Origin: Escherichia phage glasur
Reading direction: 5' to 3' (one strand)
Sequence record: MN850583.1
Length of the DNA stretch: 42,507 bases
Shown: positions 1 to 42,507 of the stretch, piece after piece
How the letters are laid out: each line of letters begins with the position of its first letter
Position numbering within the stretch: position 1 is the stretch's first letter
Position numbers and translations under genes: made by a program
The notes under the pieces: generated by a model
The model's database searches: none
Told to the model about the DNA's origin: nothing
The model's input: only the letters and a program-made list of their open reading frames with translations

Positions 1-23
1 TATCACTATAGTCACTTTCATAA
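1..23 (-). promoter_or_regulatory. Inverted exact copy of the 23-nt phage-promoter-like element (TTATGAAAGTGACTATAGTGATA on the minus strand), ending exactly at the window boundary
   Basis: Reverse complement of 1-23 is identical over 23 nt to 20845-20867. It matches the T7 promoter core ACTATAG in the same register. Orientation points out of the window. Confidence 0.45.
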
Positions 24-29
24 TTATCT

Positions 30-128
30 AATGATTACAGTAACTTATAACCTATCTGATAACGGTATCTATCTTATGCAATAACCTATTCAATCAAATA
101 TTTATTCTCAATGATTACAGTAACTTAT
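30..128. repeat. Two copies of a 19-nt direct repeat AATGATTACAGTAACTTAT (30-48 and 110-128) in the AT-rich left terminal region
   Basis: Read directly from the sequence; the copies are 80 bp apart and lie upstream of the early promoters. Confidence 0.7.
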
Positions 129-160
129 CCACTATTTGAGCTATTCAGTGAAAATAATTC

Positions 161-190
161 TTGCAAGTCTGATTAGCTTTATGCTGTAAT
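161..190 (+). promoter_or_regulatory. Host sigma70-type early promoter (TTGCAA-N18-TGTAAT with TGn extended -10)
   Basis: -35 TTGCAA at 161-166, -10 TGTAAT at 185-190 preceded by TGc. First of four similarly built promoters, analogous to the T7 A1-A3 arrangement. Confidence 0.5.
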
Positions 191-263
191 TCATCTCGCC
201 GGGTAGCAGAACATCGCTACACGGTGGCAAGACGGTAACACTGCTCTTTAACAATCTGGTGTG

Positions 264-292
264 TTGACAAGGCAAGCTCACTATGCTGTAAT
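264..292 (+). promoter_or_regulatory. Host sigma70-type early promoter (TTGACA-N17-TGTAAT, extended -10)
   Basis: Consensus -35 TTGACA at 264-269, 17-nt spacer, TGcTGTAAT with -10 at 287-292. Confidence 0.65.
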
Positions 293-400
293 GCTTCCAG
301 TCAGCCAGACAAGCCAAACAGTCATGGATAAAGACGTTAAAACCCTCGCAGGCTAACTGGTACGGTTTAATCATCTCAGAACGGGCGCTGATTAAAACGG

Positions 401-429
401 TTGACAGGATGAAACGAGTATGCTGTAAT
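401..429 (+). promoter_or_regulatory. Host sigma70-type early promoter (TTGACA-N17-TGTAAT, extended -10)
   Basis: TTGACA at 401-406, 17-nt spacer, TGcTGTAAT with -10 at 424-429. Confidence 0.65.
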
Positions 430-479
430 GCACACCAGATTGACAGGCAGCAAGCCAGTCAGTCAGAAGTAAAAAGTAG

Positions 480-508
480 TTGACACGCTGAATACGATGT
501 GATGTAAT
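480..508 (+). promoter_or_regulatory. Host sigma70-type early promoter (TTGACA-N17-TGTAAT)
   Basis: TTGACA at 480-485, 17-nt spacer, TGaTGTAAT with -10 at 503-508. Confidence 0.65.
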
Positions 509-986
509 CAGCACCGAGTTGAAAGGTTGCAAAACAACCTGCTCTGAGTGAACGTAAACAGGCCACGTAGTGTCTCGGCCTCATGGGTATCCGGCGCAGC
601 TAGGAACTGGTGAGGGCATCGCTGAAAAGCAACGGTATCGCAACATTGCTAACGCCGTAGGGGTAGCGCCCGATGCAAGGGAACGGAGAAGCGCGATAGA
701 CGCAGCGCAGTATCAGCACAATCCCAAACGTCTTATAAGGCGCGGAGTATAGCGGGTAGGTAGTCAAACGGCTTGTTAGCTGGCAACGGTGAGCAAGATA
801 CGCGACGGACTGCTGGAAGACTCCTGAGAGTGGATGCAGACAATATCCATGGCGCGAAATGGGCGGGGCGATTTTTCAGGGTAGTGAATCCGACAAGCCA
901 ATCAATGCCACTGAGTGCAGACTGTACGGCGCGTCACAATGGGTTCACTATCCACCTGAAAATAGCCAACAACTGGAGAAATAACT

Positions 987-1379
987 ATGTACCGTATCTA
1001 TGCAAGCGCATACCGCCAGAACAATGCTGAGTGTGTTAATCTGGCGCTTCATTGCAAGGCACTGCGAACGGTGCAGGATATGTTCGGAGTGATTCCGGTC
1101 ACACTGACAGGCAAGTTCGACAATGCGTATGAGTTAAGCATGGTCTTCCCTGTCGATGGAATCTACGAAATCAGACAGGCTGTTAAGCTGTTCTGTAAAG
1201 CCTTTGAACAGGACTGCATCATGGTAGTGACCGACGACAATGATGCAATCTTCATGGATTCACCATATCCGGGCAAGCCTGCTGGCAAGTTTGTCAGCAA
1301 GACAGAAGCGGAGATGGAGGCCGGGCAGTTCACTGCTTGGACTTACGATGGTGAGCAATTTTGGGTAGTGGAGGCGTAA
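987..1379 (+). CDS. Early protein of unknown function (130 aa)
   Basis: ORF track 987..1379. ATG preceded by GGAG about 8 nt upstream. First gene after the roughly 470-nt leader. Confidence 0.7.
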   Translation: MYRIYASAYRQNNAECVNLALHCKALRTVQDMFGVIPVTLTGKFDNAYELSMVFPVDGIYEIRQAVKLFCKAFEQDCIMVVTDDNDAIFMDSPYPGKPAGKFVSKTEAEMEAGQFTAWTYDGEQFWVVEA

Positions 1380-1380
1380 T

Positions 1381-1452
1381 ATGTTCACTGCACTCTGTGT
1401 GATAGCGGCGGCGTGCTGGCTGATTGACCAGCGCCTGTCTAAGCGAGCCTGA
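1381..1452 (+). CDS. Possible small hydrophobic peptide (23 aa, MFTALCVIAAACWLIDQRLSKRA)
   Basis: Below the ORF-track size cutoff. ATG sits 1 nt after the upstream stop with GGAGG 7 nt upstream; the peptide is hydrophobic. Confidence 0.35.
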   Translation: MFTALCVIAAACWLIDQRLSKRA

Positions 1453-1453
1453 T

Positions 1454-1537
1454 ATGTGGGACTTACTGGTAGCGTTGTTCTGGTTCGTCTTTGCAGGCTT
1501 GTGGATTTACTGGTTGACTCGTCCCAAATTATGGTGA
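1454..1537 (+). CDS. Possible small membrane peptide (27 aa, MWDLLVALFWFVFAGLWIYWLTRPKLW)
   Basis: ATG 1 nt after the previous stop; one predicted transmembrane helix; only a weak ribosome-binding site. Confidence 0.3.
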   Translation: MWDLLVALFWFVFAGLWIYWLTRPKLW

Positions 1538-1543
1538 CTGCCT

Positions 1544-1565
1544 AATGCGTCTTGCGAGGCGCATT
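1544..1565 (+). promoter_or_regulatory. Intergenic RNA hairpin with TCTTGCGAGG loop (candidate RNase III or processing site)
   Basis: Stem AATGCG/CGCATT around loop TCTTGCGAGG. Same loop family as the hairpins near 2143, 2498, 2906, 5328, 5632 and 25635. Confidence 0.4.
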
Positions 1566-1601
1566 GTGAAGTAACCAACCAACAACCCGACGAGGTGTAT
1601 C

Positions 1602-2129
1602 ATGACTACTGTTAAATATACTGCATTCAAAGATGCTGCGGCGCTGGACAAAGCTATCGAAGCGACTGTCAAAAAGGCGCACTCACTCCGTAACGATATT
1701 CAGAACGTTGCGGTCGGTATTATCCTGCACGCTTACCATCACGGCGACTACACTCGTGCTGAGTCGTTCACTCACCAACTGGGTGATGGCGTCCGTGGTA
1801 AGGCGCTGGTTGACTGGTTCGTCCAGTTCGGCGGCCTGATTGTGGGTGAGCATGAAGATGGCAAATCCGGCTTCGTTGGCTGGAAGGGTGCCGACTTCAT
1901 CAAAGAGAACATCGACAAGGCGAAAGCCACGATGTGGTGGACTTGCAAGCCAGAAGCGGCCTTTGATGGCTTCGACCTGCAAGATGCGCTCGAAAAGCTG
2001 ATTGCCAAAGCTGAAAAGGCAATGAACAAGGCGAACGAGCTGCGCCACGAAGGGCGCGATGAGGATGCGAACAAGGTTGTCGTGCCTCAGAACGTGCTGG
2101 ACGGCCTGCGCAAGCTGAAAGCTGCGTAA
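1602..2129 (+). CDS. Early protein of unknown function (175 aa)
   Basis: ORF track. GAGGTG about 7 nt upstream of the ATG. Confidence 0.75.
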   Translation: MTTVKYTAFKDAAALDKAIEATVKKAHSLRNDIQNVAVGIILHAYHHGDYTRAESFTHQLGDGVRGKALVDWFVQFGGLIVGEHEDGKSGFVGWKGADFIKENIDKAKATMWWTCKPEAAFDGFDLQDALEKLIAKAEKAMNKANELRHEGRDEDANKVVVPQNVLDGLRKLKAA

Positions 2130-2142
2130 GCGGGATTGACTC

Positions 2143-2179
2143 AAGCCATCTTGCGAGGTGGCTTTATGGCAATTCTGCC
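2143..2179 (+). promoter_or_regulatory. Leader element: hairpin (loop TCTTGCGAGG) followed by GGCAATTCTGCC (copy 1 of 4)
   Basis: Stem AAGCCA/TGGCTT, then GGCA-N4-TGCC at 2168-2179. The same two-part element precedes the genes at 2561, 2965 and 3584. Confidence 0.5.
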
Positions 2180-2202
2180 CCAACAATTACGGAGTATCAT
2201 CC

Positions 2203-2487
2203 ATGACCACTAAAACTGTTCTGGCCTACGTCACCAAGAAAGGCGAAGAAGTGTACGGCTATGCTGTGTCTATCGACGGCGGCCAAAACTACCTGCATCA
2301 CGTTCGTGAAGAAGGTGAACCGACCGACCATGATGGCATTCTGGAAACGCTGAAAGGCATTCCGCTGCCGCACGAAATCATCTGTATGCTGGCTGGCCAG
2401 ACGGAAGATGACCTGCAACTGCGTCACGGCGATGACCTGACCATTCAGGGTATCGGCAGCTTCGAAGCTGACGTAGACGACGAATAA
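2203..2487 (+). CDS. Small acidic protein (94 aa), member 1 of the tandem acidic array (C-terminal SFEAD motif)
   Basis: Internal ATG of track ORF 2158..2487 chosen because GGAG lies 8 nt upstream. Acidic composition; ends GIGSFEADVDDE. Confidence 0.65.
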   Translation: MTTKTVLAYVTKKGEEVYGYAVSIDGGQNYLHHVREEGEPTDHDGILETLKGIPLPHEIICMLAGQTEDDLQLRHGDDLTIQGIGSFEADVDDE

Positions 2488-2497
2488 GCGTTGTCCT

Positions 2498-2535
2498 GCT
2501 GCATCCTTGCGAGGGTGCAGCGTGGCAATACTGCC
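2498..2535 (+). promoter_or_regulatory. Leader element: hairpin (loop TCCTTGCGAGGG) followed by GGCAATACTGCC (copy 2 of 4)
   Basis: Stem GCTGCA/TGCAGC, then GGCAATACTGCC at 2524-2535. Confidence 0.5.
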
Positions 2536-2560
2536 TTATTCCAATCTGAGGATTAATCCT

Positions 2561-2899
2561 ATGTCTACACTGAAACTGGTACTGATTTCTAACATCGCTG
2601 CTGACGCTTTCGACGCTGATGACGTGGCAGAACTGCAACCGCAGACCTTCGTTGGCTTCCAGCGTGATGGCGAACCGGGCGCACTGGTTGTTGGCCCGAC
2701 TGGTGGTGACGGCGCGGAAGAAGTGAAAGCGCACTTCCACGAGGGCAACCTGCCGCCTGCACTGCCGCTGCAACTGGTTGCCATGTTCGAAGGTCTGGCA
2801 TTCGTCAGCCCGGACAACCTGAAAGAAGCGACCATCGAAGTCATCGCTGAGTACGAGCAGGACGGCGACGACGATGATGACGTGGACTTCTCTGCGTGA
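2561..2899 (+). CDS. Small acidic protein (112 aa), member 2 of the tandem acidic array (poly-Asp C-terminus)
   Basis: ATG at 2561 with TGAGGA upstream, inside track ORF 2507..2899. Ends ...EQDGDDDDDVDFSA. Confidence 0.65.
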   Translation: MSTLKLVLISNIAADAFDADDVAELQPQTFVGFQRDGEPGALVVGPTGGDGAEEVKAHFHEGNLPPALPLQLVAMFEGLAFVSPDNLKEATIEVIAEYEQDGDDDDDVDFSA

Positions 2900-2905
2900 T
2901 ACCTT

Positions 2906-2943
2906 ACTGCCTCGTTGCGACGGGGCAGTGCGGCAATCATGCC
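2906..2943 (+). promoter_or_regulatory. Leader element: hairpin (loop TCGTTGCGACGG) followed by GGCAATCATGCC (copy 3 of 4)
   Basis: Stem ACTGCC/GGCAGT, then GGCAATCATGCC at 2932-2943. Confidence 0.5.
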
Positions 2944-2964
2944 CAACCTAACTGGAGATTTACC

Positions 2965-3246
2965 ATGGCTACAATCAACGTGTATTCCCTGAGCAACGGC
3001 GGTCTGGCATTCATCGCTGGTGATAAGGTAGACGAAGCGCCGTCGCTGGGCGTGACGCCGAAACCGGAAGCCAGCCGTGATGATGTTATCGCGGAAGTCA
3101 AGGGTGCGCTGGAAGACCTCGGCGGTCTGCTGTTCGTCCTGAATGGTGGCAAGCTGTCGGTTGAAAAGCTGGACGCGCTGGAACCTGTCTTTGTTGAGAG
3201 CTTCGAAGCTGACAACATCGACCTCGCTGCTTTCGCTGACGCCTAA
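2965..3246 (+). CDS. Small acidic protein (93 aa), member 3 of the tandem acidic array; clear paralogue of the gene at 3584
   Basis: ATG at 2965 with GGAG upstream. N-terminus MATINVYSL..., central LGGLLFVLNGG and C-terminal SFEAD match the 3584 product. Confidence 0.7.
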   Translation: MATINVYSLSNGGLAFIAGDKVDEAPSLGVTPKPEASRDDVIAEVKGALEDLGGLLFVLNGGKLSVEKLDALEPVFVESFEADNIDLAAFADA

Positions 3247-3284
3247 GCATAACCCGAAACCCACAACCAAAGAGGACAATCAAC

Positions 3285-3515
3285 ATGGCTAAGTTTGAAC
3301 TGGTACGCTTCATTGACCCGAACGATGGCGAAGAAACCTTCGCGCAGTTTGCTGATGACCGCTCGCTGGTCGCCATCTACAACACTGAGCGCACGGCGCG
3401 GCGCTGGTTCAAGGAAGATGAAGACATGGACAGCATCGAAGAAGCGCTGGCTATGCCGGGCTACGCTGAGGCTGTCGAGGCAGCACTGAAAGGCGAAGTC
3501 GTAGCGACTGCGTGA
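3285..3515 (+). CDS. Small acidic protein of unknown function (76 aa)
   Basis: ORF track. AGAGGA ribosome-binding site upstream of the ATG. Confidence 0.7.
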   Translation: MAKFELVRFIDPNDGEETFAQFADDRSLVAIYNTERTARRWFKEDEDMDSIEEALAMPGYAEAVEAALKGEVVATA

Positions 3516-3522
3516 TTTCTGT

Positions 3523-3561
3523 CAGCCCATCCATAGCGGTGGGCTGTAGGGCAATCATGCC
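3523..3561 (+). promoter_or_regulatory. Leader element: hairpin (7-bp stem CAGCCCA/TGGGCTG) followed by GGCAATCATGCC (copy 4 of 4)
   Basis: Hairpin at 3523-3546, then GGCAATCATGCC at 3550-3561. Confidence 0.5.
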
Positions 3562-3583
3562 ACAACAACTGAGGGTATACACC

Positions 3584-3892
3584 ATGGCAACTATCAACGT
3601 TTTCAAAACTATCACTGGCTCACTGGTATTCGTAGTGGGTGAACTGCGTGAAGATGCACCAATCGTTGGCGTGTCTCTGCGTGAAGGGGCAACCGAGGCT
3701 GACGCCATCGCTGAGATTCGTCAGAACATTGAGAACCTCGGCGGCCTGTTCTTCCTGCTGCAAGGTGGCAGCCTGAACCTCGCTAAGTTGCAGGAGCATG
3801 AGCCTGTGCTCGTGACCAGCTTCGAAGCGGAAGACGTAGACGCCAGTGACTTCGAAGCCAGCCGCGCTGACGAAGAAGAAGCAGGCGAGTAA
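3584..3892 (+). CDS. Small acidic protein (102 aa), member 4 of the tandem acidic array; paralogue of the gene at 2965
   Basis: ATG at 3584 with GAGGG upstream. MATINVFKT..., LGGLFFLLQGG, SFEAEDVDASDFEAS and an acidic tail. Confidence 0.7.
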   Translation: MATINVFKTITGSLVFVVGELREDAPIVGVSLREGATEADAIAEIRQNIENLGGLFFLLQGGSLNLAKLQEHEPVLVTSFEAEDVDASDFEASRADEEEAGE

Positions 3893-4001
3893 TGAGCGCC
3901 ATCGAGGTGGCACTGATGTTGGGCTGTCATGCAGGTATTGGCAGCCTCGTCATCTACATCGTTGGCGCGGCACGCAAATCATACGATAGGAGAACCAAGC
4001 T

Positions 4002-4178
4002 ATGAAACTTGCAGTATCGCGCAGCGGTGCAAGCCATGCGGCACACAAGTTGCACTTCCTGTTCCACTCGCTGTACCTTACAGCGGCTGCGATGGAGGGT
4101 CACTTGTTCTACAGCCTCATGGCTGGCGGCACCTTACTGTTCATGGTTGGCACGGCGGTGCTGGGCAATGAACATTAA
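4002..4178 (+). CDS. Possible small membrane protein (58 aa)
   Basis: ATG with strong AGGAGA 8 nt upstream and a hydrophobic C-terminal half. Alternative overlapping frames (3892..4005, 3929..4171, 4201..4341) cannot be excluded. Confidence 0.35.
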   Translation: MKLAVSRSGASHAAHKLHFLFHSLYLTAAAMEGHLFYSLMAGGTLLFMVGTAVLGNEH

Positions 4179-4405
4179 TCTGTTACAACGGGTCAAGGGT
4201 ATGGAGCGTCGGCACTGGGAGACGGCCATCATCCTTAAGGTAAGCATAAGCGCTGGACTTGCTGCTGCTTATTTCCTGCCAACCACCGCAGCAATAGCCG
4301 TTGGTATCAGCACCAACCTGCTATGGTTGTGGAAGTTGTAAGCAGTGGATTACTCAAGGCTGTCCAGCGGGTAACCTTTTTGAAATCCATTGACGAGAGG
4401 GGAGC

Positions 4406-4744
4406 ATGGCACTACATCGAGTGAAGGTAATGCGTGGGCCTGACTTCGAAGACGGACAAGAGATTGCTGCATTGCAGTACCGCTTGCCGTCAGGTCAGGA
4501 GGGGCTGGTCATCATCGACCAGATTGAAATCATGGGTGAGCACATGCTGATTGCTGATGCCACCGATGAGCAAATCATTGAGCGCTGCAAGGCATACGCC
4601 GGGGGCAGACCGTTCATCATCGACCTGATGAATGACCAGCACATCAATGCTGATGGTTCGCTGCTGTTCAAGGCGTGGCTTCATGCTCTCACAACAATCT
4701 ACGAAGGGGAGATGTATCTCTTTGGAGTAGGCACCGAGGGTTAA
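4406..4744 (+). CDS. Early protein of unknown function (112 aa)
   Basis: ORF track. Strong GAGAGGGGAG ribosome-binding site. Confidence 0.75.
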   Translation: MALHRVKVMRGPDFEDGQEIAALQYRLPSGQEGLVIIDQIEIMGEHMLIADATDEQIIERCKAYAGGRPFIIDLMNDQHINADGSLLFKAWLHALTTIYEGEMYLFGVGTEG

Positions 4745-4746
4745 TC

Positions 4747-5061
4747 ATGAAAGTAAGCAAAGGATATCTGTTCGTGCTGTTGATGCTGGCTACCCTGTAT
4801 CTCAGCACATGCCACATCGCACTGGCTGCTGATGTGGAGAAGGTGCATTTGGATGCGTATGACGTACCGCTGGGCGCACCTGATGGACAGGTGTACTCTG
4901 CTTGCGTCATTGACCTACGCAAAGGTGGCACTGTCAGCACACTGGCCTACGTTGGTGAGTGTGAGGATGTGCTGCCACACCTGAAAGAAAAGCTGGAGCA
5001 TGATGGCGTGACCACCATCGTGACTCTCTCAATCAACGGTCATAACATCAACCTAACGTGA
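4747..5061 (+). CDS. Predicted secreted small protein (104 aa) with N-terminal signal peptide
   Basis: ATG at 4747 with GAGGG upstream. N-terminus MKVSKGYLFVLLMLATLYLSTCHIALA-ADV has a hydrophobic core and an A-x-A cleavage site. Confidence 0.6.
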   Translation: MKVSKGYLFVLLMLATLYLSTCHIALAADVEKVHLDAYDVPLGAPDGQVYSACVIDLRKGGTVSTLAYVGECEDVLPHLKEKLEHDGVTTIVTLSINGHNINLT

Positions 5062-5069
5062 GGTTTTAA

Positions 5070-5321
5070 ATGAGCACTCAAGCTAAGATTGTAATTCTGC
5101 GCAACGACTATGGCCGTCCTACTCCGTTCGGCACCTTCTGTCCGTTCCTCGATACCATTGAGGGTAAAGAGTACGATGTACTCATCCTCGAACCGGGTGA
5201 GGTGGACGCCGAAGGGGATGAAGTTGACAAGCGCTCGGTCAGTTTCCGCGATGAAGTGGGTGACTTAGCTGGCGCACACATTGACTACCATGAAGGTAAG
5301 TCATTCAAGTTCGTCGAGTAA
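5070..5321 (+). CDS. Early protein of unknown function (83 aa), acidic
   Basis: ORF track. GAGG about 10 nt upstream. Confidence 0.65.
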   Translation: MSTQAKIVILRNDYGRPTPFGTFCPFLDTIEGKEYDVLILEPGEVDAEGDEVDKRSVSFRDEVGDLAGAHIDYHEGKSFKFVE

Positions 5322-5327
5322 TAATCT

Positions 5328-5351
5328 ACAGCCTCTGCTTGCGGGGGCTGT
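5328..5351 (+). promoter_or_regulatory. Intergenic RNA hairpin (stem ACAGCC/GGCTGT, loop TCTGCTTGCGGG)
   Basis: Lies directly after a stop codon and upstream of the next ribosome-binding site; same loop family as the other early hairpins. Confidence 0.4.
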
Positions 5352-5379
5352 GTCACTAACAAATAAACGAGAGGCAAAC

Positions 5380-5625
5380 ATGGCTAAGTATGACGTATAC
5401 AAAGACGGCGAAGGTGACTGGACTATCGTACCGGAAGGGCAGAAGATTGCAGCCCCGGTCGATGTGATTGCAATGAACGGCGCGGCGGCTGAGACACTGG
5501 CTGATGTGCAGCGCATCGCAACCACCAAGCGTGCAGGCTTCGAAGCTAACCGCACGCATGTCAAGTCGCAGGCTGTCATCAATCGCTTCGGCCCGTATGA
5601 ACTGGCCGGGACTATCGAAGTGTGA
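5380..5625 (+). CDS. Early protein of unknown function (81 aa)
   Basis: ATG at 5380 with GAGAGG upstream, inside track ORF 5281..5625. Confidence 0.65.
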   Translation: MAKYDVYKDGEGDWTIVPEGQKIAAPVDVIAMNGAAAETLADVQRIATTKRAGFEANRTHVKSQAVINRFGPYELAGTIEV

Positions 5626-5631
5626 TAAGCT

Positions 5632-5656
5632 ACTGCCCCTGCGTGCCGGGGGCAGT
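5632..5656 (+). promoter_or_regulatory. Intergenic RNA hairpin (8-bp stem ACTGCCCC/GGGGCAGT, loop TGCGTGCCG)
   Basis: Read directly from the sequence; sits between two genes. Confidence 0.4.
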
Positions 5657-5684
5657 GTCATTATCAAACGATGGAGGTAACATC

Positions 5685-5969
5685 ATGGTGCTGGCATCTG
5701 AATCAATCATTGAGCACGCTGCTGATATCCGGGCGGCGGTTGAAAAGCGCGGGGTCGCAGCTACCCGTGGTCATCTCTCTGGCAACGGTGGCCTGCGTGG
5801 TCACAGCGTAGGCGGTGTGTTCCCCTGCGTTATCTTTGCTCGTGGCAATCCTAATGTGAAGCTCGACTGGTGCTTCCTCACACCAGCGGGTGATGAGTTC
5901 GATGGCTTCATTAGTTATGAGGATGCGTATGCAGCCGCGCAAGAATGGCTGGAGAAAAGAGAGGTGTAA
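5685..5969 (+). CDS. Early protein of unknown function (94 aa)
   Basis: ATG at 5685 with GGAGG upstream, inside track ORF 5622..5969. Confidence 0.65.
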   Translation: MVLASESIIEHAADIRAAVEKRGVAATRGHLSGNGGLRGHSVGGVFPCVIFARGNPNVKLDWCFLTPAGDEFDGFISYEDAYAAAQEWLEKREV

Positions 5970-5970
5970 C

Positions 5971-6264
5971 ATGAGCAGAAGTGCTAAGTGGGATGCGCTG
6001 GTACAGTGGGTGAAGGATAGCTTTGGGCCACCGCCTACCCCTGACCACGATGACTCGCCGTTCCAATACGTCGAGAAGAAAACGCAGGAGCTTAAGCTGG
6101 GCGACTACGTTGTAGCATACGGTGGATACATCCAGCGCATCGGTGCCGTTGAGTATGATGGCAGCCGACTGGTTGTAACCAAGCTGGGGCATAGCCCTGA
6201 ACGTGAATGGCAGGCGTTTGAAGACGACGAGTTCACAATCCGCACACTGAAAGAAGGAAAGTAA
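5971..6264 (+). CDS. Early protein of unknown function (97 aa)
   Basis: ATG at 5971 with GAGAGG upstream, inside track ORF 5890..6264. Confidence 0.65.
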   Translation: MSRSAKWDALVQWVKDSFGPPPTPDHDDSPFQYVEKKTQELKLGDYVVAYGGYIQRIGAVEYDGSRLVVTKLGHSPEREWQAFEDDEFTIRTLKEGK

Positions 6265-6266
6265 TC

Positions 6267-6782
6267 ATGGCTATTGACTTTAAATTATTCAACGCCGAGC
6301 AACTTGAAACTGTCAAGTCTCTGGCTGAGTTCATCGACAACCACCCGGAGCTGAGCGAACTGGTTGAGTTCAAGGGTGGCTACCTGCCGAAGCAAAGTTA
6401 CATCGGCGCGGTGCGTAAAGGTCGTGAAGGTATGCTGGATATTATTCCGCAGACCAGAACCGGGGCGCTGCTGGCACGCAACGTCAGCGTGCTGATTGGC
6501 ATGAACGTGAAGCGTGCCAGTGAGCAGGGCAATGCGGCTGAGGTTGAGACGCTGCGCCTGACGGGTACGCTCGCAGCTAAGGCCATGTCGGAACCGGACA
6601 TTGCCGAGCGCTATCACGACTGGTACATGGCGTGCGCTAATGTGCCAAGCGATATCAGTGAGACGACGCTGGGCCTGCTGTTCGTCGGTGAGTTCATCGA
6701 CGCAACCATCCGTGCAGTCAGCGGTCAGGTGGGTGAATTAATTCAGGCAATGCAGCAGGCCAAGAATGCAACCCGTCACTAA
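6267..6782 (+). CDS. Protein of unknown function (171 aa), last gene of the early module
   Basis: ORF track. AGGAA ribosome-binding site. Confidence 0.75.
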   Translation: MAIDFKLFNAEQLETVKSLAEFIDNHPELSELVEFKGGYLPKQSYIGAVRKGREGMLDIIPQTRTGALLARNVSVLIGMNVKRASEQGNAAEVETLRLTGTLAAKAMSEPDIAERYHDWYMACANVPSDISETTLGLLFVGEFIDATIRAVSGQVGELIQAMQQAKNATRH

Positions 6783-6800
6783 GCTCACCGTAACCAAATC

Positions 6801-6824
6801 ACCCACCGGATTATTCTGGTGGGT
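6801..6824 (+). terminator. Hairpin at the early/middle module boundary (stem ACCCACC/GGTGGGT); possible terminator or processing site
   Basis: 7-bp stem with 10-nt loop just after the stop of the 6267 gene and upstream of the promoter-like element at 6971. There is no U-run, so this is not a canonical intrinsic terminator. Confidence 0.3.
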
Positions 6825-6970
6825 AGTTGATAAGCTGCAACCAAATAAACCTTTGGCTGTGCGTGATACAAAGTGGGAAGCCGAGAGTAAACTCGAAGAC
6901 CTTCAACGTATTATGCGGAATGTTATTCCAGCTTAGCCATCTACTCATGCCAGTTATTATTTAGCTGGCA

Positions 6971-6993
6971 TTATGAAGGTGACTATATTGGAC
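6971..6993 (+). promoter_or_regulatory. Phage-promoter-like element, variant copy (TTATGAAgGTGACTATAtTGgAc)
   Basis: 19/23 identical to the 20845-20867 element and contains GTGACTATA. Placed directly upstream of the first gene of the replication module. Confidence 0.5.
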
Positions 6994-7007
6994 AACCCGG
7001 AGGAAAT

Positions 7008-7208
7008 ATGTTTCGTGTATTAATGTTATTCGCACTTGTCGTTATATTGTGGGGCGCGTTATGGGTAGGTGTTGCCTATTTCATTCAGCCCTACATTGGC
7101 GAACAGCTTACCTCTGTAATTGGTACGCTGCTGGGCTTTGTTGTTGGCGCAGTTGGTATGACCAAGTGCATTGACATTGGCTGGAGTAAGGGGTGGGTGA
7201 AATGGTAA
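7008..7208 (+). CDS. Small membrane protein (66 aa, two predicted transmembrane helices)
   Basis: ORF track. GGAGG ribosome-binding site. Hydrophobic segments LMLFALVVILWGALWVGVAYFI and VIGTLLGFVVGAVGM. Confidence 0.65.
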   Translation: MFRVLMLFALVVILWGALWVGVAYFIQPYIGEQLTSVIGTLLGFVVGAVGMTKCIDIGWSKGWVKW

Positions 7209-7642
7209 AGCCAAAGTACAAAGTCGGTGATGAAATCGTGGGCGACGATGGCACTGGCACCCGGTCGGGTAAGCTGGGTATCATCGCATGGGTTAACCCT
7301 GACCGCCGAGCGTGGGAGCGCAGCGGGGAGACTCGTTACATCGTGAGCTGGATTGGTGAGCGCCTCAATGCGCAGCCGGATATCAGCCACTACAAATCTG
7401 ATTGGCTGGAGGACAACACCAGTCTGGTCAGCACGCCAGCAGAGAAGCGCGGTCGGTTCATGTGTCTGCTTGAGGGTGGCAGCACGCCGCCGAAGATTGA
7501 GCACATCACTGAACGTGAAGCGCGTGATGAAGCTGAGCGTCTGGCTGAGCGCCACGGTGGTACTGTCCGTGTGCTGCAAGTTGTAGCCAGCGTGAAGATG
7601 AAGAAGAAGATTCAGTACATACCGGACTGGGATAACGAATGA
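7202..7642 (+). CDS. Protein of unknown function (about 147 aa)
   Basis: Track ORF 7193..7642; the ATG at 7202 is preferred over the GTG at 7193. Confidence 0.65.
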   Translation: MVKPKYKVGDEIVGDDGTGTRSGKLGIIAWVNPDRRAWERSGETRYIVSWIGERLNAQPDISHYKSDWLEDNTSLVSTPAEKRGRFMCLLEGGSTPPKIEHITEREARDEAERLAERHGGTVRVLQVVASVKMKKKIQYIPDWDNE

Positions 7643-8349
7643 TGAAATCAGTGAGCAACGACGAGTGGCCGGAGCTGGCGAAGCGTCTGCCTGTAGGACA
7701 AAAGCGAAGGACGTTTCACAGTTGCTCGCGGTCATTCAACAAGACCAACTTCGAGTATGGCCGTGCGCCGGATTACATCTGGTGCAAGTGCCACCGCTGT
7801 GGGTACAGCCAGAAGCGTGACCTGACTCACGCTGTGTATGTGCCGCCAGCCGAGGTGCAGGTGAAGGTGCCGACTGATGTGGTGCCTATCACTGAGGTGA
7901 TTGCCAAGCAACCACGGCTGCTGCTGCCAGTGCTGGAGCGGGAGAACCTGATGCCACACCTGTCACTCCTGACTGCAAGCCCAACGTATGGCAGGCTGTA
8001 TCTGCCGGACGACACGGGCAGCTACTGTGGTCTGGACTACACGGGCAGGCAGTTCATCCCGTGGCGCTCGCCGCATAAGCATAGCTTGGCGATGAAGGTC
8101 AGTCCTCGTGGTGACGCGGAGACTAACTGCCTCTGGATTTATGGTGAGGTGGATGAGTATCTCCAGCAGGTGCGCGATGGTGGCAACTGTGCATTCGTTC
8201 CGAACGTGGATGATGCAACGTTGCAGGCTCTGGTCAGTGTGACGCTGGCGTATGGGTACAACCTCGTGGTCATCTGCCACCACCCAAGCGCCCAACGTAT
8301 CCGCAGGGAGCTGCGTATTGTGGGGCGTGTGCAAATCGTAGGAGAGTGA
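7639..8349 (+). CDS. Putative DNA primase (Cys-rich N-terminal zinc-binding region)
   Basis: Cysteine cluster HSCSRS...CKCHRC near the N-terminus and position immediately upstream of the helicase gene, as in phiKMV-like phages with separate primase and helicase. Assignment is mainly by position. Confidence 0.45.
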   Translation: MMKSVSNDEWPELAKRLPVGQKRRTFHSCSRSFNKTNFEYGRAPDYIWCKCHRCGYSQKRDLTHAVYVPPAEVQVKVPTDVVPITEVIAKQPRLLLPVLERENLMPHLSLLTASPTYGRLYLPDDTGSYCGLDYTGRQFIPWRSPHKHSLAMKVSPRGDAETNCLWIYGEVDEYLQQVRDGGNCAFVPNVDDATLQALVSVTLAYGYNLVVICHHPSAQRIRRELRIVGRVQIVGE

Positions 8350-8350
8350 T

Positions 8351-9616
8351 GTGCTTGACAAGCTGTTGTTAACGGTGATGCGCGAGCGCGGGAAGTTCAA
8401 CTCCCTGCGACACGCCATCCCGGAAGATACGATGAGCCAGACCACGAGCTATATGCTCAAGGCTTACGGCTCATACTTTGATGCGTTCCCGGACAGTGAC
8501 TACATTGACATTGACACGCTGGGTACACACGTTCGTTTAAAGACAGGCAGCACGCCTGAACAGATGGCAGCCTTTGATTCGTTGTGCTCGCAGCTTCGAG
8601 AGTACAAGCCAACGAAGGAACAGAAGGAAGGTGTGCTTGACCAGCTCGTCGAGTTGGATACCGCTGGCCGTGCTAACCTGCTAATGCAGAGGTACGACAA
8701 TGGTGAGGAACTGGATATTATCTATGAGCTGGGCCGTCTTGCTGAGGGCGCACGTCGCAGCCGGGGGCAGTCATCTGTCACTGATTACGTGGACGATGAT
8801 GTGGTTGATATTCTCAACCGGACGGATGATAATCACGGCCTCAAGTTCGGTCTGCTCTGCTTGCAAGACAGCGTTCGCGTACTTCTACCCGGCGACTCCG
8901 TTGCCATCGGTGCTCGACCTGACAGCGGAAAGACTTCCTTCATCGCGTTTAACCTTACGCGAATGGCGGCGACAGCAGCGAAGCTCTATCCGGGCAGGCC
9001 AATCCTCTGGTTCAACAACGAGGGGCAGGGCATCAACATCATCCCGCGCATCTACCAAGCGGCGCTCAACTGCACGCTCCCGGAACTGAAAGAGCTGGGA
9101 GAGGACAGGGCTAAGCTGCACGCTGCGTATGCCAAAGCGCTGGGTGCGCCAGCCAACATCATCCGTGTGAAGGATATGCACGGCGCGTCGCTGGCGAAAG
9201 CTGAGCAGGTTATCGAAGCGATGAACCCATGCGTTGTGGTGTGGGATATGTTGGCGAACTTCAAGCTGTCTGTCTCCGATGCCAACAGCAACAAGGCGTC
9301 GCAGGTTGAGCAGCTATGGCAGGAGGTACGTGAGCTGGCCGTGCGCCACGACTTCGTATCAATGGCCACGGTGCAGGTATCAGCCGATGGCAAGGATGAT
9401 ATGTTCCCTGCGCTGGATGCACTCAAGGATTCCAAGACTGGTATCCAAGGTGCGACTGATGTTATCGTCATGCTCGGCAGCGTGGATGACCCATCGCTGG
9501 CAGCGCGGCGCGGCGTCAGCACTCCGAAGAACAAACGCCAGATTGCTGGGCGTCCATCCAACGTGCGGTCGCAGGTTCACTTCTTTGCTGACCGCTGCCA
9601 ATTTGAGGATATGTAA
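8351..9616 (+). CDS. DnaB-like replicative DNA helicase (T7 gp4 helicase-domain type)
   Basis: Walker A GARPDSGKTSF and Walker-B-like VVVWDM; 421 aa. GTG start with GGAGAG upstream. Confidence 0.75.
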   Translation: MLDKLLLTVMRERGKFNSLRHAIPEDTMSQTTSYMLKAYGSYFDAFPDSDYIDIDTLGTHVRLKTGSTPEQMAAFDSLCSQLREYKPTKEQKEGVLDQLVELDTAGRANLLMQRYDNGEELDIIYELGRLAEGARRSRGQSSVTDYVDDDVVDILNRTDDNHGLKFGLLCLQDSVRVLLPGDSVAIGARPDSGKTSFIAFNLTRMAATAAKLYPGRPILWFNNEGQGINIIPRIYQAALNCTLPELKELGEDRAKLHAAYAKALGAPANIIRVKDMHGASLAKAEQVIEAMNPCVVVWDMLANFKLSVSDANSNKASQVEQLWQEVRELAVRHDFVSMATVQVSADGKDDMFPALDALKDSKTGIQGATDVIVMLGSVDDPSLAARRGVSTPKNKRQIAGRPSNVRSQVHFFADRCQFEDM

Positions 9617-9960
9617 TGAGCGTGATTAAGGTAGGCGACCGAGTTCGTAACTGTGACACCAAGAGCATACACCATGGCGCGACTGGTACTGTGGTTGATA
9701 TCGACAGCAAGTGTATCAGCATCAAGCGTGATGATGGCTCTCGCGGTTCCGGTATCTATGGCTCGTGGACTGCACGGCCTGAGTGCTGGGAGCTGCTGGT
9801 TGAGGTGCCGGAGCCGACGACCACCGATGAGGACTGGAGCTACGCTGAGGCTGAGCGTCTGTATCAGGCAGCGTGTGATGCCATGGCCAAGTACAATCAG
9901 TACGTTGAGCGTAAGCCTACGACCAGCTACCTGCCCGGCAGCAAGCCGAGTAAGTGGTGA
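9616..9960 (+). CDS. Protein of unknown function (114 aa), possible KOW/SH3-like N-terminus
   Basis: ORF track. N-terminal KVGDRVR...GATGTVVDID pattern. Confidence 0.6.
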   Translation: MSVIKVGDRVRNCDTKSIHHGATGTVVDIDSKCISIKRDDGSRGSGIYGSWTARPECWELLVEVPEPTTTDEDWSYAEAERLYQAACDAMAKYNQYVERKPTTSYLPGSKPSKW

Positions 9961-10124
9961 AGGGGCGCAGCTATCGCCGTTGCTCTTGCGGTGGGTGCCT
10001 GCTGGTTGAGCAGGTCAAGGGCAAAGCCACTGGCAAACCGCTGGTGATTTATGAATGTGAGAAGTGTGGAGCGAAGCAGTATGGAAGACAAGGTGTATCG
10101 AGCAGCACCCTTAACCCAGCGTGA
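9957..10124 (+). CDS. Possible zinc-ribbon mini-protein (about 55 aa; CSCGGC ... CEKC)
   Basis: GTG-initiated ORF below the track cutoff with two CxxC-type pairs. Overlaps the next ORF in another frame, so it is uncertain. Confidence 0.3.
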   Translation: MKGRSYRRCSCGGCLLVEQVKGKATGKPLVIYECEKCGAKQYGRQGVSSSTLNPA

Positions 10125-10272
10125 ACAAGACACCATCCGGGCGCAGTACCGGAAGGGTGATGCGTTCCGTGGTGAGGAAGCATTGGGTGAGCGTTACAAC
10201 GTGGCACCCGAAGATATCGTGGCTGTGGTTAACTTCACCTATCGTAAGGGGAAACAGAAGCATGATAAGTAA
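10081..10272 (+). CDS. Small protein of unknown function (63 aa)
   Basis: Internal ATG of track ORF 10051..10272 with GGAG about 10 nt upstream. Confidence 0.45.
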   Translation: MEDKVYRAAPLTQREQDTIRAQYRKGDAFRGEEALGERYNVAPEDIVAVVNFTYRKGKQKHDK

Positions 10273-10945
10273 TGCCGAAGCTAAGCGCGTGTGGGCAGAA
10301 GATATCTGCCGTCTGCTGCAATCCGAAGAACTGAACTTCGTGGTTGCCGGGGGAGGGGCAAGGGATACCGCGCTGGGTGTTGAGCCGAAGGACTACGACA
10401 TTGTAGTCTTTGGTTGGGGTGGTGATGTGAGCCGTGTGGCTGGCCGACTGGACTGGCTGGACTCCAGACTGGAGGACTACGCCAAGCAGAACGAGCTGGC
10501 GTATGAGTACATGCCGAGCTATCACGATGCAGCAGAGGGTGGCGACTTCGGCTCCCGTCTGTGGGGTGTGTATAAGATTGGCCCGGTCGATGTGATTATC
10601 AGTAAGTGCGGGTGCTGGTCGCAGGTACTGAACGAGTTCGACTTCAACCTGAACCAGTTCTACTTCCCGTCCAGCATCCCGCGTTACTCCGGCCAGTACA
10701 GCCGCGACCCCGGCGAGTTCATGGCGTACCCGTATGAGCCGAACCTGACTGCCGAAGATGTGCAGTGGTTCCCGGCGCTGGCCAGTCTGGTAGAAAGCTA
10801 CGATGACCTGCTGACTCTCCGTGTCTGCCGACCGGATGCCAGCCTGAGTCGTGTGGCCTACATGCTGGAGAAGCACGAGAAGTATCTGCCAGCCATTGAA
10901 GCATACGTTAATCGTATGCCCGACCACTTAGGTGGCAAAGCATAG
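10262..10945 (+). CDS. Nucleotidyltransferase with Pol-beta-type head domain of the CCA-adding/poly(A) polymerase class (227 aa)
   Basis: Motif FVVAGGGARDTALGVEPKDYDIVVFG matches the GGxxRDxxLGxxxxDxD signature of class II tRNA nucleotidyltransferases. ATG at 10262 with AAGGGGA upstream, inside track ORF 10121..10945. Confidence 0.6.
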   Translation: MISNAEAKRVWAEDICRLLQSEELNFVVAGGGARDTALGVEPKDYDIVVFGWGGDVSRVAGRLDWLDSRLEDYAKQNELAYEYMPSYHDAAEGGDFGSRLWGVYKIGPVDVIISKCGCWSQVLNEFDFNLNQFYFPSSIPRYSGQYSRDPGEFMAYPYEPNLTAEDVQWFPALASLVESYDDLLTLRVCRPDASLSRVAYMLEKHEKYLPAIEAYVNRMPDHLGGKA

Positions 10946-10955
10946 CGGGGGATTG

Positions 10956-13421
10956 ATGGCTATTCGAGCACAGATTATCGACGTTGAAACTGAGAACCAC
11001 GAGTGGTATGGGGAGCTGGCATCACCTCGCTGCCCTGACAACTACGTGGTGATGCAGGGACAGCGCGACTGTGTGCTGACCAAGGATGGCTGGGAGTTCT
11101 ACAAGCGTGAGGAATATCGGTACGCATCCCGTGAGGATTGGCTGGCGAACAAGAGCCTGCACCTCCACCCGGATACGAACATACTGGTTGCACACAACGC
11201 GCCGTATGAACTGAGCTGGTGGTTCGAGCATTACGGTGATGAGTTCAAGGCGTTCCTCTTACGAGGTGGCCGTGTATTCTGTACCGCGTATGCTGAGTAT
11301 CTGCTGACACACCAGCAATCCCAGTACCCATCCTTGAACGAGACAGCACCGAAGTATGGTGGTACTCACAAGGTGGATGCAGTCAAGGCAATGTGGGAGT
11401 CAGGTTATCTGACCAGCCAGATTGACGCTGAGCTGCTGAGCGAGTATCTGTCCGGGCCGTCCGGGGATATTGAGAACACGACCAAGCTGTTCGTTGGTCA
11501 GTGGGCAGAGCTGACGAAGCAGGGCATGTTGCAGATGGCACTGACCCGCTTCGAAGGTATGCTCATGTGGGCGTACATGATGCACTCCGGTCTACACGTT
11601 GACCGTGAGGTAGCAGAGCGTAACCGCCGTGAGTTGCAGGATTCAATCAGTGGGTTAACCGAGACACTGATGGGCTACCTGCCTGCCGACATGCCAAGTG
11701 AAGCGCGTGAGCAATTCAAGTTCACGTCTGCTTATCACATGAGCGCATTCGTGTTCGGCGGCGTGATGAAGTACAAGGCGCGAGTCGAGCGCCGGGATGG
11801 AGATGGCAATCTCATTTACGTGAAGGTGGATGCACCACTGTTCAAGCGTGGCAAGGACAAGTGGCTCAAGCATACCAGCGAGTGCGAGTGGGATGATGAG
11901 ACTGGGTTGTGGTATGACCCGGTTGAGAAGGTACACCAGACCATCTACTCCAGCGGGAAGAACAAGGGTGCGCCCAAGTTCGAGAAGTTGGCGACCGATG
12001 AGGTGGACACCAAGTGGGGTGAGGTACTGTTCCGGTTGCCCGGTCTGCTGCGTGTGCAGGACAGACGAGCGCGGGAGATTGCCGACAACCTTGAATGGGA
12101 AGACCCGAAGCGTCCGGGTGAATATCTCCGGCGCACTGGTGACTGGGTAGGTAAGCGCAAGCTGGCTGACGGTTCTCCTGTATTCAGTACGGCGGGTGAG
12201 GTGCTGGACATTCTGGCAGCTCGTAAGATTCCCGGCGTCGTGGAGATTGCTGACCGGGCCAAGGCGCAGAAAGACCTCGGCACCTACTACCTCAGCGAGA
12301 CGTTTGATGATGAGGGCAACGTGACTGGCCAGTCGGGGATGATGCAGTTCATCCAGCCGGACAGCATCGTACACCACACCATCAACATGACCGCGACTGA
12401 GACGACGCGATTGTCATCTCAGCGACCGAACAGCCAGAACCTGCCACGTAAAGGTACGAGTAAAGTTAAGCAGATGTTCACCTCTCGCTTTGGCGAAGGT
12501 GGCCGCATCGTTGAGGCTGACTACTCGGCACTGGAAGTGGTGGGGCTGGCCGGGTTCAGTAAGGACAAGAACCTGATTCGTGCATTGCTCGATGGTATCG
12601 ACATGCACTGTATGCGATTGTCTGCTCAACTCAATGAGCCATACGAGGACGTGCTTAAGAAGTGCAAGGATGAATCCCATCCTGACCATGCACGATACAG
12701 TCAGATGCGTACTGACATTAAGCCCAAGGCGTTCTCCTATCAGTATGGTGCAACAGCGCGAGGCATTGCCTACTCGACTGGTTGCTCGGAGGAAGAAGCA
12801 CAGGCGTTCATCGACAACGAGAAGGGTCTGTTCCCGGAAGTTGAAGAATGGTTCGACGCTGTAATCTTCCCCGCCGTTGAGCGTAGTGGACAGAGCAACG
12901 TGTTCAAGGAACAAGATGAGAACGGACGGTGGCAGGTGTATCGCCGTGGTCACTTCCGCTCGCCGGGTGGAACTTGTTATTCATTCCGTCAGTATGAGAA
13001 ATGGAACAAGGCGGCGCGTGCTTATCTGATGGAATACAAACCAACCCAAATGCGTAACTATCCTATTCAGGGTGAGACAGCGTTTTGGGTGCAGGGAATT
13101 GGTGGGCTGCTGTTCCGCTGGCTGCTGGCCAATGACTTCTTTGGTGGGCGTGTGGTTCCCATCAACCAAGTGCATGACGCATTCTATTTCGACGTGGCAC
13201 CTGACTGTCCTCACGAGTTCTTCGTTGGACTCAAGGCAATCATGGAATCCATCCCGGAATATTACAACCACATCTGGCCTGAATATAACCTGACAGTTCC
13301 GTTTCCGGCAGAGGTAGAAGCTGGGCCAAGCATGTACGAAAAGCATCACGTAGAGACGACAGCCGAAGAAGTGCTGGAGTTCAAACGTAACTTCCTGACG
13401 AGTAAGGGTATTAGCATATGA
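10956..13421 (+). CDS. Family A DNA polymerase (T7 gp5-like) with 3'-5' exonuclease domain
   Basis: Exo I motif IIDVETEN, polymerase motif A DYSALEVVG, motif B KAFSYQYGATARG and motif C VHDAFYFD. The ATG at 10956 is preferred; the track's GTG at 10932 is possible. Confidence 0.92.
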   Translation: MAIRAQIIDVETENHEWYGELASPRCPDNYVVMQGQRDCVLTKDGWEFYKREEYRYASREDWLANKSLHLHPDTNILVAHNAPYELSWWFEHYGDEFKAFLLRGGRVFCTAYAEYLLTHQQSQYPSLNETAPKYGGTHKVDAVKAMWESGYLTSQIDAELLSEYLSGPSGDIENTTKLFVGQWAELTKQGMLQMALTRFEGMLMWAYMMHSGLHVDREVAERNRRELQDSISGLTETLMGYLPADMPSEAREQFKFTSAYHMSAFVFGGVMKYKARVERRDGDGNLIYVKVDAPLFKRGKDKWLKHTSECEWDDETGLWYDPVEKVHQTIYSSGKNKGAPKFEKLATDEVDTKWGEVLFRLPGLLRVQDRRAREIADNLEWEDPKRPGEYLRRTGDWVGKRKLADGSPVFSTAGEVLDILAARKIPGVVEIADRAKAQKDLGTYYLSETFDDEGNVTGQSGMMQFIQPDSIVHHTINMTATETTRLSSQRPNSQNLPRKGTSKVKQMFTSRFGEGGRIVEADYSALEVVGLAGFSKDKNLIRALLDGIDMHCMRLSAQLNEPYEDVLKKCKDESHPDHARYSQMRTDIKPKAFSYQYGATARGIAYSTGCSEEEAQAFIDNEKGLFPEVEEWFDAVIFPAVERSGQSNVFKEQDENGRWQVYRRGHFRSPGGTCYSFRQYEKWNKAARAYLMEYKPTQMRNYPIQGETAFWVQGIGGLLFRWLLANDFFGGRVVPINQVHDAFYFDVAPDCPHEFFVGLKAIMESIPEYYNHIWPEYNLTVPFPAEVEAGPSMYEKHHVETTAEEVLEFKRNFLTSKGISI

Positions 13422-14305
13422 CCGCATCAGTATTGAACCGCATGAACTCCATCGTCGAACAGTATGTTGACGAGGAAGAACTTGACTTTAACGAAGCCAC
13501 GTCTGGTGGTGGTAAGCTCCTGCCGGAAGGTAAGGCGCTGGCCCGTCTGGTTGGCTACGTTGAGGTGGGGCCGCACGCCACTAAGCAGGCACCGGACAAA
13601 CCGCCAGTCAACAAGTTCTTCCTCCAGTTCGCACTGTGGGGCAAGGCCAAGAACGGCGAGACTTACCACGAAGTTGTCAATGGTAAGATGGTGCCGGGCA
13701 AAGTTCGCACGCAGTTCATCGCTGTGAAGAAAGACCTGAACAGTAAGTCCGGCGCTTACAAACTGTTCAAGCGCATGAACCCGGACAAGACTGCGAAGCA
13801 CTTCGCGCAGTTGCTGAACCATACCTTCATCGTTCCGATTACCCACAACGAATCTGGTGAGGGTGAGAACAAGAAGGTGTATGCGAACATCGACCTTGAG
13901 AACATCATGCTCGCTGTTGACCCGGTAACTGACCAGCCGTACCCGGTGCCGGAAGTCGAAGACGAGACGCTGTTCAAGCTGTTCCTGTGGAACCGTCCGA
14001 CCAAGGAAGACTGGGAATCGCTGTACATCGACGGCAAGAACGACGATGGCAAATCCAAGAACTGGATTCAGGACAAGCTGCTTGAGTCTCCTGAGTTCCC
14101 CGGCTCACCTCTTGACCTGCTGCTCAATGGCGCTGGCGCTGGCTCTGCCATCGCTGAGCTGCCGGAGCTGGGCGATGTAGGCCAGCCGGAGGAAGTGAAG
14201 GAAGTTAAGCAGGAAGTCGCTGAGCTTCCGGTGAAGGGTGAAGCCGACAGCAAGAAAGAGCCGGACGTGACTGGCGAAGCTGACTTCGGTTTGCCTAGCC
14301 TGTAA
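13418..14305 (+). CDS. Protein of unknown function with acidic low-complexity C-terminus (295 aa); possible ssDNA-binding protein
   Basis: ORF track. Start overlaps the DNA polymerase stop (ATGA). Acidic tail with EADF near the C-terminus is reminiscent of T7 gp2.5; this is speculative. Confidence 0.6.
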   Translation: MTASVLNRMNSIVEQYVDEEELDFNEATSGGGKLLPEGKALARLVGYVEVGPHATKQAPDKPPVNKFFLQFALWGKAKNGETYHEVVNGKMVPGKVRTQFIAVKKDLNSKSGAYKLFKRMNPDKTAKHFAQLLNHTFIVPITHNESGEGENKKVYANIDLENIMLAVDPVTDQPYPVPEVEDETLFKLFLWNRPTKEDWESLYIDGKNDDGKSKNWIQDKLLESPEFPGSPLDLLLNGAGAGSAIAELPELGDVGQPEEVKEVKQEVAELPVKGEADSKKEPDVTGEADFGLPSL

Positions 14306-14341
14306 GACTGGTGGCCACAGGGACGTGGCCGGAGGACAACG

Positions 14342-15316
14342 ATGAGTAGACTTCAACGCTTACTCCACAATGCAGAGGAACTTGATGACCAGTTTGATGG
14401 TTACGTGTCTGGTCGTATCTTGCTGTGCGATGCTGACTCCACGGTCTACGTCGCGGCAGCAACCACGAAGAACATCGAGACAGCGAAGACACGATTCTGT
14501 TCCGGGGTACTGACCGCCAAGTTCCTCGCCAATGCTCAGTCAGTTCGTATCGAGTTGACCGCTGCGGAGTGTACGAAAGCTGGACGGTACAAGCTGCGTG
14601 GGGCCAAGCTGTACCAAGGCAACCGAGACAAAGACCGCAAGCCCGGTCTGGTCGAGCCGTTGCGTAAAGCAATTGGCCGGAACATGTTCAACGTCCCGGA
14701 TGGTGAGGACTGGTACGTCCACCTGAACTTTGAGTTCGAGGCAGACGATACCTTAATCATGGATGCGTGGACGATTGGCATTAATGATGCAGTAATCTAC
14801 AGCGCGGATAAAGACCTGCGTTGTTGGCCGGGCAGATTCCTTGACCCGTATGACAACAAGGTGCTGGAGCCGTGCGTTGGTATTGGCAGGCTGTGGTGGC
14901 ATGAAACGAAAAGCGACAAGTCGCTGGTCGGCCACGGGCCTATCTTCTTTTGGGCACAGATGTTGATGGGCGACACCGCCGACAACATCGCTGGCGTGAA
15001 GAAGGTTGGGAAGCAGACTGCTTATGATATGCTGGTTGATTATCAAGAGATTGATGATGAATCAGTGGTTGCGGAATTGGTGCTGCGTGAATACATGCAG
15101 CGTGACCAGAACCCGTGGCCGGAGGCAGTGGCGCTGTGGCTGTACCGCACGCCGACCTACTCATTCGCAGCCCACTTGAACACGCTGACCTTGAGCAAGG
15201 AGCTGCGTGTCTGGCTGCATAATAAACTGGGTGAGGAATGGTATGCGGAAAGTGACTGGCGCGACTCTGTTGCAGCTACGGAAGAATGCGATGGGTTGCA
15301 ACTGCCCACTCTGTGA
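14342..15316 (+). CDS. 5'-3' exonuclease (FEN/T7 gp6-like)
   Basis: H3TH-type motif GDTADNIAGVKKVG and acidic clusters. Good GGAGGA ribosome-binding site. Confidence 0.85.
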   Translation: MSRLQRLLHNAEELDDQFDGYVSGRILLCDADSTVYVAAATTKNIETAKTRFCSGVLTAKFLANAQSVRIELTAAECTKAGRYKLRGAKLYQGNRDKDRKPGLVEPLRKAIGRNMFNVPDGEDWYVHLNFEFEADDTLIMDAWTIGINDAVIYSADKDLRCWPGRFLDPYDNKVLEPCVGIGRLWWHETKSDKSLVGHGPIFFWAQMLMGDTADNIAGVKKVGKQTAYDMLVDYQEIDDESVVAELVLREYMQRDQNPWPEAVALWLYRTPTYSFAAHLNTLTLSKELRVWLHNKLGEEWYAESDWRDSVAATEECDGLQLPTL

Positions 15317-15623
15317 TGAGCCGATGGTTGACCTCAAGCTCATGGTGGTTGACCACGACCATGTGACTGGGGAGATTCGCGGTGTCATCTGCCGCTGGTG
15401 TAATGCTCAGCTCGGTAAGGTGGAGAACTCTGCCAACCGAGCGAAGCGCCAGCGCACAGTGGATGACTGGTTGGATAGCGCCATCGAGTGGCGACGTAAG
15501 CAGCACACTGGTCTGATGTATCCGACACATAAGACAGAGGCTGAGAAGAAAGCGGCGGCAGCCGATAGACGTAAAAAGGCAGCAGCAGCTAAAGCGCGTG
15601 CCGTAATCACTAAGGGGAAATGA
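15243..15623 (+). CDS. Endonuclease VII-type Holliday junction resolvase
   Basis: CNCPLCDEP...DHDHVTGEIRGVICRWCN zinc-binding catalytic signature of the T4 endonuclease VII family. The ATG at 15243 (GAGGAA upstream) is preferred over the track's GTG at 15207 and overlaps the exonuclease gene end. Confidence 0.7.
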   Translation: MRKVTGATLLQLRKNAMGCNCPLCDEPMVDLKLMVVDHDHVTGEIRGVICRWCNAQLGKVENSANRAKRQRTVDDWLDSAIEWRRKQHTGLMYPTHKTEAEKKAAAADRRKKAAAAKARAVITKGK

Positions 15624-16747
15624 TGACGAAGTTAAGTAACGCACAGCTCAAGGCAGATATCGCTGAGGGTCTTGGCACCACTGAGATTGCTGAGAAGCAT
15701 GACATGACCACTGGTGCTATTCGATACCGAAAGCGCCAGCTTGCCAAGAGCGGCTGGAGTCCTGAGCACGACATGACCAAGGAAGTGCCGGAGCCATACG
15801 CGGTTAAGGGTACGTCCACGCTGTACGATAAGGACGGCAACGTGGTCATGCAGTGGGTGAAGACTGCGCTCGACCGTGAGCAGGAGCTGGCCCTGCTGCA
15901 AGAAGCTGTGGATGCAATCAGCGAAACCATTACCCCGGAAGTGGCCCGGCCATTCAACGGCGGCCCGGCACCTGCTGAGCTGCTGAACCTGTTCATCCTC
16001 ACTGACTACCACCTCGGTATGCTGGCGTGGTCGGAGGAAACTGGTGATGACTGGGATATGAAGATTGCCGAAGACCTGCTGGTCAAGTGGTTCGCGGCAG
16101 CCATTGCCAGTGCGCCGCCAGCGCAGGTTGCTATCTTCGGACAGCTCGGTGACTTCCTGCACTGGGATGGGTTGGATGCAGTGACACCATCGAGTGGGCA
16201 TGTGCTGGATGCAGACACGCGATTCCAGAAGCTGGTGCGTGTGGCTATCCGGGCGCAGCGCCGTATCATCTCCATGCTGTTGGAGAAGTTCCCGCAGGTT
16301 CACGTAGTGTGTGCCGAGGGCAACCACGATATGGCCAGCTCAATCTGGATGCGCGAGCTGCTGCACGTACTGTACGCCGACGAGCCGCGTGTCACTGTTG
16401 ACCGCAGCCCTGACCCGTACTACTGCTATGAGCATGGCGAGACGGCACTGTTCTTCCACCATGGTCACAAGCGTAAGGCTGAGCAACTGGAGACTGTACT
16501 GGTTGCGAAGTTCCGCGAAGTGTATGGCCGAACCAAACATGCGTATGCACACGTTGGCCACCTGCATCACAAGAAGGTGCTGGAGTCTGCCGTCATGATT
16601 GTCGAGCAGCACCAGACGCTGGCAGCTAAGGATGCCTATGCTTCTCGTGGTGGCTGGCTGAGCGAGCGCAGCGCGAGCGTGATTACTTATCATGCCCGGT
16701 ACGGTGAGGTCGCACGATTCACCATTAGCCCGGAGATGTTGGAGTGA
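15620..16747 (+). CDS. Calcineurin-like metallophosphoesterase (putative DNA exonuclease) with N-terminal helix-turn-helix
   Basis: Metallophosphoesterase motifs ILTDYHLG (DxH), GQLGDF (GD), AEGNHD (GNHD), FFHHGH and VGHLHH. N-terminal LGTTEIAEKHDMTTGAIRYRKRQL resembles a helix-turn-helix. Confidence 0.7.
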   Translation: MMTKLSNAQLKADIAEGLGTTEIAEKHDMTTGAIRYRKRQLAKSGWSPEHDMTKEVPEPYAVKGTSTLYDKDGNVVMQWVKTALDREQELALLQEAVDAISETITPEVARPFNGGPAPAELLNLFILTDYHLGMLAWSEETGDDWDMKIAEDLLVKWFAAAIASAPPAQVAIFGQLGDFLHWDGLDAVTPSSGHVLDADTRFQKLVRVAIRAQRRIISMLLEKFPQVHVVCAEGNHDMASSIWMRELLHVLYADEPRVTVDRSPDPYYCYEHGETALFFHHGHKRKAEQLETVLVAKFREVYGRTKHAYAHVGHLHHKKVLESAVMIVEQHQTLAAKDAYASRGGWLSERSASVITYHARYGEVARFTISPEMLE

Positions 16748-16968
16748 GTAGGACACTGTATGAAGACAGTGTAGTGGAGCTTAAGTCTGATGGCCTCTCG
16801 ATTGACTGGGAGGCCCGGACGCAGGTTCAGCTATACGACGATGGCACCGTCTGCATTTCACAGGACGGCGATGAGGTATGGCTCCCATGGGCCTATGTCA
16901 AAGATATCATCTTTGCTTTGGAGGAAGCGCACGATGCACATGAAAGACACCGTAGTAGTAGACCTTGA
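16744..16968 (+). CDS. Protein of unknown function (74 aa)
   Basis: Track ORF with GTG start overlapping the upstream stop. No internal Met; overlaps the next gene by about 35 nt. Confidence 0.4.
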   Translation: MSRTLYEDSVVELKSDGLSIDWEARTQVQLYDDGTVCISQDGDEVWLPWAYVKDIIFALEEAHDAHERHRSSRP

Positions 16969-17437
16969 CGGCACGCTGGCTGATGGCCGTTGGCGTCTGC
17001 ACCTGCTGCCTCCACCGGAGCGCAGGCATCTGGATGAAGCGTGGGCCGAGTTCAACTTGGCTGGCGCTGACGACCCAGCGTTTCAGGACACGATTGATAT
17101 TGTGAACGCACTGGCCCTCACGTATCGCATTATCATTCTGACCGGACGCGGGGCCGTGGCCCGTGAAGTAACCGAGCAGTGGCTCGACGATAATGGTGTG
17201 GTGTACGACAAGCTCATCATGCGTGAGATTGGCGACTGCCGCAAAGACACTGAGATGAAGCGTGCAGCGCTGGAAGACATTGGCATTGAGAACATCGTCT
17301 GTGCCTTTGATGACCTGCCGCACATCGTGGACTTTATGCGCAGCCTCGGCATCACAGTGTACGAAGTAACCCGGTATGAAGACAACCATGAGTATGTCCA
17401 TGCCAATGCAAAATACGATGGGGATAAAGATGAGTAA
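16934..17437 (+). CDS. HAD-superfamily phosphatase-like protein (167 aa)
   Basis: N-terminal VVVDLDGTLADG carries the HAD motif I DxDGT. ATG at 16934 with GGAGGAA upstream, inside track ORF 16790..17437. Confidence 0.55.
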   Translation: MHMKDTVVVDLDGTLADGRWRLHLLPPPERRHLDEAWAEFNLAGADDPAFQDTIDIVNALALTYRIIILTGRGAVAREVTEQWLDDNGVVYDKLIMREIGDCRKDTEMKRAALEDIGIENIVCAFDDLPHIVDFMRSLGITVYEVTRYEDNHEYVHANAKYDGDKDE

Positions 17438-17966
17438 ACGTGGCGACCACTTCTGCCTGTGCATCGAGCGCGACTACAAAGACGCGCTGCTTAATGAGCT
17501 GCGCGATGCTGGTGTAGTGCTGACATACGACGAGCCTTACGATGTGCCGAACGACAGTCGTGATTACTACACCTGCGTATACAATGGCAGTACCAAAGTG
17601 CTGGTGCTTGAACCATTCGAAGTGCAGGCCGTGGAGAAATCATTCATCCCGGTAGAGCCGGAAGCTGGGCCGGGCGGTATGAAGTATGACGGCGGTAAGC
17701 CACGCATGGCCCTGCTGCTCGACGGCTGCCCGAATGCACTGGAGGCTGTGGCCAGCGTGCTGACCTTCGGCGCTCAGAAGTACGCAGCTCACTCATGGCA
17801 GACTGTGCCGGAAGGTGAGGAACGTTACAAGTCAGCGCTGCTCCGGCACCTGACTGCGGTGGGTAAGGGTGAGGAACTCGACCCGGAATCTGGCCTGCAC
17901 CATCTGGCGCACGCTGCTTGCAATGCACTGTTCATTCTCGAACTGGCTTTAAGGAAAACTAAATGA
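17430..17966 (+). CDS. Putative MazG-like nucleotide pyrophosphohydrolase domain protein (178 aa)
   Basis: C-terminal half (KYDGGKPR...VLTFGAQKY...RYKSALLRHL...ESGLHHLAHAACNALFILE) resembles, from memory, the phage dATP/dGTP diphosphohydrolase (MazG-like) domain. N-terminal half is of unknown type. Confidence 0.45.
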   Translation: MSKRGDHFCLCIERDYKDALLNELRDAGVVLTYDEPYDVPNDSRDYYTCVYNGSTKVLVLEPFEVQAVEKSFIPVEPEAGPGGMKYDGGKPRMALLLDGCPNALEAVASVLTFGAQKYAAHSWQTVPEGEERYKSALLRHLTAVGKGEELDPESGLHHLAHAACNALFILELALRKTK

Positions 17967-18142
17967 CTGCTTTACTTTACGTGATTGCTCTGGCATGGTT
18001 TGTATACTTCACGCTGGCCTGCGTGAGCGCCTGTAAATCGTACAACCTAAGCCACTACCCGGAACGCGCTGGGTCTGCTGGCTTCGTGGTGTGGGTGCTG
18101 CTGGCTGTACTGCCAACGTGGTTCATTTGTTACTTGGCATAG
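17963..18142 (+). CDS. Small membrane protein (59 aa, two predicted transmembrane helices)
   Basis: Below the track cutoff. ATG with AAGGAAA upstream. Hydrophobic LLYVIALAWFVYFTLACV and FVVWVLLAVLPTWFICYLA. Confidence 0.5.
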   Translation: MTALLYVIALAWFVYFTLACVSACKSYNLSHYPERAGSAGFVVWVLLAVLPTWFICYLA

Positions 18143-18147
18143 GAGAT

Positions 18148-18384
18148 ATGATGAGCAGATACCAACGAGCCATTGAGGACACCGTGGTTGAGAAAGGTGT
18201 GTGCGGGGCGTGCCACGGCTGTGGCACATTCACCAGCATGACCATTCGACACGAGCTTGTCCAAACTGAATGTGAAGCCTGTGGTGGCACGGGCGTGACT
18301 GACCCGGCACTGCAACGCTCAGTGCTGCGGGAACAAGGTATGCGCTGCCAAGTGCAGCCGGGCTATGACCAACCAACGGAGTAA
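18148..18384 (+). CDS. Small zinc-finger protein with two DnaJ-type CxxCxGxG repeats (78 aa)
   Basis: CGACHGCG and CEACGGTG motifs. ATG with TAGGAGAT upstream, inside track ORF 18091..18384. Sits immediately upstream of the RNA polymerase gene. Confidence 0.6.
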   Translation: MMSRYQRAIEDTVVEKGVCGACHGCGTFTSMTIRHELVQTECEACGGTGVTDPALQRSVLREQGMRCQVQPGYDQPTE

Positions 18385-20819
18385 TGATGGACTTACTTGC
18401 TGAGCAGATTCGACTGGAAGAAGAAGCGCGAGCCAGACACCGCGAGGGCTGGCTGGATAATATCAGAGAGGCGTTGGCCGCTGGCCGGGCTGGTTCAGTA
18501 CCATTGCTCCAGCGTATGATGGTTGAGGCGTATCCTCAAGTTGAAGCTGCGATGCAAGAACTCCTGAATGAAACTGCCCGTGGTTATGGTGCGCAGTACC
18601 GGACATACATGCGTGAGCTGGGGCCGCGTGCCTGCGCCTCACTCGCATTGAGCATGGCTGTGTCTGGTGCTGCTGCTGAGCAGGCAGTGCTTAACTTGCT
18701 CAAGGATATGGGCAAGGCTCTGATGGCTGAGGTAGTGTACCTTCGGGCCAAGGCAGCCGGGCCTGTGCAGGCTGCTTACATGGCCAAGGTTAAGACTGAC
18801 GTTAAGCGCTCACGTTCCAAGTCAGCTAACCATGTGTACAACAAGGCGAAAGCGTCGGCGGCTAACGTTGGCGTTGAGCTGGATATCCTGCCGCAGCGTG
18901 CGCTCATCACCATTGGTAAGATGATGATGAAGTGCATTGAGCCTACTGGTCTGCTGGTCACTATGCGCGTTGGCGGCAACCACCGTCAGCGTGGCACTGC
19001 GCACTTCGCACTGCATGAAGATGTGCTGGCAACGATGAAAGATTGGATGGACTTGCCACGGGCAGACGGCCTGTGCTGTCCTCCAATGATTATCCCGCCA
19101 GCGCAGATTGCACGCGATGGTCGTAGCGGTATGTGGCACTCTCCGGGGCAGGCGGCCATGTACCGGGCAATCAGTCGCATGAATCACCGAGGCTATCGTG
19201 CGCTGGGTGTTGACCCACTGCCCATCATAGAGCCGTGTATGATGCTCAGCAGCGTTCCGTACCGAGTTAACCCAATGGTACTGGAGTTCCTGAGAACGAA
19301 CCGTACAGGCGTTATGGGGCTGCCTGTGCCACCGCGTGAGCCTAAGCTCCCGTTCACTATCCCGGCAGGCGTCAGCTTCGCACAGTACATTAGCAAGTTC
19401 CCACCCGAAATGCAGCAGCAGATGGAGTCGGAAGCGCACGAGTACAAGGTGAAGACCCGTCTGTATTACAACGAGCTGCGCAAGTTCACGTCACAGATGC
19501 TGGCGCTGAACGGTGCAGTCAAAGAGGCCGAGCGCTATGCGCCATACGATAGGGTATATCTCCCGACTTACGCCGATACGCGGGGCCGAATTTATTATTC
19601 TTCGACCCTTAACCCTCAGTCCATCGACGCGGTGCGAGCGCTGCTCGAACTTGCTGAACCAGTGGCTCTCGGAAGTGAGGGGCTGTTCTGGCTCAAGGTA
19701 CATGTTGCGAATTGTTTTGGATACGACGCCACAGACTTCGACGACCGGGCAGCGTGGACGGACAAAACACTCCCCAGACTACGTGAGGCGTGCCGTCTTC
19801 CAGAGGCATTTGATTCGTTCTGGTCAGAAGCCGATAGCCCTATCTCAGCGTGGGCTGCTGCTGTTGAACTCATTCGAGCTATCGACTCAGGAAGTCCTGA
19901 GACTTATCCCTGCCGAGTGGTTACGCAGTGGGACGCTACATGTTCAGGACTCCAGCACCTCAGTGCGATGCTACGAGATGAGGTTGGCGGTGCTGCTGTC
20001 AATCTTGTCGATAGCGTGGGAAGAAAAGCAGACATATATCTCAAGACGGCAGCAGCGGCGATGCAGGCTCTTGAAGAAAGTGAAGCGGCTGCGCCGACGA
20101 CAATGGGTTCGTGGCTTGTTTCCATCGGCATTGTTCGGGCTATGGCCAAGAAGCCAGTGATGACCTACGTGTATGGGGCAACCCGGCACGGCATGGTTGA
20201 TTACTACTGCCTGTACCTGCGCGAGAACCGGGTCAAGCTGCCGGAGGGCAAGAGCCTGCTGGAGTGTGCTCAGTTCATTGCTGAGTTTATGTGGGCTGCT
20301 ATCCCTCGCGTCGTGCCGAAAGCTGCTGAGCTTATGGCATGGTTGCAGGCTATCGCAGTAGAGGCTGCGAGCATGGGTGAGTACGTGGAGTTCACTGCGC
20401 CGTCAGGTCTGCGTGTGGTCAATCTGTATCAGGCCAGCAAAGAGATTGCGCTGAACAACATCAACCTCATGGGTATCCACGGCATCAAGCTGCGCGAGTA
20501 TCTGGATAAGCCAGACGGTCGCAAGTGTGCCGCTGCGATTGCTCCGAATTTTGTACACGCTATGGATGCCAGTCACATGATGAAGGTTCTGTGGGAGATG
20601 TGGAATAACGGGGTATACATGGTATCCATCCACGACTCGTTCGGTGTAGCGGCAGCTCATGCCGGGCTACTGCACAAGGTCATACGTGAAAAGTTTGTGC
20701 AGATGTATGAGGAATGCGACCCTATTCAGCAACTTGCGTCAGCATATAACCGTGAAGCTCCAGCTCGCGGTAATCTGGACATCCAGCTTGTGAAGAAATC
20801 AAGCAAGTTCTTCTGCTGA
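18384..20819 (+). CDS. Single-subunit DNA-dependent RNA polymerase (T7 RNAP family)
   Basis: 811 aa. [29 protein letters not shown] matches the T7 RNAP [20 protein letters not shown] region, and VSIHDSFG matches catalytic motif C. Located at the end of the DNA metabolism module. Confidence 0.93.
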   Translation: [811 protein letters not shown]

Positions 20820-20844
20820 TTAAAGCATTGTATTCCTTGCTTAT

Positions 20845-20867
20845 TTATGAAAGTGACTATAGTGATA
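20845..20867 (+). promoter_or_regulatory. Phage RNAP promoter-like element TTATGAAAGTGACTATAGTGATA (reference copy)
   Basis: 16/23 identical to the T7 promoter TAATACGACTCACTATAGGGAGA in the same register, including ACTATAG at -7 to +1. Lies between the RNA polymerase gene and the structural module. Predicted +1 is the G at 20862. Confidence 0.6.
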
Positions 20868-20926
20868 GAATCACGCTACCGGTAGCCCCGTCAGTGGCGG
20901 GGGTGCTGCCACTCAGAGAGGATTGT

Positions 20927-21112
20927 ATGGGTAAAGAATCTCCATTAGATAGAGTAACATTCACTAAAGCTCAGTTAGCTCTACTGGAAAAGCACTTCGG
21001 TACATGGGTACAGGTAGGCAGAACAGTAACACCTGACACTAACCTTCCTCTCATTAACAGAGAAGCTGGTAAGCAGGATGTACTGGACTTCATCCGTGAA
21101 AGAGTGATTTGA
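20927..21112 (+). CDS. Small protein of unknown function (61 aa) with atypical AT-rich codon usage; moron-like
   Basis: ATG at 20927 with GAGAGGA upstream, inside track ORF 20828..21112. Uses AGA Arg and TTA Leu codons and is visibly more AT-rich than neighbouring genes. Flanked by copies of the promoter-like element. Confidence 0.55.
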   Translation: MGKESPLDRVTFTKAQLALLEKHFGTWVQVGRTVTPDTNLPLINREAGKQDVLDFIRERVI

Positions 21113-21134
21113 AATGAAAGTGACTATTATGGGA
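21112..21134 (+). promoter_or_regulatory. Phage-promoter-like element, divergent copy (aaATGAAAGTGACTATtaTGggA) overlapping the start codon of the next gene
   Basis: 14-nt core ATGAAAGTGACTAT is identical to the reference copy, but -1 and +1 differ (T and A instead of A and G), so function is doubtful. Confidence 0.3.
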
Positions 21135-21533
21135 AATACAACGCACACGACTATGCCTCTTGACATTCGGCGTGCGGTGGCCGAGGGCATACAAGCCGAG
21201 CGGCCTTGGTCAGACCTATCTCCCGATGTGATAGTCGAACGCATGTACGAGGCTACTGCCGCTGGTTGCGTTGACGTTTACATTACTGCTGACGACGATG
21301 GCCTCATGGCCGTTGCTCACATCGGCAGGTTATTCGATATTCATGTGGGCGAGATGGTGGTCGTTATGGCCTCATACGTCTGGCCCCAGTACAGAAACCG
21401 TGGAGTGATGCGTGCCATCCTCCGTGTACTCAAAGACGTGGCCCGTTCCGAGGGTGTACGTTGGTGCGGTTACTCCCACATGGTGCGGCCTTACGTTCAG
21501 GAGTACCGCTTCATAGATTTGGAGAAACCGTAA
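21114..21533 (+). CDS. Protein of unknown function (139 aa); weak GNAT-acetyltransferase-like motif
   Basis: ORF track. QYRNRGVMRAIL loosely resembles the acetyl-CoA-binding motif A. Start codon lies inside the promoter-like repeat, so the start is uncertain. Confidence 0.55.
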   Translation: MKVTIMGNTTHTTMPLDIRRAVAEGIQAERPWSDLSPDVIVERMYEATAAGCVDVYITADDDGLMAVAHIGRLFDIHVGEMVVVMASYVWPQYRNRGVMRAILRVLKDVARSEGVRWCGYSHMVRPYVQEYRFIDLEKP

Positions 21534-21793
21534 TGGGTAGCGTAGGTAAAGTTTTCAAGGGGATTGGCTCGGTCTTTGGACTCGGCAGCCAGAAACCCCA
21601 GTACACGATTAAGACTGACCCGAATCAGGTCAAGGCTGAAACCTTGAATGCGAACTTGCAGGCTGATTTGGCGAACGATAACACCCCAACGATTCAGGCA
21701 GGTGGTCAGGTTACTTCGGCCTCCGACACTTTATCGAGCCGACGCCGCCGCACCGGAACGGGTGTAGCAAGCAACCTCGGCATCGGGAGTTAA
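21533..21793 (+). CDS. Small protein (86 aa), probably a virion-associated protein upstream of the portal gene
   Basis: ATG at 21533 with GGAGAAA upstream, inside track ORF 21461..21793. Gly/Ser-rich; assignment is by position. Confidence 0.55.
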   Translation: MGSVGKVFKGIGSVFGLGSQKPQYTIKTDPNQVKAETLNANLQADLANDNTPTIQAGGQVTSASDTLSSRRRRTGTGVASNLGIGS

Positions 21794-21796
21794 CGA

Positions 21797-23362
21797 ATGG
21801 CATACGACGCGCAGAACGTCAGCTATGAATCGCTCTGGCAAAAGTACCGGGACAGTAACGTAGTCACCAAGGCTCGTGAGTACAGTCGTTACACGTTGGC
21901 CAAGCTGGTCAGTGAATACGACCGCGCCGAAGTAGACGACATGAACCGCCAGCAGATTACTCGTGACTACCAATCTGTCGGCGCTCTGCTCGTTAACAAC
22001 CTCGTCGCTCGACTGGGTGAGTTCCTGTTCCCGGCATCAGCCCGGTTCGTAAAGCTGAAACTCGATAAGGTGTCTGACCAACAGCGGCAGCAAATGTCCA
22101 AGGTTAATCAGGCACTCATCACTATTGAAAAGGGCATCGTAGACAAAGCCAAAGAGAATGGCGGCTACGCTGACCTGTTAATGACCATTGCCCAACAAGC
22201 AGTCACTGGTAACGCCGCGCTGTACCGCGATATGGAAACTGGAACGTACCGAGTGTACGGGCTGGAATCCTTCGTGGTGCAGCGCGACGGTCGTGGCGTT
22301 GTTACGGACGCCGTGGTCAAAGAACGCATCCAGTGGGATTCCCTCGACAAAGCGTTTCAGGACATGCTGAACGCCAAGGGCTTCCGCTGTGGTGGTAACA
22401 AACGTGTGTGGCTGTACACTCGCGTCCTCCGGGTTCGGAAGGACAGTGGGCTGTATGGCTATGAAGTAACGCAGCAGGTGGGCAACTACCAAGGCTGTGT
22501 CTACACCCCCGGTAAAGATTACTACCCTGAAAAAGTCTGCCCTTGGATTTTCCCAGTGTGGTCTTTGAAGTCTGGCGAGCATTATGGTCGCGGGATTGTC
22601 GAAGACCACGCTGGGGATTTCGCACGTCTGTCGATGCTGTCCGAGCACTCTGCTCTGTACATGCAAGAGGCGCTGCGTGTCCTGTGGATGCTGACTGGTT
22701 CTGGCGGCAACGTCGATGACATTGAATCCGCGCAGACCGGGCAGGTCGTACCTCTCCAGAATGGCACCACGCTGTCTGGTCTTGAGGTCGGGGATTACCA
22801 GAAAGTTCAACAGGCCCGTGACGAAATTAACCAGATTGTGCAGCGACTCGCGCAGGCGTTCATGTACACTGGTGAGTTCCGTGACTCGGAGCGTACCACC
22901 GCAACCGAAGTGCAGCAGGTAGCAACCAGCGCCGAACGTGGGCTGGGCGGCCCGTACTCGATGCAGGCAAAGACCCTCCAGATTCCTCTGGCATATGTCT
23001 TGCTCGCAGAGATTGACGAGTCCTCCGTACCTGACATTGTGGGTGATATCCTGACGCTTCAAGTTGAAGCTGGTCTGGATGCCCTCGGTCGCAGCATCGA
23101 AGCTGAGACGCTGATTCGTGCGCTCTCGGATTCGCAGGCAGCAATGGTTGCTGTCCAAAACATTAACGGCGTTGCCAACGTCATTGACCCGCAGAAGGTC
23201 ATTGAGGTTATCTTCGCTTCCAACGGCGTCGCGCTTGATGACTATCGTAAGTCAGCGCAAGACCTCGCAAATGAAGGTCAGCAAATCGACAGAGCAGCAG
23301 CCGCTGCCGCAGGCGTACAGCCGGGCGCAGTCGATGTAGCGCCGAACGTCGCTCAGATTTAA
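21797..23362 (+). CDS. Head-tail connector (portal) protein, T7 gp8-like
   Basis: 521 aa, at the canonical position before scaffold and capsid genes. GGGAG ribosome-binding site. Confidence 0.8.
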   Translation: MAYDAQNVSYESLWQKYRDSNVVTKAREYSRYTLAKLVSEYDRAEVDDMNRQQITRDYQSVGALLVNNLVARLGEFLFPASARFVKLKLDKVSDQQRQQMSKVNQALITIEKGIVDKAKENGGYADLLMTIAQQAVTGNAALYRDMETGTYRVYGLESFVVQRDGRGVVTDAVVKERIQWDSLDKAFQDMLNAKGFRCGGNKRVWLYTRVLRVRKDSGLYGYEVTQQVGNYQGCVYTPGKDYYPEKVCPWIFPVWSLKSGEHYGRGIVEDHAGDFARLSMLSEHSALYMQEALRVLWMLTGSGGNVDDIESAQTGQVVPLQNGTTLSGLEVGDYQKVQQARDEINQIVQRLAQAFMYTGEFRDSERTTATEVQQVATSAERGLGGPYSMQAKTLQIPLAYVLLAEIDESSVPDIVGDILTLQVEAGLDALGRSIEAETLIRALSDSQAAMVAVQNINGVANVIDPQKVIEVIFASNGVALDDYRKSAQDLANEGQQIDRAAAAAAGVQPGAVDVAPNVAQI

Positions 23363-23374
23363 TTTGGAGATTAC

Positions 23375-24610
23375 ATGTCTGGTGAATACCAACCTACTGC
23401 CGCACCCGCTCCCCAAAACGTACCCGCTGGCCCGACCTATGCTCCCTCTGGTCACAGCGGTAATGATTATGGTGGAAGCCCACAGGTGGTACAGAACCCA
23501 GCGCTCGGACGCTTAGGCACGCCGATTGAACTGCCGCGAGGTGGTGCAACTCCGCAGCCGCAACAGCCGTTCGGTCAACAGCCGGGCCTGATTCCAAATC
23601 AGGAGTACAACCCGTATGCCCAACCGCAGCAGGGAAACCCAAGCCCTTACGCACCCGTACCTCAGCAGAACCCGTATGGTGCTCCGCAACCGCAAAGCCC
23701 GTTTGCGGCACCACCTATTCCGATTAATGGGTATCCGCAACAGGGCTACACGCCTCCGGGCCAAGCGGCTCCGGCACAGCAGCCGGGCTTAGCACCGAAC
23801 AACCCTGCGTATGGCTTCAACCCTTATGGGCAGCAGCCTCAGCAGCAGCAGCAACCACAACAGCAGGCACCTCAGCAGCCGCAGCAGCCTTTCCAGCAGT
23901 TGCAGCAGCAGCATGGCCAGCCTCCGCAGCAGTTCCAGAATCCTAACCTGACAGCAGATAAGCTGGCGGCGCAGGAAGGTGGGCTGACCGCAGAGCAGGT
24001 TGCTCAGATTTTCCCGGACGACACCAGCCGCGCAGTGTTCCAAGGTATGGACACCATTGCCCGTGGCCAGAACATCGACCTGCTTACAGCGTTCGGTTCT
24101 GCCTACGAGCGTCGTGACCCTACTCTGGTGAACGAGCGCTATCTGGCACAGTTCGACCCTCAGACTGTATCCATCCTCAAAGGTCAATTCGGCGCACTGG
24201 TTGCCGCTGGTCAGCAGCGCGATGCTGCAATCGAACAGCAGGTTTACCAGATGGCTGGTGGTCAAGAGCGTTGGGGTCTGGCAGTTCAGGCATTCAACAC
24301 CGCTGCCGACAAAGGCACGATTGATGCTGTAGTAGCGGCTGTGAACTCCGGCGACCCTAATCAGGTACGTCTGGCAGTGAACACCATTCTCCAGTTTGCT
24401 GGTTCCCAAGGGAATATGATTCAGCGTTCTGGACAAAGTTTGACGCCTAATGGTGGCGGTCAAGCACCTCGTGACGTTATGACTAACGAGGCATTCCGTC
24501 AGCATCTTGGCTGGCTTGAGCAGGCGCATCCTGTTGGTTCCCCGGAATACAACAAGCATTACGCCGTACTGGTAGAGCAGCGCCGTCAGGCCAAAGCTCA
24601 AGGTTATTAA
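23375..24610 (+). CDS. Capsid assembly scaffolding protein with an unusually long N-terminal Gln/Pro/Tyr-rich low-complexity domain
   Basis: Position between portal and major capsid genes. C-terminal half looks helical; the N-terminal roughly 190 residues are PQ-rich (QQPQQQQQPQQQAPQQPQQPFQQLQQQHGQPPQQFQ) and encoded by CAG/CCG-rich DNA. Confidence 0.6.
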   Translation: MSGEYQPTAAPAPQNVPAGPTYAPSGHSGNDYGGSPQVVQNPALGRLGTPIELPRGGATPQPQQPFGQQPGLIPNQEYNPYAQPQQGNPSPYAPVPQQNPYGAPQPQSPFAAPPIPINGYPQQGYTPPGQAAPAQQPGLAPNNPAYGFNPYGQQPQQQQQPQQQAPQQPQQPFQQLQQQHGQPPQQFQNPNLTADKLAAQEGGLTAEQVAQIFPDDTSRAVFQGMDTIARGQNIDLLTAFGSAYERRDPTLVNERYLAQFDPQTVSILKGQFGALVAAGQQRDAAIEQQVYQMAGGQERWGLAVQAFNTAADKGTIDAVVAAVNSGDPNQVRLAVNTILQFAGSQGNMIQRSGQSLTPNGGGQAPRDVMTNEAFRQHLGWLEQAHPVGSPEYNKHYAVLVEQRRQAKAQGY

Positions 24611-24631
24611 TTTCTTTCGTAAGGACTTCCC

Positions 24632-25624
24632 ATGGCCGACAACTACTATCAGCCGAATCAGTTCCGTCCACACTGGGGTGGTGCGAACTCTGATAACGAC
24701 ATTCACCTTGAGGTGTATGACCGTGATGTGCAGACCCAGTTCATCTACAACTCCATCTTCCGCAGCGGCCTGACCAACTTCAAGTCTGTTGCGAACCAGT
24801 CCAACACTTGGCGTGGCGACCGTCTCGGCTCCGTGTCTGTGAAGGGCCGTAAGTCTGGTCAGTCTCTGGACAACCAGCCTGTTCGCTCTGAGAAGCTGAT
24901 TGTCACTGTGGATACCGTGTCTTACATCCGTATCCCGATTGACTATCAGGACGACTGGACTGCGCCGGACTTCCGTGCTGAGCTGACCCGTAACATGGGT
25001 ACTGCACAGGCGAAAGCGTTCGACCAAGCGCACGTCATCCAGCTCCAGAAGTCTGCTGACTTCGTTCCTCCGACCTCTCTGGCAGGCGCGTTCAACTCCG
25101 GTATCAAGGAGAAAGTAACGCTGACTGGCACCGTGGCTTCTGAGGAAGACGATGCAAGCGCACTGGTGCATGGTCACAAGAAAGTCATTGAGGCGTTCAT
25201 TCGCCGCGATGCCGACCTTGGCCGTCTGGTAACGCTGATTGACCCGGCGTGGTTCAGCATCCTGCTGGAGCACAAGAAACTGATGAACGTTGAGTTCACT
25301 GGTGGTCGTGGTGTGAACGACTTCGCTATGCGTCGTGTTGCTTACGTGAACGGTATCCGTATCATCGAGAGCAACGCATTCCCGCAGGCAGCAATCACCA
25401 ACCACATCCTCGGTGCCGACTTCAACGTCACCGCCGAAGAAATCAAGCGTAAGATGATTATCTTCGACCCGTCTCTGGCTCTGGTCACTGTCGAAGCCCA
25501 ACCGCTGTTCAACCGCGTGTGGGATGACGAACGTGAACTGACCAACGTTCTGGACAGCTTCCACATGTACACCGTGGGTCAGCGTCGTCCTGACGTGGTA
25601 GGCGTGGTTACTACCGAAGCCTAA
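24632..25624 (+). CDS. Major capsid protein (T7 gp10-like)
   Basis: 330 aa, strong ribosome-binding site, canonical position, and followed by a hairpin as in T7-like phages. Confidence 0.85.
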   Translation: MADNYYQPNQFRPHWGGANSDNDIHLEVYDRDVQTQFIYNSIFRSGLTNFKSVANQSNTWRGDRLGSVSVKGRKSGQSLDNQPVRSEKLIVTVDTVSYIRIPIDYQDDWTAPDFRAELTRNMGTAQAKAFDQAHVIQLQKSADFVPPTSLAGAFNSGIKEKVTLTGTVASEEDDASALVHGHKKVIEAFIRRDADLGRLVTLIDPAWFSILLEHKKLMNVEFTGGRGVNDFAMRRVAYVNGIRIIESNAFPQAAITNHILGADFNVTAEEIKRKMIIFDPSLALVTVEAQPLFNRVWDDERELTNVLDSFHMYTVGQRRPDVVGVVTTEA

Positions 25625-25634
25625 TGGCAAACTC

Positions 25635-25658
25635 GAAGCCCTTCTCACGAGGGGCTTC
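25635..25658 (+). terminator. Hairpin downstream of the major capsid gene (stem GAAGCCC/GGGCTTC, loop TTCTCACGAG); putative late terminator or processing site
   Basis: 7-bp GC-rich stem directly after the capsid stop codon, the position of T-phi in T7. Downstream CTATGATTG is only weakly U-rich. Confidence 0.45.
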
Positions 25659-25680
25659 TATGATTGTCACTGGAGGTTTT

Positions 25681-26229
25681 ATGACTTTACTCGAAGCAGT
25701 TAACATTGTTCTTCGGGCATTGTCGGAGCACACCGTATCCTCGACTGAGATTCGAAACCCGTCCGTTACCCTTGCACTTGACAAGATTAATGTGGCGACG
25801 GAAGAAGTCCTCACCGATGGCTGGTGGTTCAACAATATCCGAATCACCATTCCACGCGAGTCGGATGGTCGAGTCAAATATCCCGCAGACGCACTGAGCT
25901 TCATCCCCGATGGGTTTGAGTGTATTGTGCGAGGCGGGTATCTTTACAACGCGCAATCCCAAACCTTTGTTTTTACTGAGGATGTTCCGGGATTGGTTAC
26001 TTATGATTTGGGGTGGGATGACTTACCGAGTCCTGTTCAACGACTCATTGCATATCAAGCAGCTATCTCAGCTTACGCCGACGACATTGGGGATAACCCT
26101 CCGGCCAGCGTGACAGGCGGCTATGCTATGGCGTTGCAGCAGTGCCAGTCAATCCATACCCGTCAACGTCGATTCAATGCACGCCAGCGTCAGAGCTGGT
26201 GGCGATATGAGAGTGCTCGGAGAGGATAA
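25681..26229 (+). CDS. Tail tubular protein A (T7 gp11-like)
   Basis: ATG at 25681 with GGAGG upstream, inside track ORF 25624..26229. 182 aa; assignment by position and size. Confidence 0.65.
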   Translation: MTLLEAVNIVLRALSEHTVSSTEIRNPSVTLALDKINVATEEVLTDGWWFNNIRITIPRESDGRVKYPADALSFIPDGFECIVRGGYLYNAQSQTFVFTEDVPGLVTYDLGWDDLPSPVQRLIAYQAAISAYADDIGDNPPASVTGGYAMALQQCQSIHTRQRRFNARQRQSWWRYESARRG

Positions 26230-28673
26230 TGCCAGTATACCAAGGCGCTTATAAATCCATCCTCGGCGGCGTGAGCCAGCAGGTCTATACTGACCGCCAG
26301 CTATCGCAGGTTGAGGAACAGGTCAATATGACCTCTGATACCGTGCGTGGCCTGCGTAAACGCCCCGGCACCCGCGACACTAAACTGGTGGACTCCACCA
26401 ACGCCAGTGTCTGGAGCCTTGGTAACTTTGGCCACCTGCGCTTTTACACAACCAACCTTGGATGGGGTGTCACTACCTTCGTGGTCAATACGCTGACCGG
26501 GTACGTCACCTCATTCGTTGAGACTGAGACTGTCCAATTCATGGGGCAGTCCAACTACCTGATTACCTCCAACCCTGACGACATTGTATTCACGACCGTA
26601 GGCAACACGATGTATGTGGCCAACTGTTCGAAGCTACCTGTTTTGCTTGAGAACGAAACGCGAATGAATCCGGGTCGCCGGGGTTACTTTTTCGTTTTGG
26701 CTGGTGCCTACGGCAAGCAGTACACTGTTCGCATTGAGACGAGCGGCGGCGCATACAGCGCCTCGTACACCACCCCGGACGGCACTACCGCTGGTGATGC
26801 TACCAAGGCCACTGCCGAGTACATCATTGGTCAGTTGAAGACTCAGCTCGACACTGCCATTGGCGGCTCTACCGGGCTTGAGGTTGTGCAGACGGACGGG
26901 GCGTACATGTACCTCCAGACGACTGCCGCGTACACAGACCTGAACGTATCCACGAACACTGGCTCAACGTATGCCATCGCATCCAACACCCACAGGGTTG
27001 ACCTGACCACCAAGCTCCCGGCACGTCTGCCGACTCAGGCTGGTGGCTTCATCATGACAGTGGGTGATGACAGCTTTGCGCAATACTTCCAGTGGGATTA
27101 CGCCAATTCGCGCTGGGTGGAGAAGGGTGCCTACGGCTCACCGACCGGGATTAACCCAAGCGGTATGCCGCTGGTATTCAACACGACCAGCACGCTCAAT
27201 CAGCACTCGTTCGCTCAAGGCTCTTGGCCGGGGCGTACTGCTGGCGATGACAAGACCAACGCTATCCCTGCATTCACCGACGCCAATGGCGTGGGCATCA
27301 CTGGGCTGGCATCGTTCCAAGGTCGCCTGATTATCTTCTCTGGCCCGTACATCACCATGGGTTCCAGCGATAAGGATGACCGGACTAACTTCTTCCGCAC
27401 CACTGTGACCCAGTTGCTGGAGAGTGACCGCATTGAGTTCACCGCGTCGAGCTTCGCTGGCGCATCGTTCCGGTATGGCATCCCGTTCAACTCTGACCTG
27501 ATTCTGGCCAGTGAAGAACATCAGGCCGTCATCCCCGGACGTAACCAGATTCTGTCACCGAGCAACGCCACGGCTGTACTCACCTCGACGTACCAGATGG
27601 ACACTGGCGTAGCACCGACCACCTCTGGCCGCAGCCTGTATTATTCGTACCCGCGCTCGAACAGCTCGTTCTCCATCAAGGAGATGCTGCCGTCCGGCTA
27701 CACGGATTTGCAGTATGTGAGTCAGGACGTGACCGACCATCTACCAACCTATCTGGAAGGGGCAAACAGCTACATCTCTGCCAGCACCACGAACAACATC
27801 GTCGTGTTTGGCTCGACCACTGAGCGCTCGACGCTGTACGTGAACGAGTACCTCTGGTCGGGGGATGAGAAGGTAATGTCCTCGTGGCATCGCTGGGAGC
27901 TGTACGGCACCATCCACGCAGCGTGGTTCGTCCGTGAGGTTCTGGTAGCGCTGGTTGAGCAGAATGGCCACATGCACATGCTCACGCTGTCTATGCGTGA
28001 TTCACCAGACCCAACTGACCCAGCACGATTCCTGCCTGCGATGGACTATGCGCAGAACATGACCGTGACCAACCCAAGCACGGATAGCTCGTACATCCAG
28101 TTCGCTGCCGATGGCGTGCAGAAAGCGCTATGGGATATTATTCAGGCCCGGTATCTGGCCGCTGGCAATACTGACTTCATGACCACGGTTGTGCCGTCCG
28201 GCAACTACATTGGTGCCGAGGTGGGTATCAAGTCAGTGGACACCACGAACCGCCGCCTGTACCTGCAACCGTCTTATGGCTCCACCACCCTGTGGGTTGG
28301 CCTGCGCTTCACCGCGCTGTTCAGTCCGACGCCGCCGCGCATCTTCAATGGTGACGGCTCGTACATGGACGTGAACAAGATGGTCGTGATGTTCTACAAC
28401 TTCACCCTGCGGTACACCAGCCTGTTCAATATCACGGCGACTGACCGGGGAGCATACGACGCCTACAACATTGAGTCCAGCCCGATTCGTTACACCAGTA
28501 AGGAACTCGGATTGGAATCTGCAATGTTGGCGAAACGTGCGCACCTGAAAGTTCGCATGGGCCTTGAGGTCGAATCCAGCAGCATGGTCGTTGATTCGTC
28601 TACGGCTGGCGACCTGAATATTCAGGGGCTGGGTTATTACGTCAAGTTCTACAATCGCACTCGGAGAATTTAA
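26229..28673 (+). CDS. Tail tubular protein B (T7 gp12-like)
   Basis: 814 aa at the canonical position. GGAGAGGA ribosome-binding site. Confidence 0.75.
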   Translation: MPVYQGAYKSILGGVSQQVYTDRQLSQVEEQVNMTSDTVRGLRKRPGTRDTKLVDSTNASVWSLGNFGHLRFYTTNLGWGVTTFVVNTLTGYVTSFVETETVQFMGQSNYLITSNPDDIVFTTVGNTMYVANCSKLPVLLENETRMNPGRRGYFFVLAGAYGKQYTVRIETSGGAYSASYTTPDGTTAGDATKATAEYIIGQLKTQLDTAIGGSTGLEVVQTDGAYMYLQTTAAYTDLNVSTNTGSTYAIASNTHRVDLTTKLPARLPTQAGGFIMTVGDDSFAQYFQWDYANSRWVEKGAYGSPTGINPSGMPLVFNTTSTLNQHSFAQGSWPGRTAGDDKTNAIPAFTDANGVGITGLASFQGRLIIFSGPYITMGSSDKDDRTNFFRTTVTQLLESDRIEFTASSFAGASFRYGIPFNSDLILASEEHQAVIPGRNQILSPSNATAVLTSTYQMDTGVAPTTSGRSLYYSYPRSNSSFSIKEMLPSGYTDLQYVSQDVTDHLPTYLEGANSYISASTTNNIVVFGSTTERSTLYVNEYLWSGDEKVMSSWHRWELYGTIHAAWFVREVLVALVEQNGHMHMLTLSMRDSPDPTDPARFLPAMDYAQNMTVTNPSTDSSYIQFAADGVQKALWDIIQARYLAAGNTDFMTTVVPSGNYIGAEVGIKSVDTTNRRLYLQPSYGSTTLWVGLRFTALFSPTPPRIFNGDGSYMDVNKMVVMFYNFTLRYTSLFNITATDRGAYDAYNIESSPIRYTSKELGLESAMLAKRAHLKVRMGLEVESSSMVVDSSTAGDLNIQGLGYYVKFYNRTRRI

Positions 28674-28675
28674 AT

Positions 28676-29410
28676 ATGGGTTGGGCAGCTTTTGCTAAAG
28701 CTGGTGCCGACGCCACGAACTCTTTCATCACCACCTATGCTCAGGGACGAGCAGAACGTGCGCAGATGAAAGCTGTGCAGGCAGAGAACGAACGCCTGAA
28801 CAAGCAGACGTGGCAGGCAATGGGCCAGCGCATCAACACCGTCAATCTCCAGCGTGGCCTACTCCGGCAGCAAACTGGCACCGACCTGTACAACATCAAC
28901 AAGGAAGCTAACCGGGCAGCAGGTGCCAGCATCAACAACGCCGCCGCCGCTGGTATTGAAGGTGCGTCGGTTGACGAATCAGTCAACGATATCAGTCGTC
29001 AGAATCAGGAAAGCCAAGCGCAGACCCGGTTCAATGAGCAGATTCAGGAGATGAATCTGGACACGAGCATTGAGGATATTGTGAACACGGCAGTCGCCGC
29101 GCAGCGATACTCTCAGAAACCTGCGAGCAACAGCATGATTGTTGGCCGCGCCATCGGCGTGTCTGCAATGCAGTTCGCTTCCAGCCTCGCGCAGACCAGC
29201 TTCGACTACATGCCTACTGAGGGTGCCAAAGGCACAGGTACTCAGGGTGGTAGCGGATTGGGTGGCCTGTCCGGGAACACTGGTGCGAGCACGGTTCAGC
29301 TCGGCACTACCAATTGGATGCAGAAAGCTGGGGAGTTTGACCCGGTTCCTGCTCAGTACAGTTCTAATCGCTACACGGGCTACAGCTCCGGTAGCTTGTT
29401 TGGGGGCTAA
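28676..29410 (+). CDS. Internal virion (core) protein, small
   Basis: 244 aa, Gln/Asn/Ala-rich with Gly-rich C-terminus. Position corresponds to T7 gp13/gp14. Confidence 0.6.
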   Translation: MGWAAFAKAGADATNSFITTYAQGRAERAQMKAVQAENERLNKQTWQAMGQRINTVNLQRGLLRQQTGTDLYNINKEANRAAGASINNAAAAGIEGASVDESVNDISRQNQESQAQTRFNEQIQEMNLDTSIEDIVNTAVAAQRYSQKPASNSMIVGRAIGVSAMQFASSLAQTSFDYMPTEGAKGTGTQGGSGLGGLSGNTGASTVQLGTTNWMQKAGEFDPVPAQYSSNRYTGYSSGSLFGG

Positions 29411-29412
29411 TC

Positions 29413-32109
29413 ATGCCAATTATGCGTGACCAGCGTGGCGCTAATCTCAACGCTGCGCAACAGGGCGTACCGAATGTGCAGCAGGCTCAGACTCCGTTTA
29501 GTCTCGCAGGCCGCGATACTCGCATCGACACGTTCCCTACTGAGTCCATCCAGCGCGTACTCAACATGGCCAGCGCACTTGCTGGCCGTGTCACTGAGCG
29601 TGCTAACGAGGAAGAATACCTCAAAGGTGCCAACGCCGCCGCGAGCGGCAAGGCTGTTGAGGATTTGGATTCGAACTGGCTGACAGCTCAGTTCCAGAAA
29701 GCTGGTTATAACGACCAATACAAGCGTATGCAGATGGCTGGTGTGGCCTCTGATATCTCGGCCAACATGACCGAGTACGCGAAAATGTCTCCGCAGGACT
29801 TCCTCAAAGTCATTGACGAGAAGACTACCGGGCTGTTCGACAACACTGATGGCATGACCCTTCGTGGTCGCCAGTCACTGCTGGAGAACCAGCTCACGTT
29901 CAGCAACACCCTGATTCGCACGCAGGCTGCCCAGCACGGTAAGTATCTGGTTGAGCAGCGTGCAGCAATGTACAACTCACAGGGTAACACTCTGGTTACT
30001 CTGGCGGCTCAGGCCAAGGCTTCCGGCGACGGCGGTGCGTATGCAAACGCCACGGCTGCGACCATGGCATGGGCTAAGTCCATTCTGGCCGACGACAAGC
30101 TGCCGCTGGAAACCCGGCGCACGCAGGTCACTTCCATGATGGGCCTGATGCTTTCTCAGGATTTGCGTACTCCGGTCGAGACTGCTGTTAACTCCGGCCT
30201 GTTCAACGACCTGCCTGCCGATGACTTGGCCAAGCTGCAAGGTCAGATTCGTGAATCCAAATCTCGTACCGAGGTGCAGGATAACATGGGTCTGCTGGAG
30301 GCGAAGGGCCAGCTTGATGCTCGTCAGGCTGTGTTTGGAGACGTTACGCCGGGCCAGTACGGTCAGGTGCTCCAGCAGTTGGTGGACAACAAGCTCATCA
30401 CTGCTTCCGGGTACAGCTCGGCTATCGAGTCCTTCTACAAGGATTACGCCAAGCAAGCCAAGGCCAGCCAGCTCGGTCAGGCGTATGCCACCGGGAACCA
30501 GACGTACATGCTCCAGCAGGGCGCAAGTGAGCAGGATGGTGCTGACGCATTCATCAAAGCTCGTATGAAGCAGCCGGGCGCTACGGCCAGCTCTGTGGCA
30601 TTCGACCTGCTGCAAGTTGGCGCACAGACTGGCTTCCCGTCTGCGTACAAATCCGCAGCCAAACTGATTGAGCCATCCCTGTCGAACTTCGGCACCGTGG
30701 ATGAGATGAACCCGGATGCTGCCCGTACCGTCACTGGTCTGATTGACCGTGTGACTGTGGCAGAAAATCAGGGTGACAAGACCGCGTGGACTAAGCTCCT
30801 GTCTGGTCTGTCAGAGGAAAACCAAGAGAAGATGGTGTACATGCGCGAGCAGATTAAAGCTGGCCGCACCATCGACCAAGCTGGTCAGGGTTACATCAAG
30901 CAGCAGCAGGACTATGCTGGCTTAACTCCTGCTCAGAAGTCCCAAATCTTAACACAGCGTCAATCTGACGTGAACAGTGTAGTCAACTCACTTGAGTCCC
31001 AAGGCTTCTTATCTCGCACTTGGCAGGGCTTAGCTGGTCTGTTCTCAGACACTCAGCAGAACCTGTTCCAAGCTCGCGTCGCATCTGGTGACATTACTGC
31101 TGCGCAGGAAATGTCGGAGGTGTCTGCCGCGTACCGCGAGGAACTGCAAGCTGTTGTCCTCAAGAACCCGAACATCACGAAAGACGGTATGGAAGCGCTC
31201 GCGTCTGCGAAGCTGGCCAACCGCGTGCTGCGCGTCGGGGAGACTACGTTCAGTCCCGGCTCTGTGCTTATCGCTCCGAGAAACCAAACTGTTCAGTCTA
31301 TGCTTGGCTTGCCTGCTGACGTGGCACCCGACCGTATCGGTCGCGCCATCGCCTCACTTGACCAGAGCAAGGCACCAGAAGGTTTCGAATCGTCCTACTC
31401 GTTTATGCCCGATGGCTCACTGAACGTTCAGTTCTTCAACAAGACGGGTGACGTTTCCCCGAACAGCTACCGGATTACGCCGCAGGCTATTCAGGAACGT
31501 ATCCGTGAAGACGACCGTGCAGCCGCCACCGCAAATAACGAAGTCTATGGCGATGGGAAACTCTTTGTCGATAAGTCCAGCAACATCGGGATTCGCGTCA
31601 ACGGCGTGAATACTGCTGGGGTTGATGAGCAGCGTATGCTCTACGCCCGTGGCAAGCTGATTGACTTCGAAGGTATCCGCAACACCACCTACCGCGACTC
31701 CACTGGTGTCAGCACCAACGGCATCGGTATCTCTGACCGCAGCCCGTACTTTGCGGAAGGTCAGGCATCCGGTATGCGCGGCGGTACTGAGTGGTCGCCT
31801 CGAACCATTCATGACACGTTCGTTAACCACACCAACATGGTGGCCCGGCAGATGCCCGGTACTGCTGCTGCGCTGGGCTGGAGTCGTGACAACGACGCTC
31901 AGTTCCAGTTCATGATGCAGATGGGCTATCAGGCAGGTTCAAGCTGGTATCGTGCCGAGGGTGCGTACAGCAAGCTGGCTGATGCTATCCGTGTTGGCGA
32001 CCGTGACAAGGCTGTTCAGGCTCTGGCTGCGACTCCGGCTTACAAGCTATCGCAGGATGAGCGCAAGCAGTATTACGTCCAAACTCTACTCGCAGGTATG
32101 CAGGAATGA
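29413..32109 (+). CDS. Internal virion (core) protein, T7 gp15-like
   Basis: 898 aa, position and size. Confidence 0.7.
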   Translation: MPIMRDQRGANLNAAQQGVPNVQQAQTPFSLAGRDTRIDTFPTESIQRVLNMASALAGRVTERANEEEYLKGANAAASGKAVEDLDSNWLTAQFQKAGYNDQYKRMQMAGVASDISANMTEYAKMSPQDFLKVIDEKTTGLFDNTDGMTLRGRQSLLENQLTFSNTLIRTQAAQHGKYLVEQRAAMYNSQGNTLVTLAAQAKASGDGGAYANATAATMAWAKSILADDKLPLETRRTQVTSMMGLMLSQDLRTPVETAVNSGLFNDLPADDLAKLQGQIRESKSRTEVQDNMGLLEAKGQLDARQAVFGDVTPGQYGQVLQQLVDNKLITASGYSSAIESFYKDYAKQAKASQLGQAYATGNQTYMLQQGASEQDGADAFIKARMKQPGATASSVAFDLLQVGAQTGFPSAYKSAAKLIEPSLSNFGTVDEMNPDAARTVTGLIDRVTVAENQGDKTAWTKLLSGLSEENQEKMVYMREQIKAGRTIDQAGQGYIKQQQDYAGLTPAQKSQILTQRQSDVNSVVNSLESQGFLSRTWQGLAGLFSDTQQNLFQARVASGDITAAQEMSEVSAAYREELQAVVLKNPNITKDGMEALASAKLANRVLRVGETTFSPGSVLIAPRNQTVQSMLGLPADVAPDRIGRAIASLDQSKAPEGFESSYSFMPDGSLNVQFFNKTGDVSPNSYRITPQAIQERIREDDRAAATANNEVYGDGKLFVDKSSNIGIRVNGVNTAGVDEQRMLYARGKLIDFEGIRNTTYRDSTGVSTNGIGISDRSPYFAEGQASGMRGGTEWSPRTIHDTFVNHTNMVARQMPGTAAALGWSRDNDAQFQFMMQMGYQAGSSWYRAEGAYSKLADAIRVGDRDKAVQALAATPAYKLSQDERKQYYVQTLLAGMQE

Positions 32110-35100
32110 TTACACAAGAATCGCTCGACAAGTTCATGGCTCCCAAGCAGGGGGCCAATGCCCCTACGCTGGTGATTCCAGCTCCCGTAAAAGCTGAGAC
32201 GCTCAGCACTCCACTGCAAGACGCCACTCGTCAGGGTGCCGTTGAGCAGTTCGATAAGATGCAGGAACTGGAAGCGACACCAATTGCCACGGCTTTGAGC
32301 GCTTCTGTGAAGAACTGGGATACAACTCAGCTCTTTGATGCGGCATTCAACAAGCCTGTGTTTCAGGCTGACCCTGACTTCCATCCGAACGAGGCATTGC
32401 AGAATGTCCAGTTCCCGGTGACTGAGGATGACCGCACGTTCCTGTTCAAGTCCAAATCAATGGATGAGTTCAACTGGCGTACACAGCAGCTCCAAGAGAT
32501 GCGCGAACGTACCCAGTTGGCTCACACTGCGCCAGTGATGAACGCAGTGCTGCAATTCGCTGACCCGCTGTACCTCGCCACTGACCTGCTCTCGATGGGA
32601 GCAGGCACTGCCCTGAAACTTGGTCGCCTCGGAACCGCCGCTGTCGGTGCAGCTTCAACTGCTGCCACTATGACAGCGGTGGGTAACGAAGCACGCCCAG
32701 TGTCTCAGAACGAGATTATCTTTGCGGCTGCCCTGCATGGGGCGGCCACCACTGCATTCTATCGCCCCGCCGCTGCGCCAGCCCGTCGCCTTGATGAGCT
32801 GTCGCCGGAGGAATTTGCGGCAGAGATGCAGCGCCGTAACGGTATCGACCCGAACAACCCGCCGCAGTTCGACCCGAACAATGCCATGTCTCCGCTGGCA
32901 ATGTCACTGGGCTTCGGGCGTCGTGGTGCCATGGAGACTGATGAGGTTCCTGAATCCATCCGGGCTGCGGCTCAGCGTGGACTCGACCTCGCTCGCCGTG
33001 GTGAGCAGACCAACCCTAAGCGCCCGTTCCTTGAGTGGTCACTGTTCAAGTCGTTCAGTCAGCATTCTGATGAAGCCAGTGCTCTGGCCGGGCGTCTGCT
33101 GGATGACCCGCTGAATCCGAACATGACCTCTGCTGCTGCAATCCAGCGCGAGACTCAGGCTCGCTTCGGCGTGCTGCTGAACCAGTATGAAGACACTCTG
33201 CGTCATGCCCTGACCACTGACGGTTGGAGTAACATCCGACGCTTCCGTGACCCGGTTGGCTATCGCCGGGCGCAGCAGGAGTTCGAAGCTGCTGTTCGTC
33301 TTGAGCTGGACAAGCGCATGATTGACAATAACTTCCGTGGCGCTAACCCGAATGTGGCTAATGCTGCTGACCGACTGGGCGAATACTCTCGCGCTGTGGG
33401 CCGGGAGCTGGAGCGCAAGGGTATGGTTGAGCCGGGCTTCGTGGAGAAGAACCCGTACTACTACCCTCGCCGGATGAACGTGACTAAGGTTGAGCAGGCT
33501 GAGCAGTTGCTCGGCAAGAAGCCATTCATGAAGCAGATGACGACTGCTGTGCAGCGCGGTATCGGTACTGACCGTCCGACTGCCAACGTCATTGCCCATG
33601 CCATGGTTGAGCGTGCTCGCCGTAAGGGTTACGGTATCGACAACTCCGGTATGATTATCAACAAGGAGGGCCGCGATGAGCTGCTCGAAATCATTGAGAA
33701 CTCGAAAGGACTTGACGAGGCTGCCAAGGCCCGTGCTTCCGCACTCCTTCGTGAATCTGGCTCGGACGCTGGCCGACCGTCGATGCTTAAGAGCCGTATC
33801 AACATCGACATGATGCACCAGCTTGGCCCTAACTTGCAGGTGCGTGACCTGTTCGATGACAGTATCACCAGCATGATGGATGCGTACAACCGCCGCATTA
33901 CCGGGCGACTGGCGCTGCATGAGGCTGGACTGGGTACTGACGCCGAACGCGCTGCTGCTCGTGAGGCTCTGGCCAAATCCATCAAGGATGGTATGGCACG
34001 ACGCCAAGCATTGGAGCAGTATGACAACATCATGGCCTATTATCAGGGTTCCCCGGTCGGTGAGGAAATGCCGCAGTTCATGCGCCAGCTCTCTGCACTG
34101 ACTCAGGCTACTGGTCTGGCTGCATCCGGTCTGTGGCAGTTGGTGGAATACGGCACGATGATGCAACGTTTCGGGGCGGTCAATACATTTCGCGCCATGA
34201 TGCGCACAATCCCGGAAGCACGCGCATTATTTAAGCAGATGAGAGTGACTACTAAGGAAGGTCGTCAGTTGGCCTTGGATGCTGAGGAAGCTCTGACCGC
34301 TGCTGTGGCAAGTGATATCCGTATGCGCCCAATCATGCAGCACTATGAAGACATGTTCTCTGCTGACAAGTCACCGTGGGTTATGCGTCTTGAGCACGCC
34401 CGTGACGCCACGATGTTCATCAACATGCAGAAATACATCCACTTCCACCAGACTCGAACCAATGCTGCGCTCGTGATGCAGACGCTGCGTAAGGCAGCCG
34501 AAGGTGATGCCAAGGCTATTGCAGCCATGAAAACCTACGGTGCCAATGACGCGCTGCTGGCTGACATTCGCAAGCAGGTTGGTACTCATGGCACCAAGCC
34601 CGACGCTTGGGATGAAGGGGTGTTCAATCGCTCTCGCATTGTCATGATGAATGCCATGGATGACGCTATTGTTCGCGCTCGTGTAGGTGAGCTGCCTGCA
34701 TTCGCAGAGTTCAGCACGCTGGGCAAGTTCCTGTTTACGTTCCGTCGATTCGTCGCGGCTACGCACAACAAGACTCTGGTGGGTACATGGAATCGTGAGG
34801 GTGCGCGTGGTATGGCTACGCTCATGGCGTACCAGTACCCGCTGGCAATGATGGCCACTGCCGCCAACAACGTGATTTCCGGTAAAGCATTCTCCGACCC
34901 GGAAACCATGGCACCTAATAAGCTGGCTGGCCAAGCGCTGAATTATCTTGGTGCTATCGGCTTTGCCTCTGAGTTCACTGGTGTCCTGACTGGGCAGCAG
35001 CGTAGCTTCGGTGCGCCGGGCTTGCTGTTCCTTGACCGCGCTTACGGTGTGGCAGGCGCAGCTACCAGTGCTGCTGGCGGCGTGCTGACTGGTGATACCG

Positions 35101-35213
35101 AGCAGGCAGTGTCCGGCGCTCGTAAAACGGCAGGTAACATCATCCAAGCTATCCCACTCATCTCAATCGTGCCGGGCGTCCGAGCACTCAACGAAGCAGT
35201 TAAGGGTGAATAA
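32106..35213 (+). CDS. Large internal virion (core/ejection) protein, T7 gp16-like
   Basis: 1035 aa, position and size. I could not confirm a lytic transglycosylase motif by eye. Confidence 0.7.
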   Translation: MITQESLDKFMAPKQGANAPTLVIPAPVKAETLSTPLQDATRQGAVEQFDKMQELEATPIATALSASVKNWDTTQLFDAAFNKPVFQADPDFHPNEALQNVQFPVTEDDRTFLFKSKSMDEFNWRTQQLQEMRERTQLAHTAPVMNAVLQFADPLYLATDLLSMGAGTALKLGRLGTAAVGAASTAATMTAVGNEARPVSQNEIIFAAALHGAATTAFYRPAAAPARRLDELSPEEFAAEMQRRNGIDPNNPPQFDPNNAMSPLAMSLGFGRRGAMETDEVPESIRAAAQRGLDLARRGEQTNPKRPFLEWSLFKSFSQHSDEASALAGRLLDDPLNPNMTSAAAIQRETQARFGVLLNQYEDTLRHALTTDGWSNIRRFRDPVGYRRAQQEFEAAVRLELDKRMIDNNFRGANPNVANAADRLGEYSRAVGRELERKGMVEPGFVEKNPYYYPRRMNVTKVEQAEQLLGKKPFMKQMTTAVQRGIGTDRPTANVIAHAMVERARRKGYGIDNSGMIINKEGRDELLEIIENSKGLDEAAKARASALLRESGSDAGRPSMLKSRINIDMMHQLGPNLQVRDLFDDSITSMMDAYNRRITGRLALHEAGLGTDAERAAAREALAKSIKDGMARRQALEQYDNIMAYYQGSPVGEEMPQFMRQLSALTQATGLAASGLWQLVEYGTMMQRFGAVNTFRAMMRTIPEARALFKQMRVTTKEGRQLALDAEEALTAAVASDIRMRPIMQHYEDMFSADKSPWVMRLEHARDATMFINMQKYIHFHQTRTNAALVMQTLRKAAEGDAKAIAAMKTYGANDALLADIRKQVGTHGTKPDAWDEGVFNRSRIVMMNAMDDAIVRARVGELPAFAEFSTLGKFLFTFRRFVAATHNKTLVGTWNREGARGMATLMAYQYPLAMMATAANNVISGKAFSDPETMAPNKLAGQALNYLGAIGFASEFTGVLTGQQRSFGAPGLLFLDRAYGVAGAATSAAGGVLTGDTEQAVSGARKTAGNIIQAIPLISIVPGVRALNEAVKGE

Positions 35214-37585
35214 TGGCGAACAGCTACAACACTTACGTGGCGAACGGCTCGCAGACCGCGTTCCTCGTTACGTTTGAGCAGCGCGTGTTCACACAGATTC
35301 AGGTGTACCTCAACTCCGAACTCCAGACGAGCGGGTACACCTACAACTCTGTGACCAAACAGATTGTCTTTGACACCGCCCCGCTCGCCGGGGTGATTGT
35401 CCGTTTGCAACGCTATACCTCTGAGACTCTGCTGAACAAGTTCGGACAGGACGCTGCCTTTACAGGCAGCAACCTCGACGAGAACTTCGAGCAGATTCTG
35501 TTCAAGGCTGAGGAAACTCAGGAAGCATGGCTCGCGCCGCTTGACCGCGCCGTCCGTGTCCCGAACTCCGAAGTCTCCATCAACGCATTACCGAACGTCG
35601 CTGGCCGCCGCAACAAGGCACTGGGCTTTGACAGCAATGGCCAGCCGTTCATGATTCCTCTGGTTGATATCCCTGACTCCGCGCTGGCTATCGCACTTGC
35701 GATGAATGACGGCGGTAAGTGGATTGGTACACTGGGCGGCGGCACGTTCCTCGACCGTCAGGATACCGTGTGCCTGTCAGAGTTCACCAACAACACCGGG
35801 TACGCCTCTATCGCCGCTGCGGTACAAGCGTGCTTTGATTATGCCAAGGCTAACCACAAGACTGTGGATGCCCGTGGCTGGGTCGGTACTGTCAACTCCA
35901 CTGTCCTGATGGACGGCATTGAGGTTGTCGGCGGCACTTGGAACGGTACGGCTGATATCCGACTGCTGGACTCCACGTTCCGCGACTTCAAAGCCTCGAC
36001 TGTCCGTGTCTGCTACTGGGGTGGTAAGGTTCGCATCTCTGATTATGAGTTCACTGGTGCGCCATCGAACTCCAAAGTAGCGAGCATTCTGTTCCAAGGC
36101 AACATCGCCGGGGGCAGCTATGTCATTGAGAACGGTATCCACCGCAATGGCAAGTTCGGTATTCTCCAGCAGGGTACTGGTGAGGCTATCGAGAACGGCG
36201 TTATCCGCAACATCGCTATGATGAATATGCTGGGTGACGGCATTGAGATGAACGTAATCAACAAGCACTATGATGGTGGCCTGCTGATTGAGAACATCTA
36301 CCTCGAAGACCTCGACGGTACGACTGCGCCTATCCCCCTGTCCAACTGGGGTATCGGCATCGGTATTGCTGGCCAAGGCCCGTTCGGTTGGGATGCTGCT
36401 GAAACGCAGTACGCCAAGAACGTGGTCGTCCGTAACGTCCATGCTCCGCGTGGCGTGCGTCAGGTTGTCCACTTCGAAGTTACCCGCGATAGCGTGTGTG
36501 AGAACGTGTTCTGTAACCCTGACCTCGCTGTGTCCACTGGTACTGGCCTAACGGCGGCAGGTGTAATCACCTACGGCTGTAAGCGCATGACCATTGACGG
36601 CGTGGCTGGTGAGCCAATCAACACTGGCGCAACCTCCCCTAACGCGATTCGTCTCGTTATGTTGGAGTGGGGTGCGAACCAAGCAGGTGCAGGCGGCACG
36701 CCGGGCGCGGCATGTCCTTCGTTTGATATGACTGTGCGTAACGTGCAGACCCGTACCGGACGCTTCTACGCTGGTGTTGGCTCCGACGACACGAACAACA
36801 ACACGTATCATCTGGAAAACATCCACTGCCATACGATGAGTCTGTTCGGCGTGGCGACGCTGCTGAATATGACAAACGTGACTGGGGTGGTGTTCGATGC
36901 TGTAGGCGATGACTCCAGCGGCGGCACCCCATCCAATGGTCTGTACCCGCGTAAGAAGACTGTTCTCAACATGGTGAACGTGAACTTCTACGGGCCGGGC
37001 ATGACTGAGGGTGCGCTGTACAGTAAGGCTCGCTACTCGGATATCAGCACGCTGAACTCCAACGTGCGTGCTATCCCGTACACCAACATCCAAGGTAACG
37101 TAGGCGTCGTCCTGTCTCCGGTCAACCGCATGTACACGCTGCCGAATAACCTTGCAACCTTGACTGGTGGGGAGTTCCCGACTGGTAAAGAGTTCTGCGA
37201 GGGGACGGTGCTGTTTAAGACTGACGGCTCTGGTGGCAACTTCATCGTGACTGGCTTCGGTGCGTATATCCCGGATGACGGGAACAACTTCAAGGTACGT
37301 GCTGCTGCCGCTGGCCAGACGTATCTTGAGCAGAACCTGACTCCGGCTGGTACTCAGGCTTCCACCTCGTGGTTGTACCATAAGCCTATCTCGGCTGGTA
37401 CTCGTCTACAGGTGCCGGGCGCTGGTGCTGGCGGTGCAACACTGACGGTTACGGTGGTTCGTGCGCCTTATCAGGTGGACAACAACATCGGGAACCCGGT
37501 ACGCATCGACATTACCCCGGCGCTCGTGACGGCTATCCCTGCTGGGACTCAGCTCGCCGCGACGTACCCGGTCACTTACATCTAA
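35213..37585 (+). CDS. Tail fibre/tailspike with T7 gp17-like N-terminal anchor and probable beta-helix receptor-binding or depolymerase domain
   Basis: N-terminus MANSYNTYVANGSQTAFLVTFEQ... resembles the conserved tail-attachment domain. Central region has G/N/I-rich repeats typical of right-handed beta-helices. Confidence 0.75.
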   Translation: MANSYNTYVANGSQTAFLVTFEQRVFTQIQVYLNSELQTSGYTYNSVTKQIVFDTAPLAGVIVRLQRYTSETLLNKFGQDAAFTGSNLDENFEQILFKAEETQEAWLAPLDRAVRVPNSEVSINALPNVAGRRNKALGFDSNGQPFMIPLVDIPDSALAIALAMNDGGKWIGTLGGGTFLDRQDTVCLSEFTNNTGYASIAAAVQACFDYAKANHKTVDARGWVGTVNSTVLMDGIEVVGGTWNGTADIRLLDSTFRDFKASTVRVCYWGGKVRISDYEFTGAPSNSKVASILFQGNIAGGSYVIENGIHRNGKFGILQQGTGEAIENGVIRNIAMMNMLGDGIEMNVINKHYDGGLLIENIYLEDLDGTTAPIPLSNWGIGIGIAGQGPFGWDAAETQYAKNVVVRNVHAPRGVRQVVHFEVTRDSVCENVFCNPDLAVSTGTGLTAAGVITYGCKRMTIDGVAGEPINTGATSPNAIRLVMLEWGANQAGAGGTPGAACPSFDMTVRNVQTRTGRFYAGVGSDDTNNNTYHLENIHCHTMSLFGVATLLNMTNVTGVVFDAVGDDSSGGTPSNGLYPRKKTVLNMVNVNFYGPGMTEGALYSKARYSDISTLNSNVRAIPYTNIQGNVGVVLSPVNRMYTLPNNLATLTGGEFPTGKEFCEGTVLFKTDGSGGNFIVTGFGAYIPDDGNNFKVRAAAAGQTYLEQNLTPAGTQASTSWLYHKPISAGTRLQVPGAGAGGATLTVTVVRAPYQVDNNIGNPVRIDITPALVTAIPAGTQLAATYPVTYI

Positions 37586-37594
37586 GGAGAAACC

Positions 37595-37900
37595 ATGGCA
37601 TCCGTGAACAAGCAGCTCGATGGGCTGCACCGGATGCTGGTGGAGTATCTGTCCGACCGCTTGGCCGACGCCCGTAGAAAAGATGAGAACGGTAATATCA
37701 TCGAACCTATGGCGGCGGCTGAGCTGTCCGTGCTTCGCCAGTTCCTGAAAGACAACGGCATTCAGGCTGATAAAGACCACGCTGACGACCTGCTCGCGCT
37801 GCAAGAACAGCTCAACAACGAGAAGACCGAGGCTGGCCGCAAGGATATCATGACTGCTGCCATCAACTCAATCGCAGAAGATAGCGGGATGATGCACTAA
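37595..37900 (+). CDS. Terminase small subunit (T7 gp18-like)
   Basis: 101 aa helical protein immediately upstream of the large terminase, overlapping it by TAATG. Confidence 0.55.
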   Translation: MASVNKQLDGLHRMLVEYLSDRLADARRKDENGNIIEPMAAAELSVLRQFLKDNGIQADKDHADDLLALQEQLNNEKTEAGRKDIMTAAINSIAEDSGMMH

Positions 37901-39660
37901 TGGATTTACAACGCCGCATGGTGATGGCAGGAATCGTTCGCGCTCACTACGAGAACAACTTCCCGCTGTTCCTGCACGACTACTTCGCATGGCTGGGCTT
38001 TGACCTCACTGAAATGCAGCTCGACATTGGCCGCTACATGGCCGACCGGACGCTCAAGAACAAGTGCGTCATGGCGCAGCGCGGTGAGGCTAAGTCCACC
38101 ATCGGCATTGCTCGCGCTCTGTACGAATTTGTGCAGATGCCGAACGCTACTGTCCTGCTCGTATCCGGTTCCGACGACTATGCTGGTACGCTGTCGCACG
38201 CTATCGTGTCGGCTATCATGCAATGGGACAGGTTGGAATGGTTACGCCCGGAGACTCGCGCTGGCGCACGTACATCGTACACCGATGGCTTCGACGTGCA
38301 TCACGCATTCCGTATCCCTGATAAACAGCCCTCTGTAAAAGCGGTCGGTATCTTCGGCCAGTTGCAGGGGAACCACGTATCGCTGTTGATTGCCGATGAC
38401 GTGGAGACTACCAGTAACGGTAGCTCTCCTGCCAACCGCGCCCGTATCAATACCCTGACCAAAGAGTTCGCGGCTATCGCCAATGACGGTGCAGAGATTC
38501 TGTACCTCGGTACACCGCAGACTCAAGACTCCATCTATAACACGCTCCCGCAGCGTGGCTTTGATGTTCGCATCTGGCCCGGTCGTTTCCCAACGGTTGA
38601 GGAAGAAGAACGCTACGGAGGCTGTCTGGCCCCGTGGATTAAGCAGAAGATGGAGGGCCACCCGGAACTTCGCACAGGTTATGGTATCCTTGGGAACCGT
38701 GGTGCGCAGACCGACCCGCAACGCTACTCCGAAGAAAAGCAGTTGCAGAACGAACGAGACTACCAGCAGGCAGGCTTCCAGTTGCAGTTCATGCTGGACA
38801 CTTCTCTGTCGGATGCTCTCAAACAGACCTTGCATCTCAAGGACTTAATCTTCTTCCACGGCTCGCCTATCTCCGCGCCGGAAGTCTTGCATTGGTCGAA
38901 TCACCCACGGCACGCCGCCGAGCTGCCACTGGATTTCCCACTCGCTCGTGCGCAGCTATTCTTGGCTGCTGATTTCTCGGACACTTATGTACCATTCGAA
39001 AATGCCTCGGCGTTTCTTGACCCTGCTGGTGGTGGGTCGGATGAATCAGTTATCATCGTCACCGCTTCTATCGGCCCGTTTATCCACGTCCTTGGTATGC
39101 ACGTCTACCACGGCGGCCAGACGGAGGAAAACATCCAGACGGCGGTGTCGTGGCTAGGTGAGCTGGGCTGCAAACGTCTCGTCATTGAGGACAACATGGG
39201 CCACGGCACCGTGACCAACATGTACCGAGGTGAGATTAAGCGGCAGAAGCTGACCATGGGCTGCGAGGGTGTGTACTCGTCCGGCCAGAAAGAGGTGCGT
39301 ATCATCAACCGCCTCGGCCCAATCATGCAGCGCCACCGTGTGGTTGTCCACTGGAGCGTTGTTGAAGAAGACCTGCGGTTATGCCGGGGTATGGCCAACG
39401 GTGGTCGTGAGTACAGCCTGTTCTGGCAGCTCCAGAACCTGACTCAAGACCGTCAATCCATCCCGCATGATGACCGAATTGAAACCTTAGCCGCTGCCGT
39501 GTACCTCCACGCCGAGGTGTTGCAGCAAGACGAAAACGAAGAAGCGGAGCGCCGTGCAGTCGCTGTGGCCAAAGAGTTCATCGCCAACCCTATGGGGTAT
39601 GATGACCCGAAATGGCGCAGCCACAAGCCTGTACGCGGTACGCGACGGAGAATTAGATAA
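37900..39660 (+). CDS. Terminase large subunit (T7 gp19-like)
   Basis: 586 aa, the same length I recall for T7 gp19. Walker-B-like LLIADDVETT; canonical position. Confidence 0.85.
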   Translation: MDLQRRMVMAGIVRAHYENNFPLFLHDYFAWLGFDLTEMQLDIGRYMADRTLKNKCVMAQRGEAKSTIGIARALYEFVQMPNATVLLVSGSDDYAGTLSHAIVSAIMQWDRLEWLRPETRAGARTSYTDGFDVHHAFRIPDKQPSVKAVGIFGQLQGNHVSLLIADDVETTSNGSSPANRARINTLTKEFAAIANDGAEILYLGTPQTQDSIYNTLPQRGFDVRIWPGRFPTVEEEERYGGCLAPWIKQKMEGHPELRTGYGILGNRGAQTDPQRYSEEKQLQNERDYQQAGFQLQFMLDTSLSDALKQTLHLKDLIFFHGSPISAPEVLHWSNHPRHAAELPLDFPLARAQLFLAADFSDTYVPFENASAFLDPAGGGSDESVIIVTASIGPFIHVLGMHVYHGGQTEENIQTAVSWLGELGCKRLVIEDNMGHGTVTNMYRGEIKRQKLTMGCEGVYSSGQKEVRIINRLGPIMQRHRVVVHWSVVEEDLRLCRGMANGGREYSLFWQLQNLTQDRQSIPHDDRIETLAAAVYLHAEVLQQDENEEAERRAVAVAKEFIANPMGYDDPKWRSHKPVRGTRRRIR

Positions 39661-40331
39661 TGTCCCTGATTACCATCACCGATGCTCAGCGTTACGATAT
39701 CGGTTATCGCTGCAACATCGCAGCAAACCTCACCCAGCGGTTCGTGAATGATACCCGGACGGTGACGGCAGCTCAGGCTGCTGCTATTGATACAGCCATC
39801 GAGAACCTCATGACGGCGTTGGAAGCCGCAGGCTATAGTTCCGTACCGGATGGGTCTGCCATCGTCGCAGACGGCGCTGCAATCAACGTGGTGAACTTCA
39901 ATGGTACGGTCACTAAGGCTGGTACTGTTGACGTTACTGACGGTGTTGCTTCGGTCAACTTCCCTGTCACCATCGGTATGAAAGCCAATGGCGAAACTAT
40001 CTCTGTTCAGAACGTGTCCGGTGCCAATGGCATTGGCTCCACTGCATTCGTTGACTCCAACGGTGTGCTGCTGGCTGCCCGGCTCCCGGCTACCGCCGCC
40101 ACGCTCCAGAACAACGCTACGATTCAGATTCGCAACTCTGCGGGTACTGCTATCGGCAACGCCACCTTCAACGTGGCCTCTGGTGCCATCACCTACGGTT
40201 CGCTTCCGGCTACCATTGCTGGCGTAACCAACGGTCAGGCACTCACTGGTGTTGCGCCGACTGGCACGTACACCAACACTGTAACCTTCACTGTAGCTGG
40301 CGGCGTCATCACAGCTATCACATTGTCTTAA
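39660..40331 (+). CDS. Thr/Gly/Ala/Asn-rich beta-type protein of unknown function (223 aa); possible accessory fibre or adhesin-like virion protein
   Basis: ORF track. Imperfect internal repeats (NGTVTKAGTVDVTDGVASVNF, IGNATFNVASGAITYGSL, TGTYTNTVTFTVAGGVITAITLS). Unusual placement between terminase and lysis genes. Confidence 0.6.
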   Translation: MSLITITDAQRYDIGYRCNIAANLTQRFVNDTRTVTAAQAAAIDTAIENLMTALEAAGYSSVPDGSAIVADGAAINVVNFNGTVTKAGTVDVTDGVASVNFPVTIGMKANGETISVQNVSGANGIGSTAFVDSNGVLLAARLPATAATLQNNATIQIRNSAGTAIGNATFNVASGAITYGSLPATIAGVTNGQALTGVAPTGTYTNTVTFTVAGGVITAITLS

Positions 40332-40342
40332 TAGGAGTTCTT

Positions 40343-40528
40343 ATGGCCTTATCTGCATCTACCGCAGCCGAACGCGCCGAGTTCGTGGCAGCCTGTAATA
40401 TGGCAGCCAAGTACCTGAACGTTTGGGTTGAGGACGGTTACTTCGACACGACCAACACTGCTCTGATTGCCTACTATCAGACCTTCGTTACCCGTGTCTC
40501 TAACGCCCTTACTGCGCTGACGAACTAA
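40343..40528 (+). CDS. Small protein of unknown function (61 aa)
   Basis: ORF track. AGGAG ribosome-binding site. Confidence 0.6.
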   Translation: MALSASTAAERAEFVAACNMAAKYLNVWVEDGYFDTTNTALIAYYQTFVTRVSNALTALTN

Positions 40529-40539
40529 CGGAGTAACAT

Positions 40540-41028
40540 ATGAAACTGTCTCGGCTTATGGCCGGGGCAGTCTTGTCTCTGTCCTTGACATTGACGGGCT
40601 GCTCCGCAACAAGCGCACTGTCTGCTGTAACCTCGGCTGTCTCTCCCAATAAGCCGGAACTAACGGCACAGGTTGGCGCAGAGAACACGAAACAAGGCAT
40701 CGGCTTGACTGCGAAACAGTCCGACGAAACGAAGGTCGGTGACGTATCTGGTAACGCGCAAGTGGATACCGCTAAACAGGGTAGTGATTCGACGACTGTG
40801 AAGGACGTCACAGGAGGCTCTGTAAACGCTTCTAAGCAGGGGTCGCAAATGACCCAAGGGAACGTACAGGCTAAAACTGTTGTCATCTCACAGAGCGACC
40901 CACGCAGCCTCCTATGGGCTTTCGGCATGGGTCTGACCTGTATCTTAGGCTTGGTAATGTGGTTTGTACCATCTCCGTGGAAAAAGAAGGTGAAAGATGA
41001 CGGAAGCAAAGAAGGAGCCAGCTCCTAA
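40540..41028 (+). CDS. Putative unimolecular spanin (N-terminal lipoprotein signal plus C-terminal transmembrane helix)
   Basis: Lipobox LTLTGC at the N-terminus, Thr/Ser/Lys-rich periplasmic region, C-terminal helix LLWAFGMGLTCILGLVMWFV followed by basic PWKKKVKD. Adjacent to the endolysin gene. Confidence 0.5.
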   Translation: MKLSRLMAGAVLSLSLTLTGCSATSALSAVTSAVSPNKPELTAQVGAENTKQGIGLTAKQSDETKVGDVSGNAQVDTAKQGSDSTTVKDVTGGSVNASKQGSQMTQGNVQAKTVVISQSDPRSLLWAFGMGLTCILGLVMWFVPSPWKKKVKDDGSKEGASS

Positions 41029-41380
41029 CATCCACTCGCGTATGGGCGCTGTGGAGGCTCGTATGCAATCCGTAGAAACTCGCCTCGACAAACACGAGAT
41101 TCAAATTGCCAACCTTGAGAAAGGTGACGCTGCTATGCTGGCCAAGCTATCGGAGAACGACTCCCGGTGGCTGGAGATTCAGCAGCAGCTCCGTGTCGTC
41201 GAGCAAATTCAGGACATTCAAAAGACTATGAGCCACATTGGTAAGCTGTTTACTTACGCGGCTCACGCCGTCAAGTGGTGTCTCCTGACCGCTTCACTCG
41301 TTAGCGGTATCTATCTTGCGGTCAAGGCTGGCGACCTCACGGCGCTCCAGTCCTTTATCACAACGATTATGGGGATGTAA
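40997..41380 (+). CDS. Holin-like or lysis-regulator membrane protein (127 aa; coiled coil plus C-terminal transmembrane helix)
   Basis: ORF track. AAGAAGG ribosome-binding site; hydrophobic WCLLTASLVSGIYLAVKAG near the C-terminus. Assignment mainly from position immediately upstream of the endolysin. Confidence 0.35.
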   Translation: MTEAKKEPAPNIHSRMGAVEARMQSVETRLDKHEIQIANLEKGDAAMLAKLSENDSRWLEIQQQLRVVEQIQDIQKTMSHIGKLFTYAAHAVKWCLLTASLVSGIYLAVKAGDLTALQSFITTIMGM

Positions 41381-41916
41381 TGACTAACTTTGAAATCTGT
41401 ATGAAGTTCACCGGGCTGGCCGAGGGTGGGTACACCAAGCTGCCCGGTGACACTGGAGGGGAAACCAACCATGGAATTAGTGACGCTCGTGATGGGAAGC
41501 TGGATGGCAGAGCTTGTGGTGTCCCTACTGGGCTTGGCGGCACTGTGTGCGTGCCTATTAAACAGCTCACCAAAGAGCAAGCCGAAGCAATCTATCGCCG
41601 GGACTACTACAGCCCCATCAGAGGTGACGAGCTTCACCCTGCGATTGCATGTGCCGTGTTTGACTACGGCGTCAACTCCGGCGTCTCCCGTGCTGCTAAG
41701 GCTCTACAGCGGGTATGCGGGGTTGCACAAGACGGGGTTATCGGCCCTGCTACCGTGGCAGCAGCCAAACGTCTGGAACCTCACTCCGCAGCAGCATCCA
41801 TCTGTGACCTTCGTATTGCGTTCCTAGAGGCTTCTACGGCCACGACAGTGGTTCGCTATAGGGATGCCTTGGTTGCTCGTGCAAAACGCTGTAGCGCTTA
41901 CTGTGCGACGCTGTAG
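41380..41916 (+). CDS. Endolysin: GH108-type N-acetylmuramidase with C-terminal peptidoglycan-binding domain
   Basis: N-terminal signature FTGLAEGGYTKLPGDTGGETNHGI (the EGGY...D.GG.T.HGI family motif) and C-terminal AKALQRVCGVAQDGVIGPATVAAAKRL typical of peptidoglycan-binding repeats. No signal anchor. Confidence 0.8.
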   Translation: MTNFEICMKFTGLAEGGYTKLPGDTGGETNHGISDARDGKLDGRACGVPTGLGGTVCVPIKQLTKEQAEAIYRRDYYSPIRGDELHPAIACAVFDYGVNSGVSRAAKALQRVCGVAQDGVIGPATVAAAKRLEPHSAAASICDLRIAFLEASTATTVVRYRDALVARAKRCSAYCATL

Positions 41917-41999
41917 GGGTATCCGAAAGCTGACACAATGAACAGGCCGTGGGTGCAATACCCCGGCTTGAAAATTGAACGTTTATGCGTGGGCCTCCC

Positions 42000-42507
42000 T
42001 CGACCCAAATGACCGCGCGTACCCCCATGACGTGTGCGCGGATTAGCCTCGCGACGTGCGCGATATTGCTCGCGTGCGCTGCGCGGCGCGTCAAGAGGAT
42101 TGCCTGCGTGCGGTATAGCTCGTGCGTGTCGCGTTTCATCGTCTGCCGTGTGGCGTGCTGTGCGCTGTCCTGCTGGCTGTGCTGTGCGGTGCTGTCCTAT
42201 GGGGACGCTCTGCGCTGGCTGTGCTGTGCTGTGTGCTGCGCTCGGTCGTGCGGGTATCTGTCTCTTTTCGTCGTGCGCCGTGGTGCTGTGTGGTGGTGTG
42301 GTGTAGCGGTGGTGCTGCCGTGGTGCTGTCCTGTCTGCTGGTCTACTGTCTGCGCCGCCAGCTCTGCGCGTCATGCTCTGCTACTGTGTCACCTGTCCTA
42401 CTGCGTTCACTGGCTGCCGCCTGTCATCCTGTCGGATTCCATCCGTTGCCGTTCCGCGCTCGCTTGTTTCGGCTGCGCCGCGCTCGCTCTGCGTATCTAG
42501 CGATACA
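42000..42507. repeat. GC-rich, strongly strand-skewed (A-depleted) right terminal region with short degenerate GTGCTGT/GCTGTCC repeats
   Basis: About 6 A residues in roughly 230 nt (42130-42360) on the + strand. Recurring GGCTGTGCTGTGC and GTGCTGTCC units. Only Cys/Arg-rich ORFs with no ribosome-binding site. Confidence 0.6.
42255..42270 (+). promoter_or_regulatory. Candidate T7-RNAP class II pause/termination (concatemer-junction-like) motif TATCTGTCTCTTTTCG
   Basis: Resembles the T7 class II signal ATCTGTT followed by a U-rich tract, with one mismatch. In T7 this signal lies in the terminal repeat. Confidence 0.35.

Follow-up and report, generated by a model that had tools for sequence, protein, structure and literature searches.

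The closest described counterpart of the locus examined here belongs to the Pseudomonas phage LUZ19, in which ONT-cappable-seq identified four phage-specific promoters (Putzeys et al. 2024, microLife, PMC10914365). Two of these, P007 and P008, directly follow the RNA polymerase gene, one lies in the structural region, and P001 has the opposite orientation, its antisense transcripts extending to gp47-49 at the right end of the genome (PMC10914365). The authors of that study proposed that, on the circularised genome, P001 keeps transcription from being elongated into the early genes, and the same layout of motifs was also found in 15 other Phikmvvirus species (PMC10914365). In the LUZ19 sequence the terminal repeat occupies nt 1-472, the promoter lies at ~732-751 (minus-strand motif at 748), and the host promoters begin at 913.

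Phage promoters near the left end are also present in T7 and in KP34 (Drulisvirus). T7 phiOL, which like phiOR is a phage promoter in terminal non-coding DNA that serves as a secondary replication origin, has the left repeat on one side and the host early promoters on the other, with its +1 at 405, 245 bp from the end of the repeat (160). KP34 carries a near-consensus left-end copy (475) of its strong promoter TAATGTTACAGGAGTA, ~260 bp inside its annotated 216-bp repeat and before a host promoter. T7 has, in addition, the leftward promoter A0 (annotated at nt 224), which is situated just inside the left repeat and transcribes toward the genome end; to our knowledge, no function has been assigned to A0.

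The sequence analysed here, referred to as the window, is the whole 42,507-bp stretch from Escherichia phage glasur (GC 55.4%), a phiKMV-like coliphage of the genus Bonnellvirus with a phiKMV-like gene order. Its first 3 kb find their best matches, at 97% identity, in usur and forsur, which are Bonnellvirus coliphages (Autographiviridae). The element at window positions 1-23 is the Bonnellvirus counterpart of LUZ19 P001, in another genus and another host group. Like P001, it carries the motif of the post-polymerase promoters in an orientation opposed to all genes; it has the left terminal repeat on one side and the host early promoters on the other, with ~260-275 bp separating it from the repeat boundary, an arrangement that is seen directly in LUZ19 and in J8-65, the type phage of Bonnellvirus, and by homology in glasur; and an A-poor block stretches from the physical end to the promoter. 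The promoter sequences themselves are unrelated (LUZ19 TATGTCACACACA versus glasur ATGAAAGTGACTATAG), the one phage belongs to the Pseudomonas Krylovirinae and the other to the enterobacterial Bonnellvirus, and transcription has been demonstrated for LUZ19 only. The glasur element shares with phiOL and with the KP34 copy its location and a similar spacing from the repeat, but both of those promoters point rightward, whereas the glasur element points leftward into the repeat. Promoters of the phiOL/phiOR type run rightward into AT-rich DNA; in glasur the promoter has its AT-rich DNA upstream. The left end of T7 is moreover A-rich (30%), and the terminal block of KP34 only mildly A-poor (15.8%). 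A0 shares the leftward direction and the position just inside the left repeat, but it is a promoter for the E. coli host RNA polymerase and not for the phage enzyme. In four lineages a phage promoter is found 245-275 bp inside the left repeat boundary, rightward in T7 (405) and KP34 (475), and leftward in J8-65 (~533) and LUZ19 (~732).

The 23-nt element and its copies in glasur

The reverse complement of window positions 1-23 (TATCACTATAGTCACTTTCATAA) is identical to positions 20845-20867 (TTATGAAAGTGACTATAGTGATA), and so the exact inverted copy on which the original prediction was built is borne out, both by sequence identity and by a shuffle test: at up to 3 mismatches these two sites are the only matches in the window, and none is expected from 100 dinucleotide shuffles. 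The 23-mer is the longest exact repeat of the 42.5 kb window and the sole one of at least 20 nt when both strands are considered. Beyond these 23 nt the similarity between 1-23 and 20845 extends weakly, to 39 nt (85%). The consensus copies, which are the leftward and the post-polymerase ones, have a common sequence from -15 through +6, with GTGATA as the first six transcribed bases. By analogy with the TATA-G of T7 and SP6 promoters, the +1 of the leftward copy is predicted to be the minus-strand G at window position 6. No ORF crosses window positions 1-160, which places the leftward promoter in non-coding DNA. The copies and the genes that give them their context are as follows.

1-23, minus strand: P_left, predicted leftward promoter recognised by the single-subunit RNA polymerase of the phage; an exact match, inverted, to the post-polymerase promoter, with position and orientation conserved in relatives
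6971-6993, plus strand: diverged rightward copy TTATGAAGGTGACTATATTGGAC, with 5 mismatches, before the primase/helicase/DNA-polymerase block; switches class in relatives
10932-13421: DNA polymerase gene
18384-20819: RNA polymerase gene, which closes the DNA-metabolism block and is followed by the structural, terminase and lysis genes
20845-20867, plus strand: consensus rightward (late) promoter, 26 nt past the RNA polymerase stop and ahead of the structural genes
21112-21134, plus strand: second post-polymerase promoter copy AAATGAAAGTGACTATTATGGGA, with 6 mismatches; conserved, and switching class with the other copies in relatives

The copy at 21112-21134 overlaps the ATG of the ORF at 21114-21533 (ATGAAAGTG..., Met-Lys-Val), so that a transcript begun there would be without that start codon. 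A scan of IMG/VR for the element returned 12 stretches on 11 contigs, just one of which is a Bonnellvirus contig.

Co-variation of promoter class and RNA polymerase

The element was followed through 15 Bonnellvirus genomes, glasur among them, together with LIMEzero (genus Waewaevirus). In each genome the rightward copies number two or three, and a single leftward copy lies at the shared boundary between A-poor and AT-rich DNA. The promoters fall into five classes in all, within each of which all copies, the leftward one included, switch together, and in every genome checked (the 15 of Bonnellvirus and LIMEzero) the leftward copy is of the same class as the other promoter copies of its genome. 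Alignment of the RNA polymerase C-termini shows this region to be highly conserved save for a segment just upstream of APNFVH, which differs by class. In glasur this segment comprises residues 686-702 (KEIALNNINLMGIHGIK; codons 20439-20489, plus strand), which, from its location just upstream of APNFVH, we take to be equivalent to the specificity loop of T7 RNA polymerase. The classes, with their core sequences and loop segments, are listed below.

GTGAC class: core ATGAAAGTGACTATAG; glasur, forsur, RZ4 and ROV85; loop segment KEIALNNINLMGIHGIK
GTGTC class: core ATGAAAGTGTCTATAG; BHUENT7, Ec1-ASingh, SS-2025, LF82-23, HHU8 and altidsur; loop segment KETMLNNINLMGIHSIK
GCTAC class: core ATGAAAGCTACTATAG; usur and Kc261; loop segment KESPM-HLHLMGVHQIK
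GTAACTGT class: core ATGAAAGTAACTGT; J8-65, smaasur and Lidtsur; loop segment (J8-65 and smaasur) KETTM-GIKLMGVHAIK
GGCAAGCAC class: LIMEzero

The comparison of glasur with usur illustrates the point: the two genomes are ~91% identical overall, yet they differ in promoter class (GTGAC versus GCTAC), and the loop of the polymerase has changed to match. In the LIMEzero record a 'putative phage specific promoter' is annotated at 20330-20349, right after the RNA polymerase gene, and a phage promoter at 7294-7313, before the primase gene, with a consensus unlike that of glasur. Two unannotated copies were located here, a third rightward copy and a leftward copy at 656-637, the latter lying at the boundary between GC-rich, A-poor DNA and AT-rich DNA, ahead of the host promoters.

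This three-way co-variation of leftward copy, rightward copies and specificity loop, across 15 genomes and LIMEzero, upholds the proposal that the element is a promoter of the phage RNA polymerase and that its copy at 1-23 faces leftward. As comparative evidence it argues strongly that the phage enzyme has its cognate promoter in this element and that the leftward copy has been kept functional; judged from the co-variation, the feature is shown to be under selection, and its identity as a leftward phage promoter internal to the left terminal region is regarded as established by the comparison. The same data bear on whether the leftward copy might instead be a duplicate without function, or have arisen by chance or as an assembly chimera, as might be suspected when a genome has just two exact copies and one of them sits at a contig edge. 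Chance would supply no such match. The same leftward copy is found internal to the contigs of at least 14 independently assembled relatives, and an assembly chimera is therefore not the explanation. The leftward copy also switches class together with the other copies through all five classes, and its LUZ19 counterpart P001 is transcribed. Such an origin for the leftward copy, to which almost no probability can be attached, is in effect refuted by the comparative data.

Position of the physical genome ends

The start of the window coincides exactly with that of the 23-nt repeat and falls on a very sharp compositional boundary, where an arbitrary cut would rarely land. From the coincidence of element and window boundary the original prediction drew the view that the genome terminus is defined at positions 1-23, so that the element would mark or define a physical terminus or packaging site and the window would start where the DNA molecule does. 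That view finds no support in related records. The last base of the window and its first base are contiguous in 14 other records, in which an 800-nt query across end and start is covered in one piece (...GCGATACA followed directly by TATCACTATAG...); in usur and forsur the junction was read directly, ...CTGCGTATCTAGCGATACA running straight into TATCACTATAGTC.... In J8-65, LUZ19 and KP34, all with annotated repeats, the nearby phage promoter lies 260-275 bp inside the repeat boundary and not at an end.

The repeats of J8-65, at 1-259 and 40723-40981, are identical over 259 bp (the depositor's annotation, in a paper that gives no method), the leftward promoter is at ~533-555, ~275 bp inside the repeat boundary, and the first host promoter is at ~690. 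The left end begins with TCGAC, which at the right end is preceded by GGGCCTCCC. In glasur this J8-65-end motif sits at 41991-42004. There is no terminal redundancy between the two ends of the glasur window. The source study, which used Nextera XT libraries, de novo assembly in CLC Genomics Workbench and additional SPAdes assemblies, reports no terminus determination (Olsen et al. 2020, PMC7552041). Assembly offers, moreover, a trivial reason for a cut at the 23-mer, the sole repeated word of at least 20 nt. A terminus at the element is accordingly considered very improbable.

The physical left end of glasur is predicted, by homology with J8-65, to lie near window position 42000. Together with the anatomy of J8-65 and LUZ19, the position of the terminal motif implies that the window holds one collapsed terminal repeat near its right end and that the promoter is internal. 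The predicted features on either side of the promoter are these.

41991-42004, plus strand: terminal motif, GGGCCTCCC followed directly by TCGAC; conserved as far as LIMEzero, with the J8-65 repeat starting at TCGAC
42000-42243, no strand assigned: predicted single collapsed direct terminal repeat, by J8-65 homology; left boundary at the T of TCGAC, right boundary +/-10 nt
42000-42507, minus strand: template of the leftward transcript, from P_left to the predicted left end; non-coding, A-poor on the plus strand
42255-42268, plus strand: TATCTGTCTCTTTT, which resembles the class II pause/termination (concatemer-junction) signal of T7, just right of the predicted repeat end
24-160, no strand assigned: AT-rich (72%) spacer behind P_left, containing a 19-nt exact direct repeat, AATGATTACAGTAACTTAT
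161-190, 264-292, 401-429 and 480-508, plus strand: four sigma-70-type early promoters, TTGACA-N17-TGTAAT, directed toward the early genes

The terminal motif is a candidate for the context of terminase cleavage. The repeated AATGATTACAGTAACTTAT, at 30-48 and 110-128, includes the near-palindrome TTACAGTAA, its second copy is conserved across the genus, and it may be a protein-binding site. The four tandem early promoters are preceded by TGC or GA; they have G at -10 position 2, for which reason a simple consensus scan misses them, and their equivalents are annotated as host promoters in LIMEzero.

The exact start of the record at the element most likely arose by accident during assembly, the record being a permutation of a collapsed circular assembly. 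Being the sole repeated word of at least 20 nt, the 23-mer would be the one place where a de Bruijn graph of that word size, built from a circular-looking assembly, could branch, and the range of automatic word sizes used by CLC enters into this explanation. The sister records from the same study are arbitrary permutations, given on either strand. As a general rule, cutting at repeated words was discarded: forsur ends mid-gene and at no repeated word despite having the same 23-nt repeat, and the explanation is for that reason limited to the glasur record, as its likely cause. Identical end overlaps of 121 nt in RZ4 and BHUENT7 were likewise rejected as terminal repeats; they occur at arbitrary genome positions, which is typical of untrimmed assembler overlap. 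An exact-protein look-up with the endolysin, aimed at contigs ending at physical termini, gave no match.

A-poor terminal DNA and possible roles of the leftward promoter

With the left end near 42000, as homology indicates, there would be ~508 bp of template left of the promoter even on a monomer. From the +1 at 6 to position 42000 the predicted leftward RNA is 514 nt long and contains 41 U (8%), the plus strand being A-poor over the template and the RNA correspondingly U-poor. The plus strand from 42003 to 42507 has 7.7% A, against 22.9% for the genome, and is the genome's lowest-A stretch of 505 nt; the four longest A-free runs of the genome (48-60 nt) all fall within it. In all genomes compared the composition shifts abruptly at the promoter, between A-poor and AT-rich DNA. 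The A content of the corresponding terminal DNA in other phages, with the direction of the left-end phage promoter, is as follows.

LUZ19, 1-730: A 6.7%, promoter leftward
J8-65, 1-525: A 8.6%, promoter leftward
LIMEzero, 27-636: A 12%, promoter leftward
KP34, 1-474: A 15.8%, promoter rightward
T7, 1-404: A 30%, promoter rightward
Dev-CD-23823, 1-500: A 35%, promoter rightward

The combination of A-poor end and leftward promoter is not a universal module of the Autographiviridae: Dev-CD-23823, which has a validated promoter, possesses a rightward copy alone, at nt 19, and no A-poor end. The A-poor block of glasur leaves a stop-free ORF of 171 codons at 41985-42500, which is annotated as a hypothetical protein in relatives (forsur_28, Kc261 QQM15444, HHU8 XMR00743 and Lidtsur QBZ71559) and which is probably non-coding. 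A conserved 5' hairpin in the leftward RNA was considered; hairpins are predicted in most genomes, but the structures differ and the case is unconvincing. A scan for intrinsic terminators around the junction gave a count no higher than in shuffled sequence, and an Rfam scan of the whole window matched no family.

The motif TATCTGTCTCTTTT at 42255 is kept in all Bonnellvirus genomes aligned. It reads ATCTGTC followed by TCTTTT, one mismatch from the strict T7 class II consensus ATCTGTT, in which any base change has been reported to abolish function for T7 RNA polymerase. In T7 the 160-bp repeat is followed at once, at nt 161, by ATCTGTT, and the glasur motif likewise presents ATCTGT and then a T-run on the plus strand, directly past the predicted terminal repeat. 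It differs from the T7 signal in reading ATCTGTC in glasur and ATCTATC in J8-65, and the glasur polymerase is only distantly related to that of T7. ATCTGTY occurs at chance frequency genome-wide, so that only the position and the conservation of the 42255 motif are suggestive. By analogy with T7, TATCTGTCTCTTTT could act on rightward transcription only.

Taking these observations together, it is highly probable that the element is a consensus-strength leftward phage promoter corresponding to P001, and not a genome end, with a likely local role at the concatemer junction. In the layout that is proposed, the left end would consist of the TCGAC end, a repeat of ~245 bp, the ATCTGT/T-run motif, ~250 bp of A-poor non-coding DNA and the promoter, beyond which would follow the 137-bp AT-rich spacer and the four rightward host early promoters. 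The leftward promoter would fire from the middle to the late stage of infection, once the phage polymerase has been made, and would yield a U-poor, untranslatable RNA across the terminal repeat. On a monomer this transcript would run off after ~514 nt; on replicative concatemers it would go on, antisense, into the lysis genes, as in LUZ19. Read-through of this kind into the right end, which had been foreseen for a concatemer or circle, agrees with the published result for LUZ19 P001 (PMC10914365).

The most likely role of the leftward promoter would be a local one at the concatemer junction. One form that such a role could take is that the promoter would oppose late rightward read-through and insulate the early region from it; another is that, while junctions are being processed, transcription from the promoter would hold the terminal-repeat region open. 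Insulation is plausible, but it leaves unexplained the U-poor transcript and the similar spacing from promoter to repeat (274 bp in J8-65, ~260 bp in LUZ19). T7 RNA polymerases that meet head-on are said (by Ma and McAllister in 2009) to be able to pass one another, which counts against insulation, and rightward read-through might already be halted by the junction-like motif at 42255; neither consideration accounts for a U-poor transcript. Junction processing by way of a stable RNA:DNA hybrid, or replication of the ends, is a further possible role.

The latter suggests a comparison with T7 phiOL and phiOR, in which the leftward promoter would be mainly a replication element, its transcript priming DNA synthesis or opening the duplex for loading of the helicase-primase close to the left end. 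The presence of a phage promoter 245-275 bp inside the left repeat in T7, KP34, J8-65 and LUZ19 suggests a positionally conserved element, a spacer of 72% AT with repeated 19-mers adjoins the glasur promoter, and a U-poor RNA would be expected to form an unusually stable RNA:DNA hybrid. The orientation, however, is opposite to that of phiOL and of the KP34 copy. In the primary origin of T7 the AT-rich DNA lies downstream of the promoter, and in glasur it lies upstream. Leftward priming would copy only ~0.5 kb, and no mapped origin was found in the literature for any phiKMV-like phage. A role chiefly in replication is on balance improbable, though less so than a terminus at the element.

It is somewhat easier to envisage, if still doubtful, that the leftward transcript drives duplication of the repeat or initiation of packaging. 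Polymerase travelling leftward over the repeat would form a stable U-free R-loop, and the single strands thereby exposed at the concatemer junction would be open to nicking by terminase and to strand-displacement synthesis, in a variant of the concatemer processing that in T7 depends on transcription. In J8-65 and LUZ19 the A-poor block spans exactly the interval from the physical end to the promoter, and ends there. The three lineages whose promoter faces leftward are strongly depleted of A (6.7-12%), KP34 is less so (15.8%), and T7 and Dev-CD-23823 are not depleted at all (30-35%). Promoter and repeat are similarly spaced in distant genera (274 and ~260 bp), and a motif resembling that of the T7 junction is located at the repeat boundary. 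These relationships are purely correlative and come from few lineages, the A-depletion could instead serve to exclude promoters and start and stop codons from terminal DNA, and the hypothesis published for LUZ19 is insulation, not packaging (PMC10914365). With equal reserve it may be suggested that the leftward promoter and the A-poor block form one conserved cis-acting module in Bonnellvirus, Waewaevirus and Phikmvvirus, whose U-free transcript or R-loop would be required for junction processing or end replication; this is a minority view beside the local role at the concatemer junction preferred here.

The likely position of the genome end is thereby corrected for the glasur record, and P001, which was mapped experimentally but unexplained in LUZ19, is extended to the enterobacterial phiKMV-like phages. 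Bonnellvirus holds at least four natural classes of polymerase/promoter specificity, separated by few loop residues and by one to three promoter bases, and these are candidate orthogonal transcription pairs. The depletion of A exactly over the leftward transcript in three lineages provides a testable handle on the purpose of the antisense promoter. If the proposal of a single cis-acting module were true, that module would be an inverted functional equivalent of the phiOL/concatemer-junction system of T7, and its product would be more than an antisense or insulating RNA.

Follow-up and report, generated by a model that had tools for sequence, protein, structure and literature searches.

The early RNAs of phages T7 and T3 reportedly start with an untranslated leader (the "initiator" RNAs of Dunn and Studier), and an RNase III site, R0.3, is said to lie upstream of gene 0.3. 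The put RNAs of HK022, ~70 nt long and composed of two stem-loops, act in cis as processive antitermination RNAs, and the leader of the E. coli rrn operons has tandem promoters, boxA antitermination, and RNase III processing stems. To our knowledge, bacteria and phages have few large RNAs whose folds are both complex and conserved, and all those studied to date have brought new biochemistry to light.

We looked into positions 509 to 986 of a 42,507-nt stretch of DNA from Escherichia phage glasur (MN850583.1), the whole of which is termed the window. Like the T7 and T3 leaders, this region is untranslated, lies between tandem host-polymerase promoters and a first gene that is an anti-restriction gene, and has, shortly upstream of the first ribosome-binding site, a hairpin that is long and irregular, so that the leader would be cut off separately. 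We thus found here both an untranslated promoter-gene segment and, before the first gene, an irregular hairpin of at least ~20 bp with internal loops, as in the T7 type. The leader differs in its length, ~470 nt from the last promoter versus ~175 nt from promoter A3 in T7, and in having ~23 helices, a pseudoknot, and GNRA tetraloops, whereas T7 has a single processing hairpin; cleavage is putative in glasur. Untranslated early leaders with processing hairpins are known elements; the one described here greatly exceeds them in size and structural richness.

Other systems share parts of this arrangement. As with put, a structured RNA directly follows the early promoters of a phage that relies on the host polymerase for long transcripts, but put is ~70 nt versus ~470 nt here and we found no terminators needing suppression. 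The rrn leader likewise has strong tandem promoters, a boxA (an exact one, at 242-254 after the first promoter P1, in glasur), a long structured RNA, and a stem suited to RNase III; in glasur, however, boxA is upstream of promoters P2 to P4 and most leader transcripts would lack it, and the leader RNA precedes protein genes and has no sequence similarity to E. coli genomes. With GOLLD, ROOL, OLE, HEARO, and raiA, the leader has in common a size above 400 nt, many covarying helices, GNRA tetraloops, a pseudoknot, and an association with phages, but it matches no Rfam model, has a narrow range (two genera, ~25 sequences), and occupies a fixed 5'-leader position. Finally, the Melnykvirinae phages MA13, Arno160, PP2, phi80-18, ISAO8, Dev-CD-23823, and Spp16 have unannotated gaps of 490 to 570 nt upstream of their gp2 homologue. 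There too, sigma-70-like promoters are followed by ~400 to 500 nt that are gene free and contain conserved hairpins, including one with a GGUAGC loop that resembles the hairpin at 660-671 in glasur; unlike the glasur leader, these leaders precede gp2 rather than a SAM lyase gene, and the sequences are unrelated.

Genome setting and coding potential

The first 3 kb of glasur have a 97% match in Escherichia phage usur and matches of 85 to 94% in other Bonnellvirus members. By sequence, glasur is a Bonnellvirus (type species J8-65), that is, a phiKMV-like coliphage of the Autographiviridae. In the annotation of J8-65, the gene of the single-subunit RNA polymerase follows the DNA-metabolism genes, at a distance of ~17 kb from the left end, and therefore the host polymerase must make the early transcripts, as we infer from this layout and from knowledge of phiKMV-like phages. 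The first coding sequence in the J8-65 record does not start before 1468; no other gap in it comes near the leader region in size, all of them measuring ~150 nt or less. The left end of glasur was found to comprise the following features.

161-190 (P1), 264-292 (P2), 401-429 (P3), and 480-508 (P4), plus strand: four tandem promoter-like sites, kept in all relatives
242-254, plus strand: boxA-like element TGCTCTTTAACAA, between P1 and P2 and outside the leader
255-263, plus strand: GT-rich TCTGGTGTG, directly after the boxA-like element
509-986, plus strand: untranslated structured leader RNA of the early operon, with no conserved open reading frame (ORF) and a covarying fold, expected to start at ~513-516
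987-1379, plus strand: first gene, S-adenosylmethionine lyase (anti-restriction SAMase; PF23780, E = 3.3e-27), annotated as SAMase in relatives

All four promoter-like sites have the same form, with a -35 element TTGACA/TTGCAA, an N17/18 spacer, and an extended -10 element TGnTGTAAT. The pattern TGNTGTAAT gave five matches in the 42.5-kb window, four of them at P1 to P4, versus 0.9 expected by chance. A generic promoter scan missed P1 to P4 because their -10 element has a G at the normally required A. The four sites are presumably active promoters of the host RNA polymerase and, as the last -10 element ends at 508, transcription from P4 would be expected to start at ~513-516. The boxA-like element at 242-254 exactly matches the E. 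coli rrn boxA consensus, and GCTCTTTA also occurs in LIMEzero-type and Melnykvirinae loci. A second boxA-like sequence, UGCUCUGAG (540-548), resembles the start of boxA; we rejected it as a boxA since its bases are paired in a helix and LIMEzero types have not kept it.

An earlier note, made from the glasur sequence alone, had described a gene-free stretch of ~470 nt between the early promoters and the first gene with a ribosome-binding site, and this holds: P1 to P4 span 161-508, and the earliest ORF carrying a Shine-Dalgarno sequence (GGAG at 975-978, with a spacing of 8 nt) starts at 987. The note had also dismissed two listed ORFs as having alternative starts and as unlikely genes. Indeed, 570..752 starts with GTG and 773..1030 with TTG, the latter running out of frame into the SAMase gene, and both are disrupted in relatives: the former contains in-frame stops or frameshifts in 14/14 relatives compared, the latter is interrupted in 10 of the 13 relatives where it is complete. 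Further candidates fare no better, 859..984 being disrupted in 5 relatives and the minus-strand ORFs 600..767 and 776..901 being frameshifted in relatives. A scan for small ORFs across relatives found no shared short ORF with a Shine-Dalgarno sequence; the sole shared small ORF, of 10 codons with a TTG start, begins a few nucleotides from the expected transcription start and has no Shine-Dalgarno sequence.

That the region nevertheless encodes small proteins (570..752, 773..1030, 859..984, or the minus-strand ORFs) is hardly credible to us. Such ORFs do exist in the glasur genome, and the annotators of ROV85 called a minus-strand ORF across the promoter-leader boundary, over the 5' end of the leader; no plus-strand gene is annotated over the leader in relatives. 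Against coding, every candidate is interrupted in close relatives, Shine-Dalgarno sequences are absent, the indels that separate relatives (25, 11, 8, 5, and 1 nt) are not multiples of three, and substitutions follow base pairs rather than codons. Judged by these comparisons, 509-986 does not encode protein.

Conservation and fold of the leader

We then analyzed the conservation of the region. Among 11 to 12 Bonnellvirus genomes, the proportion of variable columns is 16% at 509-735 and 12% at 855-986, versus 62% in the middle of the leader (736-854); in the same genomes, the promoter region varies at 34% of columns, the SAMase gene at 23%, and gp2 at 50%. These counts show, at the level of sequence, stronger purifying selection on the 5' and 3' parts of the leader than on the adjacent genes. 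The leader is 80 to 95% identical in ~17 Bonnellvirus isolates of E. coli, Enterobacter, Kosakonia, Cronobacter, and Pantoea, and Pantoea phage LIMEzero (Waewaevirus) and the IMG/VR contigs L020, L026, and L033 have a homologous leader, comparable in length, behind their last early promoter. A gene of the SAM lyase type is downstream in all members, either directly or, in L033, behind an ORF of 45 codons.

When positions 480-990 were compared by blastn (word size of 11) with 50,697 phage records, matches were confined to Bonnellvirus and LIMEzero, with no similarity to T7/T3-type phages. Motif scans of viral contigs added L020, L026, L033, and L021, and a motif scan of metagenomes (JGI) added a single Lidtsur-like contig; a scan of viral contigs with a 14-base motif and a scan of genome contigs (GTDB) yielded chance matches only. 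In these searches, the family has so far been limited to Bonnellvirus and LIMEzero-like phages, i.e., two genera and ~25 sequences. Neither did the leader resemble known RNAs. Rfam searches returned no match to the region at E ≤ 10 for positions 1-3000 (one noise hit fell elsewhere), none at the gathering score of Rfam 15 for the whole window, and none at E ≤ 1 for four relatives; the covariance models of riboswitches, ribozymes, GOLLD, ROOL, 6S, tmRNA, and RNase P in Rfam 15 did not match, ARAGORN found no tRNA-like gene, and blastn against 5,426 complete E. coli genomes showed no similarity to the leader. The literature that we searched holds genome descriptions only, with no account of the leader. 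In our best reading, the leader is a new family of large, multidomain structured RNA without sequence relatives among known RNAs.

The structure was assembled from RNAalifold output and by inspection of columns that change together, and pairs were then counted. In the whole leader (13 Bonnellvirus sequences), we counted 121 pairs in 23 helices, which are paired at 98.0%, with 15 pairs changed on both sides; the unpaired cells all come from two phages with a replaced central module. Pairing dropped to 35 to 39% when the 3' partners were slid by 1 to 3 columns. The central domain, LIMEzero types included, has 27 pairs, 100% of which are paired and 7 of which are compensatory, and the terminal hairpin was counted in nine sequences from both genera (28 pairs, 100% paired, 6 compensatory). 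Over the three counts, slid registers gave 24 to 43% pairing, and none of 500 shuffles equaled the covariation score (0/500 for the whole leader and 0/500 for the terminal hairpin), although these shuffle counts overstate independence because the sequences are few, closely related, and partly recombinant and because many compensatory changes are common to the same two haplotypes. The pseudoknot, the GNRA loops, the modular evolution, and the terminal hairpin do not depend on this caveat. The folding energy of the full-length leader is ordinary (z = -1.24; z = -0.49 for the 5' half), and the structural case therefore rests on covariation. The earlier note had supposed that the region could hold RNA structure, and this was borne out, compensatory base changes across relatives keeping the plus-strand fold beyond shuffled and slid controls. 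Its description as a long 5' leader stands as well, but the RNA is richer than the simple leader it had in mind, with ~23 helices, a pseudoknot, and GNRA tetraloops, and it is absent from Rfam. Upstream of the terminal hairpin, the parts are as follows.

512-550, plus strand: 5' helix 512-519/541-550 around hairpin A (524-529/535-540, loop CAAAA), with covariation
552-575, plus strand: H-type pseudoknot formed by stems X (552-555/565-568) and Y (560-563/572-575), with interleaved covariation
579-615, plus strand: hairpin C, 15 bp, five pairs changed on both sides, 100% paired in 13/13 sequences
616-676, plus strand: three-way junction domain Ha, outer stem 616-620/672-676 changing from U-A to C-G
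621-630, plus strand: GNRA hairpin of Ha with a GAAA loop, loop-closing pair changing from C-G to U-A
633-657, plus strand: optional inserted hairpin of Ha, 25 nt, present in 7/13 sequences
660-671, plus strand: inner hairpin of Ha, GGG-GUAGCG-CCC, LIMEzero types keeping a GUAGYG loop
679-725, plus strand: domain Hb, 679-682/722-725, 686-687/713-714, and 691-694/705-708, 100% paired in 13/13 sequences
729-865, plus strand: closing stems of domain c, Pc1 729-733/861-865 and Pc2 740-743/852-855, flanking a conserved internal loop UAUAAG/GAAAU
744-824, plus strand: inner stems of domain c, Pc3 744-748/820-824 and Pc4 751-755/810-814
779-790, plus strand: GNRA hairpin E inside domain c, with loop GCAA (10 times), GUAA (4 times), GUGA (once), or GAAA (once), always GNRA
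830-850, plus strand: hairpin D inside domain c, 830-835/845-850, three compensatory pairs

Twelve pairs occur mainly as G-U on the plus strand, where the other strand would have C-A, and the plus strand folds better than the minus strand by ~21 kcal/mol (-160.7 versus -139.5 kcal/mol). The functional molecule is therefore the plus-sense transcript. The same evidence bears on the idea that the region works in replication, as an R-loop preprimer like ColE1 RNA II or as a DNA binding site near the genome end that enters first, which is the least probable of the noncoding roles we considered. The transcript is purine rich (GC skew of +0.15 to +0.2 and AT skew of +0.2 to +0.28 over the length of the leader), the host polymerase makes it, close to the left end of the genome, before phage proteins exist, and the 3' domain is invariant in Bonnellvirus even where compensatory change would be tolerable. 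However, purine and GC skew are alike in the downstream genes, the phage carries its own primase and helicase genes (as annotated in J8-65), and covariation that includes G-U pairs indicates the folding of an RNA, not the recognition of duplex DNA.

At the 5' end, hairpin A shows an exchange of U-A to A-U, and LIMEzero types read GCG/CGC and UCAG/CUGA at this hairpin. The 5' helix is invariant in Bonnellvirus, and its LIMEzero-type equivalent covaries, with CCGG/CCGG versus CCAG/CUGG in L020. In the pseudoknot, pair 555-565 is U-A in 7 phages versus C-G in 6, and pair 560-575 is A-U in 4 versus U-A in 9. Since these interleaved pairs switch in different subsets of phages, the changes are hard to ascribe to linkage, and the two crossing stems are defined. 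Two competing foldings of this part were rejected, the RNAalifold alternative 541-550/564-573 and the minimum-free-energy alternative 514-518/574-578, both of which leave covarying columns unpaired or mismatched in usur-type sequences. Readings of local motifs as sarcin-ricin, CsrA-GGA, or G-quadruplex elements were discarded by eye, the sites being variable or paired.

Segment 514-521 of the 5' helix has a second potential partner, listed below.

970-976, plus strand: CAACUGG, complementary to the 5' segment 514-521 and overlapping the GGAG at 975-978; candidate alternative pairing

The leader might thus act like a riboswitch, with 514-521 pairing either locally with 541-550 or with 970-976 and a ligand or condition setting the expression of the SAM lyase. 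We think this very improbable. Both pairings are possible in Bonnellvirus and in LIMEzero types, the Shine-Dalgarno context AACUGGAG belongs to the conserved element, and a SAM lyase-type gene invariably follows; yet ensemble folding does not predict the long-range helix, no model of SAM or other riboswitches matches, no terminator follows, and 470 nt is several times the size of known riboswitches.

The internal domains are modular. In LIMEzero types, domain Ha is reduced to a single 7-bp hairpin with the same GUAGYG loop. Domain Hb covaries from GGGA/UCCC to GGUA/UACC and GCCA/UGGC, and its other helices exchange A-U for C-G and G-C for C-G. In L020, the stem of hairpin E reads CUC/GGG instead of CUG/CGG. 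By eye, Pc2 is GCGC/GCGC, whereas the Lidtsur type has GCAU/AUGC and LIMEzero types have AAUCGU/ACGAUU or AGCCGU/ACGGCU; the whole-leader count scores only one Pc2 pair as compensatory because the module is misaligned there. Unrelated sequence has taken the place of the domain c interior (~744-850) in BHUENT7, Lidtsur, L044, and RZ4, and the closing stems and the internal loop were kept.

The terminal hairpin

The last ~100 nt of the leader form a separate domain.

867-967, plus strand: terminal long hairpin (~100 nt), candidate RNase III site, ending 7 nt before the Shine-Dalgarno sequence
867-869/965-967, plus strand: stem S0
873-880/955-962, plus strand: stem S1
881-891/941-951, plus strand: stem S2
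892-894/933-935, plus strand: stem S3
897-899/928-930, plus strand: stem S4

Stems of 8, 11, 3, and 3 bp are stacked below a variable tip, and the asymmetric loops on the 3' side, CCA (952-954) and ACAAU (936-940), are conserved. The hairpin is the minimum-free-energy fold of its stretch (z = -3.88), with 0/200 shuffles as stable, and the homologous hairpin of LIMEzero gave z = -3.81. Covariance model R1, built for this 3' hairpin, had a single match in the window; R1 and the central-domain model R2 found nothing significant in Melnykvirinae leaders. By a simple GC-adjusted residual, the hairpin is outside the 12 most stable local folds of the genome, and a scan for ungapped inverted repeats is blind to it. 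Its invariance within Bonnellvirus could reflect an added constraint at the level of DNA or of protein binding. The invariant GGGTTCACTATCC resembles the core of a T7-type promoter; we rejected it as a phage promoter, as the genome has no second copy of it and as, in L033 and LIMEzero, it covaries with the segment it pairs with.

In seven Melnykvirinae, the first major early gene has a long hairpin (up to 26 bp, z down to -6.6) directly next to its Shine-Dalgarno sequence or overlapping it. Because the same hairpin architecture recurs in LIMEzero and in Melnykvirinae, RNase III is expected to cut the leader from the mRNA. The earlier note had drawn an analogy with the T7 leader and its RNase III site, and this is plausible: the early RNase III sites of T7, R0.3 before gene 0.3 among them, have this architecture, and RNase III probably processes the leader at the terminal hairpin. 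Within the proposed mechanism, the terminal hairpin is the part with the best support. In ensemble folding, the Shine-Dalgarno sequence is mostly unpaired in the Bonnellvirus leader; since it is not clearly sequestered, RNase III is not obviously needed for translation.

Proposed role of the leader

We propose, with moderate confidence, that 509-986 is the 5' leader of the early operon, transcribed by the host polymerase and belonging to a new structured RNA family, which is cut by RNase III and whose upstream part binds a factor. Every transcript from the four tandem promoters would carry the leader RNA, which would fold during transcription. Its compact, purine-rich structure with more G than C may shield the long untranslated 5' end from Rho and RNase E; judging from the preferences of Rho, an almost fully paired leader with G in excess of C should keep 470 to 800 nt of untranslated RNA from loading Rho. 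Host RNase III would then cut the terminal hairpin, with its ~25 stacked bp and asymmetric 3'-side loops, as at R0.3 of T7, to yield a stable leader RNA of ~450 nt and an mRNA whose ribosome-binding site is accessible. The upstream ~350 nt appear too elaborate for processing alone and therefore probably bind a specific partner, a host or phage factor that could be contacted in cis, at the polymerase that is making the RNA, or, once the RNA has been released, in trans.

Action in trans may be the main role. The RNA would become abundant within seconds of infection, ahead of all phage proteins, be released, and serve as a decoy or inhibitor of a host nuclease, an RNA-binding defense protein, an RNA chaperone, or the degradosome. 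We regard this as unlikely, even though the complexity of the leader, with its pseudoknot, GNRA loops, and conserved internal loops, and its above-neighbor conservation exceed the needs of a processing site, four tandem promoters stand in front of it, the terminal hairpin could act as a release site and 3' protector, and a peripheral module is swapped between phages of different hosts. It is at odds with the lack of similarity to host RNAs or E. coli genomes and of any Rfam family, and the leader is always fused to the Shine-Dalgarno context of the first gene, AACUGGAGA, which suits a role in cis.

Such a cis role could consist in modifying the host polymerase, by put-like antitermination or anti-Rho activity, so that it reads through ~17 kb of early and middle genes and pulls in the genome. 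The phage polymerase gene is ~17 kb downstream in a layout of the phiKMV type, the leader is the first RNA made from each early promoter, and a long untranslated RNA is otherwise a target of Rho. A perfect rrn-type boxA follows P1 only, so that transcripts from P2 to P4 would need another device. Intrinsic terminators are nevertheless scarce (7 found versus 14.8 expected in 1-20 kb, both strands), and none on the plus strand is convincing, the three plus-strand matches being weak; put RNAs, at ~70 nt, are a fraction of the size of the leader, and the boxA-like sequence at 540-548 is engaged in a helix. We hold polymerase modification as the sole role to be still less likely than action in trans, if clearly better placed than the switch or replication roles above.

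The preferred reading, a processed leader with a factor-binding upstream part, leaves room for a bolder one, which we put forward tentatively and consider doubtful, if a little less so than a role purely in trans. The leader would be an autonomous large functional RNA with the complexity of a ribozyme or of a ribonucleoprotein scaffold, the first product of infection, acting ahead of all phage proteins, which either reprograms the host polymerase or decoys a nuclease or a defense sensor. On the polymerase route, transcription would become Rho resistant in a put-like manner, and fast elongation would also drive genome entry. If this is true, the Melnykvirinae leaders, just as long but unrelated in sequence, would be fast-evolving versions of one and the same device.

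After DNA entry, the leader would be made before any other molecule, from four tandem promoters and upstream of the anti-restriction gene, and it is conserved above the neighboring proteins. The curated structure and its compensatory pairs open the way to direct, cheap experiments. If the leader is a processing and stability module only, it extends the RNase III paradigm of T7 to phiKMV-like phages and explains the 1-kb "empty" genome end that annotators have left blank. If instead it binds the polymerase or a host defense factor, it would also be useful as an insulating leader for engineered phages and expression systems, and it would represent a new RNA-based mechanism of host takeover.

Early promoters and a boxA-like element

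The four tandem host-type early promoters (window 161-508) all have TGTAAT as their -10 element, preceded by TGn, and G at position -11. Sigma-70 promoters nearly always carry A at -11, and because G replaces it here, a consensus promoter scan misses all four. About 20 phages conserve the TGTAAT element with its G at -11, and some promoters of the type found in Pantoea phage LIMEzero have it too. The AT-rich stretch preceding the first promoter contains a direct repeat, AATGATTACAGTAACTTAT (window 30-49 and 110-129).

Between the first two promoters, P1 and P2, lies TGCTCTTTAACAA, which we take to be an exact rrn-type boxA, followed by the GT-rich TCTGGTGTG (window 242-263). Given this position, the boxA is carried by P1 transcripts only. 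LIMEzero-type contigs and Melnykvirinae loci likewise carry GCTCTTTA downstream of their first promoter. With its boxA, tandem promoters, and long structured RNA, the early region of the window resembles the leader of an rrn operon.

Other folds and an inserted ORF

Evaluation of plus-strand folding in 104-nt sliding windows revealed that the most stable local folds of the genome (GC-adjusted z of -3.5 to -5.1) cluster at 22.2-22.6 kb and just past the RNA polymerase gene region; they are probably late-region terminators or regulatory hairpins.

Most stable local folds
22217-22640, plus strand
18593-18696, plus strand
19009-19112, plus strand
15017-15120, plus strand

The early genes that come next have a repeated intergenic module about 45-60 nt 5' of their start codons.

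Copies of the repeated module
1546-1567
2144-2182
2500-2537
~2905-2947

The module forms a hairpin of 6-7 bp with the loop CUUGCGAGG, and this exact 9-mer occurs three times genome-wide, every time within the module. From the second copy onward, a small GGCAAU-NN-UGCCC hairpin comes next.

In one LIMEzero-type contig (L033), an inserted 45-codon ORF (5568-5705; MYVKILHAIGMQ...), with no match in Pfam, separates the Shine-Dalgarno sequence of the leader from the SAM lyase-like gene.

Unannotated stretches in Melnykvirinae

Seven Melnykvirinae phages (MA13, ISAO8, Dev-CD-23823, Spp16, Arno160, phi80-18, and PP2) have 490-570 nt without annotation between the early promoters and the gp2 homologue.

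Unannotated stretches, by locus
L047, 3877-4438
L048, 1329-1895
L049, 933-1461
L050, 3036-3523
L051, 1520-2023
L052, 551-1123
L053, 608-1147

Upstream, between two sigma-70-like promoters, all seven loci share a conserved element, CAGTGACCG...GAGTCACT, with GTGAC/GTCAC arms.

The stretches themselves contain conserved hairpins, one of which has a GGUAGC loop like that at window 660-671. Each stretch finishes at the Shine-Dalgarno sequence with a long hairpin of very high stability. Covariance models of the 3' hairpin and central domain of the window's leader gave no link to these stretches. We propose that they may be leader RNAs analogous or distantly related to that of the window.

Follow-up and report, generated by a model that had tools for sequence, protein, structure and literature searches.

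The early region of the Escherichia phage glasur genome carries several very short open reading frames, which raises the question of whether they are genuine genes and, if so, what their products may do. In the window analysed here (MN850583.1; the whole 42,507-nt stretch, one strand), all five mini-ORFs listed in a preliminary description were found where it placed them: 1381-1452 (ATG to TGA, 23 aa; hereafter m1), 1454-1537 (27 aa, its ATG internal to a TTG-initiated ORF at 1424-1537; m2), 3892-4005 (37 aa; A), 4002-4178 (58 aa; B) and 4201-4341, which begins at an internal ATG of the open frame 4009-4341 and corresponds to the protein that we call C. With reasonable confidence, we interpret the five as genuine, early, translationally coupled genes for inner-membrane proteins, of which B and C, probably with A, would build an accessory envelope complex.

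The genome belongs to the genus Bonnellvirus (Autographiviridae), is 98.9% identical to Escherichia phage forsur and is that of a T7-relative, phiKMV-type Autographiviridae coliphage. Four tandem sigma-70-like early promoters (TTGACA or TTGCAA, 17 nt, TGTAAT) are found on the plus strand at 161, 264, 401 and 480 (span 161..510), and a regular-expression scan of the whole window for TTGACA-N17-TGTAAT-like promoters returned these four sites, all within 161-510. A generic promoter scan overlooks them because their -10 element is TGTAAT; neither scan found a promoter inside either mini-ORF group. The phage RNA polymerase gene (18384-20819) is located well 3' of the mini-ORFs and, in Pantoea phage LIMElight, the first annotated phage promoter is located 3' of ORF4/ORF5, the homologues discussed below. 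These findings support the placement of the mini-ORFs, as already proposed, in an early region that would be transcribed by the host polymerase. Stable two-tier stem-loops are predicted at 2130-2178, 2487-2532, 2897-2939 and 3514-3556 (z = -2.6 to -3.7); the long stem-loops divide gene units and none falls within either mini-ORF group, and an Rfam search gave no family match. In the early (class I) operon of T7-type phages, tandem host promoters drive a polycistronic mRNA that is cut at intergenic stem-loops (RNase III sites). Here too, four tandem promoters stand at the left end, an anti-restriction gene comes first and predicted long irregular stem-loops follow most early genes; T7 itself is not known to encode homologues of the mini-ORFs.

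The five starts display the geometry of coupled genes, with stop-to-start spacings of +1, +1, -1, -4 and -11 nt for m1, m2, A, B and C, respectively. The ATG of m1 lies one base past the TAA of an S-adenosylmethionine lyase gene (987..1379, plus strand; Pfam PF23780 S-AdoMet_lyase, E 3.3e-27; 'anti-restriction SAMase', GenBank forsur_29), and that of m2 one base past the TGA of m1. A starts in a TAATG overlap (1 nt) with the stop at 3892 of an acidic 102-aa early gene (3584..3892, plus strand), which is a paralogue of 2965-3246 (BLASTP 46% identity, E 7e-28); B starts in an ATGA overlap (4 nt) at 4002, and the frame opened by the ATG at 4168 shares its first 11 nt with B. Predicted pairing with the anti-Shine-Dalgarno sequence is strongest for m1 (-9.3 kcal/mol; GGAGG), followed by B (-7.3), C at 4168 (-6.3), A (-4.8) and m2 (-4.5), the background mean being -2.9 kcal/mol. 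In addition, among the 233 ATG-ORFs of 20-60 aa on both strands of the window, just three attain a best-15-residue Kyte-Doolittle value of at least 2.4, a level that both m1 (2.41) and m2 (2.53) exceed. The proposed hydrophobicity and coupled positioning are thus borne out, and frame conservation among relatives, the check that had been suggested, yielded open frames under purifying selection. The description of all five products as single-helix peptides holds for m1, m2 and A, with one hydrophobic segment each, but not for B and C, which AlphaFold2 models as two-helix hairpins.

The 23-aa microprotein m1 (MFTALCVIAAACWLIDQRLSKRA; 1381..1452, plus strand) consists of a hydrophobic N-terminal helix followed by a basic tail. 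It is in frame in 13 of 14 fetched relatives, 1-11 nt past the SAM-lyase stop, and is found after that stop in 18 GenBank records, none of which gives it an annotation of its own (at most, the overlapped SAM-lyase gene is named); three further viral or metagenome loci (L028-L030) also carry it, including a diverged form, MFAALCIIAAGCWAFDQYLNRRKG. Its dN/dS is 0.09-0.24 in its own frame versus 0.6-10 in the other frames, its variable columns are distributed 9/5/15 over the codon positions, a serine codon switches between TCT and AGC among relatives and residues A4, L5, C6, C12, W13, D16, Q17 and L19 are invariant. The genome comparison thus shows m1 to be fixed across the Bonnellvirus genus. 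The 27-aa hydrophobic peptide m2 (MWDLLVALFWFVFAGLWIYWLTRPKLW; 1454..1537, plus strand) is carried only by the window, forsur, usur, ROV85 and LF82-23, which are near-identical genomes, and exactly its 84-nt stretch is missing from all other relatives; the alignment shows m2 as a recent 84-nt gene insertion. In its own frame, none of the three substitutions seen alters an amino acid (p about 0.008); read in the other frames, most of them would. No GenBank record examined annotates m2 and, as judged from these comparisons, its coding case is the weakest of the five. The SAM-lyase/m1/m2 unit ends in a conserved predicted stem-loop, AAUGCGUC-UUGCGA-GGCGCAUU (1537..1572, plus strand), whose arms covary among relatives (AATGCG/CGCATT vs ATAGCG/CGCTAT).

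In the second group, A (MSAIEVALMLGCHAGIGSLVIYIVGAARKSYDRRTKL; 3892..4005, plus strand) is a 37-aa peptide, annotated as forsur_35 and likewise annotated in Lidtsur, and predicted to be single-pass; its N-terminus is acidic, its tail is basic and a single hydrophobic helix lies between them. Its dN/dS is 0.41 vs Lidtsur and 0.18 vs the locus L018, and the other frames of the region contain stops or give ratios above 1 in most comparisons. An A-like one-helix mini-ORF precedes B in 10 contexts, where it abuts or overlaps the upstream stop, and this start geometry recurs in other loci regardless of the upstream gene. A evolves fast, and the cohesion of its family derives mainly from position and pattern.

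This arrangement could also mean that translation itself matters rather than its product, m1 and m2 (and A) being leader or relay ORFs that take ribosomes over from the upstream gene, pass them on to the stem-loop or the following start codon and tune mRNA processing or downstream expression. Such a role would fit starts no more than one base away from the preceding stop, a last small ORF whose end always precedes the conserved stem-loop by a few bases, with or without m2, an A that overlaps B and could hand ribosomes to it, and the constant position of A while its sequence changes fast. Nevertheless, the larger genes here likewise end at their stem-loops, so that this geometry is not special to the mini-ORFs, the amino-acid sequence of m1 is conserved (invariant residues and serine codon-family switch) and A retains its one-helix-plus-basic-tail design in all contexts; we therefore regard a pure relay function as unlikely.

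B (4002..4178, plus strand) specifies a predicted helical hairpin of 58 aa in which a His/Tyr motif is invariant. Its dN/dS vs Lidtsur is 0.08, with 8/1/21 substitutions at the three codon positions. A search of 5.8 billion proteins returned 17 clusters of homologues that align end to end (E 1e-19 to 1e-31), and an HMM search gave 22 representatives, with 20 representatives beyond the close clusters at E 1e-14 to 4e-4. They define a family of uncharacterised phage proteins of about 52-74 aa with a basic N-terminus and the motif H-x2-Y-[LF]-x-A-[AV]-x2-E-G-H-[GL]-x-Y-S followed by a hydrophobic helix, all of which B of the window displays. The AlphaFold2 model contains helices at 7-31 and 34-55 (pLDDT 76.5); helix 1 is weakly hydrophobic and His-rich and, for this reason, may not cross the membrane but lie along its surface.

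C (4168..4341, plus strand) encodes a 57-aa helical-hairpin protein (RRHxET...YFLP...NLLWLWK). The preliminary description had its start at 4201, which is probably wrong. The ATG at 4201 is codon 12 of C, shows an anti-Shine-Dalgarno pairing of -4.7 kcal/mol with a spacing of just 1 nt, and is replaced by GTG in Lidtsur and by Ile in two database homologues (P0019 and P0022). Relatives vary at this codon but keep in frame the ATG upstream of it, together with the 11 codons that this ATG opens, so that 4168 is the most likely start according to the alignments. The dN/dS vs Lidtsur is 0.125 overall and 0.066 for 4201-4338. Homologues fall into 9 clusters with 17 invariant positions and define a family of about 48-61 aa (R-x-H-x-E-T ... 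K ... Y-F-L-P ... G ... N-L-x-W-[LI]-W-K) that C of the window fits, and AlphaFold2 predicts helices at 3-36 and 39-56 (pLDDT 80). In usur, C is retained at 100% although A and B are deleted; the forsur record leaves C unannotated. The overlapping frames at 3892-4341 had been described as impossible to tell apart by eye; however, the rival frames of 80 aa (3929-4171) and 110 aa (4009-4341) show dN/dS above 1 and are interrupted by stops in Lidtsur, which resolves the region in favour of A, B and C.

The conserved residues of B invite a more specific interpretation, in which B, with C, would be a metal- or proton-handling membrane device whose His/Tyr stripe (H15, H18, H22, Y25) and EGH turn bind metal or haem or line a viroporin-like pore. 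In this regard, H15, H18, H22, Y25, E32, G33 and H34 are invariant in 18 sequences, H22 and Y25 remain invariant in a distant set of 25 sequences, with H34 and Y37 nearly so, and the i, i+3, i+7 spacing would place three His on one face of the predicted helix 1; C, in turn, has invariant polar residues (K24, S28 and N50) within its hydrophobic helices. This is, however, an argument from pattern alone: H15 and H18 are not conserved among distant homologues, fold and PDB sequence searches revealed no similarity to a known metal-binding or channel family, and the ferritin-like fold matches (E >2) reflect only a generic helical hairpin. A device of this kind thus seems improbable to us.

We give slightly less credit still to a role of B and C in lysis timing, in which they would be small holin-, pinholin- or antiholin-like membrane proteins with two helices. 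Class II holins are small and have two helices and charged ends, which B and C resemble by analogy with their 57-58 aa, two predicted helices and charged ends, and one weak fold match carries the label of a 2-TMS holin family (E 4.7, rank 34). Yet A-B-C lies at 3.9-4.3 kb, about 36 kb from a lysis cluster (40.5-41.9 kb) that is complete without B and C and comprises a lipoprotein spanin (40540-41028), a 127-aa membrane protein (40997-41380) and an endolysin (41380-41916). Furthermore, the cassette is absent from most relatives, no holin family in PHROG or Pfam was matched and a holin made early would harm the phage. Finally, that all are chance ORFs in non-coding spacer, whose hydrophobic peptides would be never-translated artefacts of base composition, is very unlikely and conceivable only for m2: m1 and m2 are annotated in none of the GenBank records, the Shine-Dalgarno sites of m2 and A are weak and m2 offers just three informative substitutions, but purifying selection has kept the frames open in relatives that diverge by up to about 18-25% at the nucleotide level, substitutions gather at third codon positions (B 8/1/21, m1 9/5/15) and B and C homologues keep invariant residues at 33-50% identity.

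Returning to coupled genes for membrane proteins as the preferred reading, the distribution of A, B and C among the compared genomes shows them to be an accessory cassette that moves between phage genera. Most Bonnellviruses lack this cassette, but Pantoea phage LIMElight and phages from metagenomes carry versions of it. A B homologue lies next to a C homologue in LIMElight (ORF4/ORF5), in L016, L020, L022 and L034 and in the distant loci L024 and L025; even distant B homologues have a C homologue next downstream, and the adjacency persists at 33-50% identity. In Kc261, RZ4 and ROV85 the whole cassette and its tail are absent and the flanking genes lie 2 nt apart, whereas losses are partial in usur (without A and B) and L018 (without C). 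Phages without A-B-C (altidsur, mellemsur, smaasur and others) share the K-12 isolation host of the carriers; together with the partial losses, this indicates that the cassette is dispensable and that its parts can persist alone. The non-coding tail (4343..4395, plus strand) is conserved more strongly than the coding part, with about 2 differences in 54 nt between the window and Lidtsur as against about 18% divergence for the whole cassette; its predicted stem is modest (z = -0.09). Direct homologues are forsur_35/forsur_36 (98-100% identity), Lidtsur QBZ71512-QBZ71514 for A, B and C (86%) and LIMElight ORF4/ORF5 (51-54%), where an A-like ORF is unannotated, all with identical gene order and similarly overlapping starts. 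These homologues are labelled merely 'hypothetical protein', and none has been studied.

None of the five peptides matched a profile HMM of Pfam-A, PHROGs v4, NCBIfam or PADLOC at E <= 0.01. Among sub-threshold matches, the best were phrog_14261 'membrane protein' (E 0.013, covering 19 residues of A) and phrog_9199 (m2, E 0.11), and a match to NF047332 (E 0.013) was far under its cutoff. No characterised homologue appeared among PDB sequences or in fold libraries, the sole PDB sequence match being a transmembrane segment, and neither PHROG matches in the superinfection-exclusion category nor significant BFVD fold matches linked them to a characterised exclusion protein. As a consequence of this lack of homology to characterised proteins, any functional assignment draws on context.

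Taken together, m1, B and C are very likely real, translated membrane proteins, A is likely to be one as well, and for m2 the balance leans modestly in the same direction. In the model that we propose, the products would be made in the first minutes of infection from two groups, each placed at the 3' end of the stretch of mRNA that belongs to a larger early gene (SAM lyase, m1, m2 and stem-loop; acidic gene 3584-3892, A, B and C). Their geometry suggests that m1, B and C are translated from usable Shine-Dalgarno sites and that m2 and A, with weak sites and starts within one base of the upstream stop, depend mainly on termination-reinitiation. The predicted single-pass peptides m1, m2 and A would hold their basic C-terminal tails in the cytoplasm and B and C would form two-helix hairpins; the B-C adjacency down to 33-50% identity suggests that these two work jointly as a hetero-oligomer, probably with A.

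Early in infection, such a complex would play an accessory part at the inner membrane; among its possible tasks, the likeliest is to block DNA entry of superinfecting phages or to neutralise a membrane-anchored host defence, superinfection exclusion specifically being an assignment of low confidence. T4 Imm and Sp, T5 Llp and HK97 gp15 are phage membrane proteins of superinfection exclusion or immunity, and the likeness to them would lie in being small, envelope-located, non-essential, early or constitutive, patchy and fast-evolving. In contrast to these single proteins, with which no sequence or fold similarity is detectable, the cassette comprises three genes, of which B and C form a conserved pair. 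Bacterial small membrane regulators (AcrZ, KdpF, CydX, MgtS, MgrB) and type I toxins (Ibs, ShoB, TisB) typically bind a larger membrane protein or perturb the membrane, and m1, m2 and A resemble them in size (19-50 aa), single hydrophobic helix and short charged tail; an NCBIfam scan revealed no sequence similarity and, unlike them, the mini-ORFs are phage-encoded and coupled to an upstream gene rather than free-standing, with no antisense RNA control. For the Bonnellvirus genus, m1 represents a micro-gene that has been kept genus-wide and is absent from annotation.

The five mini-ORFs that the preliminary description had listed as hydrophobic and translationally coupled do exist as described when read from the sequence and the ORF listing. 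Two of them, m1 (1381-1452) and m2 (1454-1537), lie 3' of the S-adenosylmethionine (SAM) lyase gene (987-1379, Pfam), with stop-start spacings of +1 nt both from the lyase to m1 and from m1 to m2. The other three, A (3892-4005), B (4002-4178) and C (most likely 4168-4341, previously begun at 4201), follow the acidic gene 3584-3892 with spacings of -1 nt (TAATG, 3892), -4 nt (ATGA, 4002) and -11 nt (from B to the ATG at 4168). Upstream of m1 (-9.3 kcal/mol), B (-7.3) and the 4168 start (-6.3) the mRNA pairs well with the anti-Shine-Dalgarno sequence, the background mean being -2.9 kcal/mol; for m2 (-4.5) and A (-4.8) the pairing is weak, and for the ATG at 4201 it is both poor and mis-spaced (-4.7 kcal/mol, 1 nt). 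Both m1 and m2 exceed a hydropathy threshold of 2.4, which just 3 of the window's 233 ATG-ORFs between 20 and 60 aa long reach.

Megablast of 900-4800 retrieved phage forsur (98.9% identical) and 18 other records, nearly all of them classed in the genus Bonnellvirus (J8-65-like) of the Autographiviridae. When the spacer from the SAM-lyase gene to the next gene was aligned across 14 relatives, m1 was found in frame in 13, always 1-11 nt past the lyase stop, HHU8 being the sole relative without it. Its variable columns fall at codon positions 1/2/3 in the proportion 9/5/15, and pairwise dN/dS is 0.09-0.24 in its own frame and 0.6-10 in the other two. Ser20 is encoded by TCT in a single clade and by AGC in the rest, a switch not expected unless the amino acid itself is under selection, and residues A4, L5, C6, C12, W13, D16, Q17 and L19 are invariant. 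Taken together, the in-frame conservation, the dN/dS values, the serine codon switch and the invariant residues mark m1, as judged from sequence, as a real microprotein gene present throughout the genus. It is encoded in 18 GenBank records by tblastn and annotated in 0 of the 18, having been missed by every deposited Bonnellvirus annotation; three further copies occur on IMG/VR and JGI contigs, one of them diverged (MFAALCIIAAGCWAFDQYLNRRKG).

Two side observations concern the lyase locus. In loci L016 (~3715-3795) and L017 (~2880-2960), which belong to a different lineage, a hydrophobic 24-codon ORF, (M)SWWQVVILLTVAATAAYYQFFKE, overlaps the SAM-lyase stop (GTGA); it is unrelated to m1 in sequence and occupies the same position, and at both loci the A-B-C genes lie immediately upstream of the lyase. 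In addition, homologues of 987-1379 are labelled 'SAM-dependent methyltransferase' in NC_048177, NC_025445 and PV660458, which looks like a mis-annotation given the match to the Pfam S-AdoMet lyase family PF23780.

The second ORF, m2, is carried on an 84-nt stretch that the window shares with forsur, usur, ROV85 and LF82-23 alone, and exactly this stretch is missing from all other relatives, making m2 a clear case of a 27-codon gene gained through an 84-nt insertion. Among these five genomes all three substitutions in the m2 frame are synonymous (chance ~0.008), with 2/3 and 3/3 being non-synonymous in the other frames. This small sample of substitutions supports coding, and m2 is the weakest of the five ORFs in this respect. 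The metagenomes of IMG/VR and JGI, scanned with the SAM lyase as query, yielded the extra copies of m1 and zero extra copies of m2.

The overlapping frames at 3892-4341 had been judged not resolvable by eye. The comparison with Lidtsur, 82% identical over this interval, resolves them, since the rival frames of 80 aa (3929-4171) and 110 aa (4009-4341) both carry stops in Lidtsur and show dN/dS >1, and neither is retained as a gene. By the same comparison, dN/dS is 0.40-0.41 for A, 0.08 for B (substitutions by codon position 8/1/21) and 0.125 for C, or 0.066 for C from 4201 onward. Regarding the start of C, the ATG at 4201 is GTG in Lidtsur and Ile in the database homologues P0019 and P0022, and the ATG at 4168 with its 11 codons remains open and similar. 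The C gene of the LIMElight lineage begins at the site equivalent to 4201, and the N-terminal extension of C is thus lineage-specific. A programmed frameshift joining B and C was also considered and discarded, as the overlap varies by lineage (11 nt, 4 nt, or a 1-nt gap without overlap). GenBank already holds A and B, together with C in Lidtsur and LIMElight, as 'hypothetical protein', and leaves m1, m2, the C of forsur and the A-like ORF of LIMElight unannotated. The gene models are corrected at the start of C and through the addition of C to forsur and of the A-like ORF to LIMElight. All five genes are real and under selection.

The interval 3892-4405 is wholly missing in Kc261, RZ4, ROV85 and most other relatives, where the flanking genes stand 2 nt apart. 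In usur (locus L003, 3516-3614), a deletion of ~1.1 kb between two GCTGGGC heptamers (window 3044-3051 and 4156-4166) takes out A and B and joins codons 1-29 of gene 2965-3246 to the final three codons of B, leaving C intact and its start still overlapped. Conversely, the metagenomic locus L018 has kept A and B and lost C. ORF4 and ORF5 of the Pantoea phage LIMElight, a member of another genus, are adjacent, overlapping homologues of B and C (51-54% identity, tblastn). For B a large protein search returned 17 clusters and for C it returned 9, many of them on contigs of ~42-44 kb, and an HMM search of 1.84 billion representatives added 20 small B-like proteins; at the distant loci L024 and L025 a C homologue again directly follows B. 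In 10 contexts B is preceded by a mini-ORF that encodes one helix and a basic tail and that abuts or overlaps the stop codon of the gene before it, whichever gene that is; these A-like ORFs are diverged and alignable around a central Gly. No B homologue was detected in 185,579 bacterial and archaeal species genomes, so that no cellular or prophage context suggests a function. The patchy presence, the homologues in LIMElight and at distant loci, and the lack of a bacterial or archaeal B define A-B-C, on genomic distribution, as a phage-restricted, accessory and mobile cassette, and the constancy of the B-C pair suggests that B and C act together. On an IMG/VR contig (L037 3001-3173) B is split by a frameshift between intact A-like and C genes, which reflects either a mistake in assembly or the decay of this copy. 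As a separate observation, the non-coding tail of the cassette (4343-4395) is more conserved than its coding parts, with ~2 differences per 54 nt against Lidtsur; it folds modestly (z = -0.09), and a TTGACG lies at 4389.

The products are hydrophobic and helical. AlphaFold2 models show helices 7-31 and 34-55 in B (pLDDT 76.5) and 3-36 and 39-56 in C (pLDDT 80). Invariant residues in B are H15, H18, F19, H22, Y25, L26, E32, G33, H34, L35 and S38, of which H22 and Y25 remain invariant in the distant set, and those in C are R14, H16, E18, T19, K24, S28, Y35-F36-L37-P38, G46, N50, W53, W55 and K56. A paralogous relationship between B and C was rejected (hhalign probability 0.04). Scans of all five peptides against Pfam, PHROGs, NCBIfam and PADLOC gave nothing significant. 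Foldseek returned only generic helical hairpins for B against the PDB (best E 2.7) and for C against BFVD (best E 0.67), the sole match of the B and C profiles in a PDB sequence search was a transmembrane segment (E 0.05), and literature searches covering small phage proteins, early membrane proteins, LIMElight and Bonnellvirus turned up no functional work on these genes.

The gene order of the window is phiKMV-type; Pfam assigns a DnaB-like helicase (8351-9616), a family A DNA polymerase (10932-13421) and a single-subunit RNA polymerase (18384-20819). Four tandem promoter-like sites (TTGACA or TTGCAA, 17 nt, TGTAAT) start at 161, 264, 401 and 480, resembling the T7 A1-A3 array; three of them contain the longer block TATGCTGTAAT. 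The pattern spans 161-510 and is found nowhere else across the 42.5 kb, and together with the gene layout it places the mini-ORFs, by inference from this anatomy, in an early region read by the host polymerase. In agreement with this placement, the first phage promoter annotated in LIMElight lies downstream of the homologous genes. A generic promoter and terminator scan found fewer sites than in shuffles and missed the real-looking promoters at 161-510. Upstream of these, near the left end, a near-perfect 20-nt direct repeat (aatgattacagtaacttat) occupies 31-50 and 111-130.

Stable two-tier stem-loops fold at 2130-2178, 2487-2532, 2897-2939 and 3514-3556 (z = -2.6 to -3.7), right 3' of the stop codons of the genes ending at 2129, 2487, 2899 and 3515, and two further long ones were read by eye at ~5330-5360 and ~5630-5665. 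Most long stem-loops have a UUGCGA-type loop and the 3' flank GGCAAUnnUGCC, and a shorter conserved hairpin with compensatory changes lies directly 3' of m2. None separates the SAM lyase, m1 and m2, nor gene 3584-3892, A, B and C, and an Rfam scan of 1-7000 matched no RNA family, stem-loops included. T7 early mRNA is processed by RNase III, and the long stem-loops look like candidates for T7-style RNase III processing or mRNA stabilization. Each group of mini-ORFs would then share one processed mRNA with its upstream gene, which fits translational coupling.

Other small genes in the window deserve mention. Small, very acidic early proteins are encoded in series at 2203-2487, 2561-2899, 2965-3246 and 3584-3892; the last two are plainly paralogous (46% identity, E 7e-28), a C-terminal SFEA[DE] motif recurs in several, relatives differ in copy number, and the proteins could be DNA-mimic or anti-defence candidates. 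The 104-aa early protein at 4747-5061, with no Pfam match, begins with a signal-peptide-like segment whose last residues, LSTC, may be a lipobox, and would, if exported or a lipoprotein, recall receptor blocking of the T5 Llp type. ORFs 7008-7208 (66 aa, good GGAGG site) and 17963-18142 (59 aa) each encode two strongly hydrophobic segments and probably represent additional small membrane proteins. At the right end, 41985-42500 contains a 171-codon Cys/Ala/Arg-rich low-complexity ORF, a hypothetical protein in forsur, among several overlapping ORFs on both strands, and may be non-coding terminal sequence and not a gene.

These findings allow us to propose that the mini-ORFs are expressed early and in a coupled manner, that their products would insert in the inner membrane with basic tails inside, and that B and C, with A, may form a complex. 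Their role can only be guessed from this context and by comparison with the early accessory envelope proteins of other phages: it might be to exclude superinfecting phage DNA, or to interfere with membrane-anchored defence. Among the alternatives, a metal or proton device would suit the invariant histidines of B, and neither the fold search nor the PDB sequence search points to one. Relay ORFs, of use through their translation only, would fit the tight stop-start spacing and leave the constraint on the residues of m1, and the constant one-helix, basic-tail design of A, without a reason; purifying selection on the frames speaks against chance ORFs, for which only m2 offers room. A role in lysis timing has against it a complete lysis cluster already present at 40.5-41.9 kb.

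Returning to exclusion or counter-defence, a more ambitious version, which we regard as unlikely, holds that A-B-C is an unrecognized mobile three-subunit inner-membrane device of lytic phages and m1 the membrane arm of the SAM lyase. Its core would be a B-C heteromer of two helical hairpins, marked by an invariant stripe of His/Tyr and by polar residues buried within it. In the opening minutes of infection the device would act by conducting or binding ions or metal, or by plugging the route of DNA entry, and would in this way exclude competitor phages or disarm a membrane-based defence. The genus-wide m1, a microprotein of 23-26 aa, would be made stoichiometrically with the SAM lyase as the second, membrane-directed arm of an anti-restriction module.

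The finding itself is real; it improves the gene models and brings to light two families of small proteins that are new. Small early phage membrane proteins without a known role are a familiar kind. Of all classes of phage genes, those for small membrane proteins are annotated least, and the early regions of T7-like phages concentrate anti-defence and host-takeover functions. Here they include a mobile membrane cassette of three genes, in which the B-C pair is strongly conserved and the His/Tyr motif is distinctive, and the mini-genes are concrete and cheap experimental targets in phages for which E. coli K-12 is a host. If the cassette turns out to serve exclusion or anti-defence, it would constitute a new family; otherwise, it stands as a well-supported improvement of annotation.

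Follow-up and report, generated by a model that had tools for sequence, protein, structure and literature searches.

Intercistronic two-part stem-loops of Escherichia phage glasur as probable host RNase III processing signals of the T7 type

Introduction

Substrates of the E. coli RNase III typically comprise two helical turns, for which coaxially stacked short helices are enough, while internal loops confine the cut to a single strand and the 3' hairpin left behind guards against exonucleases (PMC1540722). In the T7 early precursor, five such sites are cut (PMC4858673). The DNA analysed here, referred to as the window, comprises 42,507 nucleotides of Escherichia phage glasur (MN850583.1), which belongs to Bonnellvirus (Autographiviridae) and is 97.9% identical to phage forsur. 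An earlier note on this DNA had described seven hairpins in the early operon and one after the capsid gene and had compared them to the RNase III sites of T7. Based on the analysis described below, these hairpins are probably the upper stems of T7-type host RNase III processing or stability signals in polycistronic mRNAs. Nine or ten of them would belong to the early operon transcribed by the host, and a further one follows the capsid gene.

Inventory and layout of the elements

An independent stem scan recovered all eight hairpins where the earlier note had placed them. The early ones were found at 1543-1566 (-11.1 kcal/mol), 2143-2164 (-10.9), 2497-2522 (-17.5), 2905-2930 (-16.4), 3523-3546 (-14.9), 5327-5352 (-16.2) and 5631-5657 (-18.7), the post-capsid hairpin at 25635-25658 (-16.3 kcal/mol). 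Two sites at 4343-4396 and 6934-6989 were found in addition. The lower stems and an invariant box, GGCAAUNNUGCC, had likewise been missed before. All ten elements are located on the coding strand in the gap from a stop codon to the following Shine-Dalgarno sequence and start codon, and the claimed placement of the hairpins between stop codon and ribosome-binding site was borne out by the sequence and by the annotation of forsur. An element is present in nine of ten early gaps that measure at least 35 nt, the gap at 3247-3284 being the only one without. When genes were called in an intentionally crude way from ATG starts only, the inner intergenic 4.1% of the sequence contained 6 of the 23 strongest hairpins of the window (binomial P=3e-4), a value which is conservative because this call wrongly covers the gaps of the hairpins at 5327 and 25635.

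According to the predicted folds, the hairpins are only the upper stems of longer two-part RNA stem-loops, in which a lower stem is followed by a small internal loop or bulge and then by an upper stem of 9-11 bp with a stable loop. The lower stem of 7-9 bp usually comprises the upstream stop codon, which lies in or beside its 5' strand as in the T7 sites R0.5 and R1, and extends nine of the ten elements to 17-25 bp in the MFE folds. The predicted composite helix of about 20 bp would correspond to about two turns of coaxial double-stranded RNA. The exception is the hairpin at 5327-5352, which with 11 bp only lacks the two helical turns in this genome. A T7-like internal-loop sequence (5' ACUC / 3' UAUGA) is seen in the model alignments at 2130, 4343, 6934 and 25622, and the internal loops of the remaining sites are smaller or different. 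A search of Rfam gave no family match at gathering score or at E<=1.

Similarity to the T7 sites

Seven T7 RNase III sites (R0.3, R0.5, R1, R1.1, R1.3, R4.7 and R18.5) served as the sole input for a covariance model (model R1), and when folded all seven show the layout of the window elements. The T7 RNase III sites are not annotated in the GenBank records examined; the cleavage coordinates used for model R1 are those reportedly given by Dunn and Studier (1983), and from ten sites considered R6.5 and R13 were dropped, as their positions missed any matching structure. An unfiltered search of both strands of the 42.5-kb window yielded six matches on the plus strand with E from 2e-6 to 5.8, every one in an intergenic gap: 4343-4396 (2e-6), 25622-25676 (1e-5), 6934-6989 (4e-4), 2130-2182 (4e-4), 3510-3564 (borderline, about 0.05) and 5620-5673 (weak, 5.8). 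The T7-only model thus gives four matches with E of 4e-4 or less and one more with E=0.05, and its sole other match in the window lies on the minus strand (E=8). The elements at 1532, 2482, 2894 and 5327 remained unmatched in this search. A further model, R2, is partly circular, and so is its re-detection of the T7 sites. Model R1 also matches early intergenic sites of other bonnellviruses, LIMEzero, KP34 and PhiM1, and in 9 kb of SP6 it found nothing under E=0.1.

The similarity is also visible in the letters themselves. T7 ACUCAAGGUC...GGCCUUUAU|GAUU compares with GACUCAAGCC...GGCUUUAU GGCAAUU in the window, the internal-loop sequences being common to both (ACUCAAG...CUUUAUG), and the upper hairpin of T7 site R1 is identical in 21 of 22 positions to the hairpin at 3266-3287 of phage J8-65. 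Altogether, the analogy with T7 and RNase III drawn in the earlier note is supported by the two-stem architecture, the helix of about 20 bp, the T7 internal-loop sequences shared by several sites and the matches of model R1.

Individual sites

On the plus strand, the series starts with IG1 (1532-1577) before the phrog_1448 gene. Its upper hairpin (1543-1566) carries the loop U(UGCG)A, and its interrupted lower stem (UGGU.ACU / AGU.ACCA) includes the upstream UGA stop; the fold comprises 18 pairs (-19.5 kcal/mol). In J8-65, Lidtsur, Kc261, KP34 and PhiM1 the orthologous hairpins show compensatory changes, and the covariance-model match of IG1 is marginal (E=5.4 with the partly circular model R2). 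IG2 (2130-2179, plus strand) combines the lower stem GCGGGAUUG/CAAUUCUGC, the upper hairpin 2143-2164, a T7-like internal loop (ACUC / UAU) and the box GGCAAUUCUGCC at 2168-2179. Its MFE fold contains 20 pairs, covariation is seen, and it was matched by model R1 with 29.2 bits (E=4e-4) and by the partly circular model R2 with E=1.5e-10; from the alignment to T7, a cut between U2167 and G2168 is predicted. In IG3 (2482-2541, plus strand), an outer stem GAAUAAG/CUUAUUC with the UAA stop inside and a middle stem using the box at 2524-2535 enclose the upper hairpin 2497-2522, giving about 25 bp in total (25 pairs, -30.3 kcal/mol). In its orthologue (HHU8, LF82-23, megetsur) the stem CAUCC/GGGUG is replaced in a compensatory manner by CGCC/GGCG, with a different loop. 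IG3 has no match to model R1 or R2 because its register differs, and neither IG1 nor the hairpin at 5327-5352 is matched significantly by these T7-derived models.

IG4 (2894-2943, plus strand) comprises the lower stem GCGUGAU/AUCAUGC with the UGA stop, the upper hairpin 2905-2930 and the box at 2932-2943, with 20 pairs (-28.8 kcal/mol), 7/7 lower pairs and E=0.2 in the partly circular model R2. IG6 (3510-3561, plus strand) has the lower stem GCGUGAUU/AAUCAUGC, followed by UCU/GGG, the upper hairpin 3523-3546 and the box at 3550-3561. It forms 20 pairs, with E=0.054 in model R1 and E=4e-9 in the partly circular model R2, and its flanks recur with wholly different upper stems in LIMEzero, KP34 and PhiM1. 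The first added site (4343-4392, plus strand; CAGUGGAUU-ACUC-AAGGCUGUCC..GGGUAACCUU-UUUGA-AAUCCAUUG) lies in the intergenic gap 4342-4405 and is the top match of model R1 (39.1 bits, E=2e-6; 19 pairs), with a predicted cut between U4381 and G4382. The weakest member, IG7 (5327-5352, plus strand), is an 11-bp hairpin alone; the lower stem of its relatives (UGAUAA/UUAUCA) is missing in this genome, and E is 8.5 in the partly circular model R2.

IG8 (5620-5668, plus strand) shows the lower stem UGAUAAG/(C)AUUAUCA with UGA and UAA stops and the upper hairpin 5631-5657 (20 pairs, -26.1 kcal/mol; E=5.8 in model R1 and 0.009 in the partly circular model R2). For the second added site (6934-6986, plus strand; UAGCCAUCU-ACUC-AUGCCAGUU..AGCUGGCAU-UAUGA-AGGUGACUA), 19 pairs and a match to model R1 of 29.2 bits (E=4e-4) were determined, and a cut between U6974 and G6975 is predicted. 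The post-capsid site (25622-25672, plus strand) comprises the lower stem UGGCAA/UUGUCA beside the UAA stop, the internal loop ACUC / UAUGA and the upper hairpin 25635-25658. It was matched by model R1 with 36.1 bits (E=1e-5) and by the partly circular model R2 with E=6e-11, is kept at this position behind the capsid gene in all bonnellviruses retrieved, and would be cut between U25661 and G25662.

Conservation and covariation

The earlier note had called for folding and covariance analysis across related phages, and the hairpins were found to be kept in 15 bonnellvirus genomes. The upper stem is 99.7% paired with changes on both sides in 7 of 9 pairs, compared to 34-53% paired for both helices together in a control with the structure slid by 1-3 columns. 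For the sites aligned to the T7 model, the lower stem is 89% paired (7/8 pairs covarying) and the upper stem 98%. A fixed-register test covered 22 distinct box-type copies, drawn from four genera; 16 of them showed 7/7 lower-stem pairs, and the two variable box positions follow their partners (G-C or U-A at one; G.U, G-C, U-A or A-U at the other). A large part of all this covariation is among paralogous copies and hence comprises few independent events. With the MAFFT alignment as input, RNAalifold favoured an invariant GGCA/UGCC mini-hairpin over the lower stem. Both helices are maintained by compensatory change. The upper stem contains 35 G.U cells and zero A.C cells, and the model bit scores of the plus and minus strand were 55 and 20, 54 and 10, 50 and 12, and 48 and 18. 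Both the G.U pairing and the score difference between the strands suggest that selection acts on the RNA of the sense strand.

Proposed processing and role of the box

Host RNase III would bind the composite helix and cut the 3' side of the internal loop, at the four box-type sites directly 5' of GGCAAU. Such a cut would separate the cistrons: the upstream message would end in the upper hairpin, which would block 3'-5' exonucleases, and the downstream message would gain a defined 5' end about 35 nt ahead of the start codon. The cleavage, its position, the choice between a single and a double cut and the effects on stability and translation would all follow from the comparison with T7.

The invariant 12-nt box GGCAAUNNUGCC at 2168, 2524, 2932 and 3550 supplies the lower stem with its 3' strand. 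Of 51 matches to its pattern in the window plus 14 relatives, 50 lie on the plus strand in early intergenic regions, 21-25 nt upstream of the start codon, and the box recurs in LIMEzero, KP34-like and PhiM1-like phages. A role beyond that of a helix strand is rather doubtful. If cleavage took place at the first G of the box, as predicted from the alignment to T7, the downstream mRNA would start flush with a GGCA-loop-UGCC hairpin (-3.5 to -3.7 kcal/mol), which could protect the new 5'-monophosphate from the 5'-end-dependent RNase E. Alternatively, the box might be a sequence-specific determinant fixing the cleavage position or a binding site for some factor.

Alternative explanations

The earlier note had considered the shared loop unusual for RNase III sites and suggestive of a specific protein. 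Within this genome the sharing holds, with identical U(UGCG)A loops at 1543, 2143, 2497 and 2905, but among orthologues the loop is not conserved: it varies freely (UUGCGA, UGUCAAGGCG, UUCAACGA, UUCACUGA, CAUAGC) while the stems are retained, so that no loop kept among orthologues, as in boxB- or nut-like elements, was found. Both UGCG (UNCG-type) and GCAA belong to the generic stable tetraloops, and they occur in T7 as well, with C(UGCG)G in site R1 and GCAA in R0.3 and R1.1. Since the stems covary freely and the loops vary, neither offers a fixed recognition surface. Although the four identical loops could be read as binding sites for a phage or host RNA-binding protein recognising a UUGCGA-type loop, this is highly improbable and already largely refuted by the loop variability, and the suggestion of a specific protein found no support. 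The stable tetraloop-capped hairpins at intercistronic positions, comparable to the C(UUCG)G hairpins of T4, and IG7 as a hairpin alone would also agree with mRNA stabilisers or insulators acting by structure only, which block 3'-5' exonucleases after cuts by e.g. RNase E or isolate translation starts. This explanation is unlikely, as it accounts neither for the lower stems with their conservation and covariation nor for a helix of about 20 bp overall, the internal-loop sequences specific to T7 or the model matches.

A function as transcription signals, i.e. U-less terminators, pause sites or attenuators for the host or phage RNA polymerase, could be derived from the LIMEzero orthologue of 6934-6986, annotated as a putative factor-independent terminator, and from the T7 terminator Tphi, which occupies the post-capsid position. 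However, none of the elements shows the G+C-rich hairpin with U-run of an intrinsic terminator (tails UAUGGCAA, GUGGCAAU, UGUCAUUA, UAUGAUUG), and a scan for hairpin plus T-run was empty at every element, in agreement with the earlier argument from the missing U-run. Moreover, ten terminators in one early operon would be self-defeating, and the post-capsid element fits the T7 RNase III model with E=1e-5. A function as transcription signals is very unlikely. The repeats bracket nearly every small early gene, and in mellemsur a hybrid hairpin is located at a deletion junction between two sites; they might be PeSL-like recombination modules that flank and shuffle small early-gene cassettes at the DNA level. 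Relatives differ mainly in their small early genes (PMC7552041). Against this extremely improbable reading, a scan found no promoter in the repeat unit, and the G.U pairs and strand-asymmetric model scores favour selection acting on the RNA of the sense strand. Recombination would more likely result from the presence of repeats than be what they were selected for.

Significance

As RNase III signals, the elements would represent unannotated examples of the textbook T7 site and involve no new mechanism. They are unannotated in the records inspected, including forsur, usur, ROV85, RZ4, J8-65, LIMEzero, KP34 and PhiM1. The T7 mRNA-processing signal would thereby be extended to the bonnellviruses and, going by the related sites detected, to LIMEzero-, PhiM1- and KP34-like enterobacterial phages. 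These phages and the bonnellviruses comprise a phiKMV-type gene layout. Better early-transcript boundaries could be drawn, early-gene expression is predicted to depend on the host rnc gene, and the elements could supply natural insulator parts of the RNase III type whose upper stems differ greatly. They would also explain an exchange of early-gene cassettes at these repeats.

Comparison with known systems

The short intercistronic C(UUCG)G hairpins of phage T4, reportedly described by Tuerk et al. in 1988, are likewise very stable, UNCG-capped and placed between the cistrons of phage mRNA. They are stand-alone stems, whereas the window hairpins stand on a conserved lower stem within a helix of RNase III size. 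The promoter-early stem-loop (PeSL) cassettes of T4-type phages, which Arbiol et al. are said to have described in 2010, share the repeated intergenic stem-loops around small variable early genes and the recombination between copies, as in the mellemsur hybrid. In contrast to them, the window unit comprises no promoter and selection acts on the RNA structure.

The closest agreement is with the T7 RNase III signals, with which the elements share the sense-strand intergenic position in a polycistronic phage mRNA, the lower stem, internal loop and upper stem of about 20 bp, the stable tetraloops, UGCG and GCAA among them, the position of the upstream stop codon within the lower stem, and, at four window sites, the ACUC.../...UAUGA internal loop together with significant covariance-model matches. 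Unlike T7, the window phage has a phiKMV-type layout with the RNA polymerase gene towards the end of the DNA-metabolism block, its sites are more closely spaced (about 10 within 6 kb of the early region), and its capsid gene is followed by a predicted RNase III-type site instead of a Tphi-type terminator. Furthermore, four window sites carry the invariant GGCAAUNNUGCC box in place of the T7 3' segment and have smaller internal loops, so that cleavage there could affect both strands.

Architecture of the intergenic elements

All eight intergenic hairpins described in an earlier note, seven in the early region and one after the capsid gene (25635-25658), were recovered by an independent stem scan with energies of -10.9 to -18.7 kcal/mol, and each was located downstream of a stop codon and ahead of the ribosome-binding site that follows, as claimed there for the early seven. 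Folding of each gap together with its flanks showed that these hairpins comprise upper stems only. Below the upper stem a lower stem of 7-9 bp was found, and the upstream stop codon usually lies inside or abuts the 5' strand of this lower stem (GCG-UGA-U, G-UGA-UAA-G, GAA-UAA-G). The folding, proposed in the note as a check, resulted in composite helices of 17-25 predicted pairs in nine of ten elements; the element at 5327-5352 alone is a bare 11-bp hairpin with no lower stem. Ten early gaps reach 35 nt or more, and nine of them hold such an element, the exception being the gap 3247-3284, for which no significant structure was obtained on folding. Based on a crude gene call, 6 of 23 strong hairpins lay in the inner intergenic sequence, which makes up 4% of the window, an enrichment with P=3e-4. 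Rfam gave no match for the whole window at the gathering threshold, nor for 1-7100 at E<=1.

In four sites of the window, the lower-stem 3' strand lies within a 12-nt box, GGCAAUNNUGCC (at 2168, 2524, 2932 and 3550). A scan of the window and 14 related genomes with the pattern GGCAA-NNN-TGCC yielded 51 matches, 50 of them + strand early intergenic boxes and one likely occurring by chance, and the spacing from box to start codon was constant (21-25 nt). J8-65, Lidtsur and LIMEzero also contain a box directly 3' of a site that is T7-like and complete. The layout of a box-type site comprises GCGUGAUUUCUGU, a variable hairpin, UAGGGCAAUCAUGCC, a CA-rich stretch and a Shine-Dalgarno sequence. This type of site is common to Autographiviridae subfamilies infecting Klebsiella, Pectobacterium and Pantoea (KP34 2267-2318; PhiM1 2432-2481; LIMEzero 3917-3968, 4290-4344 and 4649-4698), with near-identical flanks and unrelated upper stems.

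Comparison with RNase III sites of T7

The T7 cleavage coordinates used for folding are those reportedly given by Dunn and Studier 1983; RNase III sites are not listed in the annotation of the T7 GenBank records inspected. Seven of the coordinates (R0.3, R0.5, R1, R1.1, R1.3, R4.7 and R18.5) mapped to a common position, immediately 3' of the upper stem, in one shared two-stem structure. At the coordinates taken for R6.5 and R13 this structure was absent and both were dropped from the model, and R3.8 lies on a hairpin, yet outside the seven-site model.

A covariance model of the seven T7 sites only was run unfiltered on both strands of the window, and all listed + strand matches fell in gaps between genes. 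The lowest E-values were determined for 4343-4396 (E=2e-6) and for the post-capsid site 25622-25676 (E=1e-5), followed by 6934-6989 and 2130-2182 (both E=4e-4), 3510-3564 (E=0.054) and 5620-5673 (E=5.8). The post-capsid hairpin, noted before as related to the early ones, ranks among the best matches, and the sites at 4343 and 6934 are additions to the earlier list. The same model matched early intergenic sites in other bonnellviruses and in LIMEzero (E=4e-7 and 3.5e-5) and showed weak matches to such sites in KP34 and PhiM1; the initial 9 kb of SP6 gave none below E=0.1. A second-round model derived from the bonnellvirus hits brought 2894 (E=0.2), 1532 (E=5.4) and 5316 (E=8.5) to marginal levels and recovered six T7 sites, a step that is partly circular. 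Four further bonnellvirus genomes, all complete, gave matches on the coding strand alone, in the early region and the post-capsid gap and nowhere else.

The likeness goes beyond shape, as can be seen from a comparison of the T7 sequence ACUCAAGGUC...GGCCUUUAU|GAUU with window site 2130, GACUCAAGCC...GGCUUUAU GGCAAUU. Furthermore, the upper hairpin of T7 R1 (CAGGUCAUCUGCGGGUGGCCUG, loop UGCG) differs by one base from an early hairpin of J8-65.

Conservation and covariation

Covariance across related phages, the second check named in the note, was determined for 34 distinct box-type copies, drawn from 14 genomes. Their upper stem was 99.7% paired and seven of nine pairs showed changes on both sides, compared to 34-53% paired in a control in which the structure, both helices included, was shifted by 1-3 columns. 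The lower stem was examined in one fixed register in 22 distinct copies from Bonnellvirus, LIMEzero, KP34 and PhiM1, with 7/7 pairs formed in 16 copies and 6/7 in the remaining six. For 17 distinct bonnellvirus sites aligned to the T7 model, the lower stem was 89% paired with 7/8 pairs covarying, in an alignment that is itself fitted to the model.

The variable box positions track their partners, with G-C or U-A at one pair and G.U, G-C, U-A or A-U at the other. The covariation of these two positions with the upstream strand is explained by lower-stem pairing. The invariance of the other ten box positions across subfamilies in which the upper stems change completely is not fully accounted for in this way.

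In the upper stem 35 G.U cells and no A.C cells were counted, and on the opposite strand the model scored much lower. Therefore, selection acts on the sense-strand RNA.

Proposed processing and alternative explanations

The early precursor of T7, ~7,000 nt in length, gives rise to mono- and dicistronic mRNAs through co-transcriptional cleavage at five sites of this kind (PMC4858673). Internal loops confine cleavage to one phosphodiester, and the remaining 3' hairpin shields the RNA from 3'-5' exonucleases (PMC1540722). Because of the homology with the T7 sites, host RNase III would be expected to cut the internal loop of the bonnellvirus signals on its 3' side, and alignment of the four box-type sites would place the cut directly 5' of GGCAAU. 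After the predicted cut, a hairpin would remain at the 3' end of the upstream message, and the downstream message would begin ~35 nt before the AUG. A single predicted cut should result at the sites with T7-like ACUC/UAUGA loops (2130, 4343, 6934 and 25622), and cuts on both strands might result at those with nearly continuous helices (2482, 2894, 3510 and 5620).

A GGCA/UGCC mini-hairpin (-3.5 to -3.7 kcal/mol), flush with the predicted new 5' end, was preferred by RNAalifold. As a native fold it was rejected: it showed zero covariation, and one LIMEzero copy (box GGCAAUCACGCC) disrupts the mini-hairpin and strengthens the lower stem. That it might form solely after cleavage and protect the predicted new 5' end is improbable.

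Of the two ideas put forward in the earlier note, the analogy to T7 and RNase III is supported by the two-stem shape and the T7-model matches, while recognition of the loops by a specific protein is rejected, since the loops vary between orthologous sites. The loop UGUCAAGGCG is carried in most relatives by the orthologue of 2143-2164; the orthologue of 2497-2522 has the loop UUCAACGA along with compensatory stem changes. An interpretation as intrinsic terminators fails for want of a U-run; as the note had stated, the tails have none, the terminator scan found no terminator-like site at any hairpin, and terminator and sigma-70 scans of 1-12000 gave none at the elements. Purely structural stabilisers do not explain the elements either, as the lower stems and the sequence matches to T7 would be left over. 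A role in recombination at the DNA level could be suspected from phage mellemsur, in which a hybrid hairpin marks the junction of a deletion between two sites, and from the variation of bonnellviruses chiefly in small hypothetical genes (PMC7552041). However, the strand asymmetry speaks for an RNA function, and recombination is probably a side effect.

The hybrid site of mellemsur (4994-5045) joins a 5' half of CAGGCCA type to a 3' half of 3510 type, with a single G.G mismatch. In aldrigsur and HHU8 these two sites enclose genes that are absent from mellemsur, which suggests that recombination of one site with the other deleted them. The sequence GAAGGTGACTATATTGGA, adjoining site 6934, was considered as a phage promoter and dropped, since it occurs as a single copy in the window.

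Early region and further observations

The window (42,507 bp, G+C content 55.4%) has all genes on the + strand; its first 8 kb showed 97.9% identity to Escherichia phage forsur and also matched 18 other records, nearly all Bonnellvirus, Autographiviridae. Since the RNA polymerase gene closes the DNA-metabolism block in a phiKMV-type arrangement, the left 7 kb is presumably transcribed by the host polymerase, and three sigma-70-type promoters were read from the sequence upstream of it (~264-507). From this cluster to the first gene, a SAMase (987-1379), ~450 nt (540-985) contain no convincing ORF. This leader is kept in relatives; its structure was not significant (z=-1.3) and it had no Rfam match.

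Nearly every early ORF in 2203-5321 encodes a small and very acidic protein (pI 4.0-4.6) without PHROG function, and the comparison of ten early proteins with PHROG gave two families only, both of unknown function. Several of these proteins end in an SFEA(D/E) motif, and the ORFs 2965-3246 and 3584-3892 are paralogues (46% identity). A strong hairpin inside coding sequence, ACCCACCGG-AUUAUU-CUGGUGGGU (6801-6824, -17.4 kcal/mol), is present in all relatives whose retrieved stretch spans that position and gave no match to the RNase III covariance models. Near the left end, a direct repeat AATGATTACAGTAACTTAT... was observed at 30-59 and 110-139 (87% identity over 30 nt). Near the right end, 42013-42078 comprises G+C-rich CGTGCGCG-type repeats and hairpins, which are also found in forsur, aldrigsur and mellemsur.

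Relation to known RNase III sites

For T7, such RNase III sites are textbook knowledge. In the inspected records of bonnellviruses, LIMEzero, KP34 and PhiM1 such sites are not annotated, the inspected bonnellvirus descriptions, PMC7552041 among them, mention neither RNase III nor hairpins, and literature searches on bonnellviruses, phiKMV-like and KP34-like phages yielded no account of an RNase III site. This makes the bonnellvirus elements putative new examples of the known T7-type site, to which the invariant box adds one small unexplained feature.

What the first reader, a model, noticed from the sequence alone, without database searches (positions are those of the whole stretch)
2130..3892. 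Array of four tandem acidic paralogues, each preceded by a conserved hairpin plus GGCAAT-N2-TGCC leader
Four consecutive small, very acidic proteins (2203, 2561, 2965, 3584) share C-terminal SFEA(D/E) or poly-Asp tails. The products of 2965 and 3584 are clearly paralogous (MATINV..., LGGLxFxLxGG, SFEA). Each gene is preceded by the same bipartite leader: a stem-loop with a TTGCGAGG-type loop, then GGCAAT(a/c/t)(a/c)TGCC, then about 25 nt, the ribosome-binding site and ATG. The leader is conserved better than the proteins, which argues for a function at RNA or DNA level, such as a processing site, translational operator or protein-binding site. The proteins resemble in composition DNA-mimic anti-restriction proteins such as T7 Ocr, so this could be a diversified anti-defence array with shared post-transcriptional control.
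Basis: partly seen in the sequence, partly recalled or inferred. Interest (0 to 1): 0.65.

Follow-up and report, generated by a model that had tools for sequence, protein, structure and literature searches.

The report
RNase III sites flanking anti-defence genes
The repeated "leader" in front of these small acidic phage genes is almost certainly a T7-type RNase III cutting site that chops the early transcript into separate, end-protected messages for anti-defence proteins; this is a familiar arrangement, with one unexplained extra, an invariant 12-base block.

Summary
The window is the genome of a Bonnellvirus (T7 relative), apparently Escherichia phage glasur. The repeated leader is real: GGCAATNNTGCC occurs exactly 4 times (0.15 expected), always on the + strand about 20-25 nt before a ribosome-binding site, and each copy follows a hairpin. 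The whole element is a ~50-nt irregular hairpin of about 20 bp, supported by compensatory changes in 31 distinct copies from related phages. Leader 1 shares ACUCAAG-stem-CUUUAUG with T7 R0.3, R0.5, R1.1 and R18.5. A covariance model built only from T7 and T3 RNase III sites recovers it (E about 1e-3) and finds further sites in the window. I read the leaders as RNase III processing sites.

By homology, the cut falls just 5' of the 12-mer, which can then refold into a 4-bp hairpin at the new 5' end. That role is inferred, not shown.

Only the products of 2965 and 3584 are demonstrable paralogues; the four proteins form three orphan families. No similarity to Ocr or ArdA was found. Orthologues of 3584 (Forsur-7) and probably 2203 (usur-3) are already listed in the literature as anti-Avs proteins.

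Verdict: a known kind of element in unannotated form, with one novel detail. Modest interest.

The parts
263..431 (+). Two near-identical sigma-70-like early promoters (TTGACA-N17-TGTAAT at about 264-292 and 401-429). They presumably drive the polycistronic early transcript that carries the array.
   Evidence: Direct repeat family D14 and reading of the sequence. The promoter scanner did not list them because the second hexamer has G at position 2. Function is inferred by analogy with T7 A1-A3.
987..1379 (+). First early gene: S-adenosylmethionine lyase (T3 gene 0.3-type anti-restriction SAMase).
   Evidence: Pfam PF23780, E 3e-27. Annotated as SAMase in forsur and J8-65.
1541..1587 (+). Leader-like hairpin before gene 1602-2129. 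It has the same CUUGCGAGG top and U.G step and an interrupted lower stem, but no 12-mer. Candidate further RNase III site.
   Evidence: MFE fold of 1375-1605. Not detected by either covariance model.
2130..2179 (+). Leader 1: RNase III-type irregular hairpin. 5' arm 2130-2141, upper stem 2143-2151/2156-2164, loop UGCG 2152-2155, 3' arm = 12-mer 2168-2179. The predicted cut lies between U2167 and G2168.
   Evidence: MFE fold -24 to -27 kcal/mol. CTCAAG-N-CTTTATG signature shared with T7 R0.3, R0.5, R1.1 and R18.5; 1 hit against 0.02 expected. The T7/T3-derived model R2 gives E 9e-4.
2203..2487 (+). Acidic protein P1 (94 aa, pI 4.39, net -14). 99% identical to usur_49, which by gene order is 'usur-3', listed as an anti-Avs gene.
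   Evidence: No Pfam or PHROG family.
2488..2535 (+). Leader 2: 5' arm 2488-2495, upper stem 2498-2507/2512-2521, loop UGCG, 12-mer 2524-2535.
   Evidence: Compensatory A-U to G-C change in orthologues. R1 E 1e-14. Not detected by R2.
2561..2899 (+). Acidic protein P2 (112 aa, pI 4.05, net -20, poly-Asp tail). Separate orphan family.
   Evidence: AF2 pLDDT 79.7. BFVD top hit is a glasur protein at 100% identity; no hit to the P3/P4 family.
2894..2943 (+). Leader 3: the 5' arm 2894-2903 includes the last codon and stop codon of P2. Upper stem 2906-2915/2920-2929, loop UGCG, 12-mer 2932-2943.
   Evidence: C-G to U-A and G-C to C-G compensatory changes in orthologues. R1 E 7.5e-16.
2965..3246 (+). 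Acidic protein P3 (93 aa), paralogue of P4. Same family as Lidtsur-6 (33% identity).
3285..3515 (+). Fifth acidic gene (76 aa, pI 4.21) with no leader. Predicted to share a dicistronic processed mRNA with P3.
   Evidence: The 38-nt spacer is unstructured, -0.2 kcal/mol. Charge.
3510..3561 (+). Leader 4: the 5' arm 3510-3520 includes the GCG-TGA end of the 76-aa gene. Upper stem 3523-3531/3538-3546, loop CAUAGC, 12-mer 3550-3561.
   Evidence: A-U to U-A flips with the U.G step retained in LF82-23 and Lidtsur. R2 E 0.5. R1 E 1e-14.
3584..3892 (+). Acidic protein P4 (102 aa). 99% identical to forsur_34, which I map to 'Forsur-7', a catalogued inhibitor of Salmonella enterica Avs3.
   Evidence: AF2 pLDDT 85.8. 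Fold matches only uncharacterised early phage proteins.
4339..4395 (+). Canonical T7-like RNase III site candidate without the 12-mer, just before gene 4406-4744. It closes the 3' end of the P4 message.
   Evidence: Best hit of the T7/T3-derived model R2 in the whole window, E 2e-5.

Best explanation
PROPOSED MECHANISM.
- The four leaders are T7-type RNase III processing signals in the early polycistronic transcript of a Bonnellvirus.
- Host RNA polymerase starts at the promoters near 264 and 401 and transcribes rightward (inferred).
- Each leader folds co-transcriptionally into a hairpin of about 50 nt. It has a lower stem of 9-11 bp, made of the end of the upstream gene plus the stop-codon region paired with GGCAAUNNUGC. 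Above that come a small internal loop, an upper stem of 9-11 bp carrying an A-U/U.G step that matches the RNase III distal box, and a loop of 4-6 nt. The fold and its covariation are shown.
- E. coli RNase III cuts once on the 3' side of the internal loop, within about 2 nt of the first G of the 12-mer. This is inferred by homology with T7 CUUUAU^G.
- The upstream message keeps the upper hairpin as a 3' cap against exonucleases.
- The downstream message starts with GGCAAUNNUGCC. Freed from its partner, this refolds into a 4-bp/4-nt hairpin of about -3.6 kcal/mol at the very 5' end. An unstructured C/A-rich spacer and the Shine-Dalgarno sequence follow. I propose this 5' hairpin shields the 5'-monophosphate end from RNase E (inferred).

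NET EFFECT. The early genes are delivered as separate, end-protected mono- or dicistronic mRNAs. The genes themselves are small acidic anti-defence proteins. The P3/P4 family, and probably P1, are published anti-Avs inhibitors.

SIDE EFFECT. Because the leaders are conserved while the genes between them vary, they also act as homology blocks at which genes are swapped or deleted between related phages.
For: POSITION AND COUNT. The 12-mer occurs 4 times, + strand only, against 0.15 expected.

FOLD.
- All four leaders fold into the long hairpin as MFE. It is favoured by 3.5-7.7 kcal/mol over the conformer containing the mini-hairpin.
- Across 48 copies (31 distinct) from 14 genomes, 87% of cells are paired, against 39-49% when the partner is slid.
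- 8 of 16 pairs show changes on both sides. There are 54 double-change cells against 22.8 in shuffles (0 of 500 reach the observed value).
- The two variable bases inside the 12-mer covary with the 5' arm: UA 15, GC 10, CG 1. L018 copies show it as well.
- Two further phage contigs carry the same arms around entirely different upper stems.
- G.U pairs are kept only on the + strand reading, which points to RNA.

HOMOLOGY TO KNOWN SITES.
- CTCAAG-N12-30-CTTTATG hits exactly T7 R0.3, R0.5, R1.1 and R18.5 in T7, and exactly leader 1 in the window, where 0.02 hits are expected.
- T3's sites are annotated stem_loops with the same signature.
- Model R2, built only from 7 T7 and 5 T3 sites, finds five hits in the whole window, all + strand and intergenic: 4339-4395 (E 2e-5), leader 1 (9e-4), 25618-25675 (0.022), 6930-6988 (0.14) and leader 4 (0.5).

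KNOWN BIOLOGY.
- The T7 early precursor is cut co-transcriptionally at five sites into mono- and dicistronic mRNAs (PMC4858673; PMC3867540).
- Internal loops restrict cleavage to one strand and leave protective 3' hairpins (PMC1540722).
- A 5'-terminal stem-loop can stabilise E. coli mRNA (Emory et al. 1992, as cited in PMC2777011).

THE 12-MER AS A MODULE OF ITS OWN.
- In Lidtsur and J8-65 a fifth leader type has a complete T7-like hairpin with its own lower stem. GGCAAUAAUGCC follows directly as a separate hairpin.
- All four processed leaders fold with ((((....)))) at their 5' end.

GENES.
Against: - No cleavage data exist for any Bonnellvirus.
- Leaders 2 and 3 are not detected by the T7/T3 model, and leader 4 only marginally.
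- The reverse test is not significant. The Bonnellvirus model on T7 gives only E 2-4 for R18.5 and R0.5.
- G-C pairs next to the scissile bond can allow RNase III binding without cleavage (PMC1540722). I could not place the proximal box precisely, so some leaders might bind the enzyme and stay uncut.
- The exact T7 cut position (CUUUAU^G) rests on my recollection of Dunn & Studier 1983. The four recalled coordinates all fall on the same U^G, which is reassuring, but it is not a held source.
- The mini-hairpin has no covariation support, because GGCA/UGCC never varies.
- The loop bases A5 and U6 are also invariant, which a simple hairpin does not explain.
- In the fifth leader type an analogous cut would leave about 13 unpaired nt 5' of the mini-hairpin. 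That fits a strictly 5'-terminal protective role poorly.
Confidence: 0.72

Rival explanations
1. The invariant 12-mer is a sequence-specific binding site on the RNA for a phage or host protein, such as a translational repressor or activator that co-regulates the anti-defence genes. The hairpin, RNase III site or not, only presents it.
For: GGCAAU and UGCC are invariant in all 48 copies of five leader types, while the stems around them change freely. The loop bases A and U are invariant too, which base pairing alone does not require. The 12-mer stands alone as a module in the fifth leader type. It sits at a fixed distance, about 10-12 nt, upstream of the Shine-Dalgarno sequence.
Against: No candidate binding protein is known. 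The acidic proteins encoded here (pI about 4) are poor RNA binders. The invariance can be explained without a protein by double duty: each base must pair in two alternative structures, so any change needs three coordinated mutations. For example, the invariant G.U at columns 11/91 keeps the U that pairs with A in the mini-hairpin. No Rfam family matches.
Confidence: 0.15
2. The leaders act mainly at DNA level, as conserved recombination or cassette-boundary sequences. They would promote exchange, duplication and loss of early anti-defence genes, in the manner of the promoter-stem-loop cassettes of T4-type phages.
For: The same leader type precedes different genes in different phages. Leader 4 precedes MATINV... 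in the window, forsur and ROV85 but MAKVTAYY... in Kc261, RZ4, HHU8 and others. Leader 1 precedes a P2-like gene in Lidtsur and the 76-aa gene in J8-65. Deletions end at leaders: forsur lacks P2, ROV85 lacks P1-P3, and usur has a truncated P3. Leaders are more conserved than the genes.
Against: Stems are kept through compensatory changes and strand-specific G.U pairs. That signals selection on an RNA structure, not on DNA sequence identity. Recombination at conserved blocks is an expected by-product of any conserved intergenic element. No sigma-70 promoter accompanies the hairpins, so the defining promoter half of the T4-type cassette is absent.
Confidence: 0.08
3. The hairpin plus 12-mer is a transcription signal: a promoter for the phage RNA polymerase or an alternative sigma factor, a terminator or attenuator, or an antitermination site.
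For: In T7 several phage promoters lie next to RNase III sites. GGCA-N4-TGCC is a DNA palindrome. TGGCA faintly recalls the -24 box of sigma-54 promoters.
Against: There are only four copies, all in the host-transcribed early region and none before middle or late genes. No multi-copy 20-mer family exists in the genome. The GG-to-GC spacing is 7 nt, not the 10 nt of sigma-54 sites (sequence). No sigma-70-like promoter or intrinsic terminator overlaps the leaders, and only leader 1 has any U run after the stem. The stem sequence varies while pairing is kept, the opposite of what a duplex-DNA promoter shows.
Confidence: 0.04

Closest known systems
RNase III processing signals of phage T7 and T3 early mRNA (R0.3, R0.5, R1, R1.1, R1.3; also R4.7 and R18.5)
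   Same: Intercistronic position in a unidirectional early transcript of an Autographiviridae phage. Hairpin of about 50-60 nt with upper stem, internal loop and lower stem. A-U/U.G distal-box step. Leader 1 shares ACUCAAG...CUUUAUG. The first gene downstream of the promoters is a T3-like SAMase.
   Different: The 3' arm is an invariant GGCAAUNNUGCC instead of T7's GAU(U/A)NUCAC. It can refold into a 5'-terminal hairpin and occurs as a free-standing module in one leader type. Stems are more G+C-rich. Leaders 2-4 have diverged beyond detection by a T7/T3 profile. Cleavage is untested.
5'-terminal stem-loop stabilisers of E. coli mRNAs (ompA 5' UTR type; Emory, Bouvet and Belasco 1992, cited in PMC2777011)
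   Same: A short hairpin predicted to begin at or within about 2 nt of the mRNA 5' end, followed by a single-stranded leader and the ribosome-binding site.
   Different: Here the 5' end would be created by RNase III, not by transcription initiation, and would carry a monophosphate. The hairpin is only 4 bp (about -3.6 kcal/mol). It is masked in the precursor by the lower stem. Its effect on stability is untested.
Anti-Avs early proteins of Bonnellvirus phages (Lidtsur-6, Forsur-7, usur-3 and others; Gao et al. 2022, Science eabm4096, as catalogued in 10.1101/2022.08.12.503731, PMC13223576 and 10.1101/2025.06.06.658234)
   Same: P4 is 99% identical to forsur_34. P3 and P4 are homologous to Lidtsur CDS 6 (33% and 22.6% identity; Foldseek TM 0.74-0.77). 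P1 is 99% identical to usur_49.
   Different: My mapping of the published gene numbers to these proteins is inferred from gene order and from the reported under-25% identity of the Lidtsur-6/Forsur-7 pair. The primary paper was not available. Nothing is published, as far as I could find, on P2 or the 76-aa protein, or on the leaders.
Ocr (T7 gp0.3) and ArdA DNA-mimic anti-restriction proteins
   Same: Small, very acidic, early-expressed and next to the anti-restriction position of the genome.
   Different: No sequence, profile or fold similarity. The AF2 model of P4 is a compact alpha/beta domain, not an elongated helical DNA-like dimer. The anti-restriction slot here is filled by a SAMase.
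PeSL (promoter-early stem-loop) mobile regulatory cassettes of T4-type phages (Arbiol et al. 2010, from my own knowledge)
   Same: A conserved stem-loop-containing intergenic element repeated between small, variable early genes, with gene shuffling at the elements.
   Different: No promoter is part of the element. The structure is an RNase III-type long hairpin rather than a terminator-like stem-loop.

Membership tests
T7-group RNase III processing signals | Lies between genes in a co-directional polycistronic transcript of a T7-like (Autographiviridae) phage | tested here: met
   The window is 98.6% identical to Bonnellvirus forsur. All genes are on the + strand. The leaders span stop codon to ribosome-binding site.
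T7-group RNase III processing signals | Irregular hairpin of about two helical turns: upper stem, internal loop or bulge, lower stem | tested here: met
   The MFE of all four leaders has a 9-11 bp upper stem plus a 9-11 bp lower stem with small internal loops, -24 to -30 kcal/mol. T7 and T3 sites folded the same way.
T7-group RNase III processing signals | Structure, not sequence, maintained in evolution | tested here: met
   87% of cells paired against 39-49% in slid controls. 8 of 16 pairs have double changes; 54 double-change cells against 22.8 shuffled.
T7-group RNase III processing signals | Distal box (U-A pair next to a U.G wobble) in the upper stem, about 10 nt from the scissile bond | tested here: met
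   A-U/U.G in leaders 1, 2 and 4; C-G/U.G in leader 3. The U.G step is retained through stem turnover in orthologues. The definition comes from PMC1540722. The distance to the predicted cut is 9-10 nt (sequence).
T7-group RNase III processing signals | Similarity to a sequence-plus-structure profile of established T7/T3 sites | tested here: inconclusive
   With model R2, leader 1 gives E 9e-4, leader 4 gives E 0.5, and leaders 2 and 3 are not reported. The reverse search with the Bonnellvirus model on T7 gives E 2-4. The CTCAAG...CTTTATG signature is shared by leader 1 only. Leaders 2-4 are tied to leader 1 through model R1 (E 1e-14 to 1e-16).
T7-group RNase III processing signals | Cut by RNase III in vivo (rnc-dependent 5' and 3' ends) or in vitro | not testable with these tools
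   No transcript data are available, and no paper on Bonnellvirus transcription was found.
Ocr/ArdA-type DNA-mimic anti-restriction proteins | Sequence or fold relationship to Ocr, ArdA or another solved DNA mimic | tested here: not met
Ocr/ArdA-type DNA-mimic anti-restriction proteins | Strong net negative charge | tested here: met
   Net -11 to -20, pI 4.05-4.39, the most acidic proteins of the genome. This is necessary but far from sufficient.
Ocr/ArdA-type DNA-mimic anti-restriction proteins | Binds and blocks type I restriction enzymes | not testable with these tools
   Needs plating or biochemical assays.
Bonnellvirus anti-Avs proteins (Lidtsur-6/Forsur-7 family) | Homology to Lidtsur-6 and Forsur-7 | tested here: met
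   P4 is 99% identical to forsur_34. Lidtsur CDS 6 against P4 gives 22.6% identity (E 1e-6) and against P3 33% (E 2e-8). Foldseek TM 0.74/0.77. This matches the reported under-25% identity with FATCAT p 4.65e-12 for Lidtsur 6 and Forsur 7. The number-to-gene mapping is inferred.
Bonnellvirus anti-Avs proteins (Lidtsur-6/Forsur-7 family) | Inhibits Avs (STAND NTPase) defence | not testable with these tools
   Reported for the orthologues: Forsur_7, Lidtsur_6 and Lidtsur_17 against Salmonella enterica Avs3 (EVADES supplement; lists). Not tested for this phage's own proteins.
5'-terminal stabiliser stem-loops | Hairpin starting within a few nucleotides of the mature 5' end | tested here: inconclusive
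   The 12-mer folds as a 4-bp hairpin of -3.5 to -3.7 kcal/mol and does so in all four processed leaders. The 5' end itself is only predicted. The fifth leader type would leave about 13 nt unpaired.
T4-type PeSL cassettes | Stem-loop coupled to an early sigma-70 promoter | tested here: not met
   No promoter-like site in or next to any leader.

The most novel reading that the evidence does not exclude
The invariant GGCAAUNNUGCC would be a built-in conformational switch. In the precursor it is the 3' arm of an RNase III site. Once the enzyme has cut, the same 12 bases snap into a hairpin at the first nucleotide of the new mRNA and shield its 5'-monophosphate from RNase E. Together with the 3' hairpin left by the next site, this would make a portable 'cut-and-cap' cassette. 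Any small gene dropped between two leaders would be expressed as a stable message. That would explain why fast-evolving anti-defence genes are shuffled between these leaders in Bonnellvirus genomes.
Probability: 0.3. Interest if true: 0.55.

Novelty: new variant of a known kind. Interest (0 to 1): 0.33.

Why it matters
If the reading is right, three things follow.
- It extends the classic T7 RNase III processing scheme to a distant branch of the T7-like phages, where it has never been annotated.
- It tells annotators that the 'hypothetical' genes at 2203-3892 are individually processed anti-defence messages, two families of which already have published anti-Avs activity.
- The one new element is the invariant 12-mer. 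It could be a simple, transplantable device for protecting the 5' end of RNase III-generated mRNAs, of practical use in phage and synthetic-operon engineering. It would also help explain how anti-defence genes are exchanged as cassettes.

None of this overturns current understanding.

Tried and rejected
LEADER: READINGS TRIED AND DROPPED.
- Rfam scan of 1-12000 at E up to 5: no family.
- Sigma-54 promoter: the GG-to-GC spacing is 7 nt, not 10 (sequence). Rejected.
- Sigma-70 promoter or intrinsic terminator at the leaders: none found.
- Phage-polymerase promoter: only four copies, no repeated 20-mer family, and the stems covary. Rejected.
- N4-type DNA hairpin promoter: considered because of the short loops. 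Rejected because there is no virion polymerase context and the strand-specific G.U pairs point to RNA.

LEADER: SEARCHES THAT LED NOWHERE.
- The Bonnellvirus covariance model on T7 was not significant. It is dominated by the invariant 12-mer.
- More distant relatives found through the upstream 175-aa gene (L019-L022, 41-48% identity) have other hairpins but no 12-mer.
- A DNA-pattern scan of IMG/VR for 5' arm plus 12-mer was mostly chance matches. Only 3 of 80 loci held real elements.

PROTEINS.
- Pfam, PHROGs and PDB sequence searches: nothing.
- Word-indexed search with P4 alone: only 3 hits. A profile gave 26.
- Exhaustive profile search of 1.84 billion representatives: only 16 hits, all small phage proteins plus one spurious repeat protein.
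- I could not superpose the P2 and P4 models directly, because coordinates are not exposed. I therefore used BFVD cross-hits as a proxy.

LITERATURE.
- The primary anti-Avs paper (PMC10028730) is not held.
- The EVADES supplements held as text carry no sequences or accessions for Forsur_7 or Lidtsur_6. The gene mapping had to be inferred.

Full report
WHAT THE WINDOW IS

The 42,507-bp window is a complete genome of a Bonnellvirus (Autographiviridae, a T7 relative). It is 98.6% identical to Escherichia phage forsur over the early region. One of its proteins is 100% identical to a protein of phage glasur. Glasur's published length is exactly 42,507 bp (PMC7552041).

All genes read rightward. The left end holds two near-identical sigma-70-like promoters at about 264 and 401. 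These are followed by a T3-type SAM lyase at 987-1379 (Pfam PF23780, E 3e-27) and a conserved 175-aa gene at 1602-2129. The region of the finding comes next. The RNA polymerase candidate lies far downstream, at 18384-20819. The finding therefore sits in what should be the host-transcribed early region.

CHECKING THE OBSERVATION

The exact GGCAATNNTGCC occurs four times, at 2168, 2524, 2932 and 3550. All copies are on the + strand and there are none elsewhere. The expectation is 0.15, and no shuffle reaches 4. Each copy follows a 9-11 bp hairpin and precedes a Shine-Dalgarno sequence and ATG by about 20-25 nt.

The genes start at 2203, 2561, 2965 and 3584. Their products have pI 4.05-4.39 and net charge -11 to -20. 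Together with a fifth, leaderless 76-aa gene at 3285-3515, they are the five most acidic proteins per residue in the genome.

The leaders are consistently better conserved than the genes behind them. This holds both between phages and between the four copies in the window.

Two parts of the description need correction:
- The fourth hairpin has a different loop (CATAGC rather than the TTGCGAGG type).
- The 12-mer is not a free-standing second element (see the next section).

WHAT THE LEADER IS

Folding each leader with enough 5' flank shows that GGCAAUNNUGC pairs with the 10-12 nt 5' of the hairpin (GCGGGAUUGaCU, GCGUUGUC, GCGUGAUaCC, GCGUGAUUuCU). In leaders 3 and 4 this stretch contains the last codon and stop codon of the upstream gene; in leaders 1 and 2 it begins immediately after the stop codon.

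The result is one irregular hairpin of about 50 nt:
- a lower stem of 9-11 bp;
- a small internal loop;
- an upper stem of 9-11 bp;
- a loop of 4-6 nt.

It is the minimum-free-energy structure in all four cases (-24 to -30 kcal/mol). It is favoured by 3.5-7.7 kcal/mol over any conformer in which the 12-mer folds on itself.

I collected the early regions of 12 related phages from GenBank and of further relatives from IMG/VR. The 12-mer occurs one to four times per early region. It is always on the coding strand and always in front of a small early gene.

Four orthologous leader types can be followed across genomes. Their stems change by compensatory substitutions:
- type 4: CAGCCCAUC/GGUGGGCUG against CUGCCCUUG/CGAGGGCAG;
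- type 3: ACUGCCUCG/CGGGGCAGU against GUUGCCUCC/GGGGGCAAU;
- type 2: GCAUCC/GGGUGC against GCGCC/GGCGC.

On 48 copies (31 distinct), 87% of cells are paired, against 39-49% when the 3' partner is slid. Eight of 16 pairs show changes on both sides. There are 54 double-change cells against 22.8 in shuffles (a MAFFT-only alignment gives the same picture).

The two variable positions inside the 12-mer covary with the 5' arm (U-A 15, G-C 10, C-G 1). This establishes the lower stem and explains why exactly those two bases vary. Two further IMG/VR phage contigs of about 44 kb carry the same arms around completely different upper stems. G.U pairs are tolerated only when the + strand is read, so the structure is selected in RNA.

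COMPARISON WITH T7 AND T3

I folded the T7 intergenic regions where RNase III is known to cut. The resemblance is direct:
- T7 R0.3: GAUAACUCAAGG-stem-CCUUUAUGAUAUUC
- leader 1: GAUUGACUCAAGCC-stem-GGCUUUAUGGCAAUUC

The pattern CTCAAG-N12-30-CTTTATG hits exactly R0.3, R0.5, R1.1 and R18.5 in T7. In the window it hits exactly once, at leader 1, where 0.02 hits are expected. The T3 record annotates its five early sites as 'RNase III recognition site' stem-loops, and they show the same signature.

A covariance model built only from seven T7 and five T3 sites was run without filters over both strands of the whole window. It returned five hits, all on the + strand and all intergenic:
- 4339-4395 (E 2e-5), a canonical T7-like site without the 12-mer;
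- leader 1 (E 9e-4);
- 25618-25675 (E 0.022);
- 6930-6988 (E 0.14);
- leader 4 (E 0.5).

Leaders 2 and 3 are too diverged for this model. They are tied to leaders 1 and 4 by the Bonnellvirus model (E 1e-14 to 1e-16). The reverse search, the Bonnellvirus model on T7, is not significant (R18.5 E 2.3, R0.5 E 3.7). That model is dominated by the invariant 12-mer.

The upper stems carry an A-U pair next to a U.G wobble (C-G/U.G in leader 3), and this step survives complete turnover of the rest of the stem. It matches the canonical UA/UG distal box, a positive recognition determinant of E. coli RNase III (PMC1540722).

No Rfam family, sigma-70 promoter or intrinsic terminator coincides with the leaders.

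I conclude that the leaders are T7-type RNase III processing signals. They are not annotated in any Bonnellvirus record I saw.

HOW IT PROBABLY WORKS

In T7, host polymerase makes an early precursor of about 7 kb. RNase III cuts it co-transcriptionally at five sites into mono- and dicistronic mRNAs, and this matters for the translation of some of them (PMC4858673; PMC3867540). Internal loops restrict the cut to one strand. They leave a 3' hairpin that protects the upstream product from exonucleases (PMC1540722).

By homology with T7 CUUUAU^G, leader 1 should be cut between U2167 and G2168. The T7 cut position is my recollection of Dunn & Studier 1983; all four recalled coordinates fall on that same U^G. 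For the other leaders, the alignment and the 9-10 nt distance from the U.G step place the cut within about 2 nt of the first G of the 12-mer.

The predicted processed messages are:
- P1 alone;
- P2 alone;
- P3 plus the 76-aa gene;
- P4 plus two tiny ORFs, ending at the 4339-4395 site.

Each message would end in a hairpin and begin with GGCAAUNNUGCC. Released from its partner, that 12-mer folds into a 4-bp, 4-nt-loop hairpin (-3.5 to -3.7 kcal/mol). It does so in all four processed leaders, leaving the C/A-rich spacer and the Shine-Dalgarno sequence open.

A 5'-terminal stem-loop is a known mRNA stabiliser in E. coli (Emory et al. 1992, cited in PMC2777011). An RNase III product carries the 5' monophosphate that otherwise attracts RNase E. 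I therefore propose that the 12-mer does double duty: 3' arm before the cut, 5' cap after it.

Three observations fit this proposal:
- The 12-mer is invariant while its 5' partner is variable and imperfect.
- The U of UGCC is always paired to G in the lower stem, never replaced by the stronger C. It is the base that pairs with A in the mini-hairpin.
- In a fifth leader type, in Lidtsur and J8-65, the RNase III-like hairpin has its own lower stem (GUGAUUAC/GUAACCAC). The 12-mer follows immediately as a separate hairpin, so it is a module in its own right.

This step remains an inference. There is no covariation to test the mini-hairpin. The invariant loop bases A and U are unexplained. In the fifth type, an analogous cut would leave about 13 unpaired nt ahead of the hairpin. 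A sequence-specific binding protein remains a live alternative.

THE PROTEINS

Only P3 and P4 are demonstrable paralogues (45.6% identity, E 1e-27). Clustering all genes that follow a leader in 15 genomes gives three main families: P3/P4 with the 'MAKVTAYY' proteins, P2, and P1.

Profile-profile comparison gives:
- P3/P4 against P1: E 2.6e-4, probability 42%, collinear over the C-terminal half including SFEA;
- P3/P4 against P2: E 0.048, probability 1%;
- P2 against P1: E 0.06.

None of the proteins has a Pfam, PHROG or PDB relative. An exhaustive profile search of 1.84 billion representative proteins found only 16 members of the P3/P4 family, all phage proteins of about 90 aa.

There is thus no support for an Ocr or ArdA relationship beyond acidity.

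WHAT THE LITERATURE ADDS

The names lidtsur-6, lidtsur-17, forsur-7, usur-3, mellemsur-6 and others are listed as anti-Avs (anti-AVAST) genes. The listings are attributed to Gao et al. 2022 (Science eabm4096). They appear in 10.1101/2022.08.12.503731 and PMC13223576.

The EVADES preprint records Forsur_7, Lidtsur_6 and Lidtsur_17 as inhibitors of Salmonella enterica Avs3. It notes that Lidtsur 6 and Forsur 7 are homologous at under 25% identity, with FATCAT p 4.65e-12.

My mapping to the window's genes runs as follows:
- Lidtsur's sixth CDS (L008:2223-2516) belongs to the P3/P4 family.
- That CDS is 22.6% identical to forsur_34 but 33% identical to forsur_32.
- Forsur-7 must therefore be forsur_34, which is 99% identical to the window's P4.
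- By gene order, usur-3 is usur_49, 99% identical to P1.

The primary paper was not available, so this mapping is inferred. I found nothing on the leaders.

VERDICT

The 'DNA mimic' and 'four paralogues' ideas are not supported.

The element is a known kind of thing, T7-style RNase III sites punctuating an early operon of anti-defence genes. Here it appears in an unannotated lineage. It has one unusual feature, the invariant dual-use 12-mer, whose function is a testable hypothesis. Interest is modest.

Noticed in passing
window 4339-4395, 6930-6988, 25618-25675 (all + strand): Three further candidate T7-like RNase III sites without the 12-mer, found by the T7/T3-derived model (E 2e-5, 0.14, 0.022). 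All are intergenic. The third lies at the junction of two late genes (24632-25624 and 25624-26229).
   Followed up: partly
window 1541-1587: A hairpin before the 175-aa gene has the same CUUGCGAGG top and U.G step as leaders 1-3 and an interrupted lower stem, but lacks the 12-mer. It may be an older or degenerate member of the leader family.
   Followed up: partly
L008:1046-1110 (Lidtsur) and L011:2525-2590 (J8-65): A fifth leader type. A complete T7-like hairpin with its own lower stem is followed directly by GGCAAUAAUGCC as a separate mini-hairpin. Its 5' arm (GCGUGAUUACUGAC) is almost the same as that of leader 4, as if 13 nt (GGAUUGUAACCAC) had been inserted before the 12-mer.
   Followed up: partly
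window 3550-4405 compared with L002:2808-3128, L005:5245-5565 and others: Cassette replacement behind leader 4. The window, forsur and ROV85 carry P4 (MATINVF...) plus two tiny ORFs and an extra RNase III-like site. Kc261, RZ4, HHU8, LF82-23 and aldrigsur carry a different family member (MAKVTAYY...) directly followed by the homologue of 4406-4744. Other rearrangements also end at leaders: forsur has lost P2 between leaders 2 and 3, ROV85 has lost P1-P3, and usur has a truncated P3.
   Followed up: partly
window 6267-6782: This 171-aa protein is 40% identical to Lidtsur CDS 17 (L008:5056-5571). By gene order that CDS is 'Lidtsur-17', also catalogued as an anti-Avs protein.
   Followed up: partly
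window 30-59/110-139 and 263-294/400-431: Two pairs of direct repeats in the non-coding left end. The second pair looks like duplicated strong sigma-70 promoters (TTGACA-N17-TGTAAT). The function of the first pair (AATGATTACAGTAACTTAT...) is unknown.
   Followed up: no
window 23830-23913: A run of imperfect CAG/CAA-rich 15-18 nt repeats (Gln/Pro-rich peptide) inside the 411-aa ORF 23375-24610.
   Followed up: no
window 2457-2482, 3198-3223, 3817-3842: The SFEA(D/E) motif of P1, P3 and P4 is also similar at DNA level (AGCTTCGAAGCNGA, 73-77% over 26 nt). This hints that the C-terminal strand-plus-acidic-tail module is homologous or exchanged between otherwise diverged genes.
   Followed up: no
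L029 (IMGVR_UViG_2974512834_000001) and L034 (IMGVR_UViG_645948473_000001): Two phage contigs of about 44 kb outside the set of named Bonnellvirus genomes each carry a leader-4-like element with identical arms and 12-mer but unrelated upper-stem sequence. One is almost the T7 R0.3 stem with a UGCG loop.
   Followed up: partly

Follow-up and report, generated by a model that had tools for sequence, protein, structure and literature searches.

A small gene in the early region of Escherichia phage glasur and the predicted export of its product to the periplasm

What would a virulent podovirus gain from placing a small protein in the periplasm of its host early in infection? The question is raised by an open reading frame at positions 4,747 to 5,061 of Escherichia phage glasur (MN850583.1); throughout, "the window" means the whole 42,507-nt stretch of DNA that we analysed. 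A preliminary description, made from the letters, had read this frame as an early-expressed, secreted small protein and named superinfection exclusion or the modulation of envelope or defence components as possible roles.

The gene and its early-region setting

The frame lies exactly where the preliminary description placed it, from the ATG at 4747 to the TGA ending at 5061 with 104 codons. It follows closely on an upstream gene, whose stop at 4744 leaves 2 nt before the ATG.

4747..5061 including the stop, + strand: coding sequence of a 104-aa precursor (ATG 4747-4749, TGA 5059-5061), from the ORF listing and translation.
4736..4740, + strand: Shine-Dalgarno-like GAGGG, 6 nt 5' of the ATG, read from the sequence.
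4406..4744, + strand: conserved gene for an acidic 112-aa protein (pI 4.6), directly preceding the secreted-protein gene in every carrier examined.

Purifying selection marks the frame as a real gene. Comparison with the homologue in phage Lidtsur gave 31.5 synonymous and 19.5 non-synonymous differences, corresponding to a dN/dS of 0.155 over the whole gene and 0.118 over the part encoding the mature protein. Its GC content is 0.517 against 0.536 in the early region, ordinary for its surroundings, and base composition gave no sign of foreign origin. A search of the window against Rfam returned no match. Several GenBank records already annotate the gene, which belongs to no described family: its counterpart in the 97.6%-identical phage forsur, forsur_38, is a "hypothetical protein", the label carried by its homologues in all public annotations, and a literature search found no paper discussing the gene or its relatives.

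Glasur has a phiKMV-type gene arrangement. All large genes are on the + strand, starting with a SAM lyase (987-1379) and continuing through many small ORFs, primase/helicase, DNA polymerase (10932-13421) and RNA polymerase (18384-20819). After the RNA polymerase come the portal and nozzle, the internal virion proteins, the colanidase tailspike, the terminase and the lysis genes. Ejection proteins occupy 28676-35213, and a GH108 endolysin is also encoded. Around our gene, the sequence is 97.6% identical to Escherichia phage forsur, 97.8% to usur, and about 95% to Pantoea phage ROV85, Cronobacter phage RZ4 and Kosakonia virus Kc261; the taxonomy lines read for forsur, Kc261, megetsur and smaasur give Bonnellvirus, Autographiviridae. 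The small early ORFs include a run of paralogous acidic proteins at 2203-3892, in which 2965-3246 and 3584-3892 are clearly related and 2203-2487 and 2561-2899 more distantly so. A 21-nt repeated element (GGGCAGTGCGGCAATCATGCC-like) stands just upstream of three of these paralogues, at 2515, 2923 and 3541. At the far right of the window, a 171-aa ORF (41985-42500), annotated in forsur, is Cys/Arg/Ala-rich and low-complexity-looking, and a long opposite-strand ORF (41898-42374) overlaps it; its coding status looks doubtful.

Host-type promoters cluster at the left end of the window. An exact pattern search found three sigma70-type sites sharing one sequence:

264..292, + strand: host promoter TTGACA-N17-TGTAAT with a TGn extended -10.
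401..429, + strand: host promoter TTGACA-N17-TGTAAT preceded by TGn, belonging to repeat family D14.
480..508, + strand: host promoter TTGACA-N17-TGTAAT preceded by TGn.

These three matches, all at 264-508, are the only ones in the window, and 0 were expected from 100 shuffles. A fourth promoter-like site, TTGCAA-N18-TGTAAT with TGn before the -10, lies at 161-190. The whole cluster (161-508), with its unusual -10 TGTAAT, is followed by an ORF-free leader of about 480 nt and then by the SAM lyase gene. Our generic promoter scan missed these left-end promoters because it requires an A at the second position of the -10.

The gene is probably transcribed early and by the host. A generic terminator scan found no convincing terminator ahead of 4747-5061, and the phage RNA polymerase gene is 13.6 kb downstream. 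In Pantoea phage LIMEzero, the homologous block sits just before the primase, between annotated host promoters on one side and an annotated terminator with the first phage promoter on the other. Near 6947-6996 glasur has a hairpin, missed by the generic scan, together with sequence resembling the LIMEzero early terminator and first phage promoter (…GGACAAC), and this point probably marks the end of the early region. Directly after this putative early/middle boundary, 7008-7208 encodes a 66-aa protein with two predicted TM segments and no family match. Left-end host promoters, the SAM lyase in first place, the distance to the RNA polymerase and synteny with LIMEzero together give good support to reading 4747-5061 as an early, host-transcribed gene, and the preliminary description's placement of it in that region fits all four.

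An export signal and a compact acidic domain

The precursor appears to consist of a Sec-type signal peptide and a small mature domain.

4747..4827, + strand: predicted signal peptide, residues 1-27, with n-region MKVSK, h-region YLFVLLMLATLYL and c-region STCHIALA; predicted signal peptidase I (SPase I) cut after A27.
4828..5058, + strand: mature domain of 77 aa, pI 4.7, net charge -7, from alignment, charge and pI computation, and AF2.

Each part of the N-terminus has the expected character. It reads MKVSK-GYLFVLLMLATLYL-STCHIALA/ADVEK, with the slash at the predicted cut and a hydrophobic core of 13 residues. Its n-region is made positive by K2 and K5, and a K or R occurs among the first five residues in 16 of 16 family members. 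The best 10-residue window of the h-region has a mean Kyte-Doolittle value of 2.9, within a range of 2.9-3.3 over all members. The cleavage motif is A25-L26-A27/A28, with no Pro from -3 to +1, and none of the 16 members examined has a +1 Pro. A twin-arginine (Tat) motif is absent, residues 1-27 containing no Arg.

We called the signal peptide by rules combined with family conservation. The rule-based screen asked for a positive n-region, an uncharged 10-residue core and agreement with the -3/-1 rule, and covered the 227 ATG-initiated ORFs of at least 40 aa on both strands; 4747-5061 received the top score. Its remaining matches were the two-TM protein at 7008-7208, the lipoprotein u-spanin at 40540-41028 and non-genic ORFs. 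The signal architecture is kept in 16 of 16 homologues (a set that includes L006 and L008 from IMG/VR), down to 31% identity, and all 16 have A/V-x-A in the homologous column. The scoring heuristic itself chose this site in 14 of the 16, preferring an alternative in P0007 and P0014. In a 14-member alignment, only M1 and A27 (position -1) are invariant among residues 1-27 and position -3 is A or V; the remaining positions vary freely yet stay basic and then hydrophobic. The Sec-type signal with an ALA/A site named in the preliminary description is thus present by rules and conserved across the family.

An exported protein may also stay tethered to the membrane, as a type II signal-anchor protein or as a lipoprotein attached through Cys22. 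T5 Llp and Cor are small envelope-exported, receptor-masking phage lipoproteins that protect the infected or lysogenic cell from further infection. Tethering would draw on the uncharged span G6-A28, whose 23 residues are long enough in principle for a membrane anchor and so count against a released soluble form; on a Cys placed 5-6 residues before the AxA site in most members; and on canonical lipoboxes in three divergent members, P0007 (VSAC), P0008 (ISAC) and P0012 (LVSC). Cys22 itself lies in the context L-S-T-C, where the Thr at -1 makes the lipobox non-canonical, unlike Llp and Cor. At the equivalent position forsur and Kc261 have V and P0003 has A, while L006 has no counterpart; yet apart from this, members without the Cys reach 97% identity. 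Lipidation of Cys22 is improbable. An invariant -1 Ala within A/V-x-A is hard to explain without cleavage. In T4 RI it was the cleavage site that told a cleavable signal from a SAR anchor, and a +1 Pro blocks cleavage (PMC8385771); no family member has Pro there. We regard a tethered product as quite unlikely.

The predicted mature protein is uniform across the family. Cut at the homologous AxA site, all 16 members yield 76-77 aa with a pI of 4.55-5.16 and exactly two Cys; the preliminary estimate of roughly 75 aa was close to the 77 aa in glasur. Invariant positions in the 14-member alignment, which reaches down to 31% identity, are M1, A27, D36, A37, D39, C53, D56, T65, C72, I96, N97, G98, N102 and L103. 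The pair of invariant Cys in the mature part suits an oxidising compartment. Read against Sec/SPase I and DsbA biology, the conservation pattern as a whole fits a periplasmic domain that carries a disulfide and is released from its export signal by cleavage.

Structure prediction points to a compact alpha/beta fold. AF2, run on an alignment of 13 sequences, modelled the full-length protein with pLDDT 76 and pTM 0.53, as a helix at 5-25, a low-confidence linker, strands at 31-43, 49-59 and 62-69, a helix at 72-85, and strands at 89-96 and 99-101. The mature part alone was modelled better (pLDDT 82, pTM 0.68), with the topology beta1-beta2-beta3-alpha-beta4-beta5, so in the predictions the signal helix is a module apart from the mature domain. 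A C53-C72 disulfide is geometrically plausible in the predicted strand register, since C53 in strand 2 lies opposite residues 68-69 and C72 is three residues past the end of strand 3. Conservation is highest in the C-terminal hairpin TTIVTLSINGHNINLT, yet modelling confidence is lowest there (pLDDT 62-70), a combination that hints at an interface with a partner or between subunits of an oligomer.

The predicted fold has no counterpart in the PDB by Foldseek, which returned nothing significant for either the full-length or the mature-only model. Its best matches, RNase H-like, YeaZ and COMM domains, are partial three-strand/helix/strand overlaps (E>=0.024, TM<=0.53) that we do not take as homology. 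In BFVD, the only significant Foldseek matches were the family members from Lidtsur and LIMEzero.

The frame might still be non-functional, or its product cytoplasmic with a fortuitously hydrophobic N-terminus, and the uniform "hypothetical protein" label would sit easily with that. Such a reading is extremely improbable given purifying selection, a good ribosome-binding site, a confident AF2 fold of the mature part, and a length, Cys pair and signal architecture all kept at 31% identity across two genera. We think it very probable that the protein is made early, exported by Sec, cut after A27 and left as a small acidic, disulfide-containing periplasmic protein. Host RNA polymerase would transcribe the gene from the left-end promoter cluster, SecYEG would export the 104-aa precursor, signal peptidase I would cut after Ala27, and DsbA would probably join C53 and C72. 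The product would be an acidic 77-aa (~8 kDa) alpha/beta protein, soluble in the periplasm.

The family and its genomic slot

The protein belongs to a small family confined to one group of virulent podoviruses of Enterobacterales, because protein and phage searches gave few matches and bacterial and archaeal genomes none. A search of 5.8 billion clustered proteins returned 12 clusters at 58-94% identity, and an HMM search run exhaustively over 1.84 billion representatives at 50% identity returned 6 matches. One of the 6, P0015, a 7702-aa Thr/Ser-rich repeat protein with 29 weak stretches, was rejected as compositional. By tblastn against 50,697 phage records, the gene occurs in usur, forsur, ROV85, Kc261, RZ4 and Lidtsur, and ORF11 of Pantoea phage LIMEzero (genus Waewaevirus) is a homologue at 31% identity. 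IMG/VR added five contigs with the family, each of 42-44 kb. Carrier hosts are Escherichia, Kosakonia, Pantoea and Cronobacter. No relative was found in one genome each of 185,579 bacterial and archaeal species, and we rejected a prophage or host origin on that count.

Family membership gives no function. The 104-aa protein had no match at E<=0.1 to Pfam, PHROGs, NCBIfam or PADLOC profiles, these libraries returned no match to the products of neighbouring genes either, and a PDB sequence-profile search gave 0 matches at E<=10. The proteins of LIMEzero (ORF11), Lidtsur, forsur (forsur_38) and Kc261 are true homologues (31-97% identity) in the same position after a gene of about 110 codons, and all of them are "hypothetical proteins".

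The upstream neighbour is more widespread than the secreted-protein gene. A gene for 109-113 aa adjoins the secreted-protein gene, at a gap of a few nucleotides, in the window, Lidtsur, L005, L006, LIMEzero, L008, forsur and Kc261; its LIMEzero version is 49% identical to the glasur 112-aa protein, which matched nothing in Pfam, PHROG or NCBIfam. We found the 112-aa gene in 19 phage records, 10 of which (megetsur, smaasur, HHU8 and seven others) have no secreted-protein gene. The bonnellvirus J8-65 is a non-carrier too. An obligate two-gene system was rejected, as the 112-aa gene stands alone in these 10. In megetsur, smaasur and HHU8, unrelated small cytoplasmic-looking proteins are encoded directly after it.

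Other neighbours are equally loose companions. Downstream of our gene, an 83-aa protein (5070-5321) belongs to a small family with a GKEYDVLILEPGE motif, and its paralogues (for example L011 2839-3081) occupy the position after the 112-aa gene in phages without the secreted protein (HHU8, megetsur). A link between the two was rejected: Lidtsur has the secreted-protein gene without the 83-aa gene, and HHU8 the reverse. Right after the 83-aa gene, 5331-5352 forms a GC-rich hairpin (CAGCCTC...GGGGCTG) with no T-run behind it, which might serve in RNA processing or stability rather than in termination. Upstream, overlapping genes at 4002-4178 and 4168-4341 encode hydrophobic proteins of 58 and 57 aa, probably membrane proteins, with no family match. 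This pair precedes the 112-aa gene in Lidtsur, L005, L006 and L008 and was not seen in Kc261 or LIMEzero, which carry the secreted-protein gene all the same; a link to the pair was rejected as well.

The slot after the 112-aa gene is a gene-exchange hotspot, and the secreted-protein gene is an accessory, dispensable and independently lost element within it, outside the core lytic programme. Its accessory status follows from its absence in many sister phages, some of which share a host with carriers: both carriers (forsur, usur, Lidtsur) and non-carriers (megetsur, altidsur, smaasur and others) were isolated on E. coli K-12 MG1655. In agreement with this, it has been remarked that differences among bonnellviruses lie "primarily in small hypothetical genes" (PMC7552041).

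We found no correlation between the gene and tailspike type; carriers and non-carriers alike have a colanidase tailspike. The megetsur tailspike is 92.5% identical to the one in the window, that of Kc261 86% and that of Lidtsur 59%. The glasur tailspike (35213-37585), a colanidase, depolymerises colanic acid and is 92.7% identical to a phage NST1 protein named "colanic acid-degrading protein". It also shares about 47% identity with tailspikes of ~150-kb myoviruses, which makes it a module common to very different phages.

Candidate functions at the cell envelope

Small size and the lack of any enzyme-family match favour a binder over an enzyme. We propose that the secreted protein would act stoichiometrically on an envelope component active during infection. 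Its likeliest target may be the ejection machinery that a second incoming phage exposes to the periplasm, such as the weakly detected lysozyme-like C-terminal part of the 898-aa internal virion protein, and binding would shield the infected cell from secondary infection or lysis from without.

This proposal is modelled on T4 Spackle. Spackle (Sp, gp61.3) is an early, exported protein with a 97-aa precursor, a 75-aa mature form and one disulfide; its partner is the tail lysozyme, which it binds on the positively charged face (PMC7677548). The two proteins share an origin in an early gene of a virulent coliphage, an export signal, a similar mature length (75 aa against 77 aa here) and a single Cys pair. 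Spackle engages a positively charged surface, and the protein described here is strongly acidic. They differ in fold, a helical bundle in Spackle against three predicted strands, a helix and two strands here, and they share no sequence similarity, as the PDB profile search showed.

A possible counterpart of the Spackle target is encoded in glasur. The C-terminal ~150 aa of the 898-aa internal virion protein (29413-32109) gave a sub-threshold Phage_lysozyme match (E 0.0017, 19.1 bits vs a cutoff of 22.3). This lysozyme-like region has a pI of 8.9, and the PHROG family of the 898-aa protein is named "internal virion lysozyme motif". In the 1035-aa gp16-like protein (32106-35213), positions 1 to ~177 of the matched PHROG profile have no counterpart; the corresponding N-terminal region of T7 gp16 carries the transglycosylase.

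We favour an envelope-stage binder because the gene is dispensable on K-12, its product is not enzyme-like, its design parallels that of Spackle and a weak lysozyme-like domain is present in the virion. Four points stand against so close a parallel: the alpha/beta fold against a helical bundle; a virion lysozyme match below the Pfam threshold; a distribution that tracks no visible variant of the entry apparatus, with tailspike and ejection proteins common to carriers and non-carriers; and a low dN/dS in the mature part, where nothing points to arms-race diversification. Receptor masking in the manner of T5 Llp and Cor meets a similar objection, as the gene's occurrence does not follow the receptor-binding protein. 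By analogy with Spackle, a role as a periplasmic binder that counters secondary infection or lysis from without at the envelope stage is possible but doubtful.

The target might instead belong to the host. The exported protein could counter a periplasmic or outer-membrane defence effector, a protease, or a sensor of envelope stress or capsule, serving anti-defence or takeover in some hosts only. Patchy presence among K-12-plating phages fits a factor needed in particular hosts, and carriers on Escherichia, Kosakonia, Pantoea and Cronobacter make an Enterobacterales-wide target plausible. Host defence that acts in the periplasm against DNA entry exists (HXS system, PMC13128918), and the phage uses a colanic-acid-degrading tailspike. 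PADLOC and the other libraries gave no match, however, and host-protein mimicry was not seen, the HMM search of 1.84 billion representatives having returned the family alone. We consider a host-directed function somewhat unlikely. The preliminary suggestion of superinfection exclusion or of envelope or defence modulation drew no support from homology, fold or defence databases, and is neither confirmed nor refuted.

Regulation of lysis timing offers a third possibility, in which the protein would bind the periplasmic domain of a holin like the T4 antiholin RI. RI, too, is a small periplasmic phage protein released through a cleavable Sec signal peptide, and the holin complex may form early in infection (PMC8385771). 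An accessory, dispensable character would suit a modulator. The glasur protein, however, has no sequence or fold similarity to RI, and its gene lies 36 kb from the lysis cassette. We found no holin with a large periplasmic domain: the sole holin-like candidate (40997-41380, 127 aa) has one C-terminal TM segment and only ~20 residues past the membrane. An RI-like role is a long shot. Within the lysis genes, 40540-41028 encodes a 162-aa protein with a canonical lipobox (LTGC), a C-terminal TM segment and a phrog_1804 match, a unimolecular spanin; spanins of this T1 gp11 type have been reported for J8-65 and LIMEzero (PMC6139136).

Taken as a whole, early expression, export and action as an envelope-stage binder form our best explanation, which we hold tentatively. 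The secreted protein most probably works like the known small Sec-exported early periplasmic proteins of phages, with a different, currently unmatched fold. A bolder version is unlikely: that it is the founding member of a family of new-fold, Sec-exported, disulfide-bonded periplasmic effectors of phiKMV-type podoviruses, which would block the envelope stage of a second infection by binding its ejected internal virion proteins, for instance at their lysozyme-like domain, and so do the work of T4 Spackle with an unrelated structure.

Few early periplasm-exported proteins of virulent phages have a known mechanism, T4 Spackle and RI being the examples we checked. The family described here is a compact candidate, with 77 aa, one probable disulfide, a confidently predicted, unmatched fold and natural presence/absence variants among K-12 phages. 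If it has no phenotype in secondary infection or envelope defence, it would be one of many accessory early ORFans. If it does block secondary infection or counter an envelope defence, it would show how a podovirus guards the periplasmic step of entry, with possible relevance to the design of cocktails from bonnellviruses.
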